Of a stretch of 64,000 bases of DNA, positions 1 to 64,000 are shown in pieces. This stretch comes from Phaeosaccion multiseriatum. Lineage: Eukaryota > Protista > Ochrophyta, other classes. How positions within the stretch are numbered: the first letter of the stretch is position 1; every line of letters starts with the position of its first letter. Below the pieces are notes generated by a model. That model did no database searches, was not told where the DNA came from, and saw nothing but the letters and a program-made list of their open reading frames with translations. The DNA is taken from contig OZ218959.1 of assembly GCA_965112735.1 (NCBI GenBank), positions 992,001-1,056,000 on the forward strand, written 5' to 3'. The translations under genes and the position numbers were made by a program.

Positions 1-2557
1 TCAGCGGCAGCTCTCCCTCCCCCCCAACCCCCCCTCAGGCACTCACCCCGTGGTCTTGAAGGGTATGTTGCCGTCCTGCGTGCTCTCCGAAGGCGCGTAC
101 GTATTTGCCGTGATGGGTCCAGCCACAATCTGAGTCAAGTACCCCTCCACTGACTGCCTGGCCGCGCGTTTCACACCCCCATCAAAGCTGAAGGGGTCTT
201 CATCCGCATCGTCGTCATCCATGAGTCCACCGGCGGTGCTGCTCCTGCCCTTGGCCTTGGTGCTGGGCTTAGGCTTGGTGCTGCTTCTCTTGTTGAGCTT
301 GTCATTGTCTTTGTCAAGGTCCTTGTCTTCCTCCGCCCACACCTTGGGGAGCATTTTGTAAGACGTCAGAGTCTTGATGCCTGGGGAGAGTGAGGGGGGT
401 TGGGGGGAGGACGACCAGGACATGGGGAGTCAGAGTGTCAGGACATGGAGTCAGAGTGTCAGGAGTCAGAGCGTCACGTCTCCCCTACCCCGTCGAAGCA
501 CTGCACTCCGTCAGCTGCCATCTGCACTTCCCTTCCCGTTGAGCAAGCAGCAAGCCTTCATCACCCCACCCCTCATCCCCCCATCGGACAAAGGCACAAG
601 GGCACATGTTGGACACACGCTTGGCGCACATCGTCGCCATGCTGTGACTCACCGCAGCAGACCCCGGAGCCCGTGCCTGCGACGAGCAACACCTCTCTGC
701 CCGGCACCTCCATCTTCCAAGCCAAGAGTCGCTTCAGCAGCGCCACTTGCTGCCGAGGCCTTCTCGCCCATGCATCTCGCACCACGTCCTCCTGATCGTG
801 CTCTCCTCCCAGCCCCCCTCCCGCAACGCCACCTTCGACCCCTGCTGCTGACCCAGGCCTTGGGCTAGATGCTTTCTTCCTATCAGATGTGTTGGGTCTA
901 CTGCCCCCCTTCGCCTCCCTCGCCTCCTGCTGTATCACCAACTGTTCCTCCTGCCACAGGCGCTCCTCCTCCTCCTCCTCCCTCCGCTGCTGCAAGGCCC
1001 GCTCGAACCCTTCATGATCGTGATACACCAGCGGCAGCTCGGACGCCACCACGAGCGTCGCCAAGTCCGGCCCACACTTGTCCAGGGCAAGGCTCAGCAC
1101 CCGCCACTGCTCCTCGCTAAGCAGGGGGTTGTCTGAGGCCTGGCTCTCCACCCCACTGCCCGCCTCGGGCCCCGCAGCAGCAGAGGCGGAGGTGCCCGGG
1201 CGGGAAGAGGTGCCGGGCCTGGAGGAGCTTGACGTGCCCGGGGGGGAGGAAGCGGTCGTGCCGGGTGTTGAGGCCGCCCCTCTGTGGAACGAAGAGAAGA
1301 GAGAAGGACAGGACGGGGAGGGGGGAGAGAATGTGAGTTGAAAGTGTCGTATCAGCCTATGGTTATATTCCACACCACACGTACGTAATTCTTAGGTTGA
1401 TTCCTGTAAGTTAAAGAAAAGGTCCCCGCTGCCCGGAGCACGCCCTCTCAAAGACACACAGACACGTACCAAGACATAAGGACACATATTCGCCCACCCA
1501 CGCACCCACCCACCCACCCACCCACCCATCCACACGCACACACGCACACACGCACACACAGCCCTTGCTCCTCACCCGGGCTGTACCGCCCCGCTCCCTC
1601 CCGCCGCCACCCCCCCGCCCCTGCCTCCATCCATGTGCACGCCCTGCCGAGGTCTGAGGAGCTCCCTCGCATCCAGACACAGAAGCCCCACGGCCTCCCC
1701 TCGAAGGAGGCGGAAGTGTGCCTCATGCTGCTCCAACTCGAAGGGAGTGCCCCACTGTGTGTCCCAGAGCTGTCTCTGATACTCGCGATAGACCTCCCTG
1801 GCCAGCCGGAGCAGCAATCGGCCGTGTGGTGAGGCGCGTAGTGAGGAGTCAGACGCGTTGAAGCCCTGACACGCGTCGCCCTGACCCCACAGCATGAGCT
1901 GCTGAGAGGTGGCCAGGACCTTGGGAGGGGGGGGGGGATGGCAGTGGATGGACGGCAGTGGATGGACAGGGATGAGAGAATAGCAGCACTACGTAACCTG
2001 ACGTACTCTTCCCTCTCTTTCTCTCCCTCCCTCCCTCCCTCCCTCCCTCCCTCTCTCCCTCCCTCCCTCCCTCCCTCCCTCCCTCCCTCCCTCCCTCCCT
2101 TCCTCCCTTCCTCACCCTTCTCTTGCTGGGCTGGTTCCATGATCGGCGGTACTCCTCCCTGAACCTCTCCTTGACTTTCTCGAGCGCCTCCGCCTCGTCC
2201 GCCCCGCTCAGCTCTCCACTCCTCCTCCTCTCTAACAAGCCCCCTTCACTCTCCATGAAGCGCAAGCAGTCCGCCATTGCTCCATCAAGTTGGGCCTGAC
2301 CCCCCAAGTGCAACACCACCTCCACCCCATGAAACGGCTTGCTGAGCTTGTTGGCCAGCACTGCCCACAGACAACCCCCTGCCCCGGGCTCTGCCTTCTC
2401 TGCCTCGGCGATGGCGTTGAGACTCGTTGCGGTTTCTGCGGCGCCTGCCCCCGATTTCGCGCCGGGGAGGCCGTCGTCGGACAGCAGCTCCCCTGGGCTT
2501 TCTCCCGAAACCACCGCCATGGCGATATCGGGGATACTCCTGCGGCATCGTCCGCGG

Positions 2558-2598
<41 letters not shown>

Positions 2599-3650
2599 TA
2601 ACTACAAATGAGCTTCTTAAGCACTGAGCTGTGTGTGCGTATGTGTGTGTGTGTGTGTGTGATCGTTACCTGGAGGAAGTAGTGAGGAGGCCCGTGCGAT
2701 CGGAGCCGATACCGCCATTGGCCACCCCCCGAAACTGCACGAAGAAGCGGCGGCAGGTTCGCAGTCCCTGAAACCAAAACGCCCTCGGCCGCCTGACGTG
2801 TGTTTGCGAACATAATAAAACAGAGCAAAACAGAAGAGAAAAGAGCGCAGAGCAGAGCGGAGGGAGGGAGGGAGGGAGGGACGGAGGTGATCGTTTAGCA
2901 AAGGGAGTGAGACGGAGCCTTGTTCTTGTTCTTGTTCTTGTTCTTGTTCTTGTTCTTGTTGTTGTTCTTGTTCTTGTTCTTGTTATTGTTCTCCCTCTCA
3001 GATCCACATGCACATACCCAACCCCTCTCTCCCCCAGTCCCACTCCCTGCCCACCCACCTGGGCTTCATGCTCCTCGTCTTGATGTGCTCCTCCCCCGTG
3101 AAGACATCTGTGAGCACACACTGCACCTGTCCCTCCCCATCCACCTCCGCAAGCACCGGCACCGTGCAAGACTCCCTCCTCTCCCCCAAGCGTGGACAGA
3201 TCTTCACATGCCCCAGCACCGGTCCGAGAATCAGATTCGGGCCCTCGGAAGAGAAACCGCCCCCGCCTTCGGACAGCTCGCCTTCGGACAGCCGGCCTTT
3301 GCCCTCAACTTCCATCGGGTGCCTTCCCTCCTTTGCCGGGGGGCCGCACTGCACGAGGTAGGCATCCAGACCGGCCTTGCGCGGCTCTGCCAACACGTGC
3401 ACCATAGCGAAGGACGGTCTGTTGGGCATCAGCTTGGGCAGCGGTGTAGCACCAACTGCTGTTGTTGCGCTACCGTTCTGCTGCGGCTGTATGACCAACT
3501 GCTGCTGTTGCTGCTCCTCCACAAGGGGCCAGTGCGTGTACACGAAGCGCTGCCCGATGCTTCCCTTCGTCTTCCACGGGCACGGAGCCGTCGCATCAGA
3601 CACGGGCCCCACGCACATCTAACCACGGAAATCATTCACACCCACGCACG

Positions 3651-3687
<37 letters not shown>

Positions 3688-6600
3688 GCACAAGGCGCCG
3701 TTGTGGTGAGCTCCTCTGAGAAAGACGTGGGCAGAGCCAAGGGGTGTGCCCGGGGGGGTGCCCAGGGGGGTGCTCAGGGGGTGCCTGTGTGAGGAGATGC
3801 GCTTCTTCATGAAAAGAGAAGGGGCACTCCGCCGCCCGCCCCTACTGACTGACCGAGTGACTGACCGAGTGACTGACTGACTGACTGACTGACTGCCTGA
3901 CTGACCTGTGTGATCTGCCTGCTCGTCTCTCTATCCTCCACGACGGTCCTGACACCGCATCGTGTGCCTCCACAGAGCAACACCACGCATCGCTTGGAAG
4001 GCCCTTGCCCTTGGACCTTCTGCACCCCCGCTGCTGCGGCCGCGGCCAGAGCCAGCCCGCCCTTGGGGCCCTCAGCCTGTGATCGCACGCACACACACAC
4101 ATACACATGAGCACACACGCACACACACACGCACACACACACATGAGCAAACACACACGAGCATAAACACACACGAGCTGGAGACACTGAAACGGAGACT
4201 GAGAACCCGAAACTCAACCTGAGATTGAGGAGAAGCGGCACACTCGCACGCACCCATGCACGCACCCACGCACGCACCCACCCACGCACACACGCAGCTC
4301 CTTACCTGCCACGTGAAGAGCTGCCGGAGGAGTTTGTCCAGCCTCGGCGTGTGATAAGCCCACTGAAACTGCGGCCTCCGCTCCGAGTACCACGCCGGCA
4401 TGGGCCCCACCTGCGACAGGGGCAGCACGTCCACCAGGGCGGCCCCCAGCCCGCCCCCCGCCCACTGCCCCGTCTCCTTCATCAGCTTGGCTGTGCGCTT
4501 GAGAAGGGCCTCTCGCTCTTCCACGCGCGCCAGCTCGGCCAACAGCTCGGTCAGCCCCCCGGGGTCGGTCAGCCCCCCGGGATCTCGAGAGCCCTTTTCG
4601 TCAATCTTCTTCTTGAGGGATTTCTTGGCAGCTTTGAGGGCCCTGAGCTCCTTCTCCAGGGCATCGCTCGACATGCGCGGCTAATAAGGAGTATCAGGTG
4701 TCAGGGGTCAGGCGAGGAGGAGGGGGTGCGCGCCATAAGGGGTTGTTATTGGGTGTCCGTTCGAAGCAAGCAGGTACCAAAGCAGGCCGAGCCGAACGAA
4801 CGGACGGAAAATGAGCATGGAAAAAGGACATTTGCTACTCGGCAGGAGCGGCCAAGGAGGGACTCCAAACCCTACAAACCCCCTCCCCTCACTCACTCAC
4901 TCACTCACTCACTCACTCACCATTGCTGGGTGCGGGAGCTGCTCCCCCACGAGTGGCGTGCCTGTGCACAGCACTAAGGCGATGAGGAAGGGGTCCGCGA
5001 GGGCCTTGTCGAGGAGCCGCTCCTGCCGCTTGGTGAGCATGGGGAGCGCCTTCACACTTGACGGAGCCTTAGGGGAGCGCGTCTTGCCTCCTCCTCCCTT
5101 GGCCGCTGTGTCGACATTGGTATTCTCGTCGTCGTCCTTAGAAGAAGGAGCAGGGTCTGCACCCCCCTCTCCATCGCCTGCCCCTTGTGCGGCTCCTCGT
5201 CTCCCTCCCTCTGCCGCCCCTGCGCCCGTCGCGTCCTCCTCGTCGTCCTCCTCCTCCCCCGCCCCCTCCTCCTCCCCTTCCAACCTACTGCCGCTTGCCC
5301 AGGCATCTAGCACGAGTACTCCCACCCCCCCGTACTGCTTCAAGGTGGAGTAGTCCCCTCGCTCGCCCCCTTGCAGCGCCTGTTCACAGCGAACACACAG
5401 TGAACACACAGGACGTAGTGCACACACAGTGAAGACACAGTGCACACACAGAGCGTGGGAAGCATGTGGGAGCGTGCGTGAGGGACTTCCTCACTCTCGC
5501 GTGGGGGACTCACTTCACAACACACCAATGCCCCCGTCCCTACCCCTATGACTGCTTACCTTCTGTCCCTTGTCGAGGGCGGTCTGGTACTCCGTCATGG
5601 CTCGCTGTGCCGCCACTCGAAGTGTTGCCTCAGACACCACACTATCCCCCGAGCCCCCCCGGTTCCCTCCTCCTGCTCCTCCTCCCCTTTCTCCTCCACC
5701 TCCTCCTCCTCCTCCTCGTCCTCCTCCTCCTCCTCCTCCTCCTCCTCCTCCTCCTCCTCCTCCTCCTCCTCCTCTTCCTCCTCCTCCTCCTCCTCCTCCT
5801 CCTCCCCCCCTCCGCCTAGCCGCTCCCCCCTCTAGGTCTGCTGGAGCGAAGTTCGCCATAAGCTGCGGCGCCGCGGAGAGCGTCTCCTTCACGTAGGGAG
5901 CCCTCCACACCGCGCGATACGCGTCTCTCACACGGTCCTGTACCTCCTCCTCACTCACGCTCGCGCCCACGCCCGCACCCACGCCGCTACTGCTACTCAC
6001 AGCCGTGGTGAGCACTCCCTTGATGCCCACGCGACTGTCGCATGGCAGCACGCTGTCAAGGCGCAGCTCGGGCTCTGAGGGCAGCAAGTGGTCATAGTCC
6101 CTGACGTTCTCCTCCTCCTCCTCCTCCTCCTCCTCCCTCTCCTCCCCCTCCTCTTTCTTCTCTCTCGCCCCCACCAACCTTCTCCCCCCTGGCCGCCTCT
6201 TGTCCTCCTCTCTCTGCCGCTTGGCTTCCTCCTCCCTCTGCTTCACCACCTCGTCCCTGACCCTCCCCGCCTGTCCTAGAAACTCAATCATCTTCTCCAC
6301 ATCCCTTTCGTCTTCCTTCCCCAGGGCCGTGCCCGACCACGTCAAGTCAGGAGGGTCCACATAGAGAGGCAGCGAGGCCTCTATCGGGGCAGCAGCAGCA
6401 GTAGCAGCAGCAGCAGCCGCAGCAGCAGCCTCCTTCCTCCCCTGCCCATATGCCTCTGCTCGCTCAACTTGGTCGGCCTCACCCTCCCCGAGGGCCCTGA
6501 CGAGCGGCACCCCCCTCCCAAGATGCACCACAAGGTCAAGCCCCTGTCGAGGGAAACACACCTCCTCCGCGAGACGCTTCCAGGGGAGCCTTTCCCTCAC

Positions 6601-9600
6601 CCTCCTTGCCACTGACTCGCCCTCCTCCCCGCCCCGCCTGCCCAGCAGCCCGTTGTCCGTGTCCACTTTGATCGCCTCTGCGTCGAGAGCCCTTTCCAAG
6701 GCCTCCTCTGTGGCCCCGAGGGGGGTGCCCGTGCCGTAATTGGAGGAGCTCTGCGTGAAGCAAAGCACAGGTATATATGGGCATACACAGGCATATGGAT
6801 GGGGAGGGAGGGAGGAAGGGAGGCAGGCAGGACAGCGATGGGTAGGGAGATGGGACAGTGAGAGTTGTGGTGCTTAAGTTGTTCACGGCCCCAGAGCTTC
6901 ACTGCTTCACTTTGGAGCATCACTCCACTAGAAGGGACATTCTCAGCCCCTTCGACCCTCGGCCCTCGTCCGACGGTGACTGACGAAGGAAAGATAGTGG
7001 CGACAGTGCAACAACAGCGCAACAACAGCGCAGCAACAAGCCCTTCACAAGCCCTTGACAAGCTTCTTTGACAAGCGCAGCGCTTCTCCTGCCATTGCCG
7101 TGGCCCCTTCCCGCCATGGGCATCGATCAAGCGTTCTCTCCCCTCCCCCCCCAAGCGTCTGCCTGCCTGTCTGTCTGCCTGCCTGCCTGCCTGTCTGTCT
7201 GTCTGCCTGTGTGCCTGCCTGCCCATATGCCTGCCCATCTGCATGCCTGCCGATGTGCCTCACCTCGAGCATTTGGAAAGGGCCCCTTGTGCTGAGTGGC
7301 CTTGCGCTGAATGGCCCACGGTGACGGTGGCCTTGTTGCCCCTCCTCCTCCTGCCTCTCCTCCTGCCCCTCTTCCTGCACCTCCCCGCCCCCCTGCTCCG
7401 CGAGAAAGCCGAAGGGCCTCGAGCTATCGCACACGGCCGCCAGGCGGAAGGAGAAGGGGCGACTGAAGCGGGTCTGGAAGGTTCCGCGGAATGTTCCGCT
7501 GTTGACGAGGGGCGAGAAGCGCAGCTCATAACGCTTGCCCGCTCGGAGTCCGCTGAGCTCAAGCAAGACGGGGCGATGTGCGGTGGTGATCTTCCTCACC
7601 AGTTTCACCACGCCGGGGCCTGAGGCCAGCGACGGCACGGCTGCTGTACCACCAATGTCCGCAGATGGGTAACTGCTTGGTGCGCTTGGTGCCTTCGCCT
7701 TTCCGACGGTGAGAGGGCACGCGTAGCACGTGAGTCTCACGGGGGCAGAAACCTCCACAAGCACTCTGCTCAGCACAGGGGGAGGGGAGGAGGGGGGGAG
7801 AGAGGGAGAAACGCGCGGTCGTCAAGCTTCACTTGTCTTCCCTTCGAGGTGGGTTCACCCCGTGGAAAGGGGTAATCCCGTTCACGCGTAAGCCCGTTAA
7901 GGGGTGATCCCTTGGCACTCAAGCCGAGAGGGGTAGACACACTGTGCGTCACACTGTCAAACTGTCACACTGTCACACTGTCACACTGTCACACTGTCAC
8001 ACTTCCCCTCTCACACTGCCTTGCACGGCCCTACACGACTAAACCACAGCACCAACTGCCGTACCACCAACTGCCGTACCACCACACACCGTACCTGGCG
8101 CTGTGTGCCTTGACCTCCCCTACCACGGGCCCCACGGTGCCGAACACGCCCCCCCCTGCCTCCGACACGCCCCTGAAGGACACATGAGGGCTCGACACGT
8201 GTGGCAGCGCTGTGAGCAGGCACGCGCAGCGGTCGAAGGCGGGCTGCCGCTGTACCTCGTGCACGAAGGAGTAGCTCCGCCCGAGGTACCCGCCCTTTGG
8301 AAGGAGGGGAAGGAGGTGCTGACTTTGACGCGTCTGAAGAGCGGCGCCGCTAACGACCTCCCGCTGGCCGCAGTCCCCTGCAGCTGCCGTAGCCCCAAGG
8401 CCAGACTCAGGCCGAGGCCGAGGCTCAGCAGCCCCACGTCCGAAGAGGCCCGCCTGCTGTTCCCCCTCTCCGAAAGCGTTTGCTCTTGCTCTGCTGCATG
8501 AGAAGGGCAGGGAGGGCAGTGTCCATTGCTTGGCGGTCCTGCCGCTCCGCTCGTCTCGAATGTACGTCAGCACGCAGGGCATGCGCTCTTCGCCGCCTCT
8601 TAGCACCGCATCCGTTGCCATCTCCTCGTCGCCGTCCACTGCCATCCTCGCCTCGCCCAAAGGGCGGGTTTCCAAGCGGGATAGTCGCTCCTCTCGAGAG
8701 GTGTCAGTGCGCGTGGTGCTGCCGTCATCCTCGCGAGCGCAGAGTACAATGAAGCGCCTCTCCGCCACCTCCTCGTTGTCCTCCTCGTCGTCCACTGCCA
8801 CGCCTTCCTTCTCCTCCTCCCCCCCGTCCACTGCCATGCCCTCCTCCTCCTCCTCCTCCTCCTTCTCCTCCACCACCGCCGCAGCTGCGTCTCCGCCCCC
8901 AAGTGCCCCCCCAAGGACCCCCCAAAGAGGCGAGGGCTGCTCCTCCCCGCCCGCTGCGCCTTCCCCCTCTGTCCCCTCCCCCTCCCCCTCGGCTCTCTCC
9001 TCCTCCTTCTTCCTCTCCTTCTCCTTCTCCTTCTCCTTCTCCTTCTCCTCCTTCTTCTTGTTCGCCCCCCCCCCCTGTCCCCCGCCCGCTTGCCACTGAA
9101 AGAGGAGGTCCAGCAGGGCGTTTGCATCCCTACTGTACTCCGTCCACAGGGGAAGGTGCGGCGGAGCACCAACCCCTCCACCCCCCCTTCCACCGCCATC
9201 TGTGGGCATCTTGCAGCTGCTGCTGCTCTCCCACACGAGAGGGTTGCTGCAGAGCACGAGCAACACAGACACACCCCTTACCTCTCCTCCGCGCCGCCTC
9301 CCTCTCCTCCGCCCTCTCCCTCCACCCCTTGCTCCGCTGCTGCACTCCTCTTCCCCCTCCCTCACGCCTCCGCTGCTGCACTCCTCTGCCCCCTCTGCGG
9401 TGCTCTCTTCTGGCCGCTCATGTCCCTTGCACGGATGGAAGAAGTCGTTGAGCCAAGCCCAGGCCTGTGGAGAGAGCAGGCTGTTGGTTCTCTGCCCCTC
9501 CAGAAGCGCCACCTGTGAGTCAGGCCAGAGCAATGCGTCGATCCGCAACACCCCAACGCCGCCGAAGCTTCGGAAGGCAATCTCCCCCACTCCCCCACCC

Positions 9601-10025
9601 TCCTGACTCGCACAAACACCGCCACATCCACTGCCATCCCCAGCCCATCTGCTGCCATCGCTGGTGCCTGTGCCGGCCCGTACGCCTCCACTTGTCCCGC
9701 TGAGACAAAGCCCCTCCCTGCCCTTGGCCTTGCCCCTGCTGCCCCACAACAGGTCCTCGTACTCCTGCATGGCCCCCAGCGCCGCCTGCAGCACCACCTC
9801 ACGCGCCCACTTGCCTGGGCCTGGGCCAATGCCCGTGTGCCTCTGCCTCTCGTACTCGGAAACCAAAACGCCCCTTCCTCCTCCTCCTCCTCCTCCTGCT
9901 GCTGCTGCTGCTGCTGCTGCAGCTGCATATCCGCCGTCGCTCGTCCCAGCGGGGAGAGGAGGCTCGTCGCTGCTGCCCCCGCTGCTGCCCTCCTCGTCGG
10001 GCTGCTCTTCACTCGCCTTCCCCAC

Positions 10026-10066
<41 letters not shown>

Positions 10067-13000
10067 GAGGAGGAGGAGGAGGAGGGAAGAGGCGCGAAGG
10101 AACCGGCCCTCTGAGCAGAGCCAAAAGAGCCGCGGCGCTGCTCCCCGTGGAGAGGCTGGAGTGGCAGGCCAGCACCTTGCGCATGGAGCCCCTGCCCCAC
10201 GCCCCGCGGTACAAGTCGCGCACCGCCTCTCTCACCACTCTTGACACTTGCTCCCTCCTCTCCCTCTGCCGCCTTGCCCGGGCCTCTCTCCTCCTCCTCT
10301 CCCTCCGCCTCCTGAGGCTACGCGTCACGGCTTCCACTTCCCCGTCTTCTTTGTGGAGTCCCGACCCCATCCCCTCCTCCTCCTCCTCCTCCTCCTCCTC
10401 CTCGTGCTCCTCTCCCTCCTCCTCCTCGTCCTCCTCCTCCCCCTCCTCACTCCCCTCCCCCCGCTTCTCCTCCTCTTCTTCCTCCTCCTCTGTTGCCCCG
10501 GCCATGTCCACGAGTTGGTGCACCACATCCCCCATGCGTATCTGTGGACCGCAGTGCAGCAGCACCGTGGCCGAGGGACGGGTGGTCTGTGCGTCTGCCA
10601 GCACACGGTCCAGGGCCCCCGCAGAGGTGCCCAGGGGGGACAGCGCCCAAAAGCGCATGGGCGGAAGCGGCGTCAGTTTCCTCGCCTCTCTTGTCTCTCT
10701 CCCCTCTCTCCTCGCCCCTTCCTCCGCGCCCTCCTCCCCCCCCTCCTCCCTCCCCCCCTTGCTCTCCTCGTGGCTGAGCGACAGGGTCCTAAGGCTTCCT
10801 CTGCGCACCCTTGCGTCTGCCCTGCGTACTCCGCTCAGCTGCACCACATAGCGCCGTCCGGGGAGGAGCGAAGAGAACTCAAAGGCCCTGATGCGGCCCG
10901 CAGGCAACTGAAGCGTCAGAGAGTGGTGTCCTTGCTGCACAGGCCACTGCTGCTGCACCATATGTCCTCCTCCTCCTCCTCCTCCTCCTCCTCCTCCTCC
11001 TCCTCCTCCTCCTCCTCCTTCTCCTCCTCCTCCTCCTCCTCCTCCTCCTCCCCCTCCTTGTCGGTCTCCATGCGCTGTCCTTGGGAAATGCATCGTATCC
11101 AGCAGCGACACAGTCACTGGGCCTTCCCTCGCCACCTCTACGAGCACCACCGCCGTCAGCGCTGTCACCAGCCCCACCACCGGCCCGACCAGCACCGCAG
11201 GGAGGATGGCAACCGACGGGTCACTGAGGGGCTCTGCCACCTGCTGGCGGGCAGAGGGGGAGGCGTGGCGGTGGAGAGACACCGAGAGGAGAGGAGGGGA
11301 AGGGGCAGAGGGAGGGGAGCACCACCGCCCTTGCCCTTGACTTAAGCAGCGCTGCCGAGGCCGCTGCTGCTTCAGGCTCAGGACGCCGCCGCTGTGCCGC
11401 TGTCGAAGCTCGATGCTGCTGCTGCTGCTGCTGCTGCTACTGCTGCGACAGTTGCCGCCATCTGTGGGCTGTATATCACCAACCCCCTCCCCGTCCCCCT
11501 CCCTCTCGGGCAGGAAGAGGCACGTGTGCTGGAAGCGGAAGCCTCGCATCCCGCCCGGCCTGCCACCCACCGCCATGCCCAGGAAGGTCCGCTCCTCCGC
11601 CTGCAATGCCCCTGCTGCCCCGCCTGTGATCTCTCCTCCTCCTCCTCCTCCTGCTGCTGCTGCTGCTGCTGCTGCTGTATCACCAACTGCTGCTGCTGCT
11701 GCTGCCCGGTAAGGGTCACAGGGGTAGCTTGCGGCCTCTCCCACGCAGAGCTGGCGCACCAGGGGCACGCGCAACAGGGGCAAGGCGACGTTTCCCGGGA
11801 TGGAAGTGGAAGCGGAAGCAGACTCCCCCCCGGGAGCGGCCCCCTTTCTGTCCACTCGGGTGTCAAAGGTTTGCCTCCCCCCCCCTGCCAACACCGTGAC
11901 ACTCCTCCCCTCGCGCCTCGAGGCCCACAGATACAGGATGGACAGCACCGCCTCTCTGTCCGCGGGTTCGAGTCCTTGCCGAGGAGGAGGAGGAGGAGGA
12001 GGAGGAGGGAGGGTTGGGGTGCCCTGCCCAGGCTGTCCGCCCCCCTCCCCCTCCCGAGGGGGCCGGGGTCCTAGCACAGCCTCAAACACAGGAAACATCG
12101 CCCTTGATACCCCTGGCCCATGCAATTCCTCTGCTTGCTCTCCCTCGGGGGCCGCATCGTCATCTCCATCTTCTTCTCTGTCTCCGGCCCCTGCCTGCCC
12201 TCTTTGCCCCCCGGGGTGGTGGTGGCGGCGGCGCCTCTGTTGCCAAGCGCCCTTGTCCATTCGCGGCACAGTGCTCGTGTGAGTGTCACCGCTTGGAGCC
12301 TGTCCCTCACTTCCCTCGCTGTCCTCCGGCACGGTGATGAGAGGTTTGTCCATCAGCAGCACCACGGAAAGCCTCTCCTCTTCCTTCTCTTCTTCCGTGC
12401 CAGGTTCCGACCCAAGGGGCAAACCTTCTCCTCCTCCTCCTCCTCCTCCTCCTCCTCCTCCCCCTCCTCCTTGTTGCTCTTGTAAAGCAAGCCCCCCACG
12501 GACCCCTCCTGCCCCCTCTCCCTCCCCTCCTGCCCCACCCCGTAGGCCGAAGCGATCGGACAGCTGCTGCAGCAACCTCTCCAAACGGGCCATGAGGATC
12601 GTGATGGACTCCCCCGGGAGGCGCGAGAAGCGAAGCATTACACTTCCCCGCCCCAAGGCAATGATTCCGCCATCTTCCTCCTCCTCCTCCTCCTCCTCCT
12701 CCTCCTCCTCCTCCCCGCTCTCGGCGCCATCCGACGGTAGTTTCTCCTTGGAAAACGCAGGCAGCAGCGGAGTAAGCCTACCACAGCCGCAGAGGCCTTC
12801 CCCCCACACGTAGGCCTCCCACTCGCGCAGCAGCAGGGCTTCCAGCGCCGACACACACACCCGCCAGGACCCTTCATCCTCCCTCTCCTTCTCCTTCACC
12901 CGGCGCTCTCGCTCCCGCTCGGCCGCTTTCCTCCTCCTCTGCTCCTCCTTCCCCTCCTCATCCTTCTCCTTCTCCTCCTCCTCTGGCTCATCTCCTCCCT

Positions 13001-15901
13001 GCCCACCTCTTTCTCCTCCTCCTCCTCCTTCACCCCCCGCCCCTCCGTCCCCTTTCGGCAGTGCCGGGCTCAGAGCCATCACCTTGCTCTTGGCCCCCAT
13101 CCAGGGGTCAAGCCTGCCCAGGAGGAGGTGTGCCCGAGCCTGTCCTTCCTGCTGCTGCTCCCCCTCACGCACCGAGACATCTGTGCTGCCCAGGAGTGCC
13201 ACGAAGCGTCGCACGGCCCCGCGGATATCCGCAGAGGCCAGGCAGAGAGCGTCCTCCCAGTCGCCACTCTCCTCTCTGCAGCTCTCCTCTCTGCTGCCCT
13301 TCTCTCCCCGCCCTCGTTGCGAGCCCCCCCATGGTGATGCACCCCCTCGGGAAACCCCCTCTCGGAACGCGGGGAGGTTCCTTCTCAAATGCCGCCGGCG
13401 TTCGCCTACCTCCATCTGTGCCGAAAGAGAGGAGAAGGAGATAGAGGGGAGAGGGAACAGCGAGTGAGATGAGGGCAGGGGGAGAAGAGCGAAGGGAAGG
13501 AAGGAAGGAAGGAAGGAATGAAGGAAGGGAGGAAGGAAGGAAGGAAGGAAGGAAGGAAGGAAGGAAGGAAGGAAGGAAGGAGGGGTAAGTCAGTCAGTCA
13601 GTCAATCAATGAGACCGTCAGTGAGTCAGTCAAGGATTCACTCAGTCAGTCAGTCAGTCAGTCAGTCAGCAAGCCGCCGTGCCTTACCCTTGCGAGAGTC
13701 TGCTCCAGCAGCAGCAGGCACGACAGCACCACCTGAGGGGCGTGAAGGCGAGCGTTGAGGTGCAGCACGAGCTCATACCCCTTGCGAGTCCACCCTCCAC
13801 ACCCCGACCCGCTCTCCCCTTCCTCCTCCCCTCCCTCCTCTCCCATCTCCCCCCCTTGCTGCTCCTGCTGCTGATGCTGTGGCCCTCCATTGGGACCCTC
13901 CAGGTAGAACACCTCGTCGTGAAGGACATGCACAGTCACGCCTCCTCCACCCCCTCCCTCCTCTCCTCCCTCCATGCTTGGATGAGGGCTGGAGCCGCCG
14001 CACTCCGTCTGCAGTGCTCTCGCCCTCTTCCTCCTGCGCCCCCTGGTGTCAGGACAGGTGCCCCCCTCGGGCAGAGCCGGGGTGCAGAAGCGAATGACCT
14101 CGCTGTGTACCTGTGGCATGCCTTCTGTCCCATGCACGAGAGAGTGTGACACACCCCCCTCGCCCTCTGCGGTGGAGGTGGAGCGGTTCCAAAGGATGGA
14201 GATCCTGTGCTGCGTGCCGGGTCGGAGCCCCTCCAACAGCAGCGCCTCAGGGCCGCCCCGCAGAGTACGCACACACACCGACTCTTGTGACGATGGCACG
14301 AGAAGGACTCCCCGTCGTTCCTCCGTCAGCACCACGACATTCGCTCGGCAGGCTGCCTCGAGTTGTAGGGTAGCGCTGGTGGGGCCCGCTGCCGTGAGGA
14401 GTGGGCGGAGGAGCAGCAGAAGAGGCGAGCACACGGCGTCTGCCTGCAGAAGCAGCGATTTCACGCGGTCCAAGGGGCTATACACGTCGCTCCCGACCCA
14501 GGGGGGGGCGCTCACTCCCCCAGGGGAGTACGTGGGGGGGTCGATGCCGCCGTAGCGACTGAGCGACAGGCGGTCGATCCTCTGCGCGGCCGTGGAAACG
14601 AGGCCTTTGAGCCTGTACACCGCCGTGAGTGTCTGCAGCAGCTGCAGGGGGAGCTCGGCGCTTTTGACCCACCACAAGAAGTCGGTGCGTGACAGCCCTC
14701 TGTCGTGCTTGCTGCTGCCCCTGCCCAGCCCATCGGTAAGCGCTAAGCGAGCCTCGTAGTCCACCTCCGCTGCTGATAGCGCTTGGGACACGAGGCCCAA
14801 CTTGTGCAGCACCGCCGAGCAGCAGGTGAGGAGCATGGCCAGGTCCCCGTGCGCCATGAAGGGCCCCTCCCCGCCCTCGAAGCCACTGGTGTAGCCTCGG
14901 GGGTAGCCAGCGAGGAACGGGACCTCGCCGTCGCTGATGGAGGCCCCACTGCTGGGCGCGTAGTTGGTGGTGTTCCCACCTTTGGTCTGCTGTCCCACGA
15001 CCTGCTTCTGCTGCGGCTGCTGCTGCTCGGCAGGGTCGTGTGGCCCCGCGCCCCCCGCAGCGAAGAGCGAGAAGAGGAACGAGGCCTTTGCGTCTAGCTC
15101 TCCGCAGCAAGCAAGCCCCAGGCCGGTCAGCAGGCCCAGCAGGGCCAGGCGAGGCCCAGGGGTGCCGCCCTGATGAGCAGACAATGCAGGACAAGTCAAG
15201 GATAGGGGCAGAGAAGAGAAGCACCAACCAAGGAGTGAGAAGAAGCGGCTTGTGGCTGTTACGGGTTAGTGGTGCGAAACGCTGTCCACTCCCTCAATAG
15301 AGGACGAGCTGCCAAGAGCATGCCTCCTTCGCCTCGTCCTGGGGCCCACCTTGCTTTTGGACCACGCATTGGACCCCTCCTCTGCGAGCAGCGCAAAGGC
15401 CCTGCGGAGGAAGGCCTCGCTGAAGACCTCCCTCTTGGAGAAGGCTGGACATGCCAGTAGCTCCTCCAGAGACACCGACAGATCGAACACGGAGAAGGGT
15501 CGAGGCACCTTGCGGTCCCAGTACCTGAGGCACGTGAAGCGGTGCAACAGTGGAAGATGGGGGGACAGCAAGCGGCTCAGCGCACCTTACAAACTAAAGG
15601 CAGAGCCTCATGAGTGTCCTCACCTAAGTCTGAACAAGGCCCCTTCGACCTGCTCGATAGTGAGCCTCTCGAACACATCAATGATGACGTCCCCCCCTCG
15701 CAGTATCTGCCGCAGACGCCGCTGCTGCACGCTGGTCACTCTTCTGCTGCCAACCCCTCCACTGCTAACACCCTCTTTCCCCTGAAAGTTGTTGAGGCAG
15801 TGAGCCACAGCCGCCCCCAGACCCCTGTGGTTTAGAGGCAGTCTGGACACATCCGTCTGGAGCTCCTCCTTGCTGTGGATGGGGTGGGCTGCAGGCGCCA
15901 T
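1..15901 (-). CDS. Very large multi-exon protein: EF-hand-like N-terminus plus about four tandem degenerate PhoD-like (alkaline phosphatase D fold) modules; 3' end at or beyond the window edge
   Basis: ATG at 15901, with GT-AG introns linking minus-strand ORFs 15620-15901, 15266-15571, 13658-15199, 8031-13415, 7045-7776, 5515-6768, 4909-5445, 4072-4674, 2998-3618, 1849-2589, 1572-1895, 573-1373 and 43-423. Recurring motifs are GPVVGxV...VLVEV, L(S/E)GLRxGxxY, VVLHLGGQ/DLVVHLG, YRxxW, LLCLDAR, LLSEEQW and DAW...LLAWK...EVLLVAG. ACCGELDAKASFLFSLF resembles calcineurin-B/recoverin EF-hand regions. Confidence 0.6.
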
Positions 15902-16623
15902 TTCACGCCCCTCTATCCTGAGATGACACCGCCTCTGGACTGCGTTGGGACGGTGTGCCTCCGCCTGCTGCTGCTACTGCTGCTGCTATGCTGCAGCTGC
16001 CTGCTGCTGCTGCTGCTGCTGCTGCTGAGAGATGCATTTTCTGAAATATCGATGATCCTGAACTGCCAAGTAGTTGTCATCTGTAGGGAATGAGACCAAC
16101 TGCCGTACTACTTGCTTGGCATCGAAAAAAATGAAACCGTTTTTTTTTTTAACGTGCGGAGATATCGCGAGAGGCATCCGCTGAAGGGAAATGGGAGGCC
16201 CCTTGGGCCTTGAGACCAGTCCGCAGGATTCCATGTCTTCCAAAACTGAAAGAAAGTACTGCCGTGTCGTACTTTAGAAAAAGAGAGGGGGGGAAGTTGA
16301 GCCGTTGTGAAGGGGAGAGAGGCCACCGAGGAGGATGGCGGCCGTGCAGGAAAAGCGACGGACCCGCCCAAAGATGTATTGCCAATACATCAGGCTTCCT
16401 GTACAACAGAGAAGGGACCGATCCCACCAGTAGGATAAGGGGTGAAGGAAAAGACGAGGCCTAAGAACCTGTGCTTGACGGCGTGTGAAAAGAGAAAAGC
16501 TGTGCCTGCGTGACGCACAACGCTGCGCAGCAACCCCTCTCCTCCCTGCTCGTTAATCCCCCCACACGAGCGTGAGGAGCAGTGGTAGAGAAGCTGTAGG
16601 GGGGCGTTCTCTCCTGCCCGCTC

Positions 16624-17568
16624 ATGATTGGAGTAGGCCCAGCTGGGGCAGGGGGCATGGAGCAGGGTGCATTGGGCCCGCAGGAGTGCAAAAGCCCAGG
16701 AGGAGGACGCCGGGTAGGAGGCGCCAAGTACGTCAAGCGAAGGGCGGGAGCGGGTCGAGGCAAATTGCTGGCCTCTCTGCATGGCAGTAACACGGCCACA
16801 GGCATGGGTGCTCCCTTCGGTGGCCTTAGTGGGGGCGGCGGCTGCAAATGCTCGTTGCAGTCCGCGCCGTCCCTGCTGTCACCACCATCAGCGCTTCCAA
16901 AGCCGCTGGCACTACAGCTACGGATGTCAAACAACAAGTCGTCCCTCTCGCCCATCTTGCGTCCGCAGACGGTGAAGCGGCGGAGGAGGTACTTGCAGAG
17001 GGAAGTGGTTAGGTGCCTCGGAGACGCTTTGCAGGCCCTCGTGGAGCGCAAGCCTTTGGATGGGCTACAGTGGCTCGTGACCCACTTCTCTGAGCTCTGT
17101 GGGGAGGACAAGGCTCGGCTCGACGAGCACTTGGCTACTCTGGAACTGCAGCGAGAGCGAGCACGCCTTCAGCGCCAAGTAGAGGCATTGGAGAAGGACA
17201 AGACAGAGAAGGAGGAGCGCCTCGCACACCTAAGGGTGGAGAAGCGGGCCCAGGAGAAGCGCCAGTCCGCAGAAGCAGCGGCCATGGAAGGCGCAAAGGC
17301 AAGGGTTTCCCCTCCCGTTGGCCAAGTGGGTGTGCACGTTTGTCTGCGCGAGCCTCGTTTCGGCGCCCGCTACACGCCCTTCATCGACAAGGGCGCGGCG
17401 GCGAGTGATGTTGCCGTGCACGTGTGCGGCAGCGCCTCAACCTTCCGTAGTCGATACGTGCCCGTGCCGGCGCTGGCACTAGAGCAAGCCAAGAGGAGGG
17501 CGTCTGGCGAGGAGGGCCCAGGGGGGCGTTCTCTCCGTGCGGCACCTGCAGCGACGACTGCGTCCTGA
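16624..17568 (+). CDS. Dpy-30/RIIa-like dimerisation-motif protein with coiled coil
   Basis: Single 314-aa ORF. RRYLQREVVRCLGDALQALVERKPLDGLQWLVTHF fits the Dpy-30/RIIa D/D pattern and is followed by a heptad-rich coil. The true start may be a downstream ATG. Confidence 0.6.
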   Translation: MIGVGPAGAGGMEQGALGPQECKSPGGGRRVGGAKYVKRRAGAGRGKLLASLHGSNTATGMGAPFGGLSGGGGCKCSLQSAPSLLSPPSALPKPLALQLRMSNNKSSLSPILRPQTVKRRRRYLQREVVRCLGDALQALVERKPLDGLQWLVTHFSELCGEDKARLDEHLATLELQRERARLQRQVEALEKDKTEKEERLAHLRVEKRAQEKRQSAEAAAMEGAKARVSPPVGQVGVHVCLREPRFGARYTPFIDKGAAASDVAVHVCGSASTFRSRYVPVPALALEQAKRRASGEEGPGGRSLRAAPAATTAS

Positions 17569-18211
17569 GAAAAGTTGTGCATCACACCCCTGGTACTTAG
17601 AAAGAAAACGTTTGCTCCCTTTTTAAGTGCCCTTGATCACACACACCTCCTGTACAGTACTTTGCACACAACTCCTGGCTGGCGGGCAGAGGCGGTCGTG
17701 GAGTGGTCGATCATTGTCAGGCGGTGGCCTATAGTGGCATAATCTGGCAGCAATTTAGCGAAATGGAGAGGTCTATGAAGGACGAGGAAGATCAGGAGGT
17801 GTGGAATAGACATTTATTACGCTTACTACTACTATTTATAGTCTCCATCACATCACTTTGTGTACACACTAAACTAAATACTAACAAGGCTTCTCTTCCT
17901 ACTTTGGGTAAGCAACAAGGGGGTCTAATTTATGTGTTCAGAATGAGGCCCCCTTGGTTTATTTCGGGCACTTCTCAGCCTCCAGCTGCTGCTGCTGTCT
18001 TTGCCAGGTGTAGAGCACCCGCTCCAAGACAGCACTCCACAACTTCGCTCAAGCGCTGCTGCTTGTCTGTCCGCAGCTCAGGGCCGACGATTCGACAGAG
18101 CCACAATCAAGCAAAGTTAGTAAACAGACCTGAGCAGCTGGAGGGACAGCACTCAGTCGTCTTGACACCAACCCTGAGCAGCTAGAGAGACCGCACTCAG
18201 TTGTCTTGACA

Positions 18212-20449
18212 TCACCCCCTCGGGGCCATCATAGCCCCCTCGTCCTTGAAGGCGATGGAGCAGCTCTTGAGCAAGTTCAGCGCCTTTAGCGTGCCCTTCT
18301 CGTAGCATGTCACCTTAATCTCGCTGCCCCCGAAGGTCATCTCCACGTCTACGCCGCGCTCCTTGAATGGCTTTGTCATGTCCATCCCAATCTCAATAAT
18401 GGCCACCTCTCGCGTGTACACATCGGGGTCCTTGACGTACTCCACGTCCTTCTGTCGGCTGGTGAGGAGTATCAAAGTGATGCTCGTGTGCGTGTCCAAG
18501 ATTGGAGAATAGCCTGCACGGGCCTTAAAGCCATGCGGTATTGAATCTCCCCTCGTCACATGTTTGCGAAGTATCCGGAGTCGCTCTTCTCCACATATCA
18601 TTTCCATCTGATGACGCCGTGCCTCGTGCTCCTGCTTGCCCGGCTTGAACTTTGTGGTGCTTCTAACGCAGTAAGTCAGGCGAGCGATACGAGAGGCGAA
18701 AGTCGCTTCACTTGAAGCAAACAGGACTGCTCCCTTGACGATGGCCAGTCCCGGTCGCGGGGCCTCCACGACATGTAGACCGTTGATCGAAGAAGTGTCC
18801 TGGAACCTTTCCCGCACAGCGTTGCGCAGGATGGAGCATTCGCTGAAGCCGCCCACCAGAATGATGTACTTGAGACCATGCAGGCGCTTGTCCAGCAGCA
18901 GCTCGGCCACGAACGCGACGATCTGCGACACCTGCGACGAGAACCACGGCTCCACCACTGCGGGAGGGATCTTCAAGGTCCGCTTCATGCCCCCAAGGCG
19001 CTCCTGCGAGGGCGGGGCGGGGCGGGGGGGGGGGGGGGCTTATGAGCAAAAGAGCTTAGAGAAGCACGTCACCCCGACTGCTTCTATGTTTGGACGCCGT
19101 TCTCTTACCTCGTCCGAGTGACTGTAGTTGTAAAAGTCCTTGAGGAGCTGCAAGTCGTTGGTCTCCAGCTCAAGCCCGTCCGCCAAATCTCCGAGACTGA
19201 GGCTGAGGTTTTCACCCTTGGCGTAGCCGATTTTCTGATCTTCCCACCGCCGCATGAGAGCGAGCTCGTGAGGAGTGCCTTCAACCCTACTCCAGTTGGC
19301 TGCTCCCAAGAAGGACTGTCAAGACGGTGGTAGGGAAGACAGGACAGACCAGAAACGGAGGCGTCAAGGAGACGGGTTGACCAAAGCCGATCTCGACGAG
19401 CCGACGTCATTGCTTGCAAACAGATAGCCCTCCCCTCTTGTCTGCTGCTCTCACATTCTCCCTGTCTTTCGGCTCCGCCCCCATCTCTTTCCCGTTTCTC
19501 TCGGCCGCTCATTCTGATGACACCTCGCTCCTTACACACTCCACGCTTCAGGTACTCTCCACTGCTACTCATTCACTCACTCATGCACCAACCAAGCCTC
19601 GCCCAATCCTTGGCTAACATGTCCACCTACCTGCATGAACTTTTTGAACTCCTCGTCCACTTTCCCCGCTGCCCATGACCCGCCACAGGGGGCGATGAGC
19701 TCCGCTAGCCTCAGAGGCTGCGTCTGTGTCAGGGTATGCGCCGTGATGTCGACCGTTCCCCCCCCGCAGTCGAGGACCATGATCTTGTCCCCCGGACTCC
19801 ACGGTCGCATGGACTCAGGTGTGGCATTGACACACAAACACGCCGCCTCCGGCTCCAGGCATAGCTTCACTTGAACATTGTCGACGCGGTCACTCTTCAG
19901 GCCCGCTTGGAACGCAGCTTCTTGCATAAACGACTTGCCGAAATCGAGCCAGATGGCAGGCACAGTGAGCATCCACTTGATACCATTGGCTTGCACGTGG
20001 AAGCCGCTTCGGCAGAGGCGCTCAAGAATCTTCACTTTGAAATACTTGAGGGCAGCTGAGAACACGTGCATGAGTGGCATCGCCTGGCCATCCTCTGCAT
20101 AAGCGAGTGGCTCCAAAGTACTCTCGTATCCGCCAGGCTTGTGCAGGTGCATCTTAAAATGCCTAAAGAGCATCCATTTTGGATTCGCAAGCTTGCCTTT
20201 CTCCTCATCCAAGTACCGCTCAATGGCCGCTTTCCCGAAGCTCGTCGCCTCCGTAGCGGCCCCGTCTGCCCTCTCGATGAGAACCGCGGTCTCGTCTTTG
20301 TCCCACCCGTCAGCTTCCCCGTCAGGAGTTGACATGCGTATATCATGGTGCTCAGTCCCAACCGTCCCGTACGCGTACGCCGACCTGCTTGTTCCCAGAT
20401 CGATGGCCACCACAAAAGCGCCTGCAGCAGCAGCTGCGAAGGCACTCAT
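18212..20449 (-). CDS. HSPA12-like atypical Hsp70, copy A (3 exons: 20449-19631, 19315-19109, 19003-18212; ~605 aa)
   Basis: Hsp70/actin-fold motifs VVAIDLGTSRSAYAY, WMLTVPAIW, LCLEPEAACL, MVLDCGGGTVDIT, IILVGGFSEC and PGLAIVKGAVLF. Phase-0 GT-AG introns. No canonical lid or EEVD tail, as in HSPA12-type proteins. Confidence 0.88.
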
Positions 20450-20853
20450 GATCACCCTCTCCTCCCTTTAAGTTCTCTCTCTCCTGCTGCTTCCTACTCC
20501 TGCCGCTCCTCCTGCTGACCACAAATAGAAATAGACGTCTGGAAAATCACGAAAGTCCCCCCACACTTATTCCTCACTCCTCCGACGGCGGCGTTGATTT
20601 CTGTTGAGCTGCTCCCGCGATCTAGCCGTCTTCGGGGTATGATGTGTGAGCATTTGTGGGGTTAGTGCTTTATGTATTGTGCGCAGGAGATTGAACGAAC
20701 TGCTCCCACGTAGCACGCACTCGGGATTGCAGCGCACAGCACAGCATGGTTTGTTTTTAGAGAGCAGAAGCGTGGTGAAGGAGTTTGTTGGAGGGCTCAC
20801 GCTGCGCTAGGCACTTTTCTCTCTCTCTGAATCAGGTGCAGGTGCTGAACACC

Positions 20854-22725
20854 ATGTTTGGAAAGCCGAGGGACTCACGCACTCAACCCTTAGACCAGCT
20901 TGCGACCGGAATCCCGAGACCACGCAGTACTAGCCGAAGTAGCGCCACCAGCAGTACATGCACCGGCAGCCCGCCGTCCCCCCCGTCCCCACCGAATTTG
21001 ATCAATGCTCCAACGAGGAGGGCAGCACACGCCTTTCCACGTGGTGTAGAAGACGAAGGGGCCAAGCGAAGAACAAGAAAGCTCGAGATCGGACTTCGTG
21101 AGGCCCAGGACGAGGGGAGGGCCGCCACGGATCGATACAATCGACTAAAGAAGGGGGCAAGGGAGTTGATAAGAAGCATAGAAGAGGAATCGAACGCCAA
21201 GAGAAGAGATAGCGAGCGCGAGCTGGAGGCAGCAAAGAACGACACTGATCGCCTCCGCAGAGAGCGGAATGACTATCGGGAGAAGATCGTTGAGCTTGAA
21301 AGGACGAAGGAAGCCTACAAAGATCAGGCACGAGAGCACCGTATTGAGGGCAAGAAGATGGAGGATGAAAGAGATACGGCCTTGCGCCAGTACGGAGAGG
21401 TCAAGGAGGAGCTCGTCAGCATGAAGATGGGTATGGGGGAATCTGCGGAGAATATGGAGGGACTGGAGGGAGCGATGGGCATCATCAAGAGCTTGGAGCA
21501 GGCAGGCAGTGTGACGGAGCTGGCCAAGGTCTCCCTCGAGCTTGACCAGGTCAGCGCGGAGCTTGCCCAGGTCACCGAGGAGCTTGCGAGTGTCAAAGTT
21601 GAGATGGCAGGGAAGGTGGAAAATCTGGATGAAGCGCTGCGCCTCAAGAGCCAGGAGTACCGCGACGTCTACAGGAACATGACGGAAGTCTATCAGCTAT
21701 ACGAAGAGACCAAGACGGAGCTTTCGTGCGTCAAGACCGACAACGGCCACGTCGCTAATGAGATGGCGGCTCTTCGAAATAGGCGTGATATGAAGGTGAA
21801 GGATCTGGAGGTAAAGCTGCGAGACAAGTGCGAGGAATGCGACCATGGAACCTGCCACGGCGCGAAGGAAACTAGGCAGCTGCTCAAAGAGGCCGAAGCG
21901 GAGCTGGAGAGGATAAAGGCTGAGAACACCAGGATTGTGGGCCAAGCTCTGCTCCGGGATGCCTCCGTCAACGCGGGTGTGGCCAACATTGCCTCCAGCT
22001 TGAAGAGCGGCCAGGAGGTGGGACGCATCATCGGGACGACCTTGCGACCGGCGCTAGAGGATCTAGTTGAGATTATGCTGGAGGCCGAGCACGGTGTGCC
22101 CTGCTATCTCCTCTTCCTCCTTACGTGGATTTGCCGTAAGGCCGTGAAGAAAGAGGAGAGGACACGGCTCCATGGCCTCCGCGGTTTCTTGGGAGAGATT
22201 GAGGACATTAGCGGCAGTTTCGCCACCGTGGGGCACGCCAGTTCTGCCGCGACGAAGGAGTTCGTCTCATACCATGTGCACGCCAACGGCTCCAAGCTCC
22301 TGCCGCCACTGTCAGTTACGGAAGTCGCCTCCCTGCCCATCATGGGAGAGGAAGGGGGGCACGGCCACAATCCCATGGTGCGCATGGCGAACAGCGTGAT
22401 ACAGAGCGCCAGGACAAGCCTGGAGGCCGACAAGAATGTCGACGAGGAGCTCCGAATCGCAGCGCTGGTGTGGATGGACAGGCTGTGGAATACACGAGAG
22501 CTGCAGAAAGTGGTGCAGGTAGCGCTTTTCGTTTTCGCACAATGCGCGCTGCAGCCTCATGGAGGTGCCACCATCTGTGAGGGAGAGCACGACGCAATCG
22601 GATCAAGGGCTCGGTTCGATCGAGCAAAGCATGACGAACCACTAGACGGCGAGAGTGGCGTGGGAAGAGACTGCGTCGTAATGTTTCCTCGAACCAAGTT
22701 CTCCAAAGCGCTCGTGCTGATGTAA
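20854..22725 (+). CDS. Intronless long coiled-coil protein with helical region and GrpE/MIEAP-like C-terminal motif, copy A (~623 aa)
   Basis: First ATG at 20854 in the 646-codon ORF. Ser/Pro-rich N-terminus, ~300 aa of E/K/R heptads, then a C-terminus ending RFDRAKHDEPLDG...CVVMFP...KALVLM. A paralogue lies at 29184-30527. The domain call is an inference. Confidence 0.8.
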   Translation: MFGKPRDSRTQPLDQLATGIPRPRSTSRSSATSSTCTGSPPSPPSPPNLINAPTRRAAHAFPRGVEDEGAKRRTRKLEIGLREAQDEGRAATDRYNRLKKGARELIRSIEEESNAKRRDSERELEAAKNDTDRLRRERNDYREKIVELERTKEAYKDQAREHRIEGKKMEDERDTALRQYGEVKEELVSMKMGMGESAENMEGLEGAMGIIKSLEQAGSVTELAKVSLELDQVSAELAQVTEELASVKVEMAGKVENLDEALRLKSQEYRDVYRNMTEVYQLYEETKTELSCVKTDNGHVANEMAALRNRRDMKVKDLEVKLRDKCEECDHGTCHGAKETRQLLKEAEAELERIKAENTRIVGQALLRDASVNAGVANIASSLKSGQEVGRIIGTTLRPALEDLVEIMLEAEHGVPCYLLFLLTWICRKAVKKEERTRLHGLRGFLGEIEDISGSFATVGHASSAATKEFVSYHVHANGSKLLPPLSVTEVASLPIMGEEGGHGHNPMVRMANSVIQSARTSLEADKNVDEELRIAALVWMDRLWNTRELQKVVQVALFVFAQCALQPHGGATICEGEHDAIGSRARFDRAKHDEPLDGESGVGRDCVVMFPRTKFSKALVLM

Positions 22726-23212
22726 GTATAGCAGACCACAAGGTTGACAAATACATAGGAGTAACGAAATAAGTAATTAAGGTTGTAATGCATAGGAGAC
22801 AGATACACGTCTTTGAGCAGCACAGCACTGTCTTCACTCCCTGTTGTAGCACTCCTTGTCGCGACACTCCTTCTCCTGGGCGTTTGGTCCTCTCCTTCCC
22901 CCGCCGCCCATCCCGTGTCCCCCCCCCCGGAGCACGTGCCCCACTCGAGCTGCAGTGGTGTACGACAGCCAAAAGCACGACGCTTCTTCATGTTCCCCAC
23001 ACTAGGGCGCCTCTGCATCAGCCCCCCCCTTCCCTAGGGACCGAACCGCCGCCTTCCCCCCCCACTCGCTCTCACTGGGCACCGCGATGGCTTCTCCCCG
23101 TACTGCCTCGAGGCCGGTTACGAGTCTTTCTTCTGTCTCTGACACCTTGCGACTCACCACGCCGTTGTGCAGCAGCGGTGCCCACCACTTGGCTGCATGG
23201 GACGCGGAGGGT

Positions 23213-23596
23213 TCAGCAGGCACAGGGAATGAGGTATTGGGGGAAGGAGTGTGTGGATGGCACCTGATGTGAGCCAATCAGCACGGATGCCGGCGCTCAC
23301 CTGGCACCTGCCGGTTGTAATCGTGCAGCAAGTTTGCCCTCTTGTTGAGCAGGCCGGGGTCTCGCTCCAGCCCCACGCTCCGGGCCATGTTCACAAGCAG
23401 CACCTGTGGACGGACACGTGACAACACAAGAGGGGCATAAGGCCACAGGAGGAGGCTCCCAACCCGCACACACTCACACACACACGCACACACACTCACT
23501 CACGAATACACACACACTCACACTCACGAATACACACGCACGTATACACACGTACACACACAAGCACATACAAACACGCACATCCACCAACACACA

Positions 23597-23636
<40 letters not shown>

Positions 23637-24291
23637 CACACACACGCAAACTCACCTCGAGCGAGTGGAAGGTGGAGGCAAATGAAAAGTCGTCGCCCCG
23701 TCGGATGCGCAGCAGCCACTGCGGTCGATAAGGATACAGAGCAAAGGGGGTTGGCGTGAAATCAGAGTACCACACCATACCACATCTCCGCAAGACCACA
23801 TCAGGCTCTGTGTTTGTGTCCTGTTTATGAACCGTGCGCTTCTCCCGACGGAGCTACGAAACCTTTACTTACGGGACTCCAAAACTTTTGGAGGATGTTC
23901 CTGTGGAGAATGAAGCCTCGCTCCGCATCCTCCGGTCTGTCCGCGTCAATCCTGAGCACCGACGCGAAGCTGCCCAGCATGCGCTTGGCCACGAACACGA
24001 GGGAGGTCGCCTTGGAGCGGTTGGGGAAGAATACGTCGAGAGAATCCAGGCGGTAGCTCTCGCACGCCGGCACGTAGGCCTGAGGGGGAGGAGAGGGGCG
24101 TGAGAAAGGACAGGCGTAGGAGTAAGAGAGGGAGAGAGAGAGGACGGAGCGGTGGGCGAAAAAAGCACAGGCGTTTAGGCAAAGAGGGAGAGAGAGAAGA
24201 GAGGGAGAGAGAGAGAAGAGAGGGAGAGAGAGAGAAGAGAGGGAGAGAGAGAGACAGAGAGAGACAGAGAGAGACAGAGACAGAGAGAGAT

Positions 24292-24332
<41 letters not shown>

Positions 24333-27300
24333 CTGTGTTGCACATTCGCTCTGCTCCAGGCCTATCCTTACGCACCCGAGTTAAAAAGTTGGGCGGTGTG
24401 GAGGGGATGATGTCGCCTCTCTGGCAGTAGTGGATGAGGTCCACATCCAGCTCCCTGCGTCGGCGCCAAGTGTGAGCAGCAAAGAGGGCAATAAGTGCGA
24501 GGAGGTGGGGCAGGTGAGGTGCCAGCAGCTCCTTAGCTCAGCGGTTGAGAGGCACCCGCCAGTTTGAAATAGTAGAGGCCTTGGGGCAGCTCACTGTTGG
24601 GGCAAGGGCAAGGCGGCAGGCAAATCTGCGTTCCACGCATTCTTTCTTTCGCATAGACACCACCCCACCCTTTTTCCTTTTTGTGTTGTTGTTTCCACCA
24701 TTCATACCATTCATCGAGCCCATATGCCTCTCCCTCCTTGCCCCTCCCTCAGTGCCCCTCCATGCTCCTCCGTCCATCCCACATGCCCCTCCTCACCTGA
24801 GCTCCTTGGTCAGCGCCATGTTGCCCACTCGGGGCGAACAGAAGAGCTTGCCCCTCGTCTTGACACCCTCTCCTGCTGTGCCCATATGCCTGAGGCGCTG
24901 CGCAACGTCCAGCGCGCAGAGTGTGGCCAGGCCGGCGCCGAGTCCGTGGCCACACACCGTCACAGTGTCAACCTTGCCCTCCCGCACGTACTTGTCTAGC
25001 GCCTGCCTCACGTCCTCCTGCAGAGAGTCTCTCTTCTCCTCCTTTCCCTCCTCCTCCTCCTCCTCGTCCTCCTCCTCCTCCTCCTCCTCCTTGTCCTTCT
25101 CCCCGGCCCCCTTCTTGTTCTTCCCTCGGCCGAGCGCGAAGGAGAGAGCGGCGCTTCCCACCTGGTCAATAGAGAACCATAGGAATCCGAAGGCGGCTTG
25201 CACCTTCGCTAGCACCTTCCCGGTGGGGGGAAGGTCATCGCCTTTGCGCCGCGTGTACATGCCCAGCATGCCCCTGTCCGTGAGTGCGTGCGTGGGGAGG
25301 TGGGTGGGTGGGTGCGTGCGTGCATGCATGCGGTAGGCGGGGGTCCGAGGAGAAAGGCGTGAAATCAAATCACACGGTACACTGGTACCTCACTGCCGCC
25401 GAAGCGAAGGCCAGGACAGAGGCAGGACAGGGTCAGGATCGATCTTGGATCGTGGGGTCGATTCTTTGTCTTCTTCTATGGTCGAATGAACTGAAGTGAA
25501 CTGAAGAAAACACACCCGACAGACCCATAGACACACCTGTGCACGGCGATGTTGGGCACTTGTTGACCCCTGTGCTCCGTGGTGGCGCTGAGGAGCCCCC
25601 CTGCGAGGAGCCAGCGCAGAATAGACATGTTCCATTCCTCGCCGTCCCCGCTCTGCAGATGCCACATCGCCTGCCGAGGTGGGGGGCGAAGGGGTGTGTG
25701 TTATGAAGGGTGTAGGGGAAGAACGGAGTGAGCGAGCGAGGACCGTACACCATAGTATACTGGACACCCTCCGTCCCCACACCTTCTGTCTCGACACCCT
25801 CTGTCCTGACATTCGACACCTTCTGTCCTGACACCCCCTGTCCTGACACCTTCTGTCATGACACCCTCTGTCCTGACACCCTCCGTCCTAACACCCTCCG
25901 TCCTAACACCCTCTGTCCTGACACCCTCTGTCCTGACACCCTCCGTCCTGACACCCTGCGTCCTGACACCCTCTGCCCTGACACCCTCTGTCCTGACACC
26001 CTCTGTCCTGACACCTCTGTCCTGATACCCTCTGTTCTCACACCCTTCGTCCCGACACTCTGTCCTAACACCACCCTCTGTCCTGGTCCCCTTTGCCTTG
26101 ACATCCGTATCCTACACTCTTTGTTCTCACGTCCTTTGTCCTAACACACAACTCCACCCACCATGCCCGCCTTGACACCCTCCTGTCGCTCGGTGGTGGT
26201 GAGGGTGCCTCTGAACACGACGGAGAGGTCCCTGCTCTGCGGGGAGTACGCGATGTAGCCTGGCAGGGCAACGGACCATCATAAGGACGAAGTAAGATTA
26301 GACTGTAAGGTGATTTGAAGTTGTGACCCTCCCGACCCTCCCGCTCTACCCCGCCTGTTACCCGCCCCAAGCCAGGCTGCCCCCCCCCCCCCCCTCAGCC
26401 TCTCGCCCGACCTCTCGGGAGCACCGCAAAGCAGGGCAAATGTCTTCCCAGAGAGCGTGCGTTGTCATCCCTCCCCCACCCAGTGCTTTCCCTCCCTCCC
26501 TCGCAGCCCTCCCCATCCATCGCCCCGCCCTCCCTCACATCCATCCATCCCGTTGCTTGCCTGCGAACGTGCGCTCATCCGCCTCCTTCTGCGGCAAGAG
26601 AGTGGTGACCCTATACTTGGCGGCAGCCGTGTACAGAAAGTCCAACACCTCCATTCCCTCGGGAAGGTCCTTGACGGTTGCCCTGAGGAAGCGCTCCAGC
26701 TGGCGAAGCTCCTCGGGCAGCACTCGACCGCCGTCGTGAAAGTGACCAATGTCCACTATGCTTTGGCCGTAGTATCTGAGATGGGCAAGACATTCGTTAG
26801 ACGCCCAGCAGTCCTGAGACGCAGGGTGTCGGGGACAATACTCCTGACAGAGGGGGTAAACCGAGCGGAGAGGGCCTCGGCAGGCGGGCGACACACGTTT
26901 CAGCACCACCCTCTGCCGTACGCATGCCTGCACACAAAAGCGTTCTGCTCCTCCCACTACTGCTGCGGCCGGGGTCGCACCCAAGAGGAGAGGAAAGCGG
27001 ACAGACACTAGTAGTGGGACAGACCCGTGGTGGGAGGAGGCCCTGGCCGGCCGACTGACTGACTGCCCCAGGCACTGGCCGGTCGACCGACTGGATGACA
27101 CCAGGCACTCCCTGACACCAAGTACTCCCGACCTACTCACTTGTTGGAGGAGTCCATGACGAAGAGGTCGTAGGCGGCCTGCACCATGGATCCGTACACA
27201 ATGTCACTCCTTACGGCCTCGTGCATCATCTGAGGCCGTAACACCGTATCGCAAGGAGGGTAGAGAGGTAGAGAGTTTCGTTGTGCCTCTGTCAGAGCAG

Positions 27301-28860
27301 ATGTGTGCACACAAGCCTTTAAAGGGCGTGCGAAATAAAGAAAGCAGCGTGGGCAGACTTGGGGGACGCAGAAGGCATAGAGGGAGAGATGGGAAGGGAG
27401 GGATAGAGAGGTAGACGGGGAGGGAGGGAGAGAGATGAAGGGACGGACGAAGGGGGGCAGAGAGGGAGAAAGAGAGGGGGCGACGGAGGGAGGGAAGCAG
27501 CGGAGGAGAGGGAGGGGGGAGGGAAGGACACGGAGTCCTGATGACACTCCGAGGCCCACTCACGCGAGGACCACTCACCGCGTCCTTGTCCGACCCCGGC
27601 GCAGCGTTGCGCGTGAGCCTCTCTCTCAGAGCCGCACACACCTTGGTCTGACTGGGCAGCGGCGATCGAATCGCCCAGTACAGTCTATACACAAGCGAGA
27701 GACCAATGAATAGAAGGGTTGAGGTCAGTCGAGTGGGAGAGTGCCAGAGTGTCTGAGTGGCAGAGCGGGGAGGGGACGGACTCACTGCGAGTATTTTAAG
27801 AGCAGCGCTGCGGCAAGTAGTCTCACTGCCCTGCCCACATGGTGCGAGGAGGACCAGAGGGCATACTCGTGGCCCAGATGGACAAGAAAGTGTATGCCTC
27901 CTCCGAAGACCAGCTTGAGCTTGGAAGTGGCGCCGAGGGCAGACACCATCCGACCAACTACCCTGAGGACACACACAGCGCCGCACAGAGTGAAAGAGGG
28001 ACTGTCAGTGCTTCGGGAAGTCCAGGTGTGCAAGAAAAGGAAGGGCCGAGCATCTCCTTGCCGTGCTAAGGGGGGGCACTCTCTGTGGGCGGCGGATGGG
28101 GCTTGCCGCCTTCCGAGAAACTCTCTCAATCTCGCTCTCCCTCTCTTTCTTTTTTCTTTCTTTCTCTCTCTCTCTGCCTCTCTCTACCCTCTCTCTCTGT
28201 CCCTCCCTCTGTCTCTCTCCCTCCATCTGTCTCTCTGTCTGTCTGTCTATCTGCCTGTCCGTCTCTCTCTCCCTTTCTCCCTCCCTCTCCCTCTCTCTCT
28301 TGCCGAGCCAAGTAAGGACTTGGGTCCACGGCTGGCCTCCACGGACAAGCCACTCATCCCCGAACACGTCCGATCGCTGCAAGTATGAAAGATAAGCACC
28401 TACCCAAGTACACTTACCCAAGGACGGTGCTCATAAACTCGGAAAGGTTGACTTTTTCCCGGATGGCCTCCGGCACCAGGCCCAGTAGGTTGTGTACGTA
28501 CTCTGCCACGGTGGACTTGGCTGCCTCCGAGGCTTCTCCCACTCCAGCCGCACTCAGTCGTGGGCTTGCGCTTTCCCATATCCCTGCCGCCGACGAGCGT
28601 GCCTTTCCTCTCTCTGTGGACAAAGAAGAAAAATCAAAGCCCACAGAGGCACAAGTCCTCTTGCGCCCCTTTCTCCTGATGATGAAGCCTCCTGGGATCG
28701 CACCAAGCGCTGCTACTCCTGGCGCTCGTTCGGTGGAGCCATGCCCCCGTGCTACGTGCCTCAACAGGGTATGTGCAACAGGAGAGAACGCTTCGCAATG
28801 CCACCCAGCTGTGCACAGCAGCATAATGGTTACTCGAGCAAGCAGTCCCTGCATCTGCAT
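23213..28860 (-). CDS. Multi-exon class-3 lipase / DAD1-like phospholipase A1 homologue with bipartite plastid-type presequence; nucleophile Ser replaced (GHGLG)
   Basis: N-terminus MQMQGLLARVTIMLLCTAGWHCEA-FSP. Exons encode YGSMVQAAYDLF, GYIAYS...DLSVVFRGT, VTVCGHGLGAGLATLCALD, FCSPRVGN, GDIIPSTP and ERDPGLLNKRANLL, in the order seen in Lipase_3 PLA1 enzymes. Confidence 0.75.
25780..26100. repeat. Intronic minisatellite, ~15-bp unit (CTGACACCCTCTGTC)
   Basis: About 20 degenerate tandem copies visible. Confidence 0.9.
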
Positions 28861-29096
28861 CGATACTGAGCATCTTCCCTTGCGCATCGTCGAAGGTCTC
28901 GAGGCGCCACCACAATGCACGGGAAGAGCCAGGTCGCACTCGAAGCAGGAGAGATCAGCTATTGTTCCTTCAACATTATGCAGGTTCTGCGAGATCTCTG
29001 TGAATTATGAAGCACCAACGCGGCAAGAATTTCAGTTTCTGAAAAACTGAAACTGAAAGTGTGTGTGCGTGTGTGCCCTTTGCTTCGGGTGCCCTG

Positions 29097-29193
29097 GGCA
29101 AGTTGTTCAGCAACCGCTTCTATTTCGCAACCGAAGCAAAGGGCAAGAACACGAAGTGAAGGCAAGTTGTTCAGCAACCGCTTCTATTTCGCA
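29097..29193 (+). repeat. Perfect 33-bp direct repeat (GGCAAGTTGTTCAGCAACCGCTTCTATTTCGCA) x2 at the inner edge of the right duplication arm
   Basis: Copies at 29097-29129 and 29161-29193, separated by 31 bp. Confidence 0.9.
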
Positions 29194-30527
29194 CCCTCGT
29201 GCCTGCTATACTCTAAGAGAAGCACAAGAGCTTTGGAGAAGTTGGTTCGAGGGAACAGAATCATGCAGTCTCTACCCACGCCTCTCTCGCCGTCTAGTGA
29301 TTCGTCATGCTTGGATGGCTCAAATCGAGTCCTTGATCCGATTGCGTCGTGCTCTCCCTCACAGATGGTGGCACCTCCATGAGGCTGCAGCGCGCATTGT
29401 GCGAAAACGAAAAGCGCTACCTGCACCACTTTCTGCAGCTCTCGTGTATTCCACAGCCTGTCCATCCACACCAGCGCGGCGATTCGGGGCTCCTCGTTGA
29501 CGCTCTTGTCGGTCTCCAGGCTTGTCCTGACACTATGTGTGATGCTCTTCGCCATGTGGATTATGCGATGGTGCTCGCCCCCTTCCCCTTCCTCTCCCAT
29601 GATGGGCAGGGAGGCGACTTCCTTAACTGACAGTGGCGGCAGGAGCTTCGAGCCGTTGGCGTGCACATGGTATGAGACGAACTCCTTTGTCGCGGCAGAA
29701 CTATTGAGCCCCACGGTGGCGAAGCGGCTGCCGATCTCCTCAATCCCTCCCAAGAAACCGCGGAGGCCGTGGAGTCGTGCCTTCTCCTCTTCCGTGACGG
29801 CCTCACGGCAAGTCGACAGAAGGAGAACAATAAGATAGCAGGGCACACCGTGCCCGGCCTCCAGCATCATCTCAACTAGATCCTCCAGCGCCGGTCGCAA
29901 GGTCGTCACGATGATGCGTCCCACCTCCTGGCCGCTCTTCAGGCTGGAGGCAATGTTAGCCACGCCTACATTGACGGAGGCGTCCAGGAGCAGAGCTTGG
30001 CCCACAATCCTTGTGTTCTCAGCCTTGACCCTGGCCAGCTCCGCTTCGGCCTCTTTGAGAAGCTGCATGTTTTCCTTCATACAGCGAAAGAATTTGTCAG
30101 ATTTCTTCCTCTCGCTGTCCAGCTCTACATGAAGCTCCTCTACCTGAATCTCATGCCTATTTCGCAGCGCCGCCATCTCATTCGCGATGCCATCGTTCTC
30201 GGTCATGACAAGGGCAAGCTTCATCCTCATCTCTCTGCTCTGTTGCCTCACTTGCTCCATCTCTTCATAGATTCCAATGTATTTCTCGTTCTGACTGCTC
30301 ACCGCTCCCTCCAGATCCTCCACCTTGAGCGACATCTCAGCTTTGACCCTATCCAGCTCGTCTATGGCCTGCGCAAGCTTCGCCTCGGTGTCTTCGCTCA
30401 GCGCGGGGCTTCTTCCTTCAAGCTCTGGCTACGCAGCGCTTCCTCCAGCTCCTTCATGGCCTCTTCGTGCTGCCGTACGGCCTTCCTTCTCCTTCTCCTC
30501 CTCCTGGTGTGCACTACTCCTAGCCAT
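29184..30527 (-). CDS. Coiled-coil/GrpE-like protein copy B, 5'-shortened; intact ORF 30335-29184, upstream part interrupted (possible pseudogene or short isoform)
   Basis: The 383-aa ORF is highly similar to the C-terminal ~60% of copy A. ATG 30527 is in frame with it but has a TAG at 30431-30429. Copy-A-like sequence (AVRQHEEAMKEL vs ALRQYGEVKEEL) is in a different frame. Confidence 0.7.
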
Positions 30528-33080
30528 GTTGCTCTCGTGTCAAGGAACCGACAGCGAGAGGGGGGTGGTCCACAGAACTCCTGTCACAACGTAATAACGT
30601 TACAGAAACTCGCCATTTTGGGGAAAAGAAGGGGGGTACAGTGGAGTACAAACAAGGACTAGAAGAGACAGAGCGAGCTTCAGGAAGGGTAGAGTAGGAA
30701 GCGATCATGAGTGCCTTGGCACCTGCAGATGCGGGCACCCTTGTGGTAGCCATCGATCTGGGGACAAGCAGGTCGGCATACGCGTACGGGACGGTGGGGA
30801 GTGAGCATCATGATATACGCATGTCGACTCCCGACGGGAACGCTGACGGGTGGGACAAGGACGAGACCGCGGTTCTCATCGAGAGGGAGGACGGGGCCGC
30901 TACGGAGGCGACGAGCTTCGGGAAAGCGGCCATTGAGCGGTACTTGGATGAGGAGAACGGCAAGGCTGTACACCCCAAATGGATGCTCTTCAGGCACTTT
31001 AAGATGCACCTGCACAAGCCTGGCGGATATAGTAGCACATTTGATCCTGTCGCCTATGCAGAGGACGGCCAGGCGATGCCACTCATGCACGTATTCTCGG
31101 CCGCCCTCAAGTACTTCAAGGTCAAGATCCTCGATCGCCTCAACAGGAGCGGCTTCCACGTCCAAGTCATGGACATAAAGTGGATGCTCACTGTGCCTGC
31201 CATCTGGCTCGATTTCGGCAAGTCGTTTATGCAAGAAGCTGCGTTCCAAGCGGGCCTGAAGAGTGACCGCGTCGACAATGTTCAAGTGAAGCTATGCCTG
31301 GAGCCGGAGGCGGCGTGTTTGTCTGTCAATGCCACACCTGAGTCCATGCGACCGTGGAGTCCGGGGGACAAGATCATGGTCCTCGACTGCGGGGGAGGAA
31401 CGGTCGACATCACGGCGCATACCCTGACACAGACGCAGCCTCTGAGGCTAGTGGAGCTCGTCGCCCCCTGCGGGGGAGATTGGGCAGCTGGGAAAGTGGA
31501 CGAAGGGTTTAAAAAGTTCATGGAGGTACGTGGACATGTTAGCGAAGGATTGAGCGAGGCTTGGTGGGTGCGTGAGTGAGTGATTGAACAGCAGTGAAGA
31601 GTACCTAATGGCGAGTTGTGCAGTGTGTAAGGAGCGAGGTGTCATCAGAATGAGCGGACGAGAGCGACGGGAAAGAGATAGGGGCGGAGCCGGAAGACAG
31701 GGAGAATGAGAGCAGCAGACAAGAGGGGAGGGCTATCTGTTGGCAAGCAATGATATCGGCTCGTCGAGATCGGCTTTGGTCAACCCGTCTCCTTGACGCC
31801 TCCGTTTCTGGTCTGTCCTGTCCTCCCTACCACCATCTTGACAGTCCTTCTTGGGAGCAGCCAACTGGAGCAAGCTGAAGGGCACTCCTCGCGAGCTCAC
31901 TCTCATGCAGCGATGGGAAGATCAGAAAATCGGCTACGCCAAGGGAGCGCACCTCAGCCTCAGTCTCGGAGATTTGGCGGACGGGCTTGAGCTGGAGCCC
32001 AAGGACTTAAAGCTCCTCAAGGACGTTTACAACAGCAGTCACCCTCCTGAGGTAAGACAAACGCTCTGCGTTCCAAATTCGCCTCGAGAAGCAAATCTAC
32101 GTGGCGTGCTGCCCTGCGCTCTTCTGCTCACCCCCCCCCCCCCCCGCCCTCGCAGGAGCACCTTGGGGGCATGAGTCGAAACTTGAAGATCCCTCCCGCA
32201 GTGGTGGAGCCGTGGTTCTCGTCGCAGGTGTCGCAGATCGTCGCGTTCGTGGCCGAGCTGCTGCTGGACAAGCGCCTGCATGGTCTCAAGTACATCATTC
32301 TGGTGGGCGGCTTCAGCGAATGCTCCATCCTGCGCAACGCTGTACGGGAAAGGTTCCAGGACACTTCTTCGATCAACGGTCTACATGTCGTGGAGGCCCC
32401 GCGACCGGGACTGGCCATCGTCAAGGGAGCAGTCCTGTTTGCTTCAAGTGAAGCAACTTTCGCCTCTCGCATAGCGCGCCTGACATACGGCGTAAGAACC
32501 ACCACAAAGTTCAAAGCGGACAAGGAGGAGCACAAGGCACGGCGGAAGCAGATGGAGAAGATAAACGGGAAGGCGCGCATCGCGGTACTTTCCAAGCACG
32601 TGACGAGGGGGGATGACATTCCGCAAGGATTCCGGACCAGGCGCAGTTATTCACCCATCTCGGAGTCGCACACTGGCTTCGCTTTGCGACTCCTTACCAG
32701 CCGACAGAAAGACGTGGAGTACTTGAGGGACACCCATGTTTACACTCGGGAGGTGGCTAGCATTGATATTGACTTGGATATGAAGAAGTCCTTCCGGGAC
32801 CGCGGCGTGGACGTGGAGATAACCTTCGGGGGCAGCGAAATTGAGATAGCGGTCTTTGAAAAGGGCACGAAGAATGAGATCAAGAGCTGCTCCATCGACT
32901 TCAAGGATGAGGACGACGAGGGTGCCGTGGAGGCCGTGTGAGGGGGTCATCTCAAGACTGAGTGCTGCTACCTCTGCACGCAAAGGACCTCAAGCGGCTC
33001 TGCTTACTGTCCTGTCGAACCGGCCGTGAGCTGCGAGCAGATAAGCAGCAGCGCCCGGACGAAGTTCTGGAGTCTTGGAG
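29200..33080. repeat. Right arm of inverted segmental duplication
   Basis: Mirror image of 18020-22740 with the same gene order and intron positions. Confidence 0.9.
30707..32941 (+). CDS. HSPA12-like atypical Hsp70, copy B (3 exons: 30707-31525, 31845-32051, 32156-32941; ~603 aa)
   Basis: Same motifs as copy A and identical exon 1 and exon 2 lengths (819 and 207 nt). Canonical GT-AG sites. Confidence 0.88.
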
Positions 33081-33196
33081 ATCCCTACCAGGACAGGAGA
33101 GGCCGTACGCAGAGGTCGTGCAGTAAGCCTTTAATAATAGTCGGCGCCTGTTCCTCCTCCTCCTCCTCCTCCTCCTCTTCCTCCTCCTCCGTTGTC

Positions 33197-36100
33197 CTAC
33201 ACTTCCTCGCACTCATCTTCATCGACCGTCTCCTCTAGCTCCTCCTCCGTCTCCTCGTCCTGCTCGTCCTCGTCCTCGTCCTCGTCCTCCTCGTCCTCCT
33301 CCTCCTGAATGGACATCTCCATTTCGCCGTCGTGATGTTCCATCTCCTCCAGTTCTTCCTCCTCGTCCTCCTCCTCGTCCTCCTCCTCCTCTTCCCTAAC
33401 GGACATCTCCATTTCGCCATCGTCATGCACCGTCTCCTCCAGTTCTTCCTCTTCCTCATCCTCCTCCTCGCCATCGTCCTCCTCCTCCTCCTCCTCCTGT
33501 CGTATTGATATCTCCATTCCGCCATCGTCCTCTACCGTCTCCTCCATTCCTTCCTCCCACTCTTCCCCCTCCTCAGCGGTCTCTACCACTACTCCCTCCT
33601 CCTCGGCGCGACTGCCCTCGCCTACGTCCTCCCTCTCCTCTTCCTCCTCTTCCTCCTCTTCACTCCACCCCTTCATTGAGTTGAGTGTCATGTGCAGCGT
33701 GAGGGCCCCTCCTGAGCGTGCCTCCATGCGCCGCAGCTCCTCTGCCCCTGCTAAAGTGAGGCGGTTCCCGGACATGACGAGCTGCAACTGCACCACTCCA
33801 GACACACTGCCACCGCTGGTACCGCCGCTGTCACCGCCGCTGTTACCGCTGCTGTTACCGCTGCTGCTACCTCTATTGCCCCATGGCCCCCAGCTACTCA
33901 GAGCTCGGACTGCCTCTCCCAGAGCCAGGGCCAACGCCGTGGCACCCTCGTCCCCGATGCAGTTCCTCGACAGGTCCAAGTGGCGAAGCGTGCGCAGCAG
34001 ACATGGCACGGCTCTGACGGCTTGTGCCAGTCGAATGCAGCCCGCGTCTCCTATCCTCTTGCCCATGAGGTTGAGGCTCTCCAGCCACGTCACCTGCGAG
34101 CCCTTGTGCGCTGCTCCTCCCCTGAGTCTGTGCCCGCTTCTGCATCCTCCCCCTCCTCCTCCTCCTCCTCCTCCTCCTCCTCCTCCTCCTCCTCCTCCTC
34201 CTCCTCCTCCTCCTCCTCCTCCTCCTCCTCCTCCTCCTCCTCCTCCTCCTCCTCCTCCTCCTCTTCCTCCTCTTCCTCCTCCTCCTCCTCCTCCTCCTCC
34301 TCCTCCTCCTCTTCCTCCTCCCCCGCCCCGCACACCGTCCCTGCTTTTCCTTTCCAGCACCCTGGCGAGGAGGTCAAGCTGCTTGCAGGTGACGGGTCCA
34401 TCGTACTTTAGCTCGTACAGGGCGGATATGCGCCGCACATTGCTGGGCTTTTCGTTCAGCCGCCGAATGACGTCATACATGGCACTTCCCTCTGCCTCTG
34501 GCCCTGCCTCTGGCCCTGCCTCTGGCCCTGCCTCTTTCTCTGCCTTTGCCCATATGCCTGCCCCTGCTGTGAGAGCCTCCGGAGCAGTGCACTTGCTGCC
34601 GCCGCGTCGGGCCCCTCCTGCGGACCCCCCCCCTCCTTGTCCCTGTGCGTGGTGCCGACGTCGCCGACGAACGGGGGAGGGCGCCACGCCCAACAGGTTG
34701 GCGGGGAAGGAGTCGGCCGATGCTTTGCTCTGCTGCTGTTGCTGCTGTTGCTGCTGCTGCCCTTCCCCTCCCTTCGCCCCTGAGGGCCCGCTCTTCTCGT
34801 CCTGAGCACTGTGTCCACTTACCGATGTCCAAGCGCCTCGTTGCTTGGGGGGGCGGCGTCTCCCCATGGCCGTGCCTAGGCCGAGAAGGGTGGGGGCGGC
34901 GGCGGCGGTGGCCTTGAGCATGAGGGGCGTGGCAGAGCGCTTCCTCCCTCGCGCCACCTTGCCCGTCCCTGCCCCAGCCCCGCTGCCGACACGCGAGTCG
35001 AGGCCTTGGCTGCTGACGCTGTGCCACACTGCCACACTGTGCTGCTCAAGTTGTAGTGTACGCCAGTTGTGTCGCATAGACCCTACTCGGGAGGGAGGCT
35101 CCAGCCCTCCATGGGCCTCCTTCCCCTGCTCCTGTGGTTTGCCGTCATCTTCTTCCTTCTCCCTCCTCTCCTCCTTCTCCTCGTCCTCTTCCCTCTCCAC
35201 TGCGGCAACTCTGGGTCGCCTCATTCGGAAGCGCAAGAATGGAGTGCCTTCTTGCCTCTTCCTCTTGCTCGCCGCCGCTGCTCTCCGCTTCCCGCCATCG
35301 CCATCGCCGCTGCGCTCTCTAATCTTCCGCGCCCACCACTTCTCGGGCAGCGGAGCAGCGCGTGAGAGCATTTGCTGAGCGGTGAGGCTCTGCAACCCAC
35401 CCCTCCCGCCTTTCGTCCCCCCCCCCGTCACAACCCCCCCCCGTACCCCCTCCGAACTATCGCCCATCTTGGAGAGGAGAGGGGACACTCGCGGGGGCAG
35501 CTCCGTCCCTGCCCCTCCCCGCAAAGGAGTGCCTGCTGCCTGTTGCCCGCCCGCCCCCTCGCCCTCGAACGTCTCAGTGGTTTCCGTCTGCGTCATGTCC
35601 TCCTCCTCGGTTCGATTCTCCTCTCCTCCATCCGTCCCTGGGCCCGCTTCGCCCCCTGTCGCTCCTCCTCCTCTTTCTGCTGCTCCTGTACCCCCGCTCC
35701 TCTCCTCGGTGCTCTGTTGCGCAGTTTCTGCTCGCTGCTGCGCCTCGTCCTGCCTGTCTAGCTGCTGCTGCTGCAGTACCGCGAGTCGCTGCTGCTGCAC
35801 AAGTTGCTCTGCCGCGTGTAGCACACCTTGCTGCACGTGCTGTTGGTACGCCAAGCTCGCGTGTTGGATAGCCTGTCCGTCCGTCCGCGAAGCGAGGTAG
35901 ACGGTCAGAAAGGTTAGCGCCTGCACAAGAAACAGACCCCCTGGCCCCGGAGAGGGGTTCCACCCCCACCAACCCCCACTTCCCCGGCGGTTCAGCTCGC
36001 TCAATCACTACTTTGTCCGTACCTTGGCAGCGGCGGTGGAGGTGAGCCTGTGCTTCCTCAGCACCTTGCACACGAACTGGATCCGGTCGTAGTCGAGCGG

Positions 36101-37242
36101 GAGAGCGCTGAAGGCCGCGTGTCGGGCCTCCGGGGCGAGGACGCGCGCTCTGTTGAGCAGCAGTTCCGCCTCTGCGTCCACGCCCCTCCCGCGCAGTGCG
36201 TTGAGGGCCTCCATCCTTTCCTTGAGTATTTGCAGGCGCCACAGCTCCTCCCTCCGCAGTAAGTCCCTCATGTACGCATCCTCGCCCCCCATGGCTGAGC
36301 AGAGTCATCCATCCGGGTGTGCGGGAGAACGAGAGAAAAAAAGAGAGGGGAGGGTGGGGGAGCAGGGAAGGAAAGAGAAAGAGAGAGACTTGAGAAATGA
36401 GGTGCGGCGTGGCTTGTGAGAGTGGACCCCACTTCAGAGCACGAAGTAGCCACCCCCTTCGCTCTCACCTCTCCGGTCCTCTCCGGTCCTCTTTTCTTTG
36501 CCTATCCCCTCTCTGCCTCTCTCCCTCTCTCCGATACTGCTCCGCGGCACTCACCGGCCAGCTCGAACCTCCGGACCTGCTCCCCTTTGAGGCCGAGCAT
36601 GCTCTTGCCGGGCTTCCACTTCTGCAGCAGGTCCTGGGCGGTGTGGCCGTGCTCGTTGCGAAGGTCCCACCTCTCGCAAAGGCTGAGGCTCAGCAGAGCG
36701 TCCACCGCCTTCAGAGACACAGAAAGAGAGAGAGAATATAGGGGCGAACGGAACACGAGCAACAATAAGAAAAAGCAGGCGCAAACCTCCCCTCAGTACC
36801 CAACGTGCCTTCCACCTGCCCCACTTGAGCGCGATGTGCATGGCGGTGTCGCCGAAGAAGTCGTGCATCCTTACGGTCCACATGTAGCCCCCGTACCCCT
36901 CGACGGCATCCACCTGCACAAAGGAGCGGCACAGGGCACAAGCGGTAGAGACAAGGCGACTTCAGAGTATGTCCCAGCCGGCCTTCCCAAGAGTATGCGT
37001 GCTTGCTTGCCCCTTCTTGCTCATACCTGATGCCGCAAGTTGGCCTTGCCGAAGTTGCAGGCCTTCGGGGAGAGGAACGCCGCTCTGATGCGGGGCCCGT
37101 CATCGTCGTCGATCCCACGGATCACGTCGTATCCCCAGGCCACAACCTTGCGAGTGAAGGCATTGTGCTTGCCTGGCTCGGTCTCCCTTCTCGTCTCTGT
37201 GGACAGGCCCTCGGCCCCGTCTGGAGAGGGAAAGGGCCCCAT
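33197..37242 (-). CDS. Multi-exon protein: N-terminal ankyrin-like repeat, long low-complexity linker, RNI-type leucine-rich repeats, acidic repeat tail
   Basis: DFFGDTAMHIALKW and LRNEHGHTAQDL are ankyrin-like. A phase-0 intron at ~36022-35921 joins ORF 36008-36292 to ORF 33197-36004. LESLNLMGKRIGDAGCIRLAQAV, LRHLDLSRNCIGDEGATALALAL and LVMSGNRLTLAGAEEL are LRR_RI-type. It could be two genes. Confidence 0.6.
34147..34321. repeat. (CCT)n trinucleotide tract encoding poly-Gly in the LRR gene
   Basis: Over 50 near-perfect CCT units within the long minus-strand ORF. Confidence 0.9.
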
Positions 37243-37461
37243 GGCAGCGACAGGACAACCGCACCTTCTAATTATCCTAGCGCAGCAGTTGCTTTTCTAT
37301 CATTTTAGTTTCAGTTTTCGGACGTAACGCCATGTAAGCTAATGATATACGTAAGGCCTTACGTGCAGATCTTTCATATTGCACTCTTCCTTCCTTCTGT
37401 GCGCGACCTGTGTGTGACCTTCACCACGACTCTTTGCCGTTTCTCAAAGCAGACAAGAGCA

Positions 37462-40393
37462 ATGACTGTGCTGCGAGCCACCTCGGGGGTGGTTGTGGCG
37501 GGTTGCGGGCTGGTCTCGCTCCTGAGTGGGGCGGCAGCGTTTATGCCGGCCACGACTGCTCTTGGAGGCTTCACGCCTGCAGCGGCCAGGCTTTCGGCAG
37601 TAGAGCAGAGCCGCAGCGCAAGCACGAGGGCGTATGCGTCCTCCTCTGCCGACCTGACTATGAAGGTCATCAACGTGGGCGTGATCGGCGCGGGGCGCAT
37701 CGGCTTGGTGCACCTGGAGGCTTTGGCGTCTTGTGCTTCGGCCAAGCCCGTCATCATCTCCAACCCCACTATCGCCAAGGCCGAGGCTGCCGCCACTAAG
37801 TACAACCTTCCCGAGTTCTCTGCCAGCGCAGACGATGTCATCAACCACCCGGACGTTGACGCAGTGTGGATCTGCTCCCCATCGCAGTTCCACGCCGATC
37901 AGGTACGGAAGAGACTCCTTTTCTCTTGAGGGCTCTTGATTGGGACGGACTGAGGGCGTGAGCTTAGAGGAGGGTACACGTGCTTGGCTTGAAATTTCTC
38001 CATCCTAAGGATAAAGCGCCTCGTGTGTGTGGCAGGGGTGCAAGTGGGCCACCCACGCCTCTCCTCACCTCAGTACAGTATATCATGCCGGGGAAACTTG
38101 AGGACGGCTTTGACGCGCACCATTCGGCCCATTCGCCTCATCAACCCACACAACACATATCCACCCCACCCCCCACCGTATATATATATATATATAGATC
38201 AAGGCGTGCGCCGCGGCGGGCAAGCACGTGTTCTGCGAGAAGCCCATCGCCACTGACATGCCCGAGACGGTGGAGGCCATCAACGCGTGCCATGCCGCCA
38301 ACGTCAAGCTCATGACGGCCCTGCAGCGCCGCTTCGACCCCAACTTCGCGAGGGTCAAGGCGGCCCTTGCCAACGGAGAGGTGGGCGAGGTCATTCAGGT
38401 GAGAGAGGGGACGCAAGGCGAGACGAGCGGCCGGGGGGGGGGGCGCGTGTGGCGTTGGAGTGCGGCCATGTTGCTTCTCTGAACGGAGGCGCTGGAGGCT
38501 CTGCTGCTGATACACGCACGCACGCCGCAGCCGCGTGGCTGAAACTGCAACTGGAACGTGCGCACGAGAGAGAAGGGCACCAGCATGCAGTAGCGTCGGA
38601 CAGCAAGCTACAGTTACTTCAGTCCTAGTCCTCTTCCCAGCTCGGGTTAGTCCCCGTAGAGCGACATGCTCAGGTCCCCGCCTATGGCAGAGAGAGAGCA
38701 CATCAGAGTGTATGTGCCTGGAGCATCAGGAGGGCTTGTGTTCCGACGAGACTGTCAGGATGGCAACCTAAGGCGACTGAATTGAGGCAGGAGAAGGACT
38801 CAGTCTCTGCGAGGCCCGCGTCCGGAGGACGTGCAGCTTCAGCTTCAGCTTAGCAGCAGAGGAAATGAGTGGCAGTCGCACGAGGAAGCGGCGGGGTGTA
38901 CTGGAGATGCTCTTGGTGTGCGAGACGTTCTCACTCTGTCCCCCCCCTCCCTCCTTCCGTCCTTCCCTCTCTTGCCCCCCCCACCCCCCCCTCAGGTCAA
39001 GCTCTGCTCCCGAGACCCCAGCCCCCCTCCCTACGAGTACGTCAAGGGCGGAGGAGGAATCTTCAAGGACATGGCCGTGCACGATCTCGACATGAGCCGC
39101 TTCCTCATGGGCAGCCAGCCCGTGGTGAGTCAGTCAGTCAGTCAGTCAGTCAGTCAGTCAGTCAGACAGTGAGTCAGACAGTGAGTCAGACAGTCCGGAG
39201 AGCACTTGACGTCGTTAGAAACACAGTCAGAGGGATGGGTAAGGAGGGAGGAGGGAGGAGGAAGAGCTTCTATTTCTGAAGCCAGGAGAGAGCGGCAGCA
39301 TATGCGTTTGTCGCTGCTGTCTGTCTGTCTGTCTGTATGTATGTCGTCTGTCTCTCTGTCTGTCTGTATGTCTGTCTGTCTGTCGGTCTGCTTATCTCAC
39401 TGTCTCTTTGTCTACCTGTCTGTATGTCCGTCCATCTCACGGCCGCTCCAACACGCCCCCCCTTGCCTCATTCCTTTGCTGTACCGTACCTTCCCTCTCC
39501 TTGCCCCCCGCCAGCGCATCCTGGCCACGGGCTCGTGCCACATTGACCCCAAGATCAAGGACCTGCCCGGCCCCGAGGCCTTCGACACCGCCACCATCAT
39601 GGTCGAGTACGAGAATGGAAAGATGGCCACCATCGACGTGTGCAGACAGGTGAGGCAACGGGGGTGGGGAACGCAGAGGAGGCGGCGGTCGGAGCTTGGG
39701 TGCAGAGTGGGCAGAGCACGCCCCTGTACGGGCGTGGTGCTTGCCTCTCGCTTCTCGCGCTTGGGCCCCTCCTACTCGCTCTTGGGCCCCTCCTAGGTGG
39801 TGCTTGACTACTCTCCCTGTCTCTTACTTTACGTCCTCCACGCCCCGCGTGACGTATGTGTGACGTATGTGTGACACCCCTCCCTGCTCCTCCCTCCCTG
39901 CTCTTCCCTCCCCCCCCCTTTGTGTCAGGCGCCGTACGGCTACGACCAGCGCGCGGAGGCCCTGGGCACGAAGGGTATGATCATGACCGACAACATGTAC
40001 CCCAACACCGCCCGAGTGTACCTCGAGGACTTCACGGGTAACGCAGACATGCCTTACGACTTTTTCATGAGCCGTTACAAAGAGGCCTACGTGCAGGAGA
40101 CTCTGGCCTTCTGCGACGCACTTGTCAACGACAAGCCGTCCCCCTGCACGGGCGAGGACGGACTCATGGCCCTTATCATGTCGGTGGCTGCGGGTATGAG
40201 CGCGAAGGAGGGCCGCTGGGTGAGCTTCGATGAGATCCCCGAGGTGCGTGCGTGCCGCACGCCCCTGGAGTGCGAGATTATCAACCCCATTGAGTACGCC
40301 ACCGGCCAGGACGGCCACAAGATGGAGGACAGCGCGGAGCAGGTCAAGGAGTCGGGTTTCCGGGCCGGCCTCAAGAGCATGATGGGCCTCTAA
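37462..40393 (+). CDS. Inositol 2-dehydrogenase-like Gfo/Idh/MocA oxidoreductase with bipartite plastid presequence (5 exons: ~37462-37902, 38198-38398, 38996-39124, 39515-39649, 39929-40393)
   Basis: Rossmann motif NVGVIGAGRIG, GKHVFCEKPIA, QRRFDPNF, GGIFKDMAVHDLD and YGYDQRAE are typical of IolG. The signal peptide ends GAAA-FMP (ASAFAP-like). Confidence 0.88.
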
Positions 40394-40882
40394 GAGGACT
40401 GTCATGATGATGATGATGATGATGATGGGGCGGGACGGGACGGGCCCAGCGACTTCGACATAGAAGAGAGAGAGAAGAGAGAGAGAGAGAGGGAGGCGTC
40501 ACTCTACTGACGACAGCTCCTGATGGAGGAGGGGGGGGGGGTCGTTTGGTGTGCTTGGCTGGGCTGGGGGCGGGCGGTGCAGTACATCCTTGCTCTCCAA
40601 CCCCTTTTTACATGCTTTTGACCTACCATTATTGTTCTGGAATGCCGCCCCAGCACTGCGGTCAGTGCTCCCATTCGCGGATAGGATGGGTGTCAAGCGA
40701 TGCGGACAGAGATTACATTTACATGGGATAGACACGCCCCATATGCTTTAACACTCTTATAAACAATAACCTCATAATAGAGAGAGACCGATTTATGATA
40801 CCTCGCGCACGGAGAGCGCCGCTGAAGCCACTCTATATGCCTATATGCCTCTATTTGTCAAATGGGCAGAGGCCTTTGTATG

Positions 40883-45334
<4,452 letters not shown>

Positions 45335-45769
45335 GTCCTAAGTGCCTGGACGGATCGGGCAGAGGGGGGTCAGTTCTCACGTTCTCACCCATAATCCTCC
45401 AAGCCTGTAACGCCAAGTACACTTGGGGTTCAAAAGTTGGGCTTTTCACTTGCTTGGGATTGGGATTGAGGGCCTGGTTGAATTGTAAAATCCTCCCCCC
45501 GGAAGAGTGTGGGGTAGAGAAGAGGACAAGAGAAGGGGGCAGTTCAGACAAGGGGCAGAGGAGGGGGGGCTGCTGTTAGGGTCAAGACGCAGTCCCAACT
45601 CTTAAACGAGTTCGAACGGGCGCTGTCTCCCCCAGAATCTGCCGCTCTCCTTGGGAGCAGGAGAACAAAGAGGGGGGTGGTTCCTCCACCTGCGCCCAAG
45701 GTAGGGCAAGCAACACATCTCGTCGAACAGGAGAAATAACAGTAGCCGGGGGGGCGGGGTGGTAGGAGG

Positions 45770-48703
45770 ATGACGAAAAGGCCGGAGGCTACAGGGGCGG
45801 GGGGAGGGCTGATGGCGGCAGCAGCGCGAAGGCTGTCTGCCGAGAGGGAGACAGCCTCCCCCTCTTTGCCAGCAGGAGCATCCCCCAGTCTCATGACTGC
45901 CCACTCCGGGTGGAAAATGTTCAACATTACGGGGGAGAACAAGAACGCAGTGGACAGCTGTCTGGCAGCCGCCTGCTCGGCCGTGGACTTTGATATTGCA
46001 GAGGTGTGGAGCTTTGGCTTCGACCCCGCGGCTCGGCCACCAGTTGCGAGGACCGCCAGCTGGAAGGTGATGGGTGGCGTGAAGGGTGCAAAGGACAGTA
46101 GCGGGGGTGGCGCTAGGCGCAAAGTGCCCAAAGAGGGGGATGTCACGAGTCCGGCAGAGCGGCCTGTGTGTCGGCATGTGTACGCACGGCCTTCGACCAC
46201 GCAAACGATTTCGGCCATGATCCTGCAGGCGGGGCGGCACGACCCCACCTCAGAGTCGAGGAATCAGGAGCACACTCTCTCGCCGCTGCTCTTTGCTCGG
46301 GCATGGGAGCTCGACTGCCCTCTGTGGTACACGAGCCAGGACGAGGACACGCCCCTGCATCAGGACTTGCCGCTCAACTCGGCTCTGAGTCTGCCGATCA
46401 AGGTGGAGTCCATGCAACTGTGAGTGCGGAGTGCTCTCCTCTGCTAGTGGAGCGACGGACTACTGTGTTTTATCTTTTGTTCTTGTCGGTTGAGCTGCAT
46501 CCACCCACGCACCCGCCCTCTGCGCGCGCACTCGTGTCACCCACAACACACACACGCCTGACCCCCCCCCCCCACACACACTCTCTCTCTCTCTCTCCCT
46601 GGGCAGCGAGTGCATGGTCATCTTCTTCTCTCTGCAGGTGGTGCCTCGCTCGGACGCGGTCATCGAGTTCATGTCGCTTATGAGCAGGGCAGCGGTGCTC
46701 GCGGTGGGGGTGGTGGCAGAGGACGAGAGCGTCAAGCAGCTCAGCGATGACGTGCAGAAGGGACTCAGCATCTCCGACGCCAGCGGCTCGGGAGGGCGCG
46801 TGACCATGAGGGGATCCATGGACCTGTCATCCTCAATGGCGCTTGACAGCCCCACCAAGAGCAAGGGACTTGAGCACCGAGTGGCTGCAGTGTCGCACAT
46901 GGAGTGAGTGCGGAGGACGGAGGACGGAGGACGGAGGACTCGGGGGGGGGGGGGGGTGGGTTGAGGGCCGCTGATGGCCGCTGATGTCCTCTCATGGCCG
47001 TTGGGTCGGAAGTGGCAGCTTCTGTCCTTACGTCAGCATGTTGTGCTGCCGTCATGTAAAGTGAAGTGCAGTGGAAGTTAACGGAAGCTCGATGCCATGC
47101 AATTGTGACCCCTCCTCCACCCCTCCTCCACCCCCCTCCACCCACCCCACACGCGCAGTGACCACGTGGACACGAACGTAAGCTGGTCCGAGCTGAAGAA
47201 CGTGGAGTACATGGTCAACGGCTCGCGCTGCACCATCTACACGGCTGTCTACAAAGGGCAGAACGCCGTGGTGAAGCTGTTGCGTAAGGACAAGCCCGAC
47301 GCAGAGATTGTGCGCCGCGAGTTGGAGATGGAGATGGCTCTGCTCATGCGCATTAAGAGCGACCATGTGGTCAAGTTGCTAGGGGCAGGCAGTCAGCCGG
47401 AGCGCTTCCTCATTATCGAGCGCCTGGACGGGGGCACGCTGGCGCAGCGCTGTGGCAATGCACTGGATGTGCGAGACAGGAGGGGCCGTTTCAAGAAGCC
47501 CAGGCCCTTCAACTACACCACTTTACTCAAGGCGGGCAGGCAGCTGGCGCTGGCGCTGCGGCACTTGCATGAGGAGGTCAGGCAGCGCTAGAGGGCTCTT
47601 GGGGGTGGGAAAGGGAGAGGGGGAGTCGGAGGCAACAAAAGCAAAGGGGCTGGCATGATTCGTGCAAGAGCCTTCCGTCCTAGGCCCTCCTCTGGGCGTG
47701 GTGTCTGTCCTGGCTGCCCCCGGGACACCGATCCTCCTCTTATCATGCTTCTTCCTCTTGTCTTGTGTGCCCGTGCCTCCGCTCTTCCCTTCCTTCTTTC
47801 TCCCCACCCTCCCCACAGGCTATTCCGGGCAAGATGGTGCTTCACCGCGACCTCAAGCCCGACAACGTGGGCTTCACGGTAGACGGAGACCTCAAGTTGC
47901 TGGACTTGGGCCTCTCCAAGGCCGTGCCCAAGAGCGAGCTCGACAACGCGGTGTTCCACATGACCGGCGAGACGGGGTCTCTGCGCTACATGGCACCCGA
48001 AGTGGCCGAGTCAAGGCCCTACAACGAGAAGAGCGACGTGCACAGCTTCGGCATGGTGCTCTGGGAGATGGCGAGCATGCGCAAGCCGTTCCAGGGCATG
48101 AGCAGGGACGACTTTTACTCACATGTCGTGCGTAAGGGGATTCGACCCAAGATAAAGAAGAAGTGGCCGAGGAGCTTCAGCGACTTGCTCGTGCGATGTT
48201 GGGCAGAGGTGAGAGAGAGAGGAGGAGTGAAGAGGGTGTGAGTGAATGAGGGAGTGAGTGAGTGAGTGAGTGAGTAAGGGAGCGAGGGAGGAGGGAGGAG
48301 GTAGAGACAACAGGGAGAGAGAGACGGGAGGGGGAGGGAGAAGTATAACCGTTTAACCGTGCTGAAACGGAGGAGGCAGGCTTCACACGCTCCGCTTGTC
48401 TACTCCGCGTGTGTGAGGGAGTGCTTGTGCCTTGCTTGCTCCCCTTCCCTCTTCTTGGCCTGACCCCCGCTTCCCTTTGCGCTTTTCTGGCGCTGCTCCC
48501 TTCGCATGCAGGACTTCAACTCTCGCCCGACGTGCGCTGAGATTTGCGGCACCATGGCGCTGATGATTCAGGAGGTGGTGGATCACTCCCCCCTCGGGGA
48601 GTCCCCACGGGATGGCAGCGGACACGGCAAGCTCAAGGGAAGGAGAGGAAGGGGCCTGCTGCAGAAGCTAGGGCTGAAGGACCGGCACAGCATGTGGTTC
48701 TAG
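45770..48703 (+). CDS. Protein kinase (TKL-like) with putative N-terminal GAF-like sensor region, multi-exon
   Basis: Kinase motifs AVVKLLRKD, HRDLKPDNVGF, LKLLDLGL, TGETGSLRYMAPEV and SDVHSFGMVLWEM. The N-terminal CSAVDFDIAEVWS...LSLPI...CMVIFFS segment resembles GAF-like folds. Confidence 0.85.
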
Positions 48704-49818
48704 ACCGCAGACAGCACTTGGTTTGGTTTCAACGCAAGCGCGAGGCGGACGACGGGGATGGAAGACCACTTGGGGGGGGGTTGGCTCCAACTTTTGGCGT
48801 TGGGATTGGAAGCTGAAGGGCTGAAGGCTACGAGGCCTCCGTGGGAGTAGGGGGGGGTATGGCAGCTTCACAAAGGAAAAGAGCGGACACTTGCTTGACA
48901 TTGGAGCTTCCAAGAAGTGTCTAAAGATGAGTCAAGTAACGAAATAGCAAGAAAATTAGTGGCCCGGGCTGTGTCTCTCGCGCCTCTGCTGTGCGCGCCC
49001 CGTTCGTTCCTTTCAGCGGAGGTAGCAGAGCTCGCGCTCTGGCGGCAACTGACCCTCCTTTTGCTTGTTCGCAAAAGGCCCCCTCCTCTCTGCACACGCG
49101 AAAGGGCCCTTTTAAGTTCGGGGTCCAAAAAAATGTTCGAGTCCGTCTTGGTCTCTGTCTCTGCCTCTGTCTCTTCTCTCGAGGGGCGATCGAAAGCCGC
49201 ATTGCGTTGCCCACTCGCCTATTGCGAAAGGAGAAGGAGAGGAGGCCGGAGAGGCGGGACGGACGATCAGACGGACGGCACAGCACCGCACCATGCCATC
49301 GTGGCACCTCGGCGACCATCTCGGGGGGGGCCCTGCCGGCACGCACACATTCACGCTGGCGTCCGTCCGTCTGTCTGTCTGTCTGTCTGCCTCTGCTTGT
49401 CTTCCCCGCGGGCGCGTAGCGCAGCGTGTATGTGTGGACGGCCACTTTCTTCCTCCCACTGTGGATGGCCACTTGCTTCCTCCCACTGACACTGCGTCTC
49501 ACCGGCCCTCCACTCGCCACTGGGTGTGCGGAGAGCCATCTGCTGCCATCCTGCAGAGGGCATATGCTTCGGCATATGCTTCGCCAGCGGAGGGCTTCGT
49601 CTCTGTGTCTGCTTGGCCCCCCTGCTTGCCCCCCCTGCTTGGCGGGCTCTCGTGACCCGTCACTCTGTATCTGGCAATCGTGACAGGTGCCACGAAAGGA
49701 CCTCCTGAAAGGGCGCCCGAGGGGCGAGGGGCGAGGAACGAGGGGCGAGCCCCACCCCTCAGCTGCTCGGCCCCTCGCTACTGGGCCCTTGACTGCTCAG
49801 CCTGTAGCTGCTGGGCCT

Positions 49819-50593
49819 TCAGCTGGGCAGGCTGAGGCTCCAGACCATCATCTTGCCGTCTGCGGCCCCCGACACGAAGAAGATGTTGGGTGTGCCGGCG
49901 ATAACGAGCGGACAGAGGGTCCGGACGGCCTTCCCTCGATGCCCCACCCCAAAAATGTCTGAGTTGATCTCAAATGCCAGATTGAACCTGTGGGGAGGGA
50001 GGGAGGGAGCACGTGCGGAACTGAGCGACACAAGTGACGGGACGCACCAACCAGCGGCACAGATAGAGAGGTAGACATGCAGCCAAACAAGACAGGCAGA
50101 GGCATATGGGTAGACGCACACACAGATAAACATCCAGACAGACACACAGACAGACAGACAAGCACCTCGCCCCCTTCCCCTTCCCCTTTCTGCCCATCAG
50201 CGTACCCTGGGAAGTCTCTGACGGAGATGGCTCCGTTCTCGTGCCCCACAAGCAGCAGCGGGCCGGCGGGGGAGCTCTCGATAGCGGTGAGGGCCGTGAC
50301 TCTAGCCCCGCTGTTGTGGCTGTAGATGGCGGTGCCCACTAAGGCATCCCACACCTTGTGTGATGAGAGGCGGAAAGGAGGGGGTGGGGGGGTGCGTCAG
50401 ATGGAATGCAGCAGTAGCAGCAGTAGCAGCAGTCGGCCGGGTCGGTCCAGGCGCTTTGGTACAAACATCAGTCCAGGCGCTTTGGTACACACGACATAGG
50501 TCCACAGACCAAGCAGGCCGCGCTTCTGCCCACCTCAGTGCCATTGCAGCTTCGCCGAGGAGGTCAAGCACCCCCCCCCCCCTCTCCCTATCT

Positions 50594-50625
<32 letters not shown>

Positions 50626-52487
50626 TGCCCCTCCCGGCGCAAGGAGGAGCACAGCCCGCACCTTAATCTCCATGTCAGCGCCCCCACTCACGACGAATGT
50701 CTTTCCCAGTGTAGTGGGATCCTCCGGGTCCTTCCCCTCGATGACCACAAGGGAAGAGATGGGCCCCGTGTGCCCCCCCGCCGCAGCCCCAATGATGCCC
50801 ACACAAGGCCGCTGCTCCTGCGCAAGGTCCCACACTCGCAGCGTGTGGTCTTTGCTCGCGCTGTGCCGTTGAAGAGACGAAACACAACGATTAGGGCGTC
50901 CTGCTGCCTCTGCTTCTCCTGCCGCTCACTTCAACTTGAGGTGTGGGTAGGTGCACCCTCACAAGCAAGCAACAGACTGACAAAGCCCCCCCCCCCCCCC
51001 ACACACACACACACACACCCGTCGATAGATGGTTCACATATGCACGCCCTCCTCACCTCCAGAGCAGAGAACCCACAAACTTGAGCGCCGTGACTCCCCT
51101 CACATGCCCCACCAGCGTGGATGAGAAGCCGAACGCGCCCGTGCCGGAGGGCGTCCACATGCTGATGTCTCCATCGTCCCCGCCCGTGCACACCACCGCC
51201 CCCGCGGCCCCCAGGCTGCCCAGCGCGATGCACAACACCTTACGTGTGTGTGCGTACGGCCTGGCGTCGGCCTGGAGAACCACCTCCTGCTCCGAGCCCG
51301 AGTTGAGCTGCACTACACGCAAGTTGCCCACGGACAGCGTCTCTGCAGAGGGCCCACCCTGCTGCTGTCGGCTGTCTGTGTGCTGCCCCGCCGCCCGCTG
51401 CTGATGCCCATTGGCGCCGCCCCCTGCTACTCCTCCTCCTGCCGCAGCTGCCAGCGGGAAGGGCCCTTCGTAGCCGCAGAAGAGAAAATCGTTGGCCTCC
51501 ACGAGAGCCCCTACCTGCTGCCGCTCGTGGAAGTTGATCACGGCGTCGGACTTGTTCCATGCCTTGCCGTCCAGCGTGTTCCACATCTTGACACAGCCCT
51601 CGTCCGTCGCTGTGGAAAGGGGGGCGGGAGGCATCGGTGGCGTATGTAGAGAGCGCGTTTTTGTGGGGGACACGAGGGGCAGTTGTGGGTAGAGAGCAAA
51701 GAGTGAAAGCGAGCCTCCCAAGCGCGGTGCCTTCCCGAGAGAACCAAAGGCGTAAGATGTGCGGCGCGTGTTCTGTGTCTTTCTGACGTACCCGTAAACA
51801 CGTTCTTCTCCTGCCACTGCACCAGCGCGTTGACCGCCACCCCCTGCGGCGCTACATTGACGTCCGCCATCTGCGTGATGACGTGTCCGTGCTGGCAGTT
51901 GTCCCCGAACTTGCAGCCGTTCCTGTGCATGAAGAACTTACACACATCGAGGTTGAAGGGCTCCTGCGCCAGGCCCAGCATGGGCGCTGGCCCGCCGCTA
52001 GAACCGCCTCTCCCTCCACCGCTCCGGCCTCGGCCCCGAAAGCCCCGTCTGTAGCCCCGAAGTAGTCCATCGTTGGGAGTAGGAGGGCAAGGGCACGCAG
52101 CGCACAAACAATGAGGGCCAGCGGCGAGAGGGAAAACGCCCGGACAGAAACAGGGAGAGGTGGGTGATGGACCACACAGAGGCGGAGGGAACGGGGAGAG
52201 GACAGAGATACGTGGAGCGAGATGCATAAGCATGCATACGTCTGTACATACAGACACAACAGACATGGATTCACGTAGAGAGACAGGAGCCAGGCCAGGG
52301 GAGGGCAGCAGGAATGACCCTACAAGACAAGAGAAAAGAAAAGAAGAGGATAAAGATACGAGAAAACGTTGTAGCGACGCAAGCAAGGCTCCTGCCACAG
52401 CACTCACCCGCCCCTACCGCGGCTACCGTTGTTGCCCCCCCCCCTGTAGCCCCCCCCTCCCCTTCCTCCCTGCTGGAAGCTGGACAT
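49819..52487 (-). CDS. RGG + CCCH zinc finger + WD40 repeat protein (ZFWD-like), multi-exon
   Basis: Exon 1 (52487-52408, MSSFQQGGRGGGGYRGG) splices in phase 2 to 52048. Zinc finger CKFFMHRNGCKFGDNCQHGH. WD motifs TDEGCVKMWN, TGGDDGDISMWT, GHVRGVTAL, GHTGPISSL, SGGADMEIKVWD and SGAADGKMMVWS. Confidence 0.8.
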
Positions 52488-53160
52488 GTCTCCCTCCCTG
52501 CCTTGGCTTGGCTTGTTCGCCGCACGATGCGCACGCCCTCCGTCGAGCCTGGGTTACCAGCTCAGGCCGCCGTTACCAGCAGGCGCAGCAGCAGATGGAA
52601 GAAGACGCAGCAGCAATTGAATCGCCACCCGCCGTGCTGTCACCACCCTCTGTCGCTAGGAGCACAAAGTGGTTGCAGTTTCCTCTTTGGGCGTCCCTCC
52701 TCCGCCGCTCTGTCCCAAACAGAGCAACAGAAGCAGTACTAGCAGCAGTAGGAGCAGCAGCAACAGTGCCACCACCACCAGCAGGAGCAGCAGTAGAGCA
52801 GCGGGCAGTGGCAGCGAGTTTAAGGAAGAGGAGGAAAACTAGTGTAGGCCATTTGAAGGTATGCCCCCCTGGGGACGTGGATTGCCCCTGCACAAAGGCT
52901 GCTTGCTCGTGTTCGCTATAAGTAGAGGAAGAAGGAAGAACACTCCTCGGGGACGAGGTGGAGTGTCGGGTGGGAGAAGGGGGGGGGGGGGGCAGCAGGG
53001 CCAGCAGCAGCCACAAACCCTTGGAGCGGTGGGGGTATCTTGCTGATTCATCGTTGGGCTGCACAGATTGTGGGGAAGCAAAGGAGCACGCAGCTTCAGC
53101 ACAGCAGGCCAGGCAGCCTCTCCCGAAGGCCCAGAGATTCTGACAGGAGACGCAGCTGTT

Positions 53161-55658
53161 ATGATGGCGGCTGGGCCACCTGGTGGGGCAGGCGCCGCTT
53201 CTCAGGGTATGACAGGTGCACCTCCACCGCCCCCTATGGGCGCAAGTGGAGCGCCACCGCCGCCGCCGCCGGCGGCTCAACAGCAGGGAGGCGGTCCTCC
53301 GCTCCCGCCCCCGCCCCCTCCGGGAGCTGTGCCAGAAGAAGGCGTTGTCAGCAGCAGCAGCGGCAGCGGCAAACAACCACGGGGAAGGAAGCAGAAGGAC
53401 AAGGAGAGGGAGCGGGCGGAGAAGGAGCGGGCGAGGAAGGAACACTCCCGCAAGATCCTGGCCTTGCAGAACATACAGAGGATGCGGCGGAAGTGGCAAA
53501 AGTCTGGTGAGTGGTGGGAGATAGTGTTGTTACATTACTTTGAGGAACGCGGGAACGCAGGCAGAGAGTGGCGGCGATTGACCAGAGGTAGGAGACTTCG
53601 CGGAGATAAAACAACTGCTCCCGCCTGACTCCCCCCCCCCTGACCTAGCATACCCGCGCCTTCGCCTTCCAAGCCCCCGCACATTCACTCACGTCCTCTC
53701 TCCCCTCTGCCCGTTGCCCTCTCCTCCTCAGGCGAGTTTCTGTGCTCACTCAAGTTCCGCAACCAGCTTCCCGACCCTCCCCTGGGGCCGCACTTCCTTG
53801 AGGTCCCAGCCACCATGGGCGTGGAGCGCTTCGTGGGCTACCAGCCCTCCTCCCTCGACACCAGCGTCAAGTGGAAGCTACACTGCGAGCGCAACCTCGG
53901 CGTGGACATCGATATCATCGACCCTCGCAACTACCTCGTGCCCACAAAGGCCGCGCCTCTGGACCCCGAGGATCAGCGGCTCTTGGACTGGACTGACAAG
54001 GACGGGGCCAGCAGCCGCGCCGGAGACTCTCTGAACCGGATGGAGTGGCGCAAGAATGTGAGTGCGCGTGAGCCCGCCCGCTCTGTATCGCACCGCACTG
54101 CCTCCCTCCTCTCTCTCTCTCTCTCTCTGTCTCTCTCTGTATGTGTTTGGTTCGCTCCTCATGCTTCCCCACCGTTGGGCTGTGCACCTCCGGCCCCTGA
54201 CTCCTTCCCACCCTCCGTCCCTTGCTCCCTCCGTCCGTCTCTCCCCTCCCTACCCTCCCCCCGTCCCTCTCTCCCTCCCTCCCAGGTGGACACGAGCGTG
54301 CCATGGCTGAAGAAGACGCTGTACTTGACCAACGACCCCTTCGAGCCCGTGCACAAGTTCAAGACCACGGCCATCGAGATGGAGGCCGGCGCAGAGAACT
54401 TGCGCAAGAAGATGCAGAGCTCGCGTGTCAGCGACCCTCTCTCAGCCGTGGTGCAGACCTTCTCCGCGGCAAACGCCAATGCCAACGCCAACGCAGGCAG
54501 CAGTAGTGGTAGTAGTGGGGCGGCGGCGGCGGCGGCGGTGGCAGGGCTGCAGCACGGCACAAAGAAGGAGCTGACGGCGGAGTGGTGTGTGCCTGTGGTG
54601 CCCAACTCGGGGCTATGGCCCAACACCTACACTCAGGTGAGATGCCGGGTAGAAAACTGCGTGTAGGCTCCAGTCAGTTGAATAGCTGGGGGTGGAAGGG
54701 TGACGGACACTTGGACGATAGATAAGAGCCCGACCTTCCGCCCCCTCCCACACATCCCTCGCTTTCGTGCTGCTGCTGCTGCTGCTGTTCTCTCGCTCTC
54801 TCTCTCTCTGCTCTCTCTCTCTGTCCATCCTTCTCACTGCAGGTTGTTTTCGACGAGGACCCTTCTGAGGACTACACACAAAGCGCAAATGGCGGCGGCA
54901 GCGGAGACGCAGAGAGGGGAGGGGCCGCAGGAGGAGGAGGAGGGGGGGGGGCGAGTAGCAAGCAGGCACAGACGAGGAAACGAAGGAGAGTGGAGAACGC
55001 ACTGGTGAAGAATGTGCGCAGCACGAGGCAGGCGGGGGGGAAGGACGACTTTCATGCAATCTCCTACCTGCTGCCGGCCGCCAAGGAGCAGGAGGGCGAG
55101 GGAGGAGGGGAAGAGGAGGACGGGGCGGAGGATGAGGAAGGGGAGGGCAGTGGCGACAAGAAGAGGAAGTTCCAGTGGATGAAGGAGTACCGCTTGAGGT
55201 TCGACAGTTACGCCGTGAATCAGCGAGACGGCAACCCCCACTTCCTCTTTCTGTTGGACCAGAACGGTCTGGCGCCCACTTCTTTCTGCCGCATGTCGGC
55301 TCGACTGGACTTGTCTCAGATGCCGGTGTCCGCTAAGCAGAAGAGAGGAAGAGGTGCCATGCTGTCGAGGCGGACTCGCACGCGGCACGAGACTCGAAGC
55401 GCCAAGGAGAAGAGGGGCAATGAGCTCAAGCCCATCGAGGAGGACGAGGACGACGAGGAGGAGGAAGACGAGGACGAGGAAGAGACGGGAGGGGCGGAGG
55501 AGACCAAGGAGGCGGAAGGAGAGGGGGAGGGGAAGAAGGGACAAGCGGCAGCAGCAGAGGGTGGGGGGGGGAAGGGGCGGAAGGAACACACCGAGTCTGA
55601 GGGGTCGGCAGCGCAGTCGGATGGGGCGGCGAGTCCGATGGACAGCGACGAGGACTGA
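53161..55658 (+). CDS. PAF1: RNA polymerase II-associated factor 1 (Paf1), multi-exon
   Basis: EFLCSLKFRNQLPDPP, LHCERNLGVDIDIID, LDPEDQRLL, VPWLKKTLYLT and an acidic C-terminus match the Paf1 family. Confidence 0.85.
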
Positions 55659-56246
55659 AGCAAAAGCCAAAACAATGCAGTAATGGACAGTCACGAGGAC
55701 TGAGGCAAAGCGCAACGGTGGGAGTGTGCGGGATGAACTGTGGTGTGGGAGGAGCGGTGCAGGTCACATTTTGACGGAAGAGAAGCGAAGTGAAGAGGGA
55801 GGAGGGCAACTTGGGCGGCAAGGAGAGGGTGCCATACATGCGGACGAGAGCGAGGGCGGGGCGACGCAGGGAGCAGGCAGGGTGGGCACGGCGAGTGGTG
55901 TGCATGTGTGTCGGGGTGGAGAGAGAGGCTCATCAGTGTGGAGGGCCTTTTCGGTCTGGGCTGGTGAGCACGAGGGAGCGTGGGGCCTGTGCTGCAAGGC
56001 GTCTCCCCTCTCTCCCCTTCTCTTTCACTCGCGAGGCGCAGCAGAGCAAGTCTTAAGTGTCCCACGCCTCACTCCAATAGAAACATGCTTTAAAGTCTCT
56101 CCTCTATTGCGTAAATGTCTAGTCTTGAGTAAAATCTTCTCGATAGCGGAGCAGCCATCAGCTGAAAAGAGCACTGTCGGGGCAGTGATTTGCGGATTTG
56201 CCTCTCTGGCCCAGCCCCACCCTCACCCTTTAGAGCCTCATCCTCA

Positions 56247-57053
56247 TCAGGCCTTGGGCACAAAAGAGGCCTGCACGCTCCTAAAGGCCTTCTCTCGCCT
56301 GCTCCACTGCTTGCGCGGGCAGGTGATGCGCAGCTGCCACAGCTTACCGCGCTGAATGCAAACCGACCGGAGCTCCACAATCTTGTCCGAGTCGAACTGA
56401 TAGTCATAGAACTCTACGCCCTCTGTCGCTCGTTGCCGCGCCCCCTTCACCTCCGCCCCCTTGGCCAGCTTTACCCCCACCTCCCGGAGCGCGCCCAAGT
56501 CCATGAGCTTCGTGTCCGACTTAACAGGAGTGCTGGATACGACAACGGCTTCTACAGCGTTGACAACGTCCACAAACTTGACGTCGTACTCACCCGTCCC
56601 CGCTCCATCGAACATGTTGGATTGGGAAGGCCTCATCAGCCGGAAGCCCCTGTTCACGTCCAGGTAAGACTCGAGCAATCCGCCTTCTGAACTTTTCGAG
56701 GCCGGGACCGAGGTGAACTGCCCTTCTACAAACTTGACGCGCCTCCTCTGTCCCTGTACCGCCTCCTCCTCCTCATCGTAGTCTTCTTCGTCATCAGCGA
56801 AGGAAGGAAGACCACCCGCTACTGCTGTGGAGAGCGCTGCCACAGACACCATCGTACTCTGGAAGAAATGTTGCCGAGTCACTGGGACGTTGCCCGTCCC
56901 TGCTGCCTCTGATGCTGCTCCCTGCTCTGTTGCAGCGGCAGACATGCATAGTTTTGACCCCACTCGCCCTTGGGCTTGAATCGCCGGTGCGAACCCCTCT
57001 GTCGATTTCAACAGCAGGAGAGCAGCAGTAGCGAGCACGCACGCATTCTTCAT
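56247..57053 (-). CDS. PsbP-domain thylakoid lumen protein with tripartite presequence
   Basis: Signal peptide ending TEG-FAP, transit peptide, then a lumen-transfer-like segment (TRQHFF...hydrophobic...SFA). PsbP-like core GFRLMRPS...YDVKFVD...FYDYQF...GKLWQL...QWSRREKAFRSVQASF. Confidence 0.8.
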   Translation of the reverse strand: MKNACVLATAALLLLKSTEGFAPAIQAQGRVGSKLCMSAAATEQGAASEAAGTGNVPVTRQHFFQSTMVSVAALSTAVAGGLPSFADDEEDYDEEEEAVQGQRRRVKFVEGQFTSVPASKSSEGGLLESYLDVNRGFRLMRPSQSNMFDGAGTGEYDVKFVDVVNAVEAVVVSSTPVKSDTKLMDLGALREVGVKLAKGAEVKGARQRATEGVEFYDYQFDSDKIVELRSVCIQRGKLWQLRITCPRKQWSRREKAFRSVQASFVPKA

Positions 57054-57261
57054 GTTCGCTCTATCTCTCTGTCTCTCTGTAACGCGACTTTTCGTCCCTG
57101 TCTCCGTGGGTGGGAAGGCGGATTTGGGCCGACGCAGAGATTTCAGTTTCCAGTTTCAGCTGACCCTGACGATCGATGACCGCCAAATGTGACGACCCTA
57201 CGACACAAGGCGGGCCGGGAGTGTTTCAAGCCGTAGCGAACAGCGTGGAACCGAGTACTTA

Positions 57262-57528
57262 TTCGACCCCTATGCTCTATTGAGCTATCGCTATTGTCGG
57301 CGTCAGCCCCCACGCTATCAGCTTTTCGTCGGCGCAGCCGACGCGCTACCAGCTCTTGCCAACGCTATCAGCTATGCGCCCCTCGACCCTTCCCCCCTCA
57401 GCTATTGGACTAGCTATTGCGCCCGGCGCGGGGGTGGGGGGTGGCCAGCAGCCGGTTCGCTATCAGCTATTGATGTGTGCCAATAGCGCAGCTATCCGCC
57501 ATAGCTCAATAGTGCGTCAGGGGTCAAA
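57262..57528. mobile_element. MITE-like non-autonomous DNA transposon (~267 bp) with ~27-bp imperfect TIRs and CTTA target-site duplication
   Basis: Left end TTCGACCCCTATGCTCTATTGAGCTAT versus reverse complement of the right end TTTGACCCCTGACGCACTATTGAGCTAT. CTTA at 57258-57261 and 57529-57532. Internal repeated (C)GCTATCAGCTAT motifs. Confidence 0.65.
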
Positions 57529-57813
57529 CTTACGGCAGCATCTAAGTCTTCTTTCTTGCAAGCGTGTGTGGGGAGCTTAGATATCAGCCGGGCTCACACA
57601 AACTACGAGACCTGCATTCTTAGGAGATCTTCGGCTTCCTGGTGGTGGTGCTACTACCACTTGCGTCGCTACTCGACGCTCCGCTCTCGAGCTGCTCCGC
57701 TTCCTCCATTCTGGCCGTCGCAATCCTGGAAAGGAGAGAGTTCCAAGGGTTTTGTTACAAACAAGAGGGGGCCTAGCTCCTATAATGACGATTTCGCTTC
57801 CCATTGCACTTAC

Positions 57814-58248
57814 TCACCCTGCATTTCTATTCATGTACAGCACAGCCAGACACGCGAACACAAAAAACATTGCGCTGAGGGGCAGAATGCGCTCGCCCCC
57901 CGCGCTCCGCGCGTCCTCTGGGAGACCCAGCCACACCTTGGAGGGACGAGGGGGGCGAGGGAGGCGAGGGGGGCGTTGGTTAAAGGAGAGGCAGGCAGGT
58001 AGGCTCCTCATGAGAAGCCAGTTCGTATAAGTGAGCGAGACGATAGCACGTACTGCTCGCCGCTCACTACGAGGTGCTGGTTTGCTACGGCGAGCAGCGC
58101 CTTCGCTACAACAGCCAAGAAGGCTTAATCGAGGACTCTCTTCCAAGCAGGAGTCCAGCGTGTGTCGAGGCCCCCCAAGGGACGCGTCATCGATTGGGTG
58201 ACTGACTTGCTCAGCAACAGCCCTGGCACTCTCAGCAAACGTACGCAC

Positions 58249-58291
<43 letters not shown>

Positions 58292-58915
58292 TGAACTGGA
58301 TGGCGGACAGGACCGCTGCCAAGCCGAATGCCCATCCCTTCCAGGGCCGCCTACACCCTACCCAGTCCGACATGCACAGCGCCGCGGCTGCCCCGCTCAT
58401 ATCGAGCCAGCAAGCCTGCAATGACTGCAGGGAGCCGGACTTGTTCACCGCCTTGTACATCTGGGGTGGTGGGCGGGAGACAAAGACGGAGGGCGGGGAC
58501 GGAGCGGACGACAAAGCTCAAGGCCTATCCGCATGAACTAGTCCAGAGCAAGAGATGTCTCTCCATCGCAAGCATCATGCAACTCCGCACCGTGTGGACG
58601 CCCATCGATCATGTGCTCGGCACGCCTCTTGCGTAAGTAGGCCTTGGAGACAGACTGGTGCAGGAGCACTCCCGCTCAGAGTGACAAGGGAGGCTCTACT
58701 AGTCTCACCTGCAAGAAGTTCAGCCCGCCGAGGACGAGCGAAATCCTCCACAACGTGTTGCACCACATTCGATTGAAGTCCAGCGTTTCCTTCGTGAGGG
58801 CCCGTTGTCTGAGAAGAGCTTGCTCCCTCACAAGCTCGGCACCTGCCCCCCCTGATTCTCCCCCAAGTCCCCCCCCGGCTACTTTCCTCCCTCGCACAGA
58901 CGCTCTACTGGTCAT
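57814..58915 (-). CDS. Small multi-exon hypothetical membrane protein
   Basis: Hydrophobic exons TLWRISLVLGGLNFLQ, WAFGLAAVLSAIQFK and ILPLSAMFFVFACLAVLY are linked by plausible GT-AG introns. The 3' end may extend to ~57620. Confidence 0.4.
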
Positions 58916-59552
58916 GTTCCACGTGTGGCCCTACACGCCCGGTAGGCTTAGGCGAAGATACACTACTGAGCCCACTTTTCCTTTGGATTTTTGCCTTCCG
59001 AATGAGATAGAGAGGGAGGGATGGAGAGGGTGTGAATAAGCAACTGAGGCAAGCTGTTTCGGGTAACACGCCTGGAGAGGTTCGGTCGCTCAGGTGAAAG
59101 AGCAGGCACGCAAAGAGCGAGGCATCCTCACCTACTGTATTCACACTCCACACACAGGTTTCACCCCCTCACTCGCTCCCTCCCTCGCCACTCACTCGTT
59201 CCATCATTCCCAAAACACTTACCCGTGCTGTTCTTGCTGGCTTATTTCCTCCTGGAGGTATGATGAGGTCGTCGTGGATCCGTCGTGGAGGGAGGGAGAA
59301 GAGGAGGCATTGATCCGGAAGATCATTCCATCGTTACTATTAGGTAGCGATGGCACTGGATGTCGGGAGAAGAGAGCTATCCTCAGAGGGTAAGAAGGCA
59401 AGAAAAGCACAAAGCAGGATGCGGATGTTGTGGGGGTAACATTCTCGCATTGCGGCGAAAGCATGCTCAGACGAAGGATAACCGGGGCGCCACGACGAAG
59501 GCGTACTCGCCCTTCAACCCGACCCAACGGTGGCGTGGTGGCCCCGATACCC

Positions 59553-62500
59553 ATGCGCCTTCCCCTTCTCCTCTCGACAGTGCTGCTGCTCGTTGCCTTC
59601 CACACAGGCGCGGCTCTCGTCCTCACCCCGATAGGGGCGGGCAAGCGACAGCACTTCTGTCGGAGCAGCAGCAGCAGCAGCAGCAACAGCAGCCGCAGCA
59701 GCAGCAGCACTAACAGCACGGGTGGGAGAAGAGGGAAAGGGCGGCTTTCGCTCGGCCCCAGCCATCAGCACGACCACTATGTGCATCAAAGGTCGCAGGG
59801 TCCATGGTCGCGTAGCAAGCGACGGAACAGGAGTGGAGAGGGGGGAGGTGCTTTCGGCATTCTTGGAGCGTTCAAGATGGCTCGCAACACCTCCACACGG
59901 ACAGCAGCAGCTGGCGGAGCAGCAGGCGGAGCAGCAGGCGGAGCAGCAGGGGCAGCAGCAGGGGCAAGCGCAGCTTTTCGTCGGGCCCCAAATCTGAGCT
60001 CTGTGCCCGTGGTGGGCTCCCTCTTGTCGAGAGTTGGCACTGGCGTGCGGCTGCGGGGGCGCTCCCTGCAGGCGCTGTCCAACTCAGTGGGTGTGTTGGT
60101 AAGGATGCTGTGGCTCAAGATCCCCCTACCCGTGGCTGCCTGGCTCACCAAGCTGGTCAGCACGCCGGAGCTGCTCCTGTGCATATTCTTCCATCTGCTG
60201 GCACAGCAAGGCTTGATGGGTAAGTATGCGTGATGGAGAAGGAAGGAAAGCAGAGCGGTGACTGGTGTGCTCACCCCCTCCCTCCCCGATCCACTGACCT
60301 CTAACCCCTACGCTTTGTGTGCGTGCGTGACGCAGAGTGCTTCAAGACCCAGCAGTACCTCCTGCGTAGGTACCGAAATAGCAACTGGTGGTCCGGTGGT
60401 GGCGAGCAGGCCGGCAGTGCTGGAGGAGGGGCAGGGGGGGAGACAGCGGGGGGGCAGGGAGGGGGGGCGACAGCAGCGCCGGCGGAGGACATTCCCGTGA
60501 ATATGAAGGCCTTTGAGGCCTCCATCTACGGCTTCTTGAGGCCCAGATGTGCGGTGAGTGCGTGAGGTGGAAGTAGGCGTGAGTGGGTGTGTAGGAGTGG
60601 GGGGTGAGTGGTGTTGATGTGGTGGCGGAGAGGGAGCGGACTCGCGGCGCAAACCCCATGTACGTGCCGCTCTCCCGTGTGCGTGGGTCTCTCCCACGGG
60701 TATGCCTCTCCACTCGCTTGTGGGGCTGCGCTGACTGAAGTACCCTCTCTATACATCGACTAAAGTACCCTCTGTATACATCGCCCCTTCACCCCCTGCA
60801 GGAGCTCAAGAAAGTGCTCGCTCTGGCCTACGTGCTGAAGGCCTGCGTGAACGGCGGAATGCTCCTCATGGGCACAGACATGAAGACGGAGATCGCAGAT
60901 GTATGTGTGTGTGTTGGTTGTTTTGAAAATGTCTGTATAGTCTGTATGTAGCGCTTCTGAGGCGTGGCTTGAATCAAACTTGACGGTCAGGCCGCATGCA
61001 TGCAGCGTGGAAAGGAAGGCAAACTGCACTGCACTGCCATCCCCCTCTCCCGCCCTACTGCGCTCTTCTCACTCCCCCCAACCCCCTTCCACGCGTATGA
61101 CCCTCACGCCCCCTCCCCTCCCCCTCTCTCGCCTGGCCTATACGCCTGGCCTATACGCCTGGCCTATACGCCTGGCTGTGATCTGCCCCTCAGCTCGTGT
61201 CTGCGGTGGTGTACACGGTGTACGCGGGCTTCTTCGTGGATGAGGTGAAACGCTTCTTCCTGCCGCAGTGGTGGCCGGAGGTGCGCCTCGACAAGCGGAA
61301 GGGCTTTATCTACCAGGTCAGTTAGTCACTCACTCACTCACACACTCACACACTCACTCACTCACTCACTCACTCACTCACTCAGTGCGAGTGGCAATAA
61401 GTCAGGGTGGGTGTGGCGTCGTTTGCCATTGCCGAGTGCCGGTTAGGGAGAGCACAACAAGAGACACATAAGCACCTGAAAGCACCCCACTGCCTGCGCG
61501 AGGAACGAATAGACAGAAAGCACTCGTCAATGGGCTGCTTGGCTTGGCCGCTTTGCCTGTCCTCTCTGTGCCCTCTCTGTGCGCTCTGCTCTTGTTGAGA
61601 CACTTGGGGTGGGGTGCCCAACTCCGCTCTTCCCACTCCGCTCTCTCCATCTCACGTCCATCTCTCTCCCTCTCTCCCCTCCCTCCCCTCCCTCTCTCCC
61701 TATATCTCCCTCTATCTCCCTCTATCCCTCTATCCCCCTCTCTCTCTCTCCCTCTCTCCCCCTCTCCCTCTCTCCTCTCTCCCTCTCCCTCCCTCTCTCC
61801 CTCTCTCCCTCCCTTTGTCTCTCCCTCTCCCTCCGTCTCTCCCTCTCTCCCAGCGGTCGTCGAGTACTTTGGCGTGGTGCGTGACGGGCTTGGCTGTGAT
61901 GGAGCGCATCTCCGCGTTCTTGCACATCCCCATCACCTCAACCCTCGCCTTTGGTGGTATCGGAGGTCTGGCCTTCGGTCTTGCTTCCAAGGACGTCATC
62001 GCCAACTTCTTCGGGGGGCTCATGTTGCTGCTCTCGGAGCCCTTCACACCAGGTTGGGTTGGAGCTGTCGCTTGCTGACTTACTTACAGTTCTTGCTAAA
62101 TGGGACCGTGTTCGATGTTGTTCGTTCGATATTGATAAGGTCACATAAATGAAAACTGGAAACTGGGGTGGGTCCGCTGGTCCGCTGTACAGGGACGCGT
62201 GGTACCACAACAAGGCGCTGCTCTGACTCTTTCTCTCCCTCCCGGGCTGTCCACCTGTCTGTCTGCCTACCTATCTGCCTGCCTCCCTGGCTGCTTCCCT
62301 TCCTTCCTGCCTTCCTGCCTTCCTGTCTACCCCTGTGCCCATATGCCTCGAGCAGGAGACATGGTGACATTCCGGTTCGGCGGCACTGATTACAAGGGGC
62401 GTGTGGAGCGCGTGGGATGGTACCAGACGCTCATCAGGGGTATAGACACCCGGCCTACATACGTCCCCAACAGCGTGAGTTTGAGCTTGAGCTTCGCGTC

Positions 62501-64000
62501 GTGCCATGCCATTGGCCGTGTGCACTCTTCTTCTACTCTTGCACTGTTTGCGTCTCTTGGAGGGTGGATTAATTCGACCAGCAGCTTGGGCCAGGCAGTC
62601 AGGCAGCCAAGGGTCACTCACTGGTTGGAAGTGGAGATGGAAGTGGAGATGGAAGTGAGGTCCTTTGTCTGTGGGTTACTCTCTGTCTCTGCAAGTGGAG
62701 ATGGAAGTGAGGTCCTTTGTCTGTGGGTTGCTCTCTGTCTCTGCAAGTGGAGATGGAAGTGAGGTCCTTTGTCTGTGGGTTACTCTCTGTCTCTGCAAGT
62801 GGAGATGGAAGTGAGGTCCTTTGTCTGTGGGTTGCTCTCTGTCTCTCCTCTCCCTCAACACCTTATCCCTAATCCTGTCCCTCTCGTCCTCAGGTGTTTG
62901 CCTCCACCATGGTGACGAACATGGTGAGTGAGCAAGAAAGGGGACAAACAAGGGGGCGAGTTGCTTGCGCTTGTCAGGAAAGGCTCCGCGTGTGAGTGAG
63001 TCTTCGCCGGCAAGTGGGCAAATCACACCCTTCCTTGCCCTTACTTACTCTTACTTACGATACGTCGCCCCTTCTGACCCGCCCTCCCTTCTCTCCCCTC
63101 TCTCACTGCAGGACCGCATCACCCACCGGCGCTTCGAGGCCTTCTTCACGCTTCGCTACGCCGACGTGCAGAAGGTGGGACAGGTCACTTACACACACGG
63201 ACTGACACTTACCGACACACACGGACTGACACTTACCGACACACACGGACTGACACTTACCGACACACACGGACTGACACTTACCGACACACACGGACTG
63301 ACACTTACCGACACACACGGCAGAGCTTGTGCGCGTGTCCGCCCTTCTCTCCGTCCTGCTTTATATTCACGCCAGTCCTGTTGTGTATTGACGTGTGTGA
63401 ATTAACGACTCTTCCTCCTCCTCCTCCTCCTCCTCCTCCTCCTCCTCCTCCTCCTCCTCCTCCTCCTCCTCCTCCTCTTCCTCCTCCTTCTCCTCCTCCT
63501 CCTCCTTCTCCAAATCCTCCCCATAGGTGAGCGCGATATGTGCGGCGGTCAAGGCTGGCCTCAAGGAGCTTCCCAAGCTTGACCTCCTCAGTCAGCCCTT
63601 CCGCATGCACCTCACAGAGTTCTCAGAGGTGAGCAGCGAGAAGGCAGTGGATGGGCAGTACATGGGGGGATGGATGGAAGTGGATGGTGCAGGGGTGGAT
63701 GGCAGTGGATGTAGGGGGTTGGATGGGAGGGCTCACCCGGCCCTGCGGCGTGTGACACGTGACTTGGCTTGACTGACTTGATTTGTGACGTGTACTTACG
63801 TACTCTCACGTACTTGCATCCACCCACAGGGGGGCCTGCGTATGACGGTGAGCTGCTACTTCGCCACGAAGAGCTTCGACGAGTTCCTGGAGCACCAACA
63901 GGTCAGGGAGGGGAGGGGATGGGAGGTGGGAGGGGAGGGGGGAGTGCCCAGTCTGAAGGGAAGGCGGCTCAGAAGGGGGGTCAGGGATCGGGCACAGGGC
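59553..64000 (+). CDS. Small-conductance mechanosensitive channel (MscS family) with N-terminal signal/transit peptide; continues past the window
   Basis: [61 protein letters not shown]...VTNMDRITHRR and TLRYADV are MscS TM3 and beta-domain signatures. Confidence 0.88.
62643..62845. repeat. Intronic minisatellite, 52-bp unit x ~4
   Basis: Units start at 62643, 62695, 62747 and 62799 (GTGGAGATGGAAGTGAGGTCCTTTGTCTGTGGG...). Confidence 0.9.
63190..63320. repeat. Intronic minisatellite, 24-bp unit x ~5 (ACACACGGACTGACACTTACCGAC)
   Basis: Near-perfect tandem copies just after a splice donor. Confidence 0.9.

Follow-up and report, generated by a model that had tools for sequence, protein, structure and literature searches.

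An HSPA12-like Hsp70 gene paired head-to-head with a coiled-coil gene in Phaeosaccion multiseriatum, and a possible GrpE/MIEAP-related tail in the partner protein

Two inverted copies of a divergent gene pair

The window that we analyzed, a 64-kb stretch of contig OZ218959.1 from the Phaeosaccion multiseriatum assembly, carries an inverted duplication with two copies of a two-gene unit. Each unit consists of a gene for an HSPA12-like Hsp70 ATPase and a gene for a coiled-coil partner protein, and the two are divergently transcribed (Table 1). By blastn, 18238-20453 aligns with 32912-30703 at 87% DNA identity, and 21730-22753 aligns with 30209-29185 at 85%. A preliminary description of this DNA had reported a head-to-head Hsp70/coiled-coil pair present twice, and this was borne out, with the copies inverted relative to each other; there is no third copy of the pair in the 64-kb window.

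Table 1. Positions in the window of the genes, exons, spacer and tail segments of copies A and B
Feature	Position	Strand	Description
Hsp70-like gene A, exon 1	19631..20449	-	273 codons; ATPase lobe with AIDLGTSRS, LCLEPEAAC, DCGGGTVDIT
Hsp70-like gene A, exon 2	19109..19315	-	69 codons; aligned to copy B
Hsp70-like gene A, exon 3 + stop	18212..19003	-	C-terminal half; no match to canonical Hsp70 substrate-binding domain
Spacer A	20450..20853		404 bp, start codon to start codon, divergent
Partner gene A	20854..22725	+	Intronless, unbroken 623-codon ORF, 623 aa
Partner A tail core	22591..22722	+	Residues 580-623; section aligning to the GrpE-beta/MIEAP-like tail family
Partner gene B	29184..30335	-	383 aa, N-terminally shortened; in alignment, 69% identical to residues 235-623 of A
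Partner B tail core	29217..29348	-	HMM 11.6 bits
Degenerate 5' remnant of partner B	30336..30530	-	Coil-like reading frames, interrupted by frame changes and a single in-frame stop
Hsp70-like gene B, exon 1	30707..31525	+	90% aa identity to A
Hsp70-like gene B, exon 2	31845..32051	+	Aligned to copy A
Hsp70-like gene B, exon 3 + stop	32156..32941	+	Aligned to copy A

Hsp70-like gene A has three exons and GT..AG introns in phase 0, and the frame runs on across the exons. Partner A begins with an S/P-rich N-terminus, followed by a long coiled coil (~residues 75-360, ~285 residues), a middle helical region of ~200 residues and a C-terminal tail. Partner B is without the first ~234 residues of A, the 5' third of the gene having been lost, and upstream of its ATG we found only out-of-frame coil remnants and one in-frame stop. 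The earlier statement that the pairing is kept in both copies thus holds for the head-to-head arrangement, with the qualification that partner B is truncated at its 5' end, and the tail motif quoted with it is present in both partners. The spacer between partner B and Hsp70-like gene B is 371 bp long; it is 44% identical to spacer A and the two are not alignable, and a conserved sequence of a bidirectional promoter is thus not in evidence.

Between copies A and B, dN/dS is 0.19 for exon 1 of the Hsp70-like gene and 0.50 for the C-terminal 284 codons of the partner, where constraint is weak; purifying selection acts on both genes. Metatranscriptome contigs with 95-99% identity to the window have coverage restricted to the exons of both genes. 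Contigs of three runs (X2, X3 and X5) cross part of intron 1 and the spacer unbroken, and because these runs appear to be DNA, they are a source of neither splice nor expression evidence.

In the alignment, the phosphate-binding ATPase motifs of the Hsp70-like gene are intact (AIDLGTSRS, DCGGGTVDIT). The Pfam HSP70 model matches exon 1 alone weakly (E 0.04-0.09), DnaK/HscA models match the ATPase at E 0.002, and DUF8340 was not matched in exon 3 with Pfam. Among the Atlas structure clusters nearest to the ATPase are chordate and mollusc HSP70/DUF8340 proteins. We regard the ATPase as probably HSPA12-type, and only these Atlas neighbors point to a possible specific tie to animal HSPA12A/B. Like HSPA12A/B, it has Hsp70 phosphate-binding motifs and no detected canonical substrate-binding domain or lid; unlike them, it has its nearest database relatives among brown-algal proteins (45% identity, many with PF00012). 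According to a 2026 review, the function of HSPA12 is unknown and its mechanism untested (PMC13580251).

A tail family linked to HSPA12-like genes

Searches with the partner protein itself returned almost nothing. Against Pfam, partners A and B had no match up to E 10, as whole proteins or as tails, GrpE and MIEAP included; the models that the partner did match were of the coiled-coil type only (SMC, E 2e-7). Nothing was found among PDB sequences or metagenome contigs, a word-indexed search of 5.8 billion proteins gave no homologue, and the ESM Atlas yielded coiled-coil noise only, or scores of 0.35. The sole match in an exhaustive HMMER search of 1.84 billion representatives was a Gram-positive FIVAR/GA repeat surface protein, which we rejected as a repeat artefact. 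By these searches, the partner has neither a GrpE family profile match at or near the curated threshold nor a match to the MIEAP profile (PF16026). Such blanks, in sequence, Pfam and Atlas searches alike, favor the reading of the partner gene as an orphan, specific to its lineage, that encodes a coiled-coil protein with no kinship to GrpE or MIEAP; the tail likeness would then be due to chance, and the pairing would be seen twice through one segment duplication. We consider this orphan reading improbable.

We delimited a tail family by fetching Hsp70 relatives from metagenomes and genomes, with Hsp70 as bait. About 36 metagenome loci had enough flank for a check of the neighbors; a tail-family ORF lies head-to-head with the ATPase gene in 12 of these, all eukaryote-like contigs, and co-directional with it in 6. 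The ATPase and a tail protein share an operon in 9 bacterial loci in total, including three cyanobacterial genomes (Oscillatoriales, Okeania and Trichodesmium erythraeum IMS101) in which the ATPase gene is directly upstream of the tail-protein gene. The ATPase tree has three separate deep branches, one of bacteria, one of environmental eukaryotes and one with the window; the 12 head-to-head loci all belong to one clade, so they are not 12 independent events. In the environmental eukaryote clade, the parts come in the same order as in the window, with a coil, then helices, then a tail at the extreme C-terminus, next to a head-to-head HSPA12-like gene. The 9 bacterial and 12 eukaryote-like loci extend the linkage, which had been proposed as a check on the pairing, beyond a single duplication, and the shared order and position in an independent eukaryotic clade speak against an orphan gene.

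On the other side, no partner lies within the available flanks of the closest ATPase relatives of the window (7 loci in brown algae and related contigs, the longer of which give as much as 10 kb on either side), which is as expected of an orphan. A partner-like match upstream of an Ascophyllum Hsp70 gene sits in a stop-ridden tandem repeat and was rejected. A tail-like motif that we had spotted by eye in L014 had no statistical support and was also rejected, another point in favor of a chance likeness.

Like the window, the cyanobacterial operons of Trichodesmium, Okeania and Oscillatoriales combine an Hsp70-like ATPase with a coiled-coil protein that has a GrpE-like tail, presumably the same partnership. 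Unlike the window pairs, they are co-directional, in most cases preceded by a third gene rich in coiled coil and in some cases with an HTH fusion, and their tails are clearly GrpE-like, whereas the window tail is diverged.

Relation of the tail to GrpE and MIEAP

The window tails match the tail family weakly, though consistently, and in both copies the gene adjoins an HSPA12-like ATPase gene. By hhalign, the match has a P of 6.6e-5 and a probability of 64% across 45 columns, which lie C-terminally in both profiles; in another run, the partner A tail core gave a P of 1.3e-4. The two tails score 24.0 and 26.6 against the family, with a maximum of 20.5 in 420 controls. With a eukaryote-only HMM, the partner B tail (11.6 bits, E 0.094) and the partner A tail (8.8 bits) were the top non-members among 7,896 ORFs, and they equal or exceed the best of 15,792 decoys (top scores 11.0 and 7.1), B above all of them. 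With a mixed bacterial-plus-eukaryote HMM, both fall within the decoy range and there is no signal. Several HMM versions were tried and only some gave a signal for the window tails, which, together with a support of 45 aligned columns, counts toward the orphan reading; against it, nearly all controls score below the window tails by two methods, which agree on the register. An independent MAFFT alignment arrives at this register as well, with both of the nearly invariant prolines retained. Where other members have G-E-[IV]-[IV]-x, before the final K-A-x-V-L, the window tails have a gap, so about one strand of the full set of tail elements is missing.

The family as a whole is related to GrpE by hhalign (probability 87%, P 3.7e-6). 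Of the genome scans, those with two of the alignments failed as too divergent and one with a two-sequence alignment succeeded; seeded with two cyanobacterial tails, it also fetched Pfam-called GrpE proteins (E 1e-47 and 1e-52), and the tail-family HMM matches the beta domains of these genuine GrpE proteins. Family and GrpE beta domain line up around F-[ND]-P-x-x-H-E ... P-G-Y ... K-A-x-V. When 23 rows were run against Pfam one by one, MIEAP was matched by 7/23 and GrpE by 7/23, in each case weakly, with other Pfam families matched by at most one member each. The MIEAP matches cover profile positions ~119-195 of 195, with a best E of 0.00068 and all under the gathering score of 27 bits; the eukaryotic relatives in the family match MIEAP rather than GrpE. 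The family profile did not find GrpE among PDB sequences, and a word-indexed search that started from a bacterial tail recovered nothing beyond the query. An LSM match of the family HMM was a false positive, which again is in keeping with a chance resemblance.

GrpE (PF01025) has a long N-terminal helix or coiled coil, then helices, then a small C-terminal beta domain, the order predicted for the partner too, and both are paired genetically with an Hsp70-type ATPase. GrpE differs in being ~200 aa long (623 aa for partner A) and in working with a DnaK-type rather than an HSPA12-type ATPase. Neither in sequence nor in fold did the partner match GrpE directly, and its tails gave nothing by hhalign against two genuine GrpE sequences (P 0.41). 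As in the MIEAP/SPATA18 C-terminal domain proteins (PF16026), a coiled coil precedes a C-terminal helical-plus-tail domain, whereas the window protein itself gives no match to MIEAP. We found no report in the literature that links MIEAP to HSPA12 or to GrpE homology.

A single-sequence AlphaFold model was unusable (pLDDT 39). Built with the tail-family alignment, a model of the tail has three helices followed by short strands (mean pLDDT 74), and the partner A tail core is predicted to form beta strands (block-mean pLDDT 78-88). Searched against known folds with Foldseek and VIA-align, this model had no significant GrpE or MIEAP match, GrpEL1 appearing only at E 8; the beta part, at ~45 residues, is too small for these searches. 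The structural similarity to GrpE for which a Foldseek check had been proposed was not seen in them, and the absence of a fold match is one more point for an orphan gene. Of the earlier proposal that the tail is a GrpE/MIEAP-like beta domain, what stands is a relation between the family and the beta domain of GrpE, and a weak profile match by which the window tails join this family; a direct profile or fold match to GrpE or MIEAP was not found in the searches above. Judging from these alignments, the window tail may best be read as a highly diverged, shortened member of a family related to the GrpE beta domain and the MIEAP C-terminus.

Possible roles of the pair

The beta domain is the section of GrpE that contacts the nucleotide-binding domain of DnaK. 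On balance, we lean toward the view that the partner is a diverged cognate co-factor that would bind the nucleotide-binding domain of the linked ATPase, probably as a nucleotide-exchange factor and possibly co-regulated with it. The partner would dimerise through its coiled coil, its tail would dock on the nucleotide-binding domain of the neighboring ATPase, and the docked protein could then serve as a nucleotide-exchange factor dedicated to that ATPase, or as a regulator of its nucleotide state, in the way that GrpE serves DnaK.

It is also conceivable, if somewhat improbable, that the partner is a scaffold or adaptor without exchange activity, in which the GrpE-derived tail holds the ATPase and the coil places the partner on an organelle surface, the cytoskeleton or a condensate. 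MIEAP is a p53-induced mitochondrial quality-control protein, and such a structure-placing role of the coiled coil has already been proposed for it. The great length of the coil and of the middle helical region would suit a scaffold, as would a tail about one strand short, eukaryotic relatives closer to MIEAP than to GrpE, and a model from which no GrpE-like fold was recovered. Against it are the relation of the family to the very domain by which GrpE contacts DnaK and the fact that copy B retains its tail despite the loss of much of the coil.

More tentatively, an HSPA12-type ATPase and a coiled-coil protein whose tail is GrpE-derived (MIEAP-type) may together make up a dedicated two-component machine of ancient origin, with the two genes kept together both in cyanobacterial operons and in the divergent pairs of two or more eukaryotic lineages. 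If this is true, the animal MIEAP domain would be a GrpE-beta homologue, and MIEAP-like proteins would supply the missing cognate co-factors for the HSPA12 family, whose function is unexplained. Proteins of the partner type may be the missing co-factor of these poorly understood chaperones, and the finding suggests that MIEAP belongs to the same lineage of Hsp70 co-factors. We found no literature report of a GrpE-beta-derived partner of HSPA12, nor of MIEAP as an Hsp70 co-factor.

The idea that the pair is an immune or non-self-recognition module, raised in the preliminary description as a defence system, found no support, and we regard it as highly improbable. The pair is duplicated and fast-evolving with a weakly constrained partner, its bacterial counterparts form operons of several genes, at times with an HTH fusion, and HSPA12 genes are massively expanded in bivalves (PMC13580251), all of which would fit such a role. 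Against this, PADLOC returned coiled-coil noise only and no defence-system match for either the window proteins or the cyanobacterial operon proteins, there is no effector or sensor domain, and dN/dS is below 1 everywhere.

A linked partner with a putative GrpE-beta-derived tail gives a concrete, testable hypothesis for the regulation of HSPA12 ATPases. The window is a very diverged eukaryotic example, and clearer ones exist: for experiments, the cyanobacterial operons and the environmental head-to-head pairs offer a better place to begin.

Structure of the duplicated gene pair

The DNA of the window is eukaryotic and GC-rich, and an inverted duplication with two arms, A and B, spans 18.2-32.9 kb of it. 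Each arm holds an HSPA12-like Hsp70 ATPase gene of three exons and a coiled-coil partner gene, arm B being the mirror image of arm A (see the table). The gene structures and blastn confirm the preliminary description of a divergently transcribed pair that is present twice: both arms are head-to-head, the ATPase genes match at 87% including introns and the partners at 85% over the 3' 1 kb, and there is no further copy of the module in the window beyond the two arms. Partner B can be aligned solely to residues 235-623 of partner A, and 5' of its ATG there are coil-like remnants in other frames together with an in-frame stop.

The arms diverge in patches, and the two spacers do not align with each other. 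In ATPase exon 3, dS between the arms is 0.05 over the first 105 codons and 0.66 over the remainder, and intron 1 is 92.7% identical, so the patchy divergence indicates gene conversion between the palindrome arms. With dN/dS at 0.19 in ATPase exon 1 and at 0.50 in the C-terminal 284 codons of the partner, both genes are constrained, the partner weakly.

The phosphate-binding motifs of Hsp70 are present in exon 1 of the ATPase, as AIDLGTSRS, LCLEPEAAC, and DCGGGTVDIT. Canonical Hsp70 models match the protein weakly (Pfam E 0.04-0.09, DnaK/HscA E about 0.002), and no substrate-binding domain was detected in exon 3. The nearest database relatives are brown-algal proteins with ~45% identity, many of them with PF00012, and among the neighbours in the Atlas are clusters from chordates and molluscs that combine HSP70 with DUF8340. 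"HSPA12-like" is a fair description of the ATPase.

In a metatranscriptome run (X1), contigs match exons of both genes at 95-99% identity and none corresponds to the sequence between them, which fits expression in a wild relative but is not proof of it. Three other read runs (X2, X3, and X5) are apparently of DNA, because their contigs continue without a break across the spacer and part of intron 1. Reads appear truncated at the C run of intron 2.

Features of the duplicated locus and of the fetched loci
Feature	Sequence	Position	Strand	Remarks
ATPase gene A, 3 exons	window	20449..19631, 19315..19109, 19003..18212	-	GT..AG introns, phase 0
Spacer A	window	between ATPase gene A and partner A		404 bp
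Partner A	window	20854..22725	+	unbroken ORF of 623 codons
Partner B	window	30335..29184	-	
ATPase gene B, 3 exons	window	30707..31525, 31845..32051, 32156..32941	+	
Arms diverging in patches	window	18020-33080		
Intron 2, both ATPase copies	window	19004-19108, 32052-32155		~13-17 C run directly before acceptor
Class 3 lipase-like ORF	window	24793-25368	-	palindrome centre; Pfam Lipase_3 E 8.6e-9; low-complexity LSLS and poly-Ser/Glu stretches on either side
ORF of 935 codons	window	33197-36004	-	just outside arm B; very long runs of Gly and of Glu/Asp; contains a leucine-rich repeat (LRR_6, E 2e-10)
Tail gene co-directional with ATPase gene	L041, L052, L054, L055, L062, L064			
Tail gene head-to-head with ATPase gene	L007, L009, L017, L019, L020, L028, L029, L030, L057, L063, L071, L074			opposite strand, upstream
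Third gene upstream of ATPase gene	L052, L064, L055	8040-9971, 898-2730, 1913-3427		cyanobacterial operons
Member with HTH_3 domain after tail domain	L064, L084	4683-6899, 4723-6258		E 2.6e-6, 6e-5
Two tandem Hsp70-like genes, then two tail-family genes	L041	2112-8964		one tail gene co-directional, one convergent

An ATPase-linked family of tails

Taken alone, the partner is an orphan. Pfam yields no domain for it, even for its C-terminal tail by itself at E 10, and searches of PDB sequences, of 5.8 billion proteins by word index, of metagenome contigs, and of the ESM Atlas returned at most coiled-coil noise. Among 1.84 billion representatives searched exhaustively with HMMER there was no credible homologue; the sole match, a FIVAR/GA repeat surface protein, was judged spurious. 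The AlphaFold model from the single sequence (pLDDT 39) was unusable.

With the ATPase as bait, we fetched 80 metagenome loci with flanks. At several bacterial-looking loci a coiled-coil-rich gene lies directly downstream of the ATPase gene, and these proteins end in approximately D-P-P-G..W-I-E..G..F-[ND]-P..K-H-E...P-G-Y....K-A-[IL]-V; one of them has weak Pfam matches to GrpE (E 0.0018) and MIEAP (E 0.031), at the exact C-terminal ends of both. A family HMM seeded from three bacterial tails was run iteratively against every ORF of the fetched loci, and all of the tail-family members recovered adjoin an ATPase gene. The complete partner at the head-to-head locus L007 (313 aa) has its parts in the order seen in the window partner: after a low-complexity start come a coiled coil and a helical region, and the tail forms the C-terminal end.

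Using two cyanobacterial tails as seeds for a genome scan, we found an ATPase gene directly upstream of the tail protein in an Oscillatoriales MAG, Okeania, and Trichodesmium erythraeum IMS101, and the scan also fetched two Pfam GrpE proteins (E 1e-47 and 1e-52), whose beta domains are matched by the family HMM. In hhalign, the 21-member family aligned with these two GrpEs at a probability of 87% (P 3.7e-6) over 53 columns covering the GrpE beta domain. When the 23 rows of a tail alignment (A7) were scanned singly, MIEAP was matched by 7/23 (best E 0.00068) and GrpE by 7/23 (best E 0.0021), while other Pfam families were each matched by at most one member. GrpE was not recovered when PDB sequences were searched with the family profile by plain hmmsearch. 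Taken together, these results make the relation of the tail family to GrpE and MIEAP remote but consistent.

The two window tails align with the family in hhalign over 45 columns, which lie at the C-terminal end of each profile (P 6.6e-5, probability 64%; P 1.3e-4 and 1.2e-3 in earlier versions), and their single-sequence scores of 24.0 and 26.6 exceed those of 200 shuffles (maximum 20.5) and of 220 other window ORF tails (maximum 18.4). With an HMM of eukaryote-type members only, the highest-ranking non-members among 7,896 ORFs are partner B at 11.6 bits (E 0.094) and partner A at 8.8 bits (E 0.69), the top scores of 15,792 reversed or shuffled decoys being 11.0 and 7.1; with a mixed bacterial-plus-eukaryote HMM both window tails score inside the decoy range. 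The family HMM gave one false positive, on an LSM domain. An independent MAFFT alignment places the window tails in the same register, with I-G-S-R-x-R-F-[DE]-x-x-K-H-D-E-x-L-D-G over the family I-G-x-K-V-x-F-N-x-x-K-[YH]-D-S-x-D-G, D-C over E-C, F-P over a nearly invariant P, and K-A-L-V-L over K-A-x-V-L. Compared with other members, the window tails are missing about one strand. We consider it fairly probable from these comparisons that the window partner belongs to the tail family.

The GrpE/MIEAP-like tail of the preliminary description is thus upheld in part: the family relates to both, but the window tails have no direct similarity to GrpE in hhalign or to Pfam GrpE and MIEAP. An AlphaFold model that depends on the family alignment reached a mean pLDDT of 74 (block means of 78-88 for the tail strands), and Foldseek against PDB and Swiss-Prot models, together with VIA-align, gave no significant match of this model to GrpE, MIEAP, or anything else. 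A tail motif at L014, alike by eye, was rejected because it had no statistical support.

Distribution of the linkage

A tail gene lies beside the ATPase gene in 18 of the ~36 loci with enough flank. In the ATPase-domain tree, the co-directional bacterial loci form one clade, and all head-to-head loci (12/12) belong to a single large clade, made up of environmental eukaryotic sequences that are closely related, so they are not 12 independent events; some flanked loci of this clade have no detectable tail gene. Window copies A and B belong to a third clade, with brown-algal and related sequences, in which 7 loci have no tail-family gene in the flanks examined, which reach as far as 10 kb on each side in the longer contigs. 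From the tree and the loci lacking a tail gene, we conclude that the association occurs in three deep branches and is not universal. Conserved linkage at other HSPA12-like loci holds for half of the flanked loci and the three cyanobacterial genomes but not for these 7 loci of the brown-algal-type clade; the window organism keeps the pairing, and the sampled nearest relatives either lack it or have it elsewhere. A weak tblastn match to the partner upstream of the Ascophyllum ATPase (L002:8340-9110) is spurious, being a non-coding tandem duplicate of ~590 bp.

The third gene in the cyanobacterial operons encodes a coiled-coil-rich protein of 500-640 aa whose C-terminal region is conserved; neither Pfam nor PADLOC gave a match for it.

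Possible function of the partner

In the DnaK-GrpE complex, the GrpE dimer is held by long helices, and its beta domain, inserted against the nucleotide-binding domain, opens the cleft. Since the tail family is apparently homologous to the GrpE beta domain and occurs coupled with HSPA12-type ATPases, both in operons and in divergent pairs, the window partner would on the most economical reading be the cognate factor of the adjacent ATPase, binding its nucleotide-binding domain and most likely acting as a nucleotide-exchange factor. The main alternative is that the partner is a pure adaptor or scaffold. A defence system, which the preliminary description had raised as a possible role in non-self recognition, is supported by no evidence, PADLOC returning coiled-coil noise alone for both the window proteins and the cyanobacterial operon proteins.

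According to a 2026 review, the function of HSPA12 is unknown (PMC13580251). In the full-text literature, which we covered incompletely, we found no paper linking HSPA12 with MIEAP, none on MIEAP-GrpE homology, and none linking Hsp70-like proteins with GrpE-like coiled-coil partners, and a prior description may exist elsewhere. As the HTH_3 domain follows the tail in two bacterial members, the GrpE-like tail is not C-terminal in every member, and some tail-family proteins may bind DNA.

Follow-up and report, generated by a model that had tools for sequence, protein, structure and literature searches.

Results

A duplicated two-gene module

The window (the whole 64,000-nucleotide stretch of Phaeosaccion multiseriatum DNA that was analyzed) contains two paralogous genes, which we call A and B, on opposite strands (Table 1). 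The exon–intron layout is the same in both, with three exons each, and every intron begins with GT and ends with AG. The genes lie in the arms of an inverted repeat that extends from approximately 18034 to 22753 on the A side and from 33073 to 29185 on the B side, with the inner ends about 6.4 kb apart. Each arm also carries part of a coiled-coil gene. The duplicated unit is a two-gene module made up of an HSPA12-like atypical Hsp70 gene and a divergently transcribed coiled-coil gene. Pfam searches with the coiled-coil partner genes gave nothing significant, and the 5′ flanks of A and B could not be aligned. In the whole assembly (67 Mb, 22 contigs) there are only two full copies, A and B. The additional family member found in the genome, with local tblastn against locus L007 included in the search, is a 64-codon 3′ relic on a different contig.

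Table 1. Positions of genes A and B, their parts, the candidate conversion tracts and the neighboring coiled-coil blocks in the window.
Feature	Position	Strand	Remarks
Gene A	20449–18212	−	3 exons, 605 aa; read from sequence
A exon 1, codons 1–273	19631–20449	−	ATG at 20449, open frame to GT donor at 19630
A intron 1	19316–19630	−	GT..AG
A exon 2, codons 274–342	19109–19315	−	both splice junctions keep the frame
A intron 2	19004–19108	−	contains a poly-C tract; poorly conserved relative to B
A exon 3, codons 343–605 and stop	18212–19003	−	end of nucleotide-binding domain, then SBD-beta-like domain
A C-terminal SBD-beta-like beta-sandwich (predicted), residues ~445–602	18224–18697	−	divergent region; no helical lid
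A candidate conversion tract 1	19705–19978	−	within exon 1; 2 differences in 274 nt (difference map)
A candidate conversion tract 2	18690–18977	−	5′ part of exon 3; 2 differences in 288 nt (difference map)
Gene B	30707–32941	+	3 exons, 603 aa; read from sequence
B exon 1	30707–31525	+	90.5% identical to A exon 1
B intron 1	31526–31844	+	GT..AG; counterpart of A intron 1
B exon 2	31845–32051	+	87.4% identical to A exon 2
B intron 2	32052–32155	+	GT..AG; counterpart of A intron 2
B exon 3, stop included	32156–32941	+	divergent SBD-beta-like part from ~32489
B candidate conversion tract 1	31178–31451	+	counterpart of A 19978–19705 in the gap-free exon 1 alignment
B candidate conversion tract 2	32182–32469	+	counterpart of A 18977–18690
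Arm A second block	21556–22753	+	3′ two thirds of divergently transcribed coiled-coil gene; ORF 20785–22725
Arm B second block	29185–30383	−	paralogous coiled-coil gene; blastn 81.8% over 1204 nt (21556–22753 vs 30383–29185)

Protein family and predicted fold

Judging from motifs, pairwise comparison and a structural model, the proteins of A and B are HSPA12-like (Hsp70-12) atypical Hsp70s with putative ATPase or chaperone activity. Exon 1 of gene A encodes a nucleotide-binding domain of the Hsp70/ASKHA type, lobes I to IIB. Both copies carry DLGTS, EPEAA, GGGT and VGGFS, matching the nucleotide-binding motifs DxGT(T/S), EPxAA, GGxT and VGG-S, which are motifs 1, 2, 3 and 5 of Hsp70-12 (PMC12692333). 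Exon 1 is 37% identical (E 5e-21) to a protein with a Pfam HSP70 domain (P0007). Pfam HSP70 scored 11.7 bits on exon 1 alone (E 0.076), where the PF00012 gathering score is 20.6, and did not match exon 3 alone. Exon-by-exon searches of Pfam and of PDB sequences gave only sub-threshold matches to HSP70 and BcrAD. What settled the family was a word search together with pairwise comparisons and the predicted fold. Database, family and structure searches were made with single exons, and the joined spliced model served for translation, the A/B codon alignment, dN/dS and the local tblastn. Results from the word search with exon 3 showed 24 matching proteins (E 8.5e-18 to 6.7e-8) with a query coverage of 80–92%, apart from one at 69%. 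The sole match with a specific family name was 'heat shock 70 kDa protein 12A-like [Ruditapes philippinarum]' (pairwise E 7e-18), and the closest ESM Atlas clusters are molluscan. The word search among proteins of 145–460 aa gave nothing above 31% identity, and a metagenome scan using the A/B exon 3 alignment gave no close orthologue. The comparison described here therefore rests on two paralogues of one genome, as neither an orthologue nor a second strain was found.

The AlphaFold2 model of gene A exon 3 has a mean pLDDT of 80.8, with values of 84–93 over most of the C-terminal domain. Residues 103–260 of the 263 in the model match the substrate-binding domains (SBD) of HSP70, DnaK and Kar2 with Z of 12–13 (for example, rmsd 2.3 A over 114 residues; Foldseek E 1e-4 to 1e-5) and correspond to DnaK 391–514. 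This predicted fold agrees with the substrate-binding beta-sandwich proposed in the preliminary description of the locus. The protein terminates 3–7 residues past the last strand, without EEVD, and the helical lid (SBD-alpha) of canonical Hsp70 is absent, with the protein stopping right after SBD-beta. Both copies lack a Cys that is invariant among the sampled relatives. Copy A has substitutions at a Gly that is invariant in the family and at two residues that are commonly conserved.

Divergence along the two genes

The preliminary description had reported that the proteins are identical from LKIPPAVVEPW to SRIARLTY, that intron 1 is highly similar, and that heavy divergence follows RLTY while the frame is kept. 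These observations hold. Codons 353–453 agree at 101 of 101 residues and at 98% of DNA positions, intron 1 is identical at 290 of 313 positions (92.7%) plus 8 gap positions, and from codon 454 to the stop, here called the tail, the proteins share 94 of 147 residues (64%; 75% of DNA) and align in frame with two small indels. The description of the ATPase region as near-identical is overstated: protein identity is 90% over codons 1–453 and just 78% at codons 248–352. Intron 2 is identical at 68 of 91 positions (75%) with 27 gap positions. In the 3′ 245 nt of intron 1, A and B differ by approximately 4%. The identical DNA in exon 3 stops at about 18690, some 20 nt ahead of the onset of amino acid divergence at 18670, and several synonymous differences already lie within the RIARLTY codons. 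Tract 2 ends no more than about 10 codons from the domain linker, a proximity for which chance and selection are both conceivable.

A mosaic was also seen at silent sites. The two tracts, each about 280 nt long, had a divergence at 4-fold sites (K4) of 0.02 and 0.09, the lower value being that of codons 161–247 (tract 1). Beyond the tracts K4 was 0.18–0.24, except that it reached 0.54 at ATPase codons 81–160 and 0.63 in the tail. Sliding windows gave a dS of about 0 at codons 161–240 and 0 to 0.03 at codons 361–440, compared with 0.72–0.88 at codons 461–580 and 0.74–0.95 at codons 81–160 (0.88 for that block as a whole). Overall, the tail has a dS of 0.64 and a dN of 0.23. Sliding identity and the difference map showed that the tracts adjoin blocks with 20–35% difference, and divergence jumps abruptly from <1% to >20% inside one exon. 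Differences at 4-fold sites were heterogeneous among fixed 50-codon blocks (chi2 50.4, df 12, p 1.2e-6; permutations 0/20,000). The longest runs of identical 4-fold sites were 34 and 29 (permutation P 0.0009 for the latter); taken by itself, the single longest run has a permutation P of only 0.022. The coiled-coil gene pair has a mosaic of dS as well, from 0.04 to 0.9.

GC3 was 0.71–0.73 in the tracts and 0.64–0.75 elsewhere. Because it is not raised in the tracts, there is no signature of GC-biased conversion; such enrichment often accompanies conversion but is not required for it. A structured or known RNA was rejected as the cause of intron 1 conservation, since intron 1 had no Rfam match and no structured-RNA fold signal (z +0.23 and +2.25); the whole window likewise had no Rfam match.

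Selection on the C-terminal domain

With two sequences compared, dN/dS (omega) in the tail was 0.36 (bootstrap 95% CI 0.22–0.59; none of 5,000 replicates reached 1), and omega never exceeded 0.53 in 40-codon tail windows. By comparison, omega at ATPase codons 81–160 was 0.11 (CI 0.04–0.27). When tail replacements were mapped on the model, 41% of strand residues were affected versus 35% of loop residues. Relative to the family, the two copies compared as 28 versus 20 derived positions, an asymmetry that is not significant (p 0.31), and neofunctionalization or asymmetric evolution of one copy was unsupported.

Discussion

These data make it highly probable that A and B are an old inverted duplicate under patchy interlocus gene conversion, in which the C-terminal domain is unconverted and less constrained. 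Gene conversion, as already proposed in the preliminary description, best accounts for the two tracts having almost no silent divergence and for the conservation of intron 1. Selection at the level of codons is excluded as the cause, because the contrast between conserved and diverged sequence is also seen between the non-coding introns 1 and 2. The proposal that the client-binding domain escapes conversion is borne out to the extent that the C-terminal region has not been recently converted. By contrast, conversion does not follow a split between ATPase engine and client-binding domain, as had been suggested, because ATPase codons 81–160 are as old at silent sites as the tail. With intron 2 poorly conserved and the coiled-coil gene patchy as well, the mosaic ignores domain borders.

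From this mosaic we infer the following order of events. An old inverted duplication of the two-gene module would have given rise to A and B. The arms would still pair, and non-allelic gene conversion within the chromosome would pass patches a few hundred bases long between them; each patch would reset divergence to zero throughout, in exon and intron and at synonymous and non-synonymous sites alike. Successive conversions of different ages would thus produce the mosaic. The two tracts with <1% difference would be recent events, an older patch would cover most of intron 1 (~4–7% difference), and other blocks would be intermediate. Codons 81–160, intron 2 and the C-terminal domain would have been untouched since roughly the duplication (silent divergence 0.55–0.9). 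A third paralogue as the conversion donor was considered and rejected, as the genome yields only the relic; with two full copies in the assembly, no third donor is needed. Since tail dS is as high as in other unconverted blocks, the divergence of the tail is explained by its age, and the tail looks sharply divergent because it is an unconverted block under weaker purifying selection (omega ~0.36 versus ~0.1 in the ATPase core). The divergence it has accumulated, 25% of bases, now probably impedes further conversion.

It is also conceivable, although we consider it rather unlikely, that conversion acts gene-wide and selection purges converted tail alleles, the copies having different client specificities. 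This would refine the explanation by conversion and not replace it. Such selection has been proposed for yeast SSB1/SSB2 (Takuno and Innan, 2009, as cited in PMC3879978), and it would fit with tract 2 stopping about 10 codons short of the domain border, with purifying selection keeping the linker motif despite several synonymous differences, with dN being highest in the tail and omega there exceeding that of the equally old ATPase block, and with the replacements in copy A at the invariant Gly and two commonly conserved residues. However, codons 81–160 and intron 2 are equally unconverted without such selection, replacements are even across strands and loops, the copies are not asymmetric, and the DNA divergence of the tail suffices alone to block conversion. 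Far less probable is the suggestion in the preliminary description that diversifying (positive) selection acts on the beta-sandwich, as on the recognition domain of an immune receptor. By protein identity, no other coding part is as divergent as the tail, and bivalve HSPA12 genes are expanded, with some tandem pairs reported to be positively selected (PMC11268181). In A and B, by contrast, tail dS is as high as in other unconverted blocks, loops hold no excess of variable residues, omega is well below 1 in the tail as a whole and in each of its windows, and the family is not expanded. High dS combined with a dN/dS of 0.36, which the preliminary description had itself named as telling against positive selection, refutes diversifying selection across the domain, although this result from two sequences leaves room for positive selection at single sites.

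Two explanations do without conversion. Low dS between two sequences cannot by itself separate recent homogenization from slow evolution, and the tracts might then reflect constraint on silent sites (RNA structure, splicing enhancers or an antisense element) or mutation coldspots. We regard this as very improbable, given that the low-divergence zone crosses 315 nt of an intron that has neither a structured-RNA signal nor an Rfam family, that divergence changes stepwise within one exon, and that the unrelated neighboring coiled-coil gene has a similar mosaic. Mis-mapped paralogous reads can homogenize similar segments during polishing, so the identical tracts could also be an artefact of reads transferred from one paralogue to the other in assembly or polishing. 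There is hardly any likelihood of this, because the tracts sit among well-differentiated flanks in a 67-Mb assembly of 22 contigs, two single-base differences remain in each tract, and graded intermediate levels (4–7% and 18–24%) are not expected from polishing.

The Drosophila hsp70 pair at 87A7 is inverted. Like A and B, the Drosophila hsp70 genes are close, oppositely oriented duplicates with intrachromosomal conversion and diverging flanks. They are, however, canonical, intronless and heat-inducible, and nearly the whole coding region is converted, whereas A and B are HSPA12-like, have introns and a second gene in the arms, and are converted in patches. Concerted evolution via gene conversion has been described for Drosophila hsp70 (Bettencourt and Feder, 2002, as cited in PMC3879978), and there are documented cases of Hsp70 paralogues converting one another in Drosophila, mammals, yeast and nematodes, with the same process suggested for oyster HSPA12 paralogues (PMC3879978, PMC5865164, PMC11268181). 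As in A and B, purifying selection acts alongside gene conversion in mammalian HSPA1A/HSPA1B and yeast SSB1/SSB2 (PMC5865164; PMC3879978), and a few paralogue-specific residues persist under conversion in the yeast pair (Takuno and Innan, 2009, as cited in PMC3879978). These pairs are near-identical over the whole coding sequence; by contrast, A and B have one domain and one ATPase block at a silent divergence of 0.5–0.9. GC-biased conversion is reported for HSPA1A/B, unlike in the A/B tracts, where there is no GC3 excess. The HSPA12A/HSPA12B subfamily shares with A and B an atypical nucleotide-binding domain with DxGT, EPxAA and GGxT (PMC11268181, PMC12692333) and a C-terminal domain with RIARLTYG and FG-TEI motifs, no lid and no EEVD. 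A and B differ from animal HSPA12-type proteins in sequence (23–31% identity) and in their host, a GC-rich alga, and there are two copies and a relic where bivalve HSPA12 expansions have dozens.

A more speculative idea, which we think improbable, is that the two modules are functionally specialized pairs, in which conversion keeps a common ATPase engine while selection guards each beta-sandwich, and each beta-sandwich recognizes the coiled-coil N-terminal part, equally divergent, of the protein encoded next to it. If so, the engine and the C-terminal partner domain would be homogenized while the recognition surfaces co-diverge, and the locus would be a small conversion-shaped chaperone–adaptor system in an alga.

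Conversion of this kind has been familiar for many years from the Hsp70 pairs of flies, mammals and yeast, and A and B follow the textbook pattern. The pair leaves the current view of Hsp70 evolution unchallenged. It provides a clean worked example and a caveat for annotation, in that nearby inverted duplicates here trade patches of a few hundred bases. Without a check of silent sites, identity between paralogues or 'conserved introns' should not be taken for functional constraint, nor divergence for positive selection. The locus also adds an HSPA12-type protein with a predicted Hsp70-like beta-sandwich beyond animals, co-duplicated with a coiled-coil neighbor, which may aid those who study this module.

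Gene models and the duplicated unit

The window has a GC content of 56-67% and is eukaryotic DNA with GT..AG introns, from an assembly of 67 Mb in 22 contigs. The two Hsp70-like genes, A and B, have the same exon-intron structure and are divergently transcribed, their start codons lying approximately 10 kb apart. In both genes a poly-C run lies a short way upstream of the 3' splice site of intron 2 (19040-19065; 32133-32147), and its differing length accounts for most of the intron 2 indels. Genes A and B are the only full copies in the 67-Mb assembly. On contig 2 there is a 64-codon 3' open frame (L003:1492-1686 (-) = G000:C2:1401424-1401624; also L007:5413-5622, L003 and L007 being loci fetched from the source assembly, G000). 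It covers no more than the final part of the beta-sandwich, is 56-57% identical to A and B and stops at the same place, and the 10 kb examined contained no upstream exons. A third copy has probably left this relic.

When one half of the window was compared with the other by blastn, the inverted repeat resolved into two blocks. Block 1 is extended by an additional 3'-UTR patch to 18034 (arm A) and 33073 (arm B). From the ORFs and the alignment, block 2 is the 3' two-thirds of a coiled-coil gene divergently transcribed from each Hsp70-like gene. The coiled-coil genes had no significant match in a Pfam search, and the long ORF of the B copy is much shorter at its 5' end. The shared promoter region and coiled-coil 5' part are unalignable between the arms (20454-21555, 1.1 kb, in A; 30384-30702, 0.3 kb, in B). 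Because this includes the bidirectional promoter region, the two modules may be differently regulated.

Just downstream of gene B (33150-34330) are long coding-like repeats of low complexity and trinucleotide type, with one strand rich in Glu/Asp, and a short stretch in the spacer between the arms resembles them (25033-25115). CA- and CT-type microsatellite-like dinucleotide tracts lie on either side of the central spacer (23400-24340; 28000-28400) and match each other weakly, in inverted orientation, by blastn (A 24124-24329 vs B 28121-28301).

Features of the two arms and divergence between the Hsp70-like genes (K4, divergence at 4-fold sites)
Feature	Arm A	Arm B	Value	Method
Hsp70-like gene, exons	20449-19631, 19315-19109, 19003-18212 (minus)	30707-31525, 31845-32051, 32156-32941 (plus)	605 aa (A); 603 aa (B)	both-strand reading, translation
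Coiled-coil gene	20785-22753 (+)	29184-30383 (-)	paralogous	
Block 1 (Hsp70-like gene)	18193-20453	32965-30703	86.2% identical	blastn
Block 2	21556-22753	30383-29185	81.8% identical over 1.2 kb	blastn
Tract 1	19978-19705	31178-31451	two differences	genomic alignment
Tract 2	18977-18690	32182-32469	two differences	genomic alignment
Codons 161-240			dS about 0	Nei-Gojobori
Codons 361-440			dS about 0	Nei-Gojobori
Codons 81-160			dS 0.74-0.95	Nei-Gojobori
Codons 461-580			dS 0.72-0.88	Nei-Gojobori
Codons 161-247			K4 0.02	
Codons 353-453			K4 0.09	
Codons 1-80 and 248-352			K4 0.18-0.24	
Codons 81-160			K4 0.54	
Codons 454-end			K4 0.63	

Protein family and fold

Family, database and structure searches were run exon by exon; the joined spliced model was used only for the codon alignment, dN/dS and one local tblastn on L007. 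Pfam gave only sub-threshold matches (HSP70, E 0.076, on exon 1) and PDB sequence searches gave nothing useful. A word search with exon 3, covering proteins of 145-460 aa, a range below the size of full-length relatives, returned 24 proteins with 23-31% identity, and almost every one spans both the last part of the nucleotide-binding domain and all of the tail (the C-terminal beta-sandwich part, from codon 454). Among them are a clam protein named HSPA12A-like and several that bear Pfam HSP70. Pairwise, exon 3 matched the clam protein at E 7e-18 and exon 1 matched a relative bearing Pfam HSP70 at 5e-21. The closest clusters in the ESM Atlas come from molluscs; HSPA12 is massively expanded in bivalves (PMC11268181). 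The hallmark motifs of the Hsp70 groups (PMC12692333) are present, and the family alignment shows the tail to be a conserved family domain. A metagenome scan with the A/B exon 3 alignment turned up no orthologues.

An AlphaFold2 model of exon 3 made with the family alignment had a mean pLDDT of 80.8, with 84-93 over most of the tail. In Foldseek, full-length DnaK, Hsc70 and BiP matched it (E 1e-5 to 1e-4). In a second structural alignment its residues 103-260 could be superposed on the separate substrate-binding domains of human HSP70, DnaK, Kar2 and HscA (Z 11-13); with DnaK 391-508, for example, the rmsd was 2.3 A for 114 residues. The preliminary description was thus structurally right to call this a beta-sandwich substrate-binding region. 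The protein stops directly after the sandwich and therefore lacks both a helical lid and EEVD; it is an HSPA12-like protein, not a canonical Hsp70.

A mosaic of divergence

The preliminary description had set a near-identical ATPase region and intron 1 against a sharply divergent tail. Much of this was confirmed: all the peptides quoted are in the A/B protein alignment, protein identity is complete over codons 353-453, intron 1 is 92.7% identical, and after RLTY the proteins, still in frame and alignable, are 64% identical, with limits (18212-18675; 32488-32941 in copy B) correct within one or two codons. 'Near-identical' overstates the ATPase region, which has 90% protein identity overall and 78% at codons 248-352. 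Nor does the split into two domains hold. The pattern is a mosaic, and by their dS and K4 values ATPase codons 81-160 match the tail in age at silent sites.

In the genomic alignment, intron 1 differs by approximately 4-7% over most of its length; divergence is intermediate in codons 1-80 and 248-352, and strong in codons 81-160, the tail and intron 2 (75% identity, 27 gap positions). Divergence at 4-fold sites is heterogeneous among fixed 50-codon blocks (chi2 50.4, df 12, p 1.2e-6; reached by 0 of 20,000 permutations), and the two longest identical runs of such sites have P values of 0.022 and 0.0009. In the DNA, tract 2 stops near 18690. The next codons, those for RIARLTY, encode the same protein with several synonymous differences, and the motif is nearly invariant across the family alignment; its identity is held by purifying selection, not conversion. 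A dN/dS near 1 (0.9-1.0) occurs in this gene only at codons 321-380, the exon 2/exon 3 junction region (19100-19000; 32040-32180), and not in the tail; this junction region has a low dS, which leaves few changes behind the ratio.

The coiled-coil pair has a dS mosaic of its own (overall range 0.04-0.9): dS is 0.8-0.9 where the aligned part begins at its 5' end and drops to 0.04-0.07 around codons 554-613. Patchy homogenisation is therefore a property of the inverted repeat, not of the ATPase 'engine'. In some 40-codon windows of this pair, where dS is low, omega (dN/dS) is about 1.4-1.6.

Probable gene conversion, and selection on the tail

These data very probably reflect intrachromosomal gene conversion between nearby inverted repeats, in events of different ages. 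This reading is drawn from the comparison of A with B. The repeats would exchange patches at different times, the tail being missed at first by chance; later, its 25% divergence would take away the homology that conversion needs and so keep it unconverted. Intron 1 would be better conserved than the tail exon because it lies inside a relatively recent patch and the tail does not. A functional element in intron 1 is not needed: it had no Rfam match and no thermodynamic fold signal, and intron 2 is poorly conserved.

Diversifying selection, one of two options offered earlier for the tail, is highly improbable, and in its domain-wide form it is refuted by the test set out in the preliminary description: dS is high and tail omega, an estimate from two sequences that is domain-wide rather than site-specific, is 0.36 (bootstrap 95% CI 0.22-0.59; 0 of 5,000 replicates reaching 1); this leaves conversion allowed. 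No tail window exceeds 0.53. For the equally old ATPase codons 81-160, omega is 0.11 (CI 0.04-0.27). Replacements affect 41% of strand and 35% of loop residues in the tail, and 21 of 53 are conservative by BLOSUM62. Compared with 18 family members taken as the outgroup, copy A resembles them more at 28 positions, copy B at 20 (p 0.31). The linker motif TYG is TYC in copy A (18668-18670), with Cys in place of the Gly of copy B (32489-32491) and 18 of 18 sampled relatives; a Cys invariant in all sampled relatives is Leu or Ile in both copies (family alignment). The tail is an old, unconverted block under weaker purifying selection.

It is rather unlikely that selection also removes tail conversions and so preserves two client specificities, a model of selection against conversion discussed for yeast SSB genes (PMC3879978). 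There is very little chance that silent-site constraint or mutation coldspots produced the pattern, and just as little that it is an assembly or polishing artefact.

Hsp70 paralogues are a classic case of gene conversion, in Drosophila hsp70, mammalian HSPA1A/B, yeast SSB1/2 and nematodes (PMC3879978, PMC5865164), and has been suggested for oyster HSPA12 genes (PMC11268181). In the present case the gene is HSPA12-like and from an alga, the mosaic is tidy, and a neighbouring gene was duplicated along with it. The locus is one more example of the conversion known among Hsp70 paralogues.
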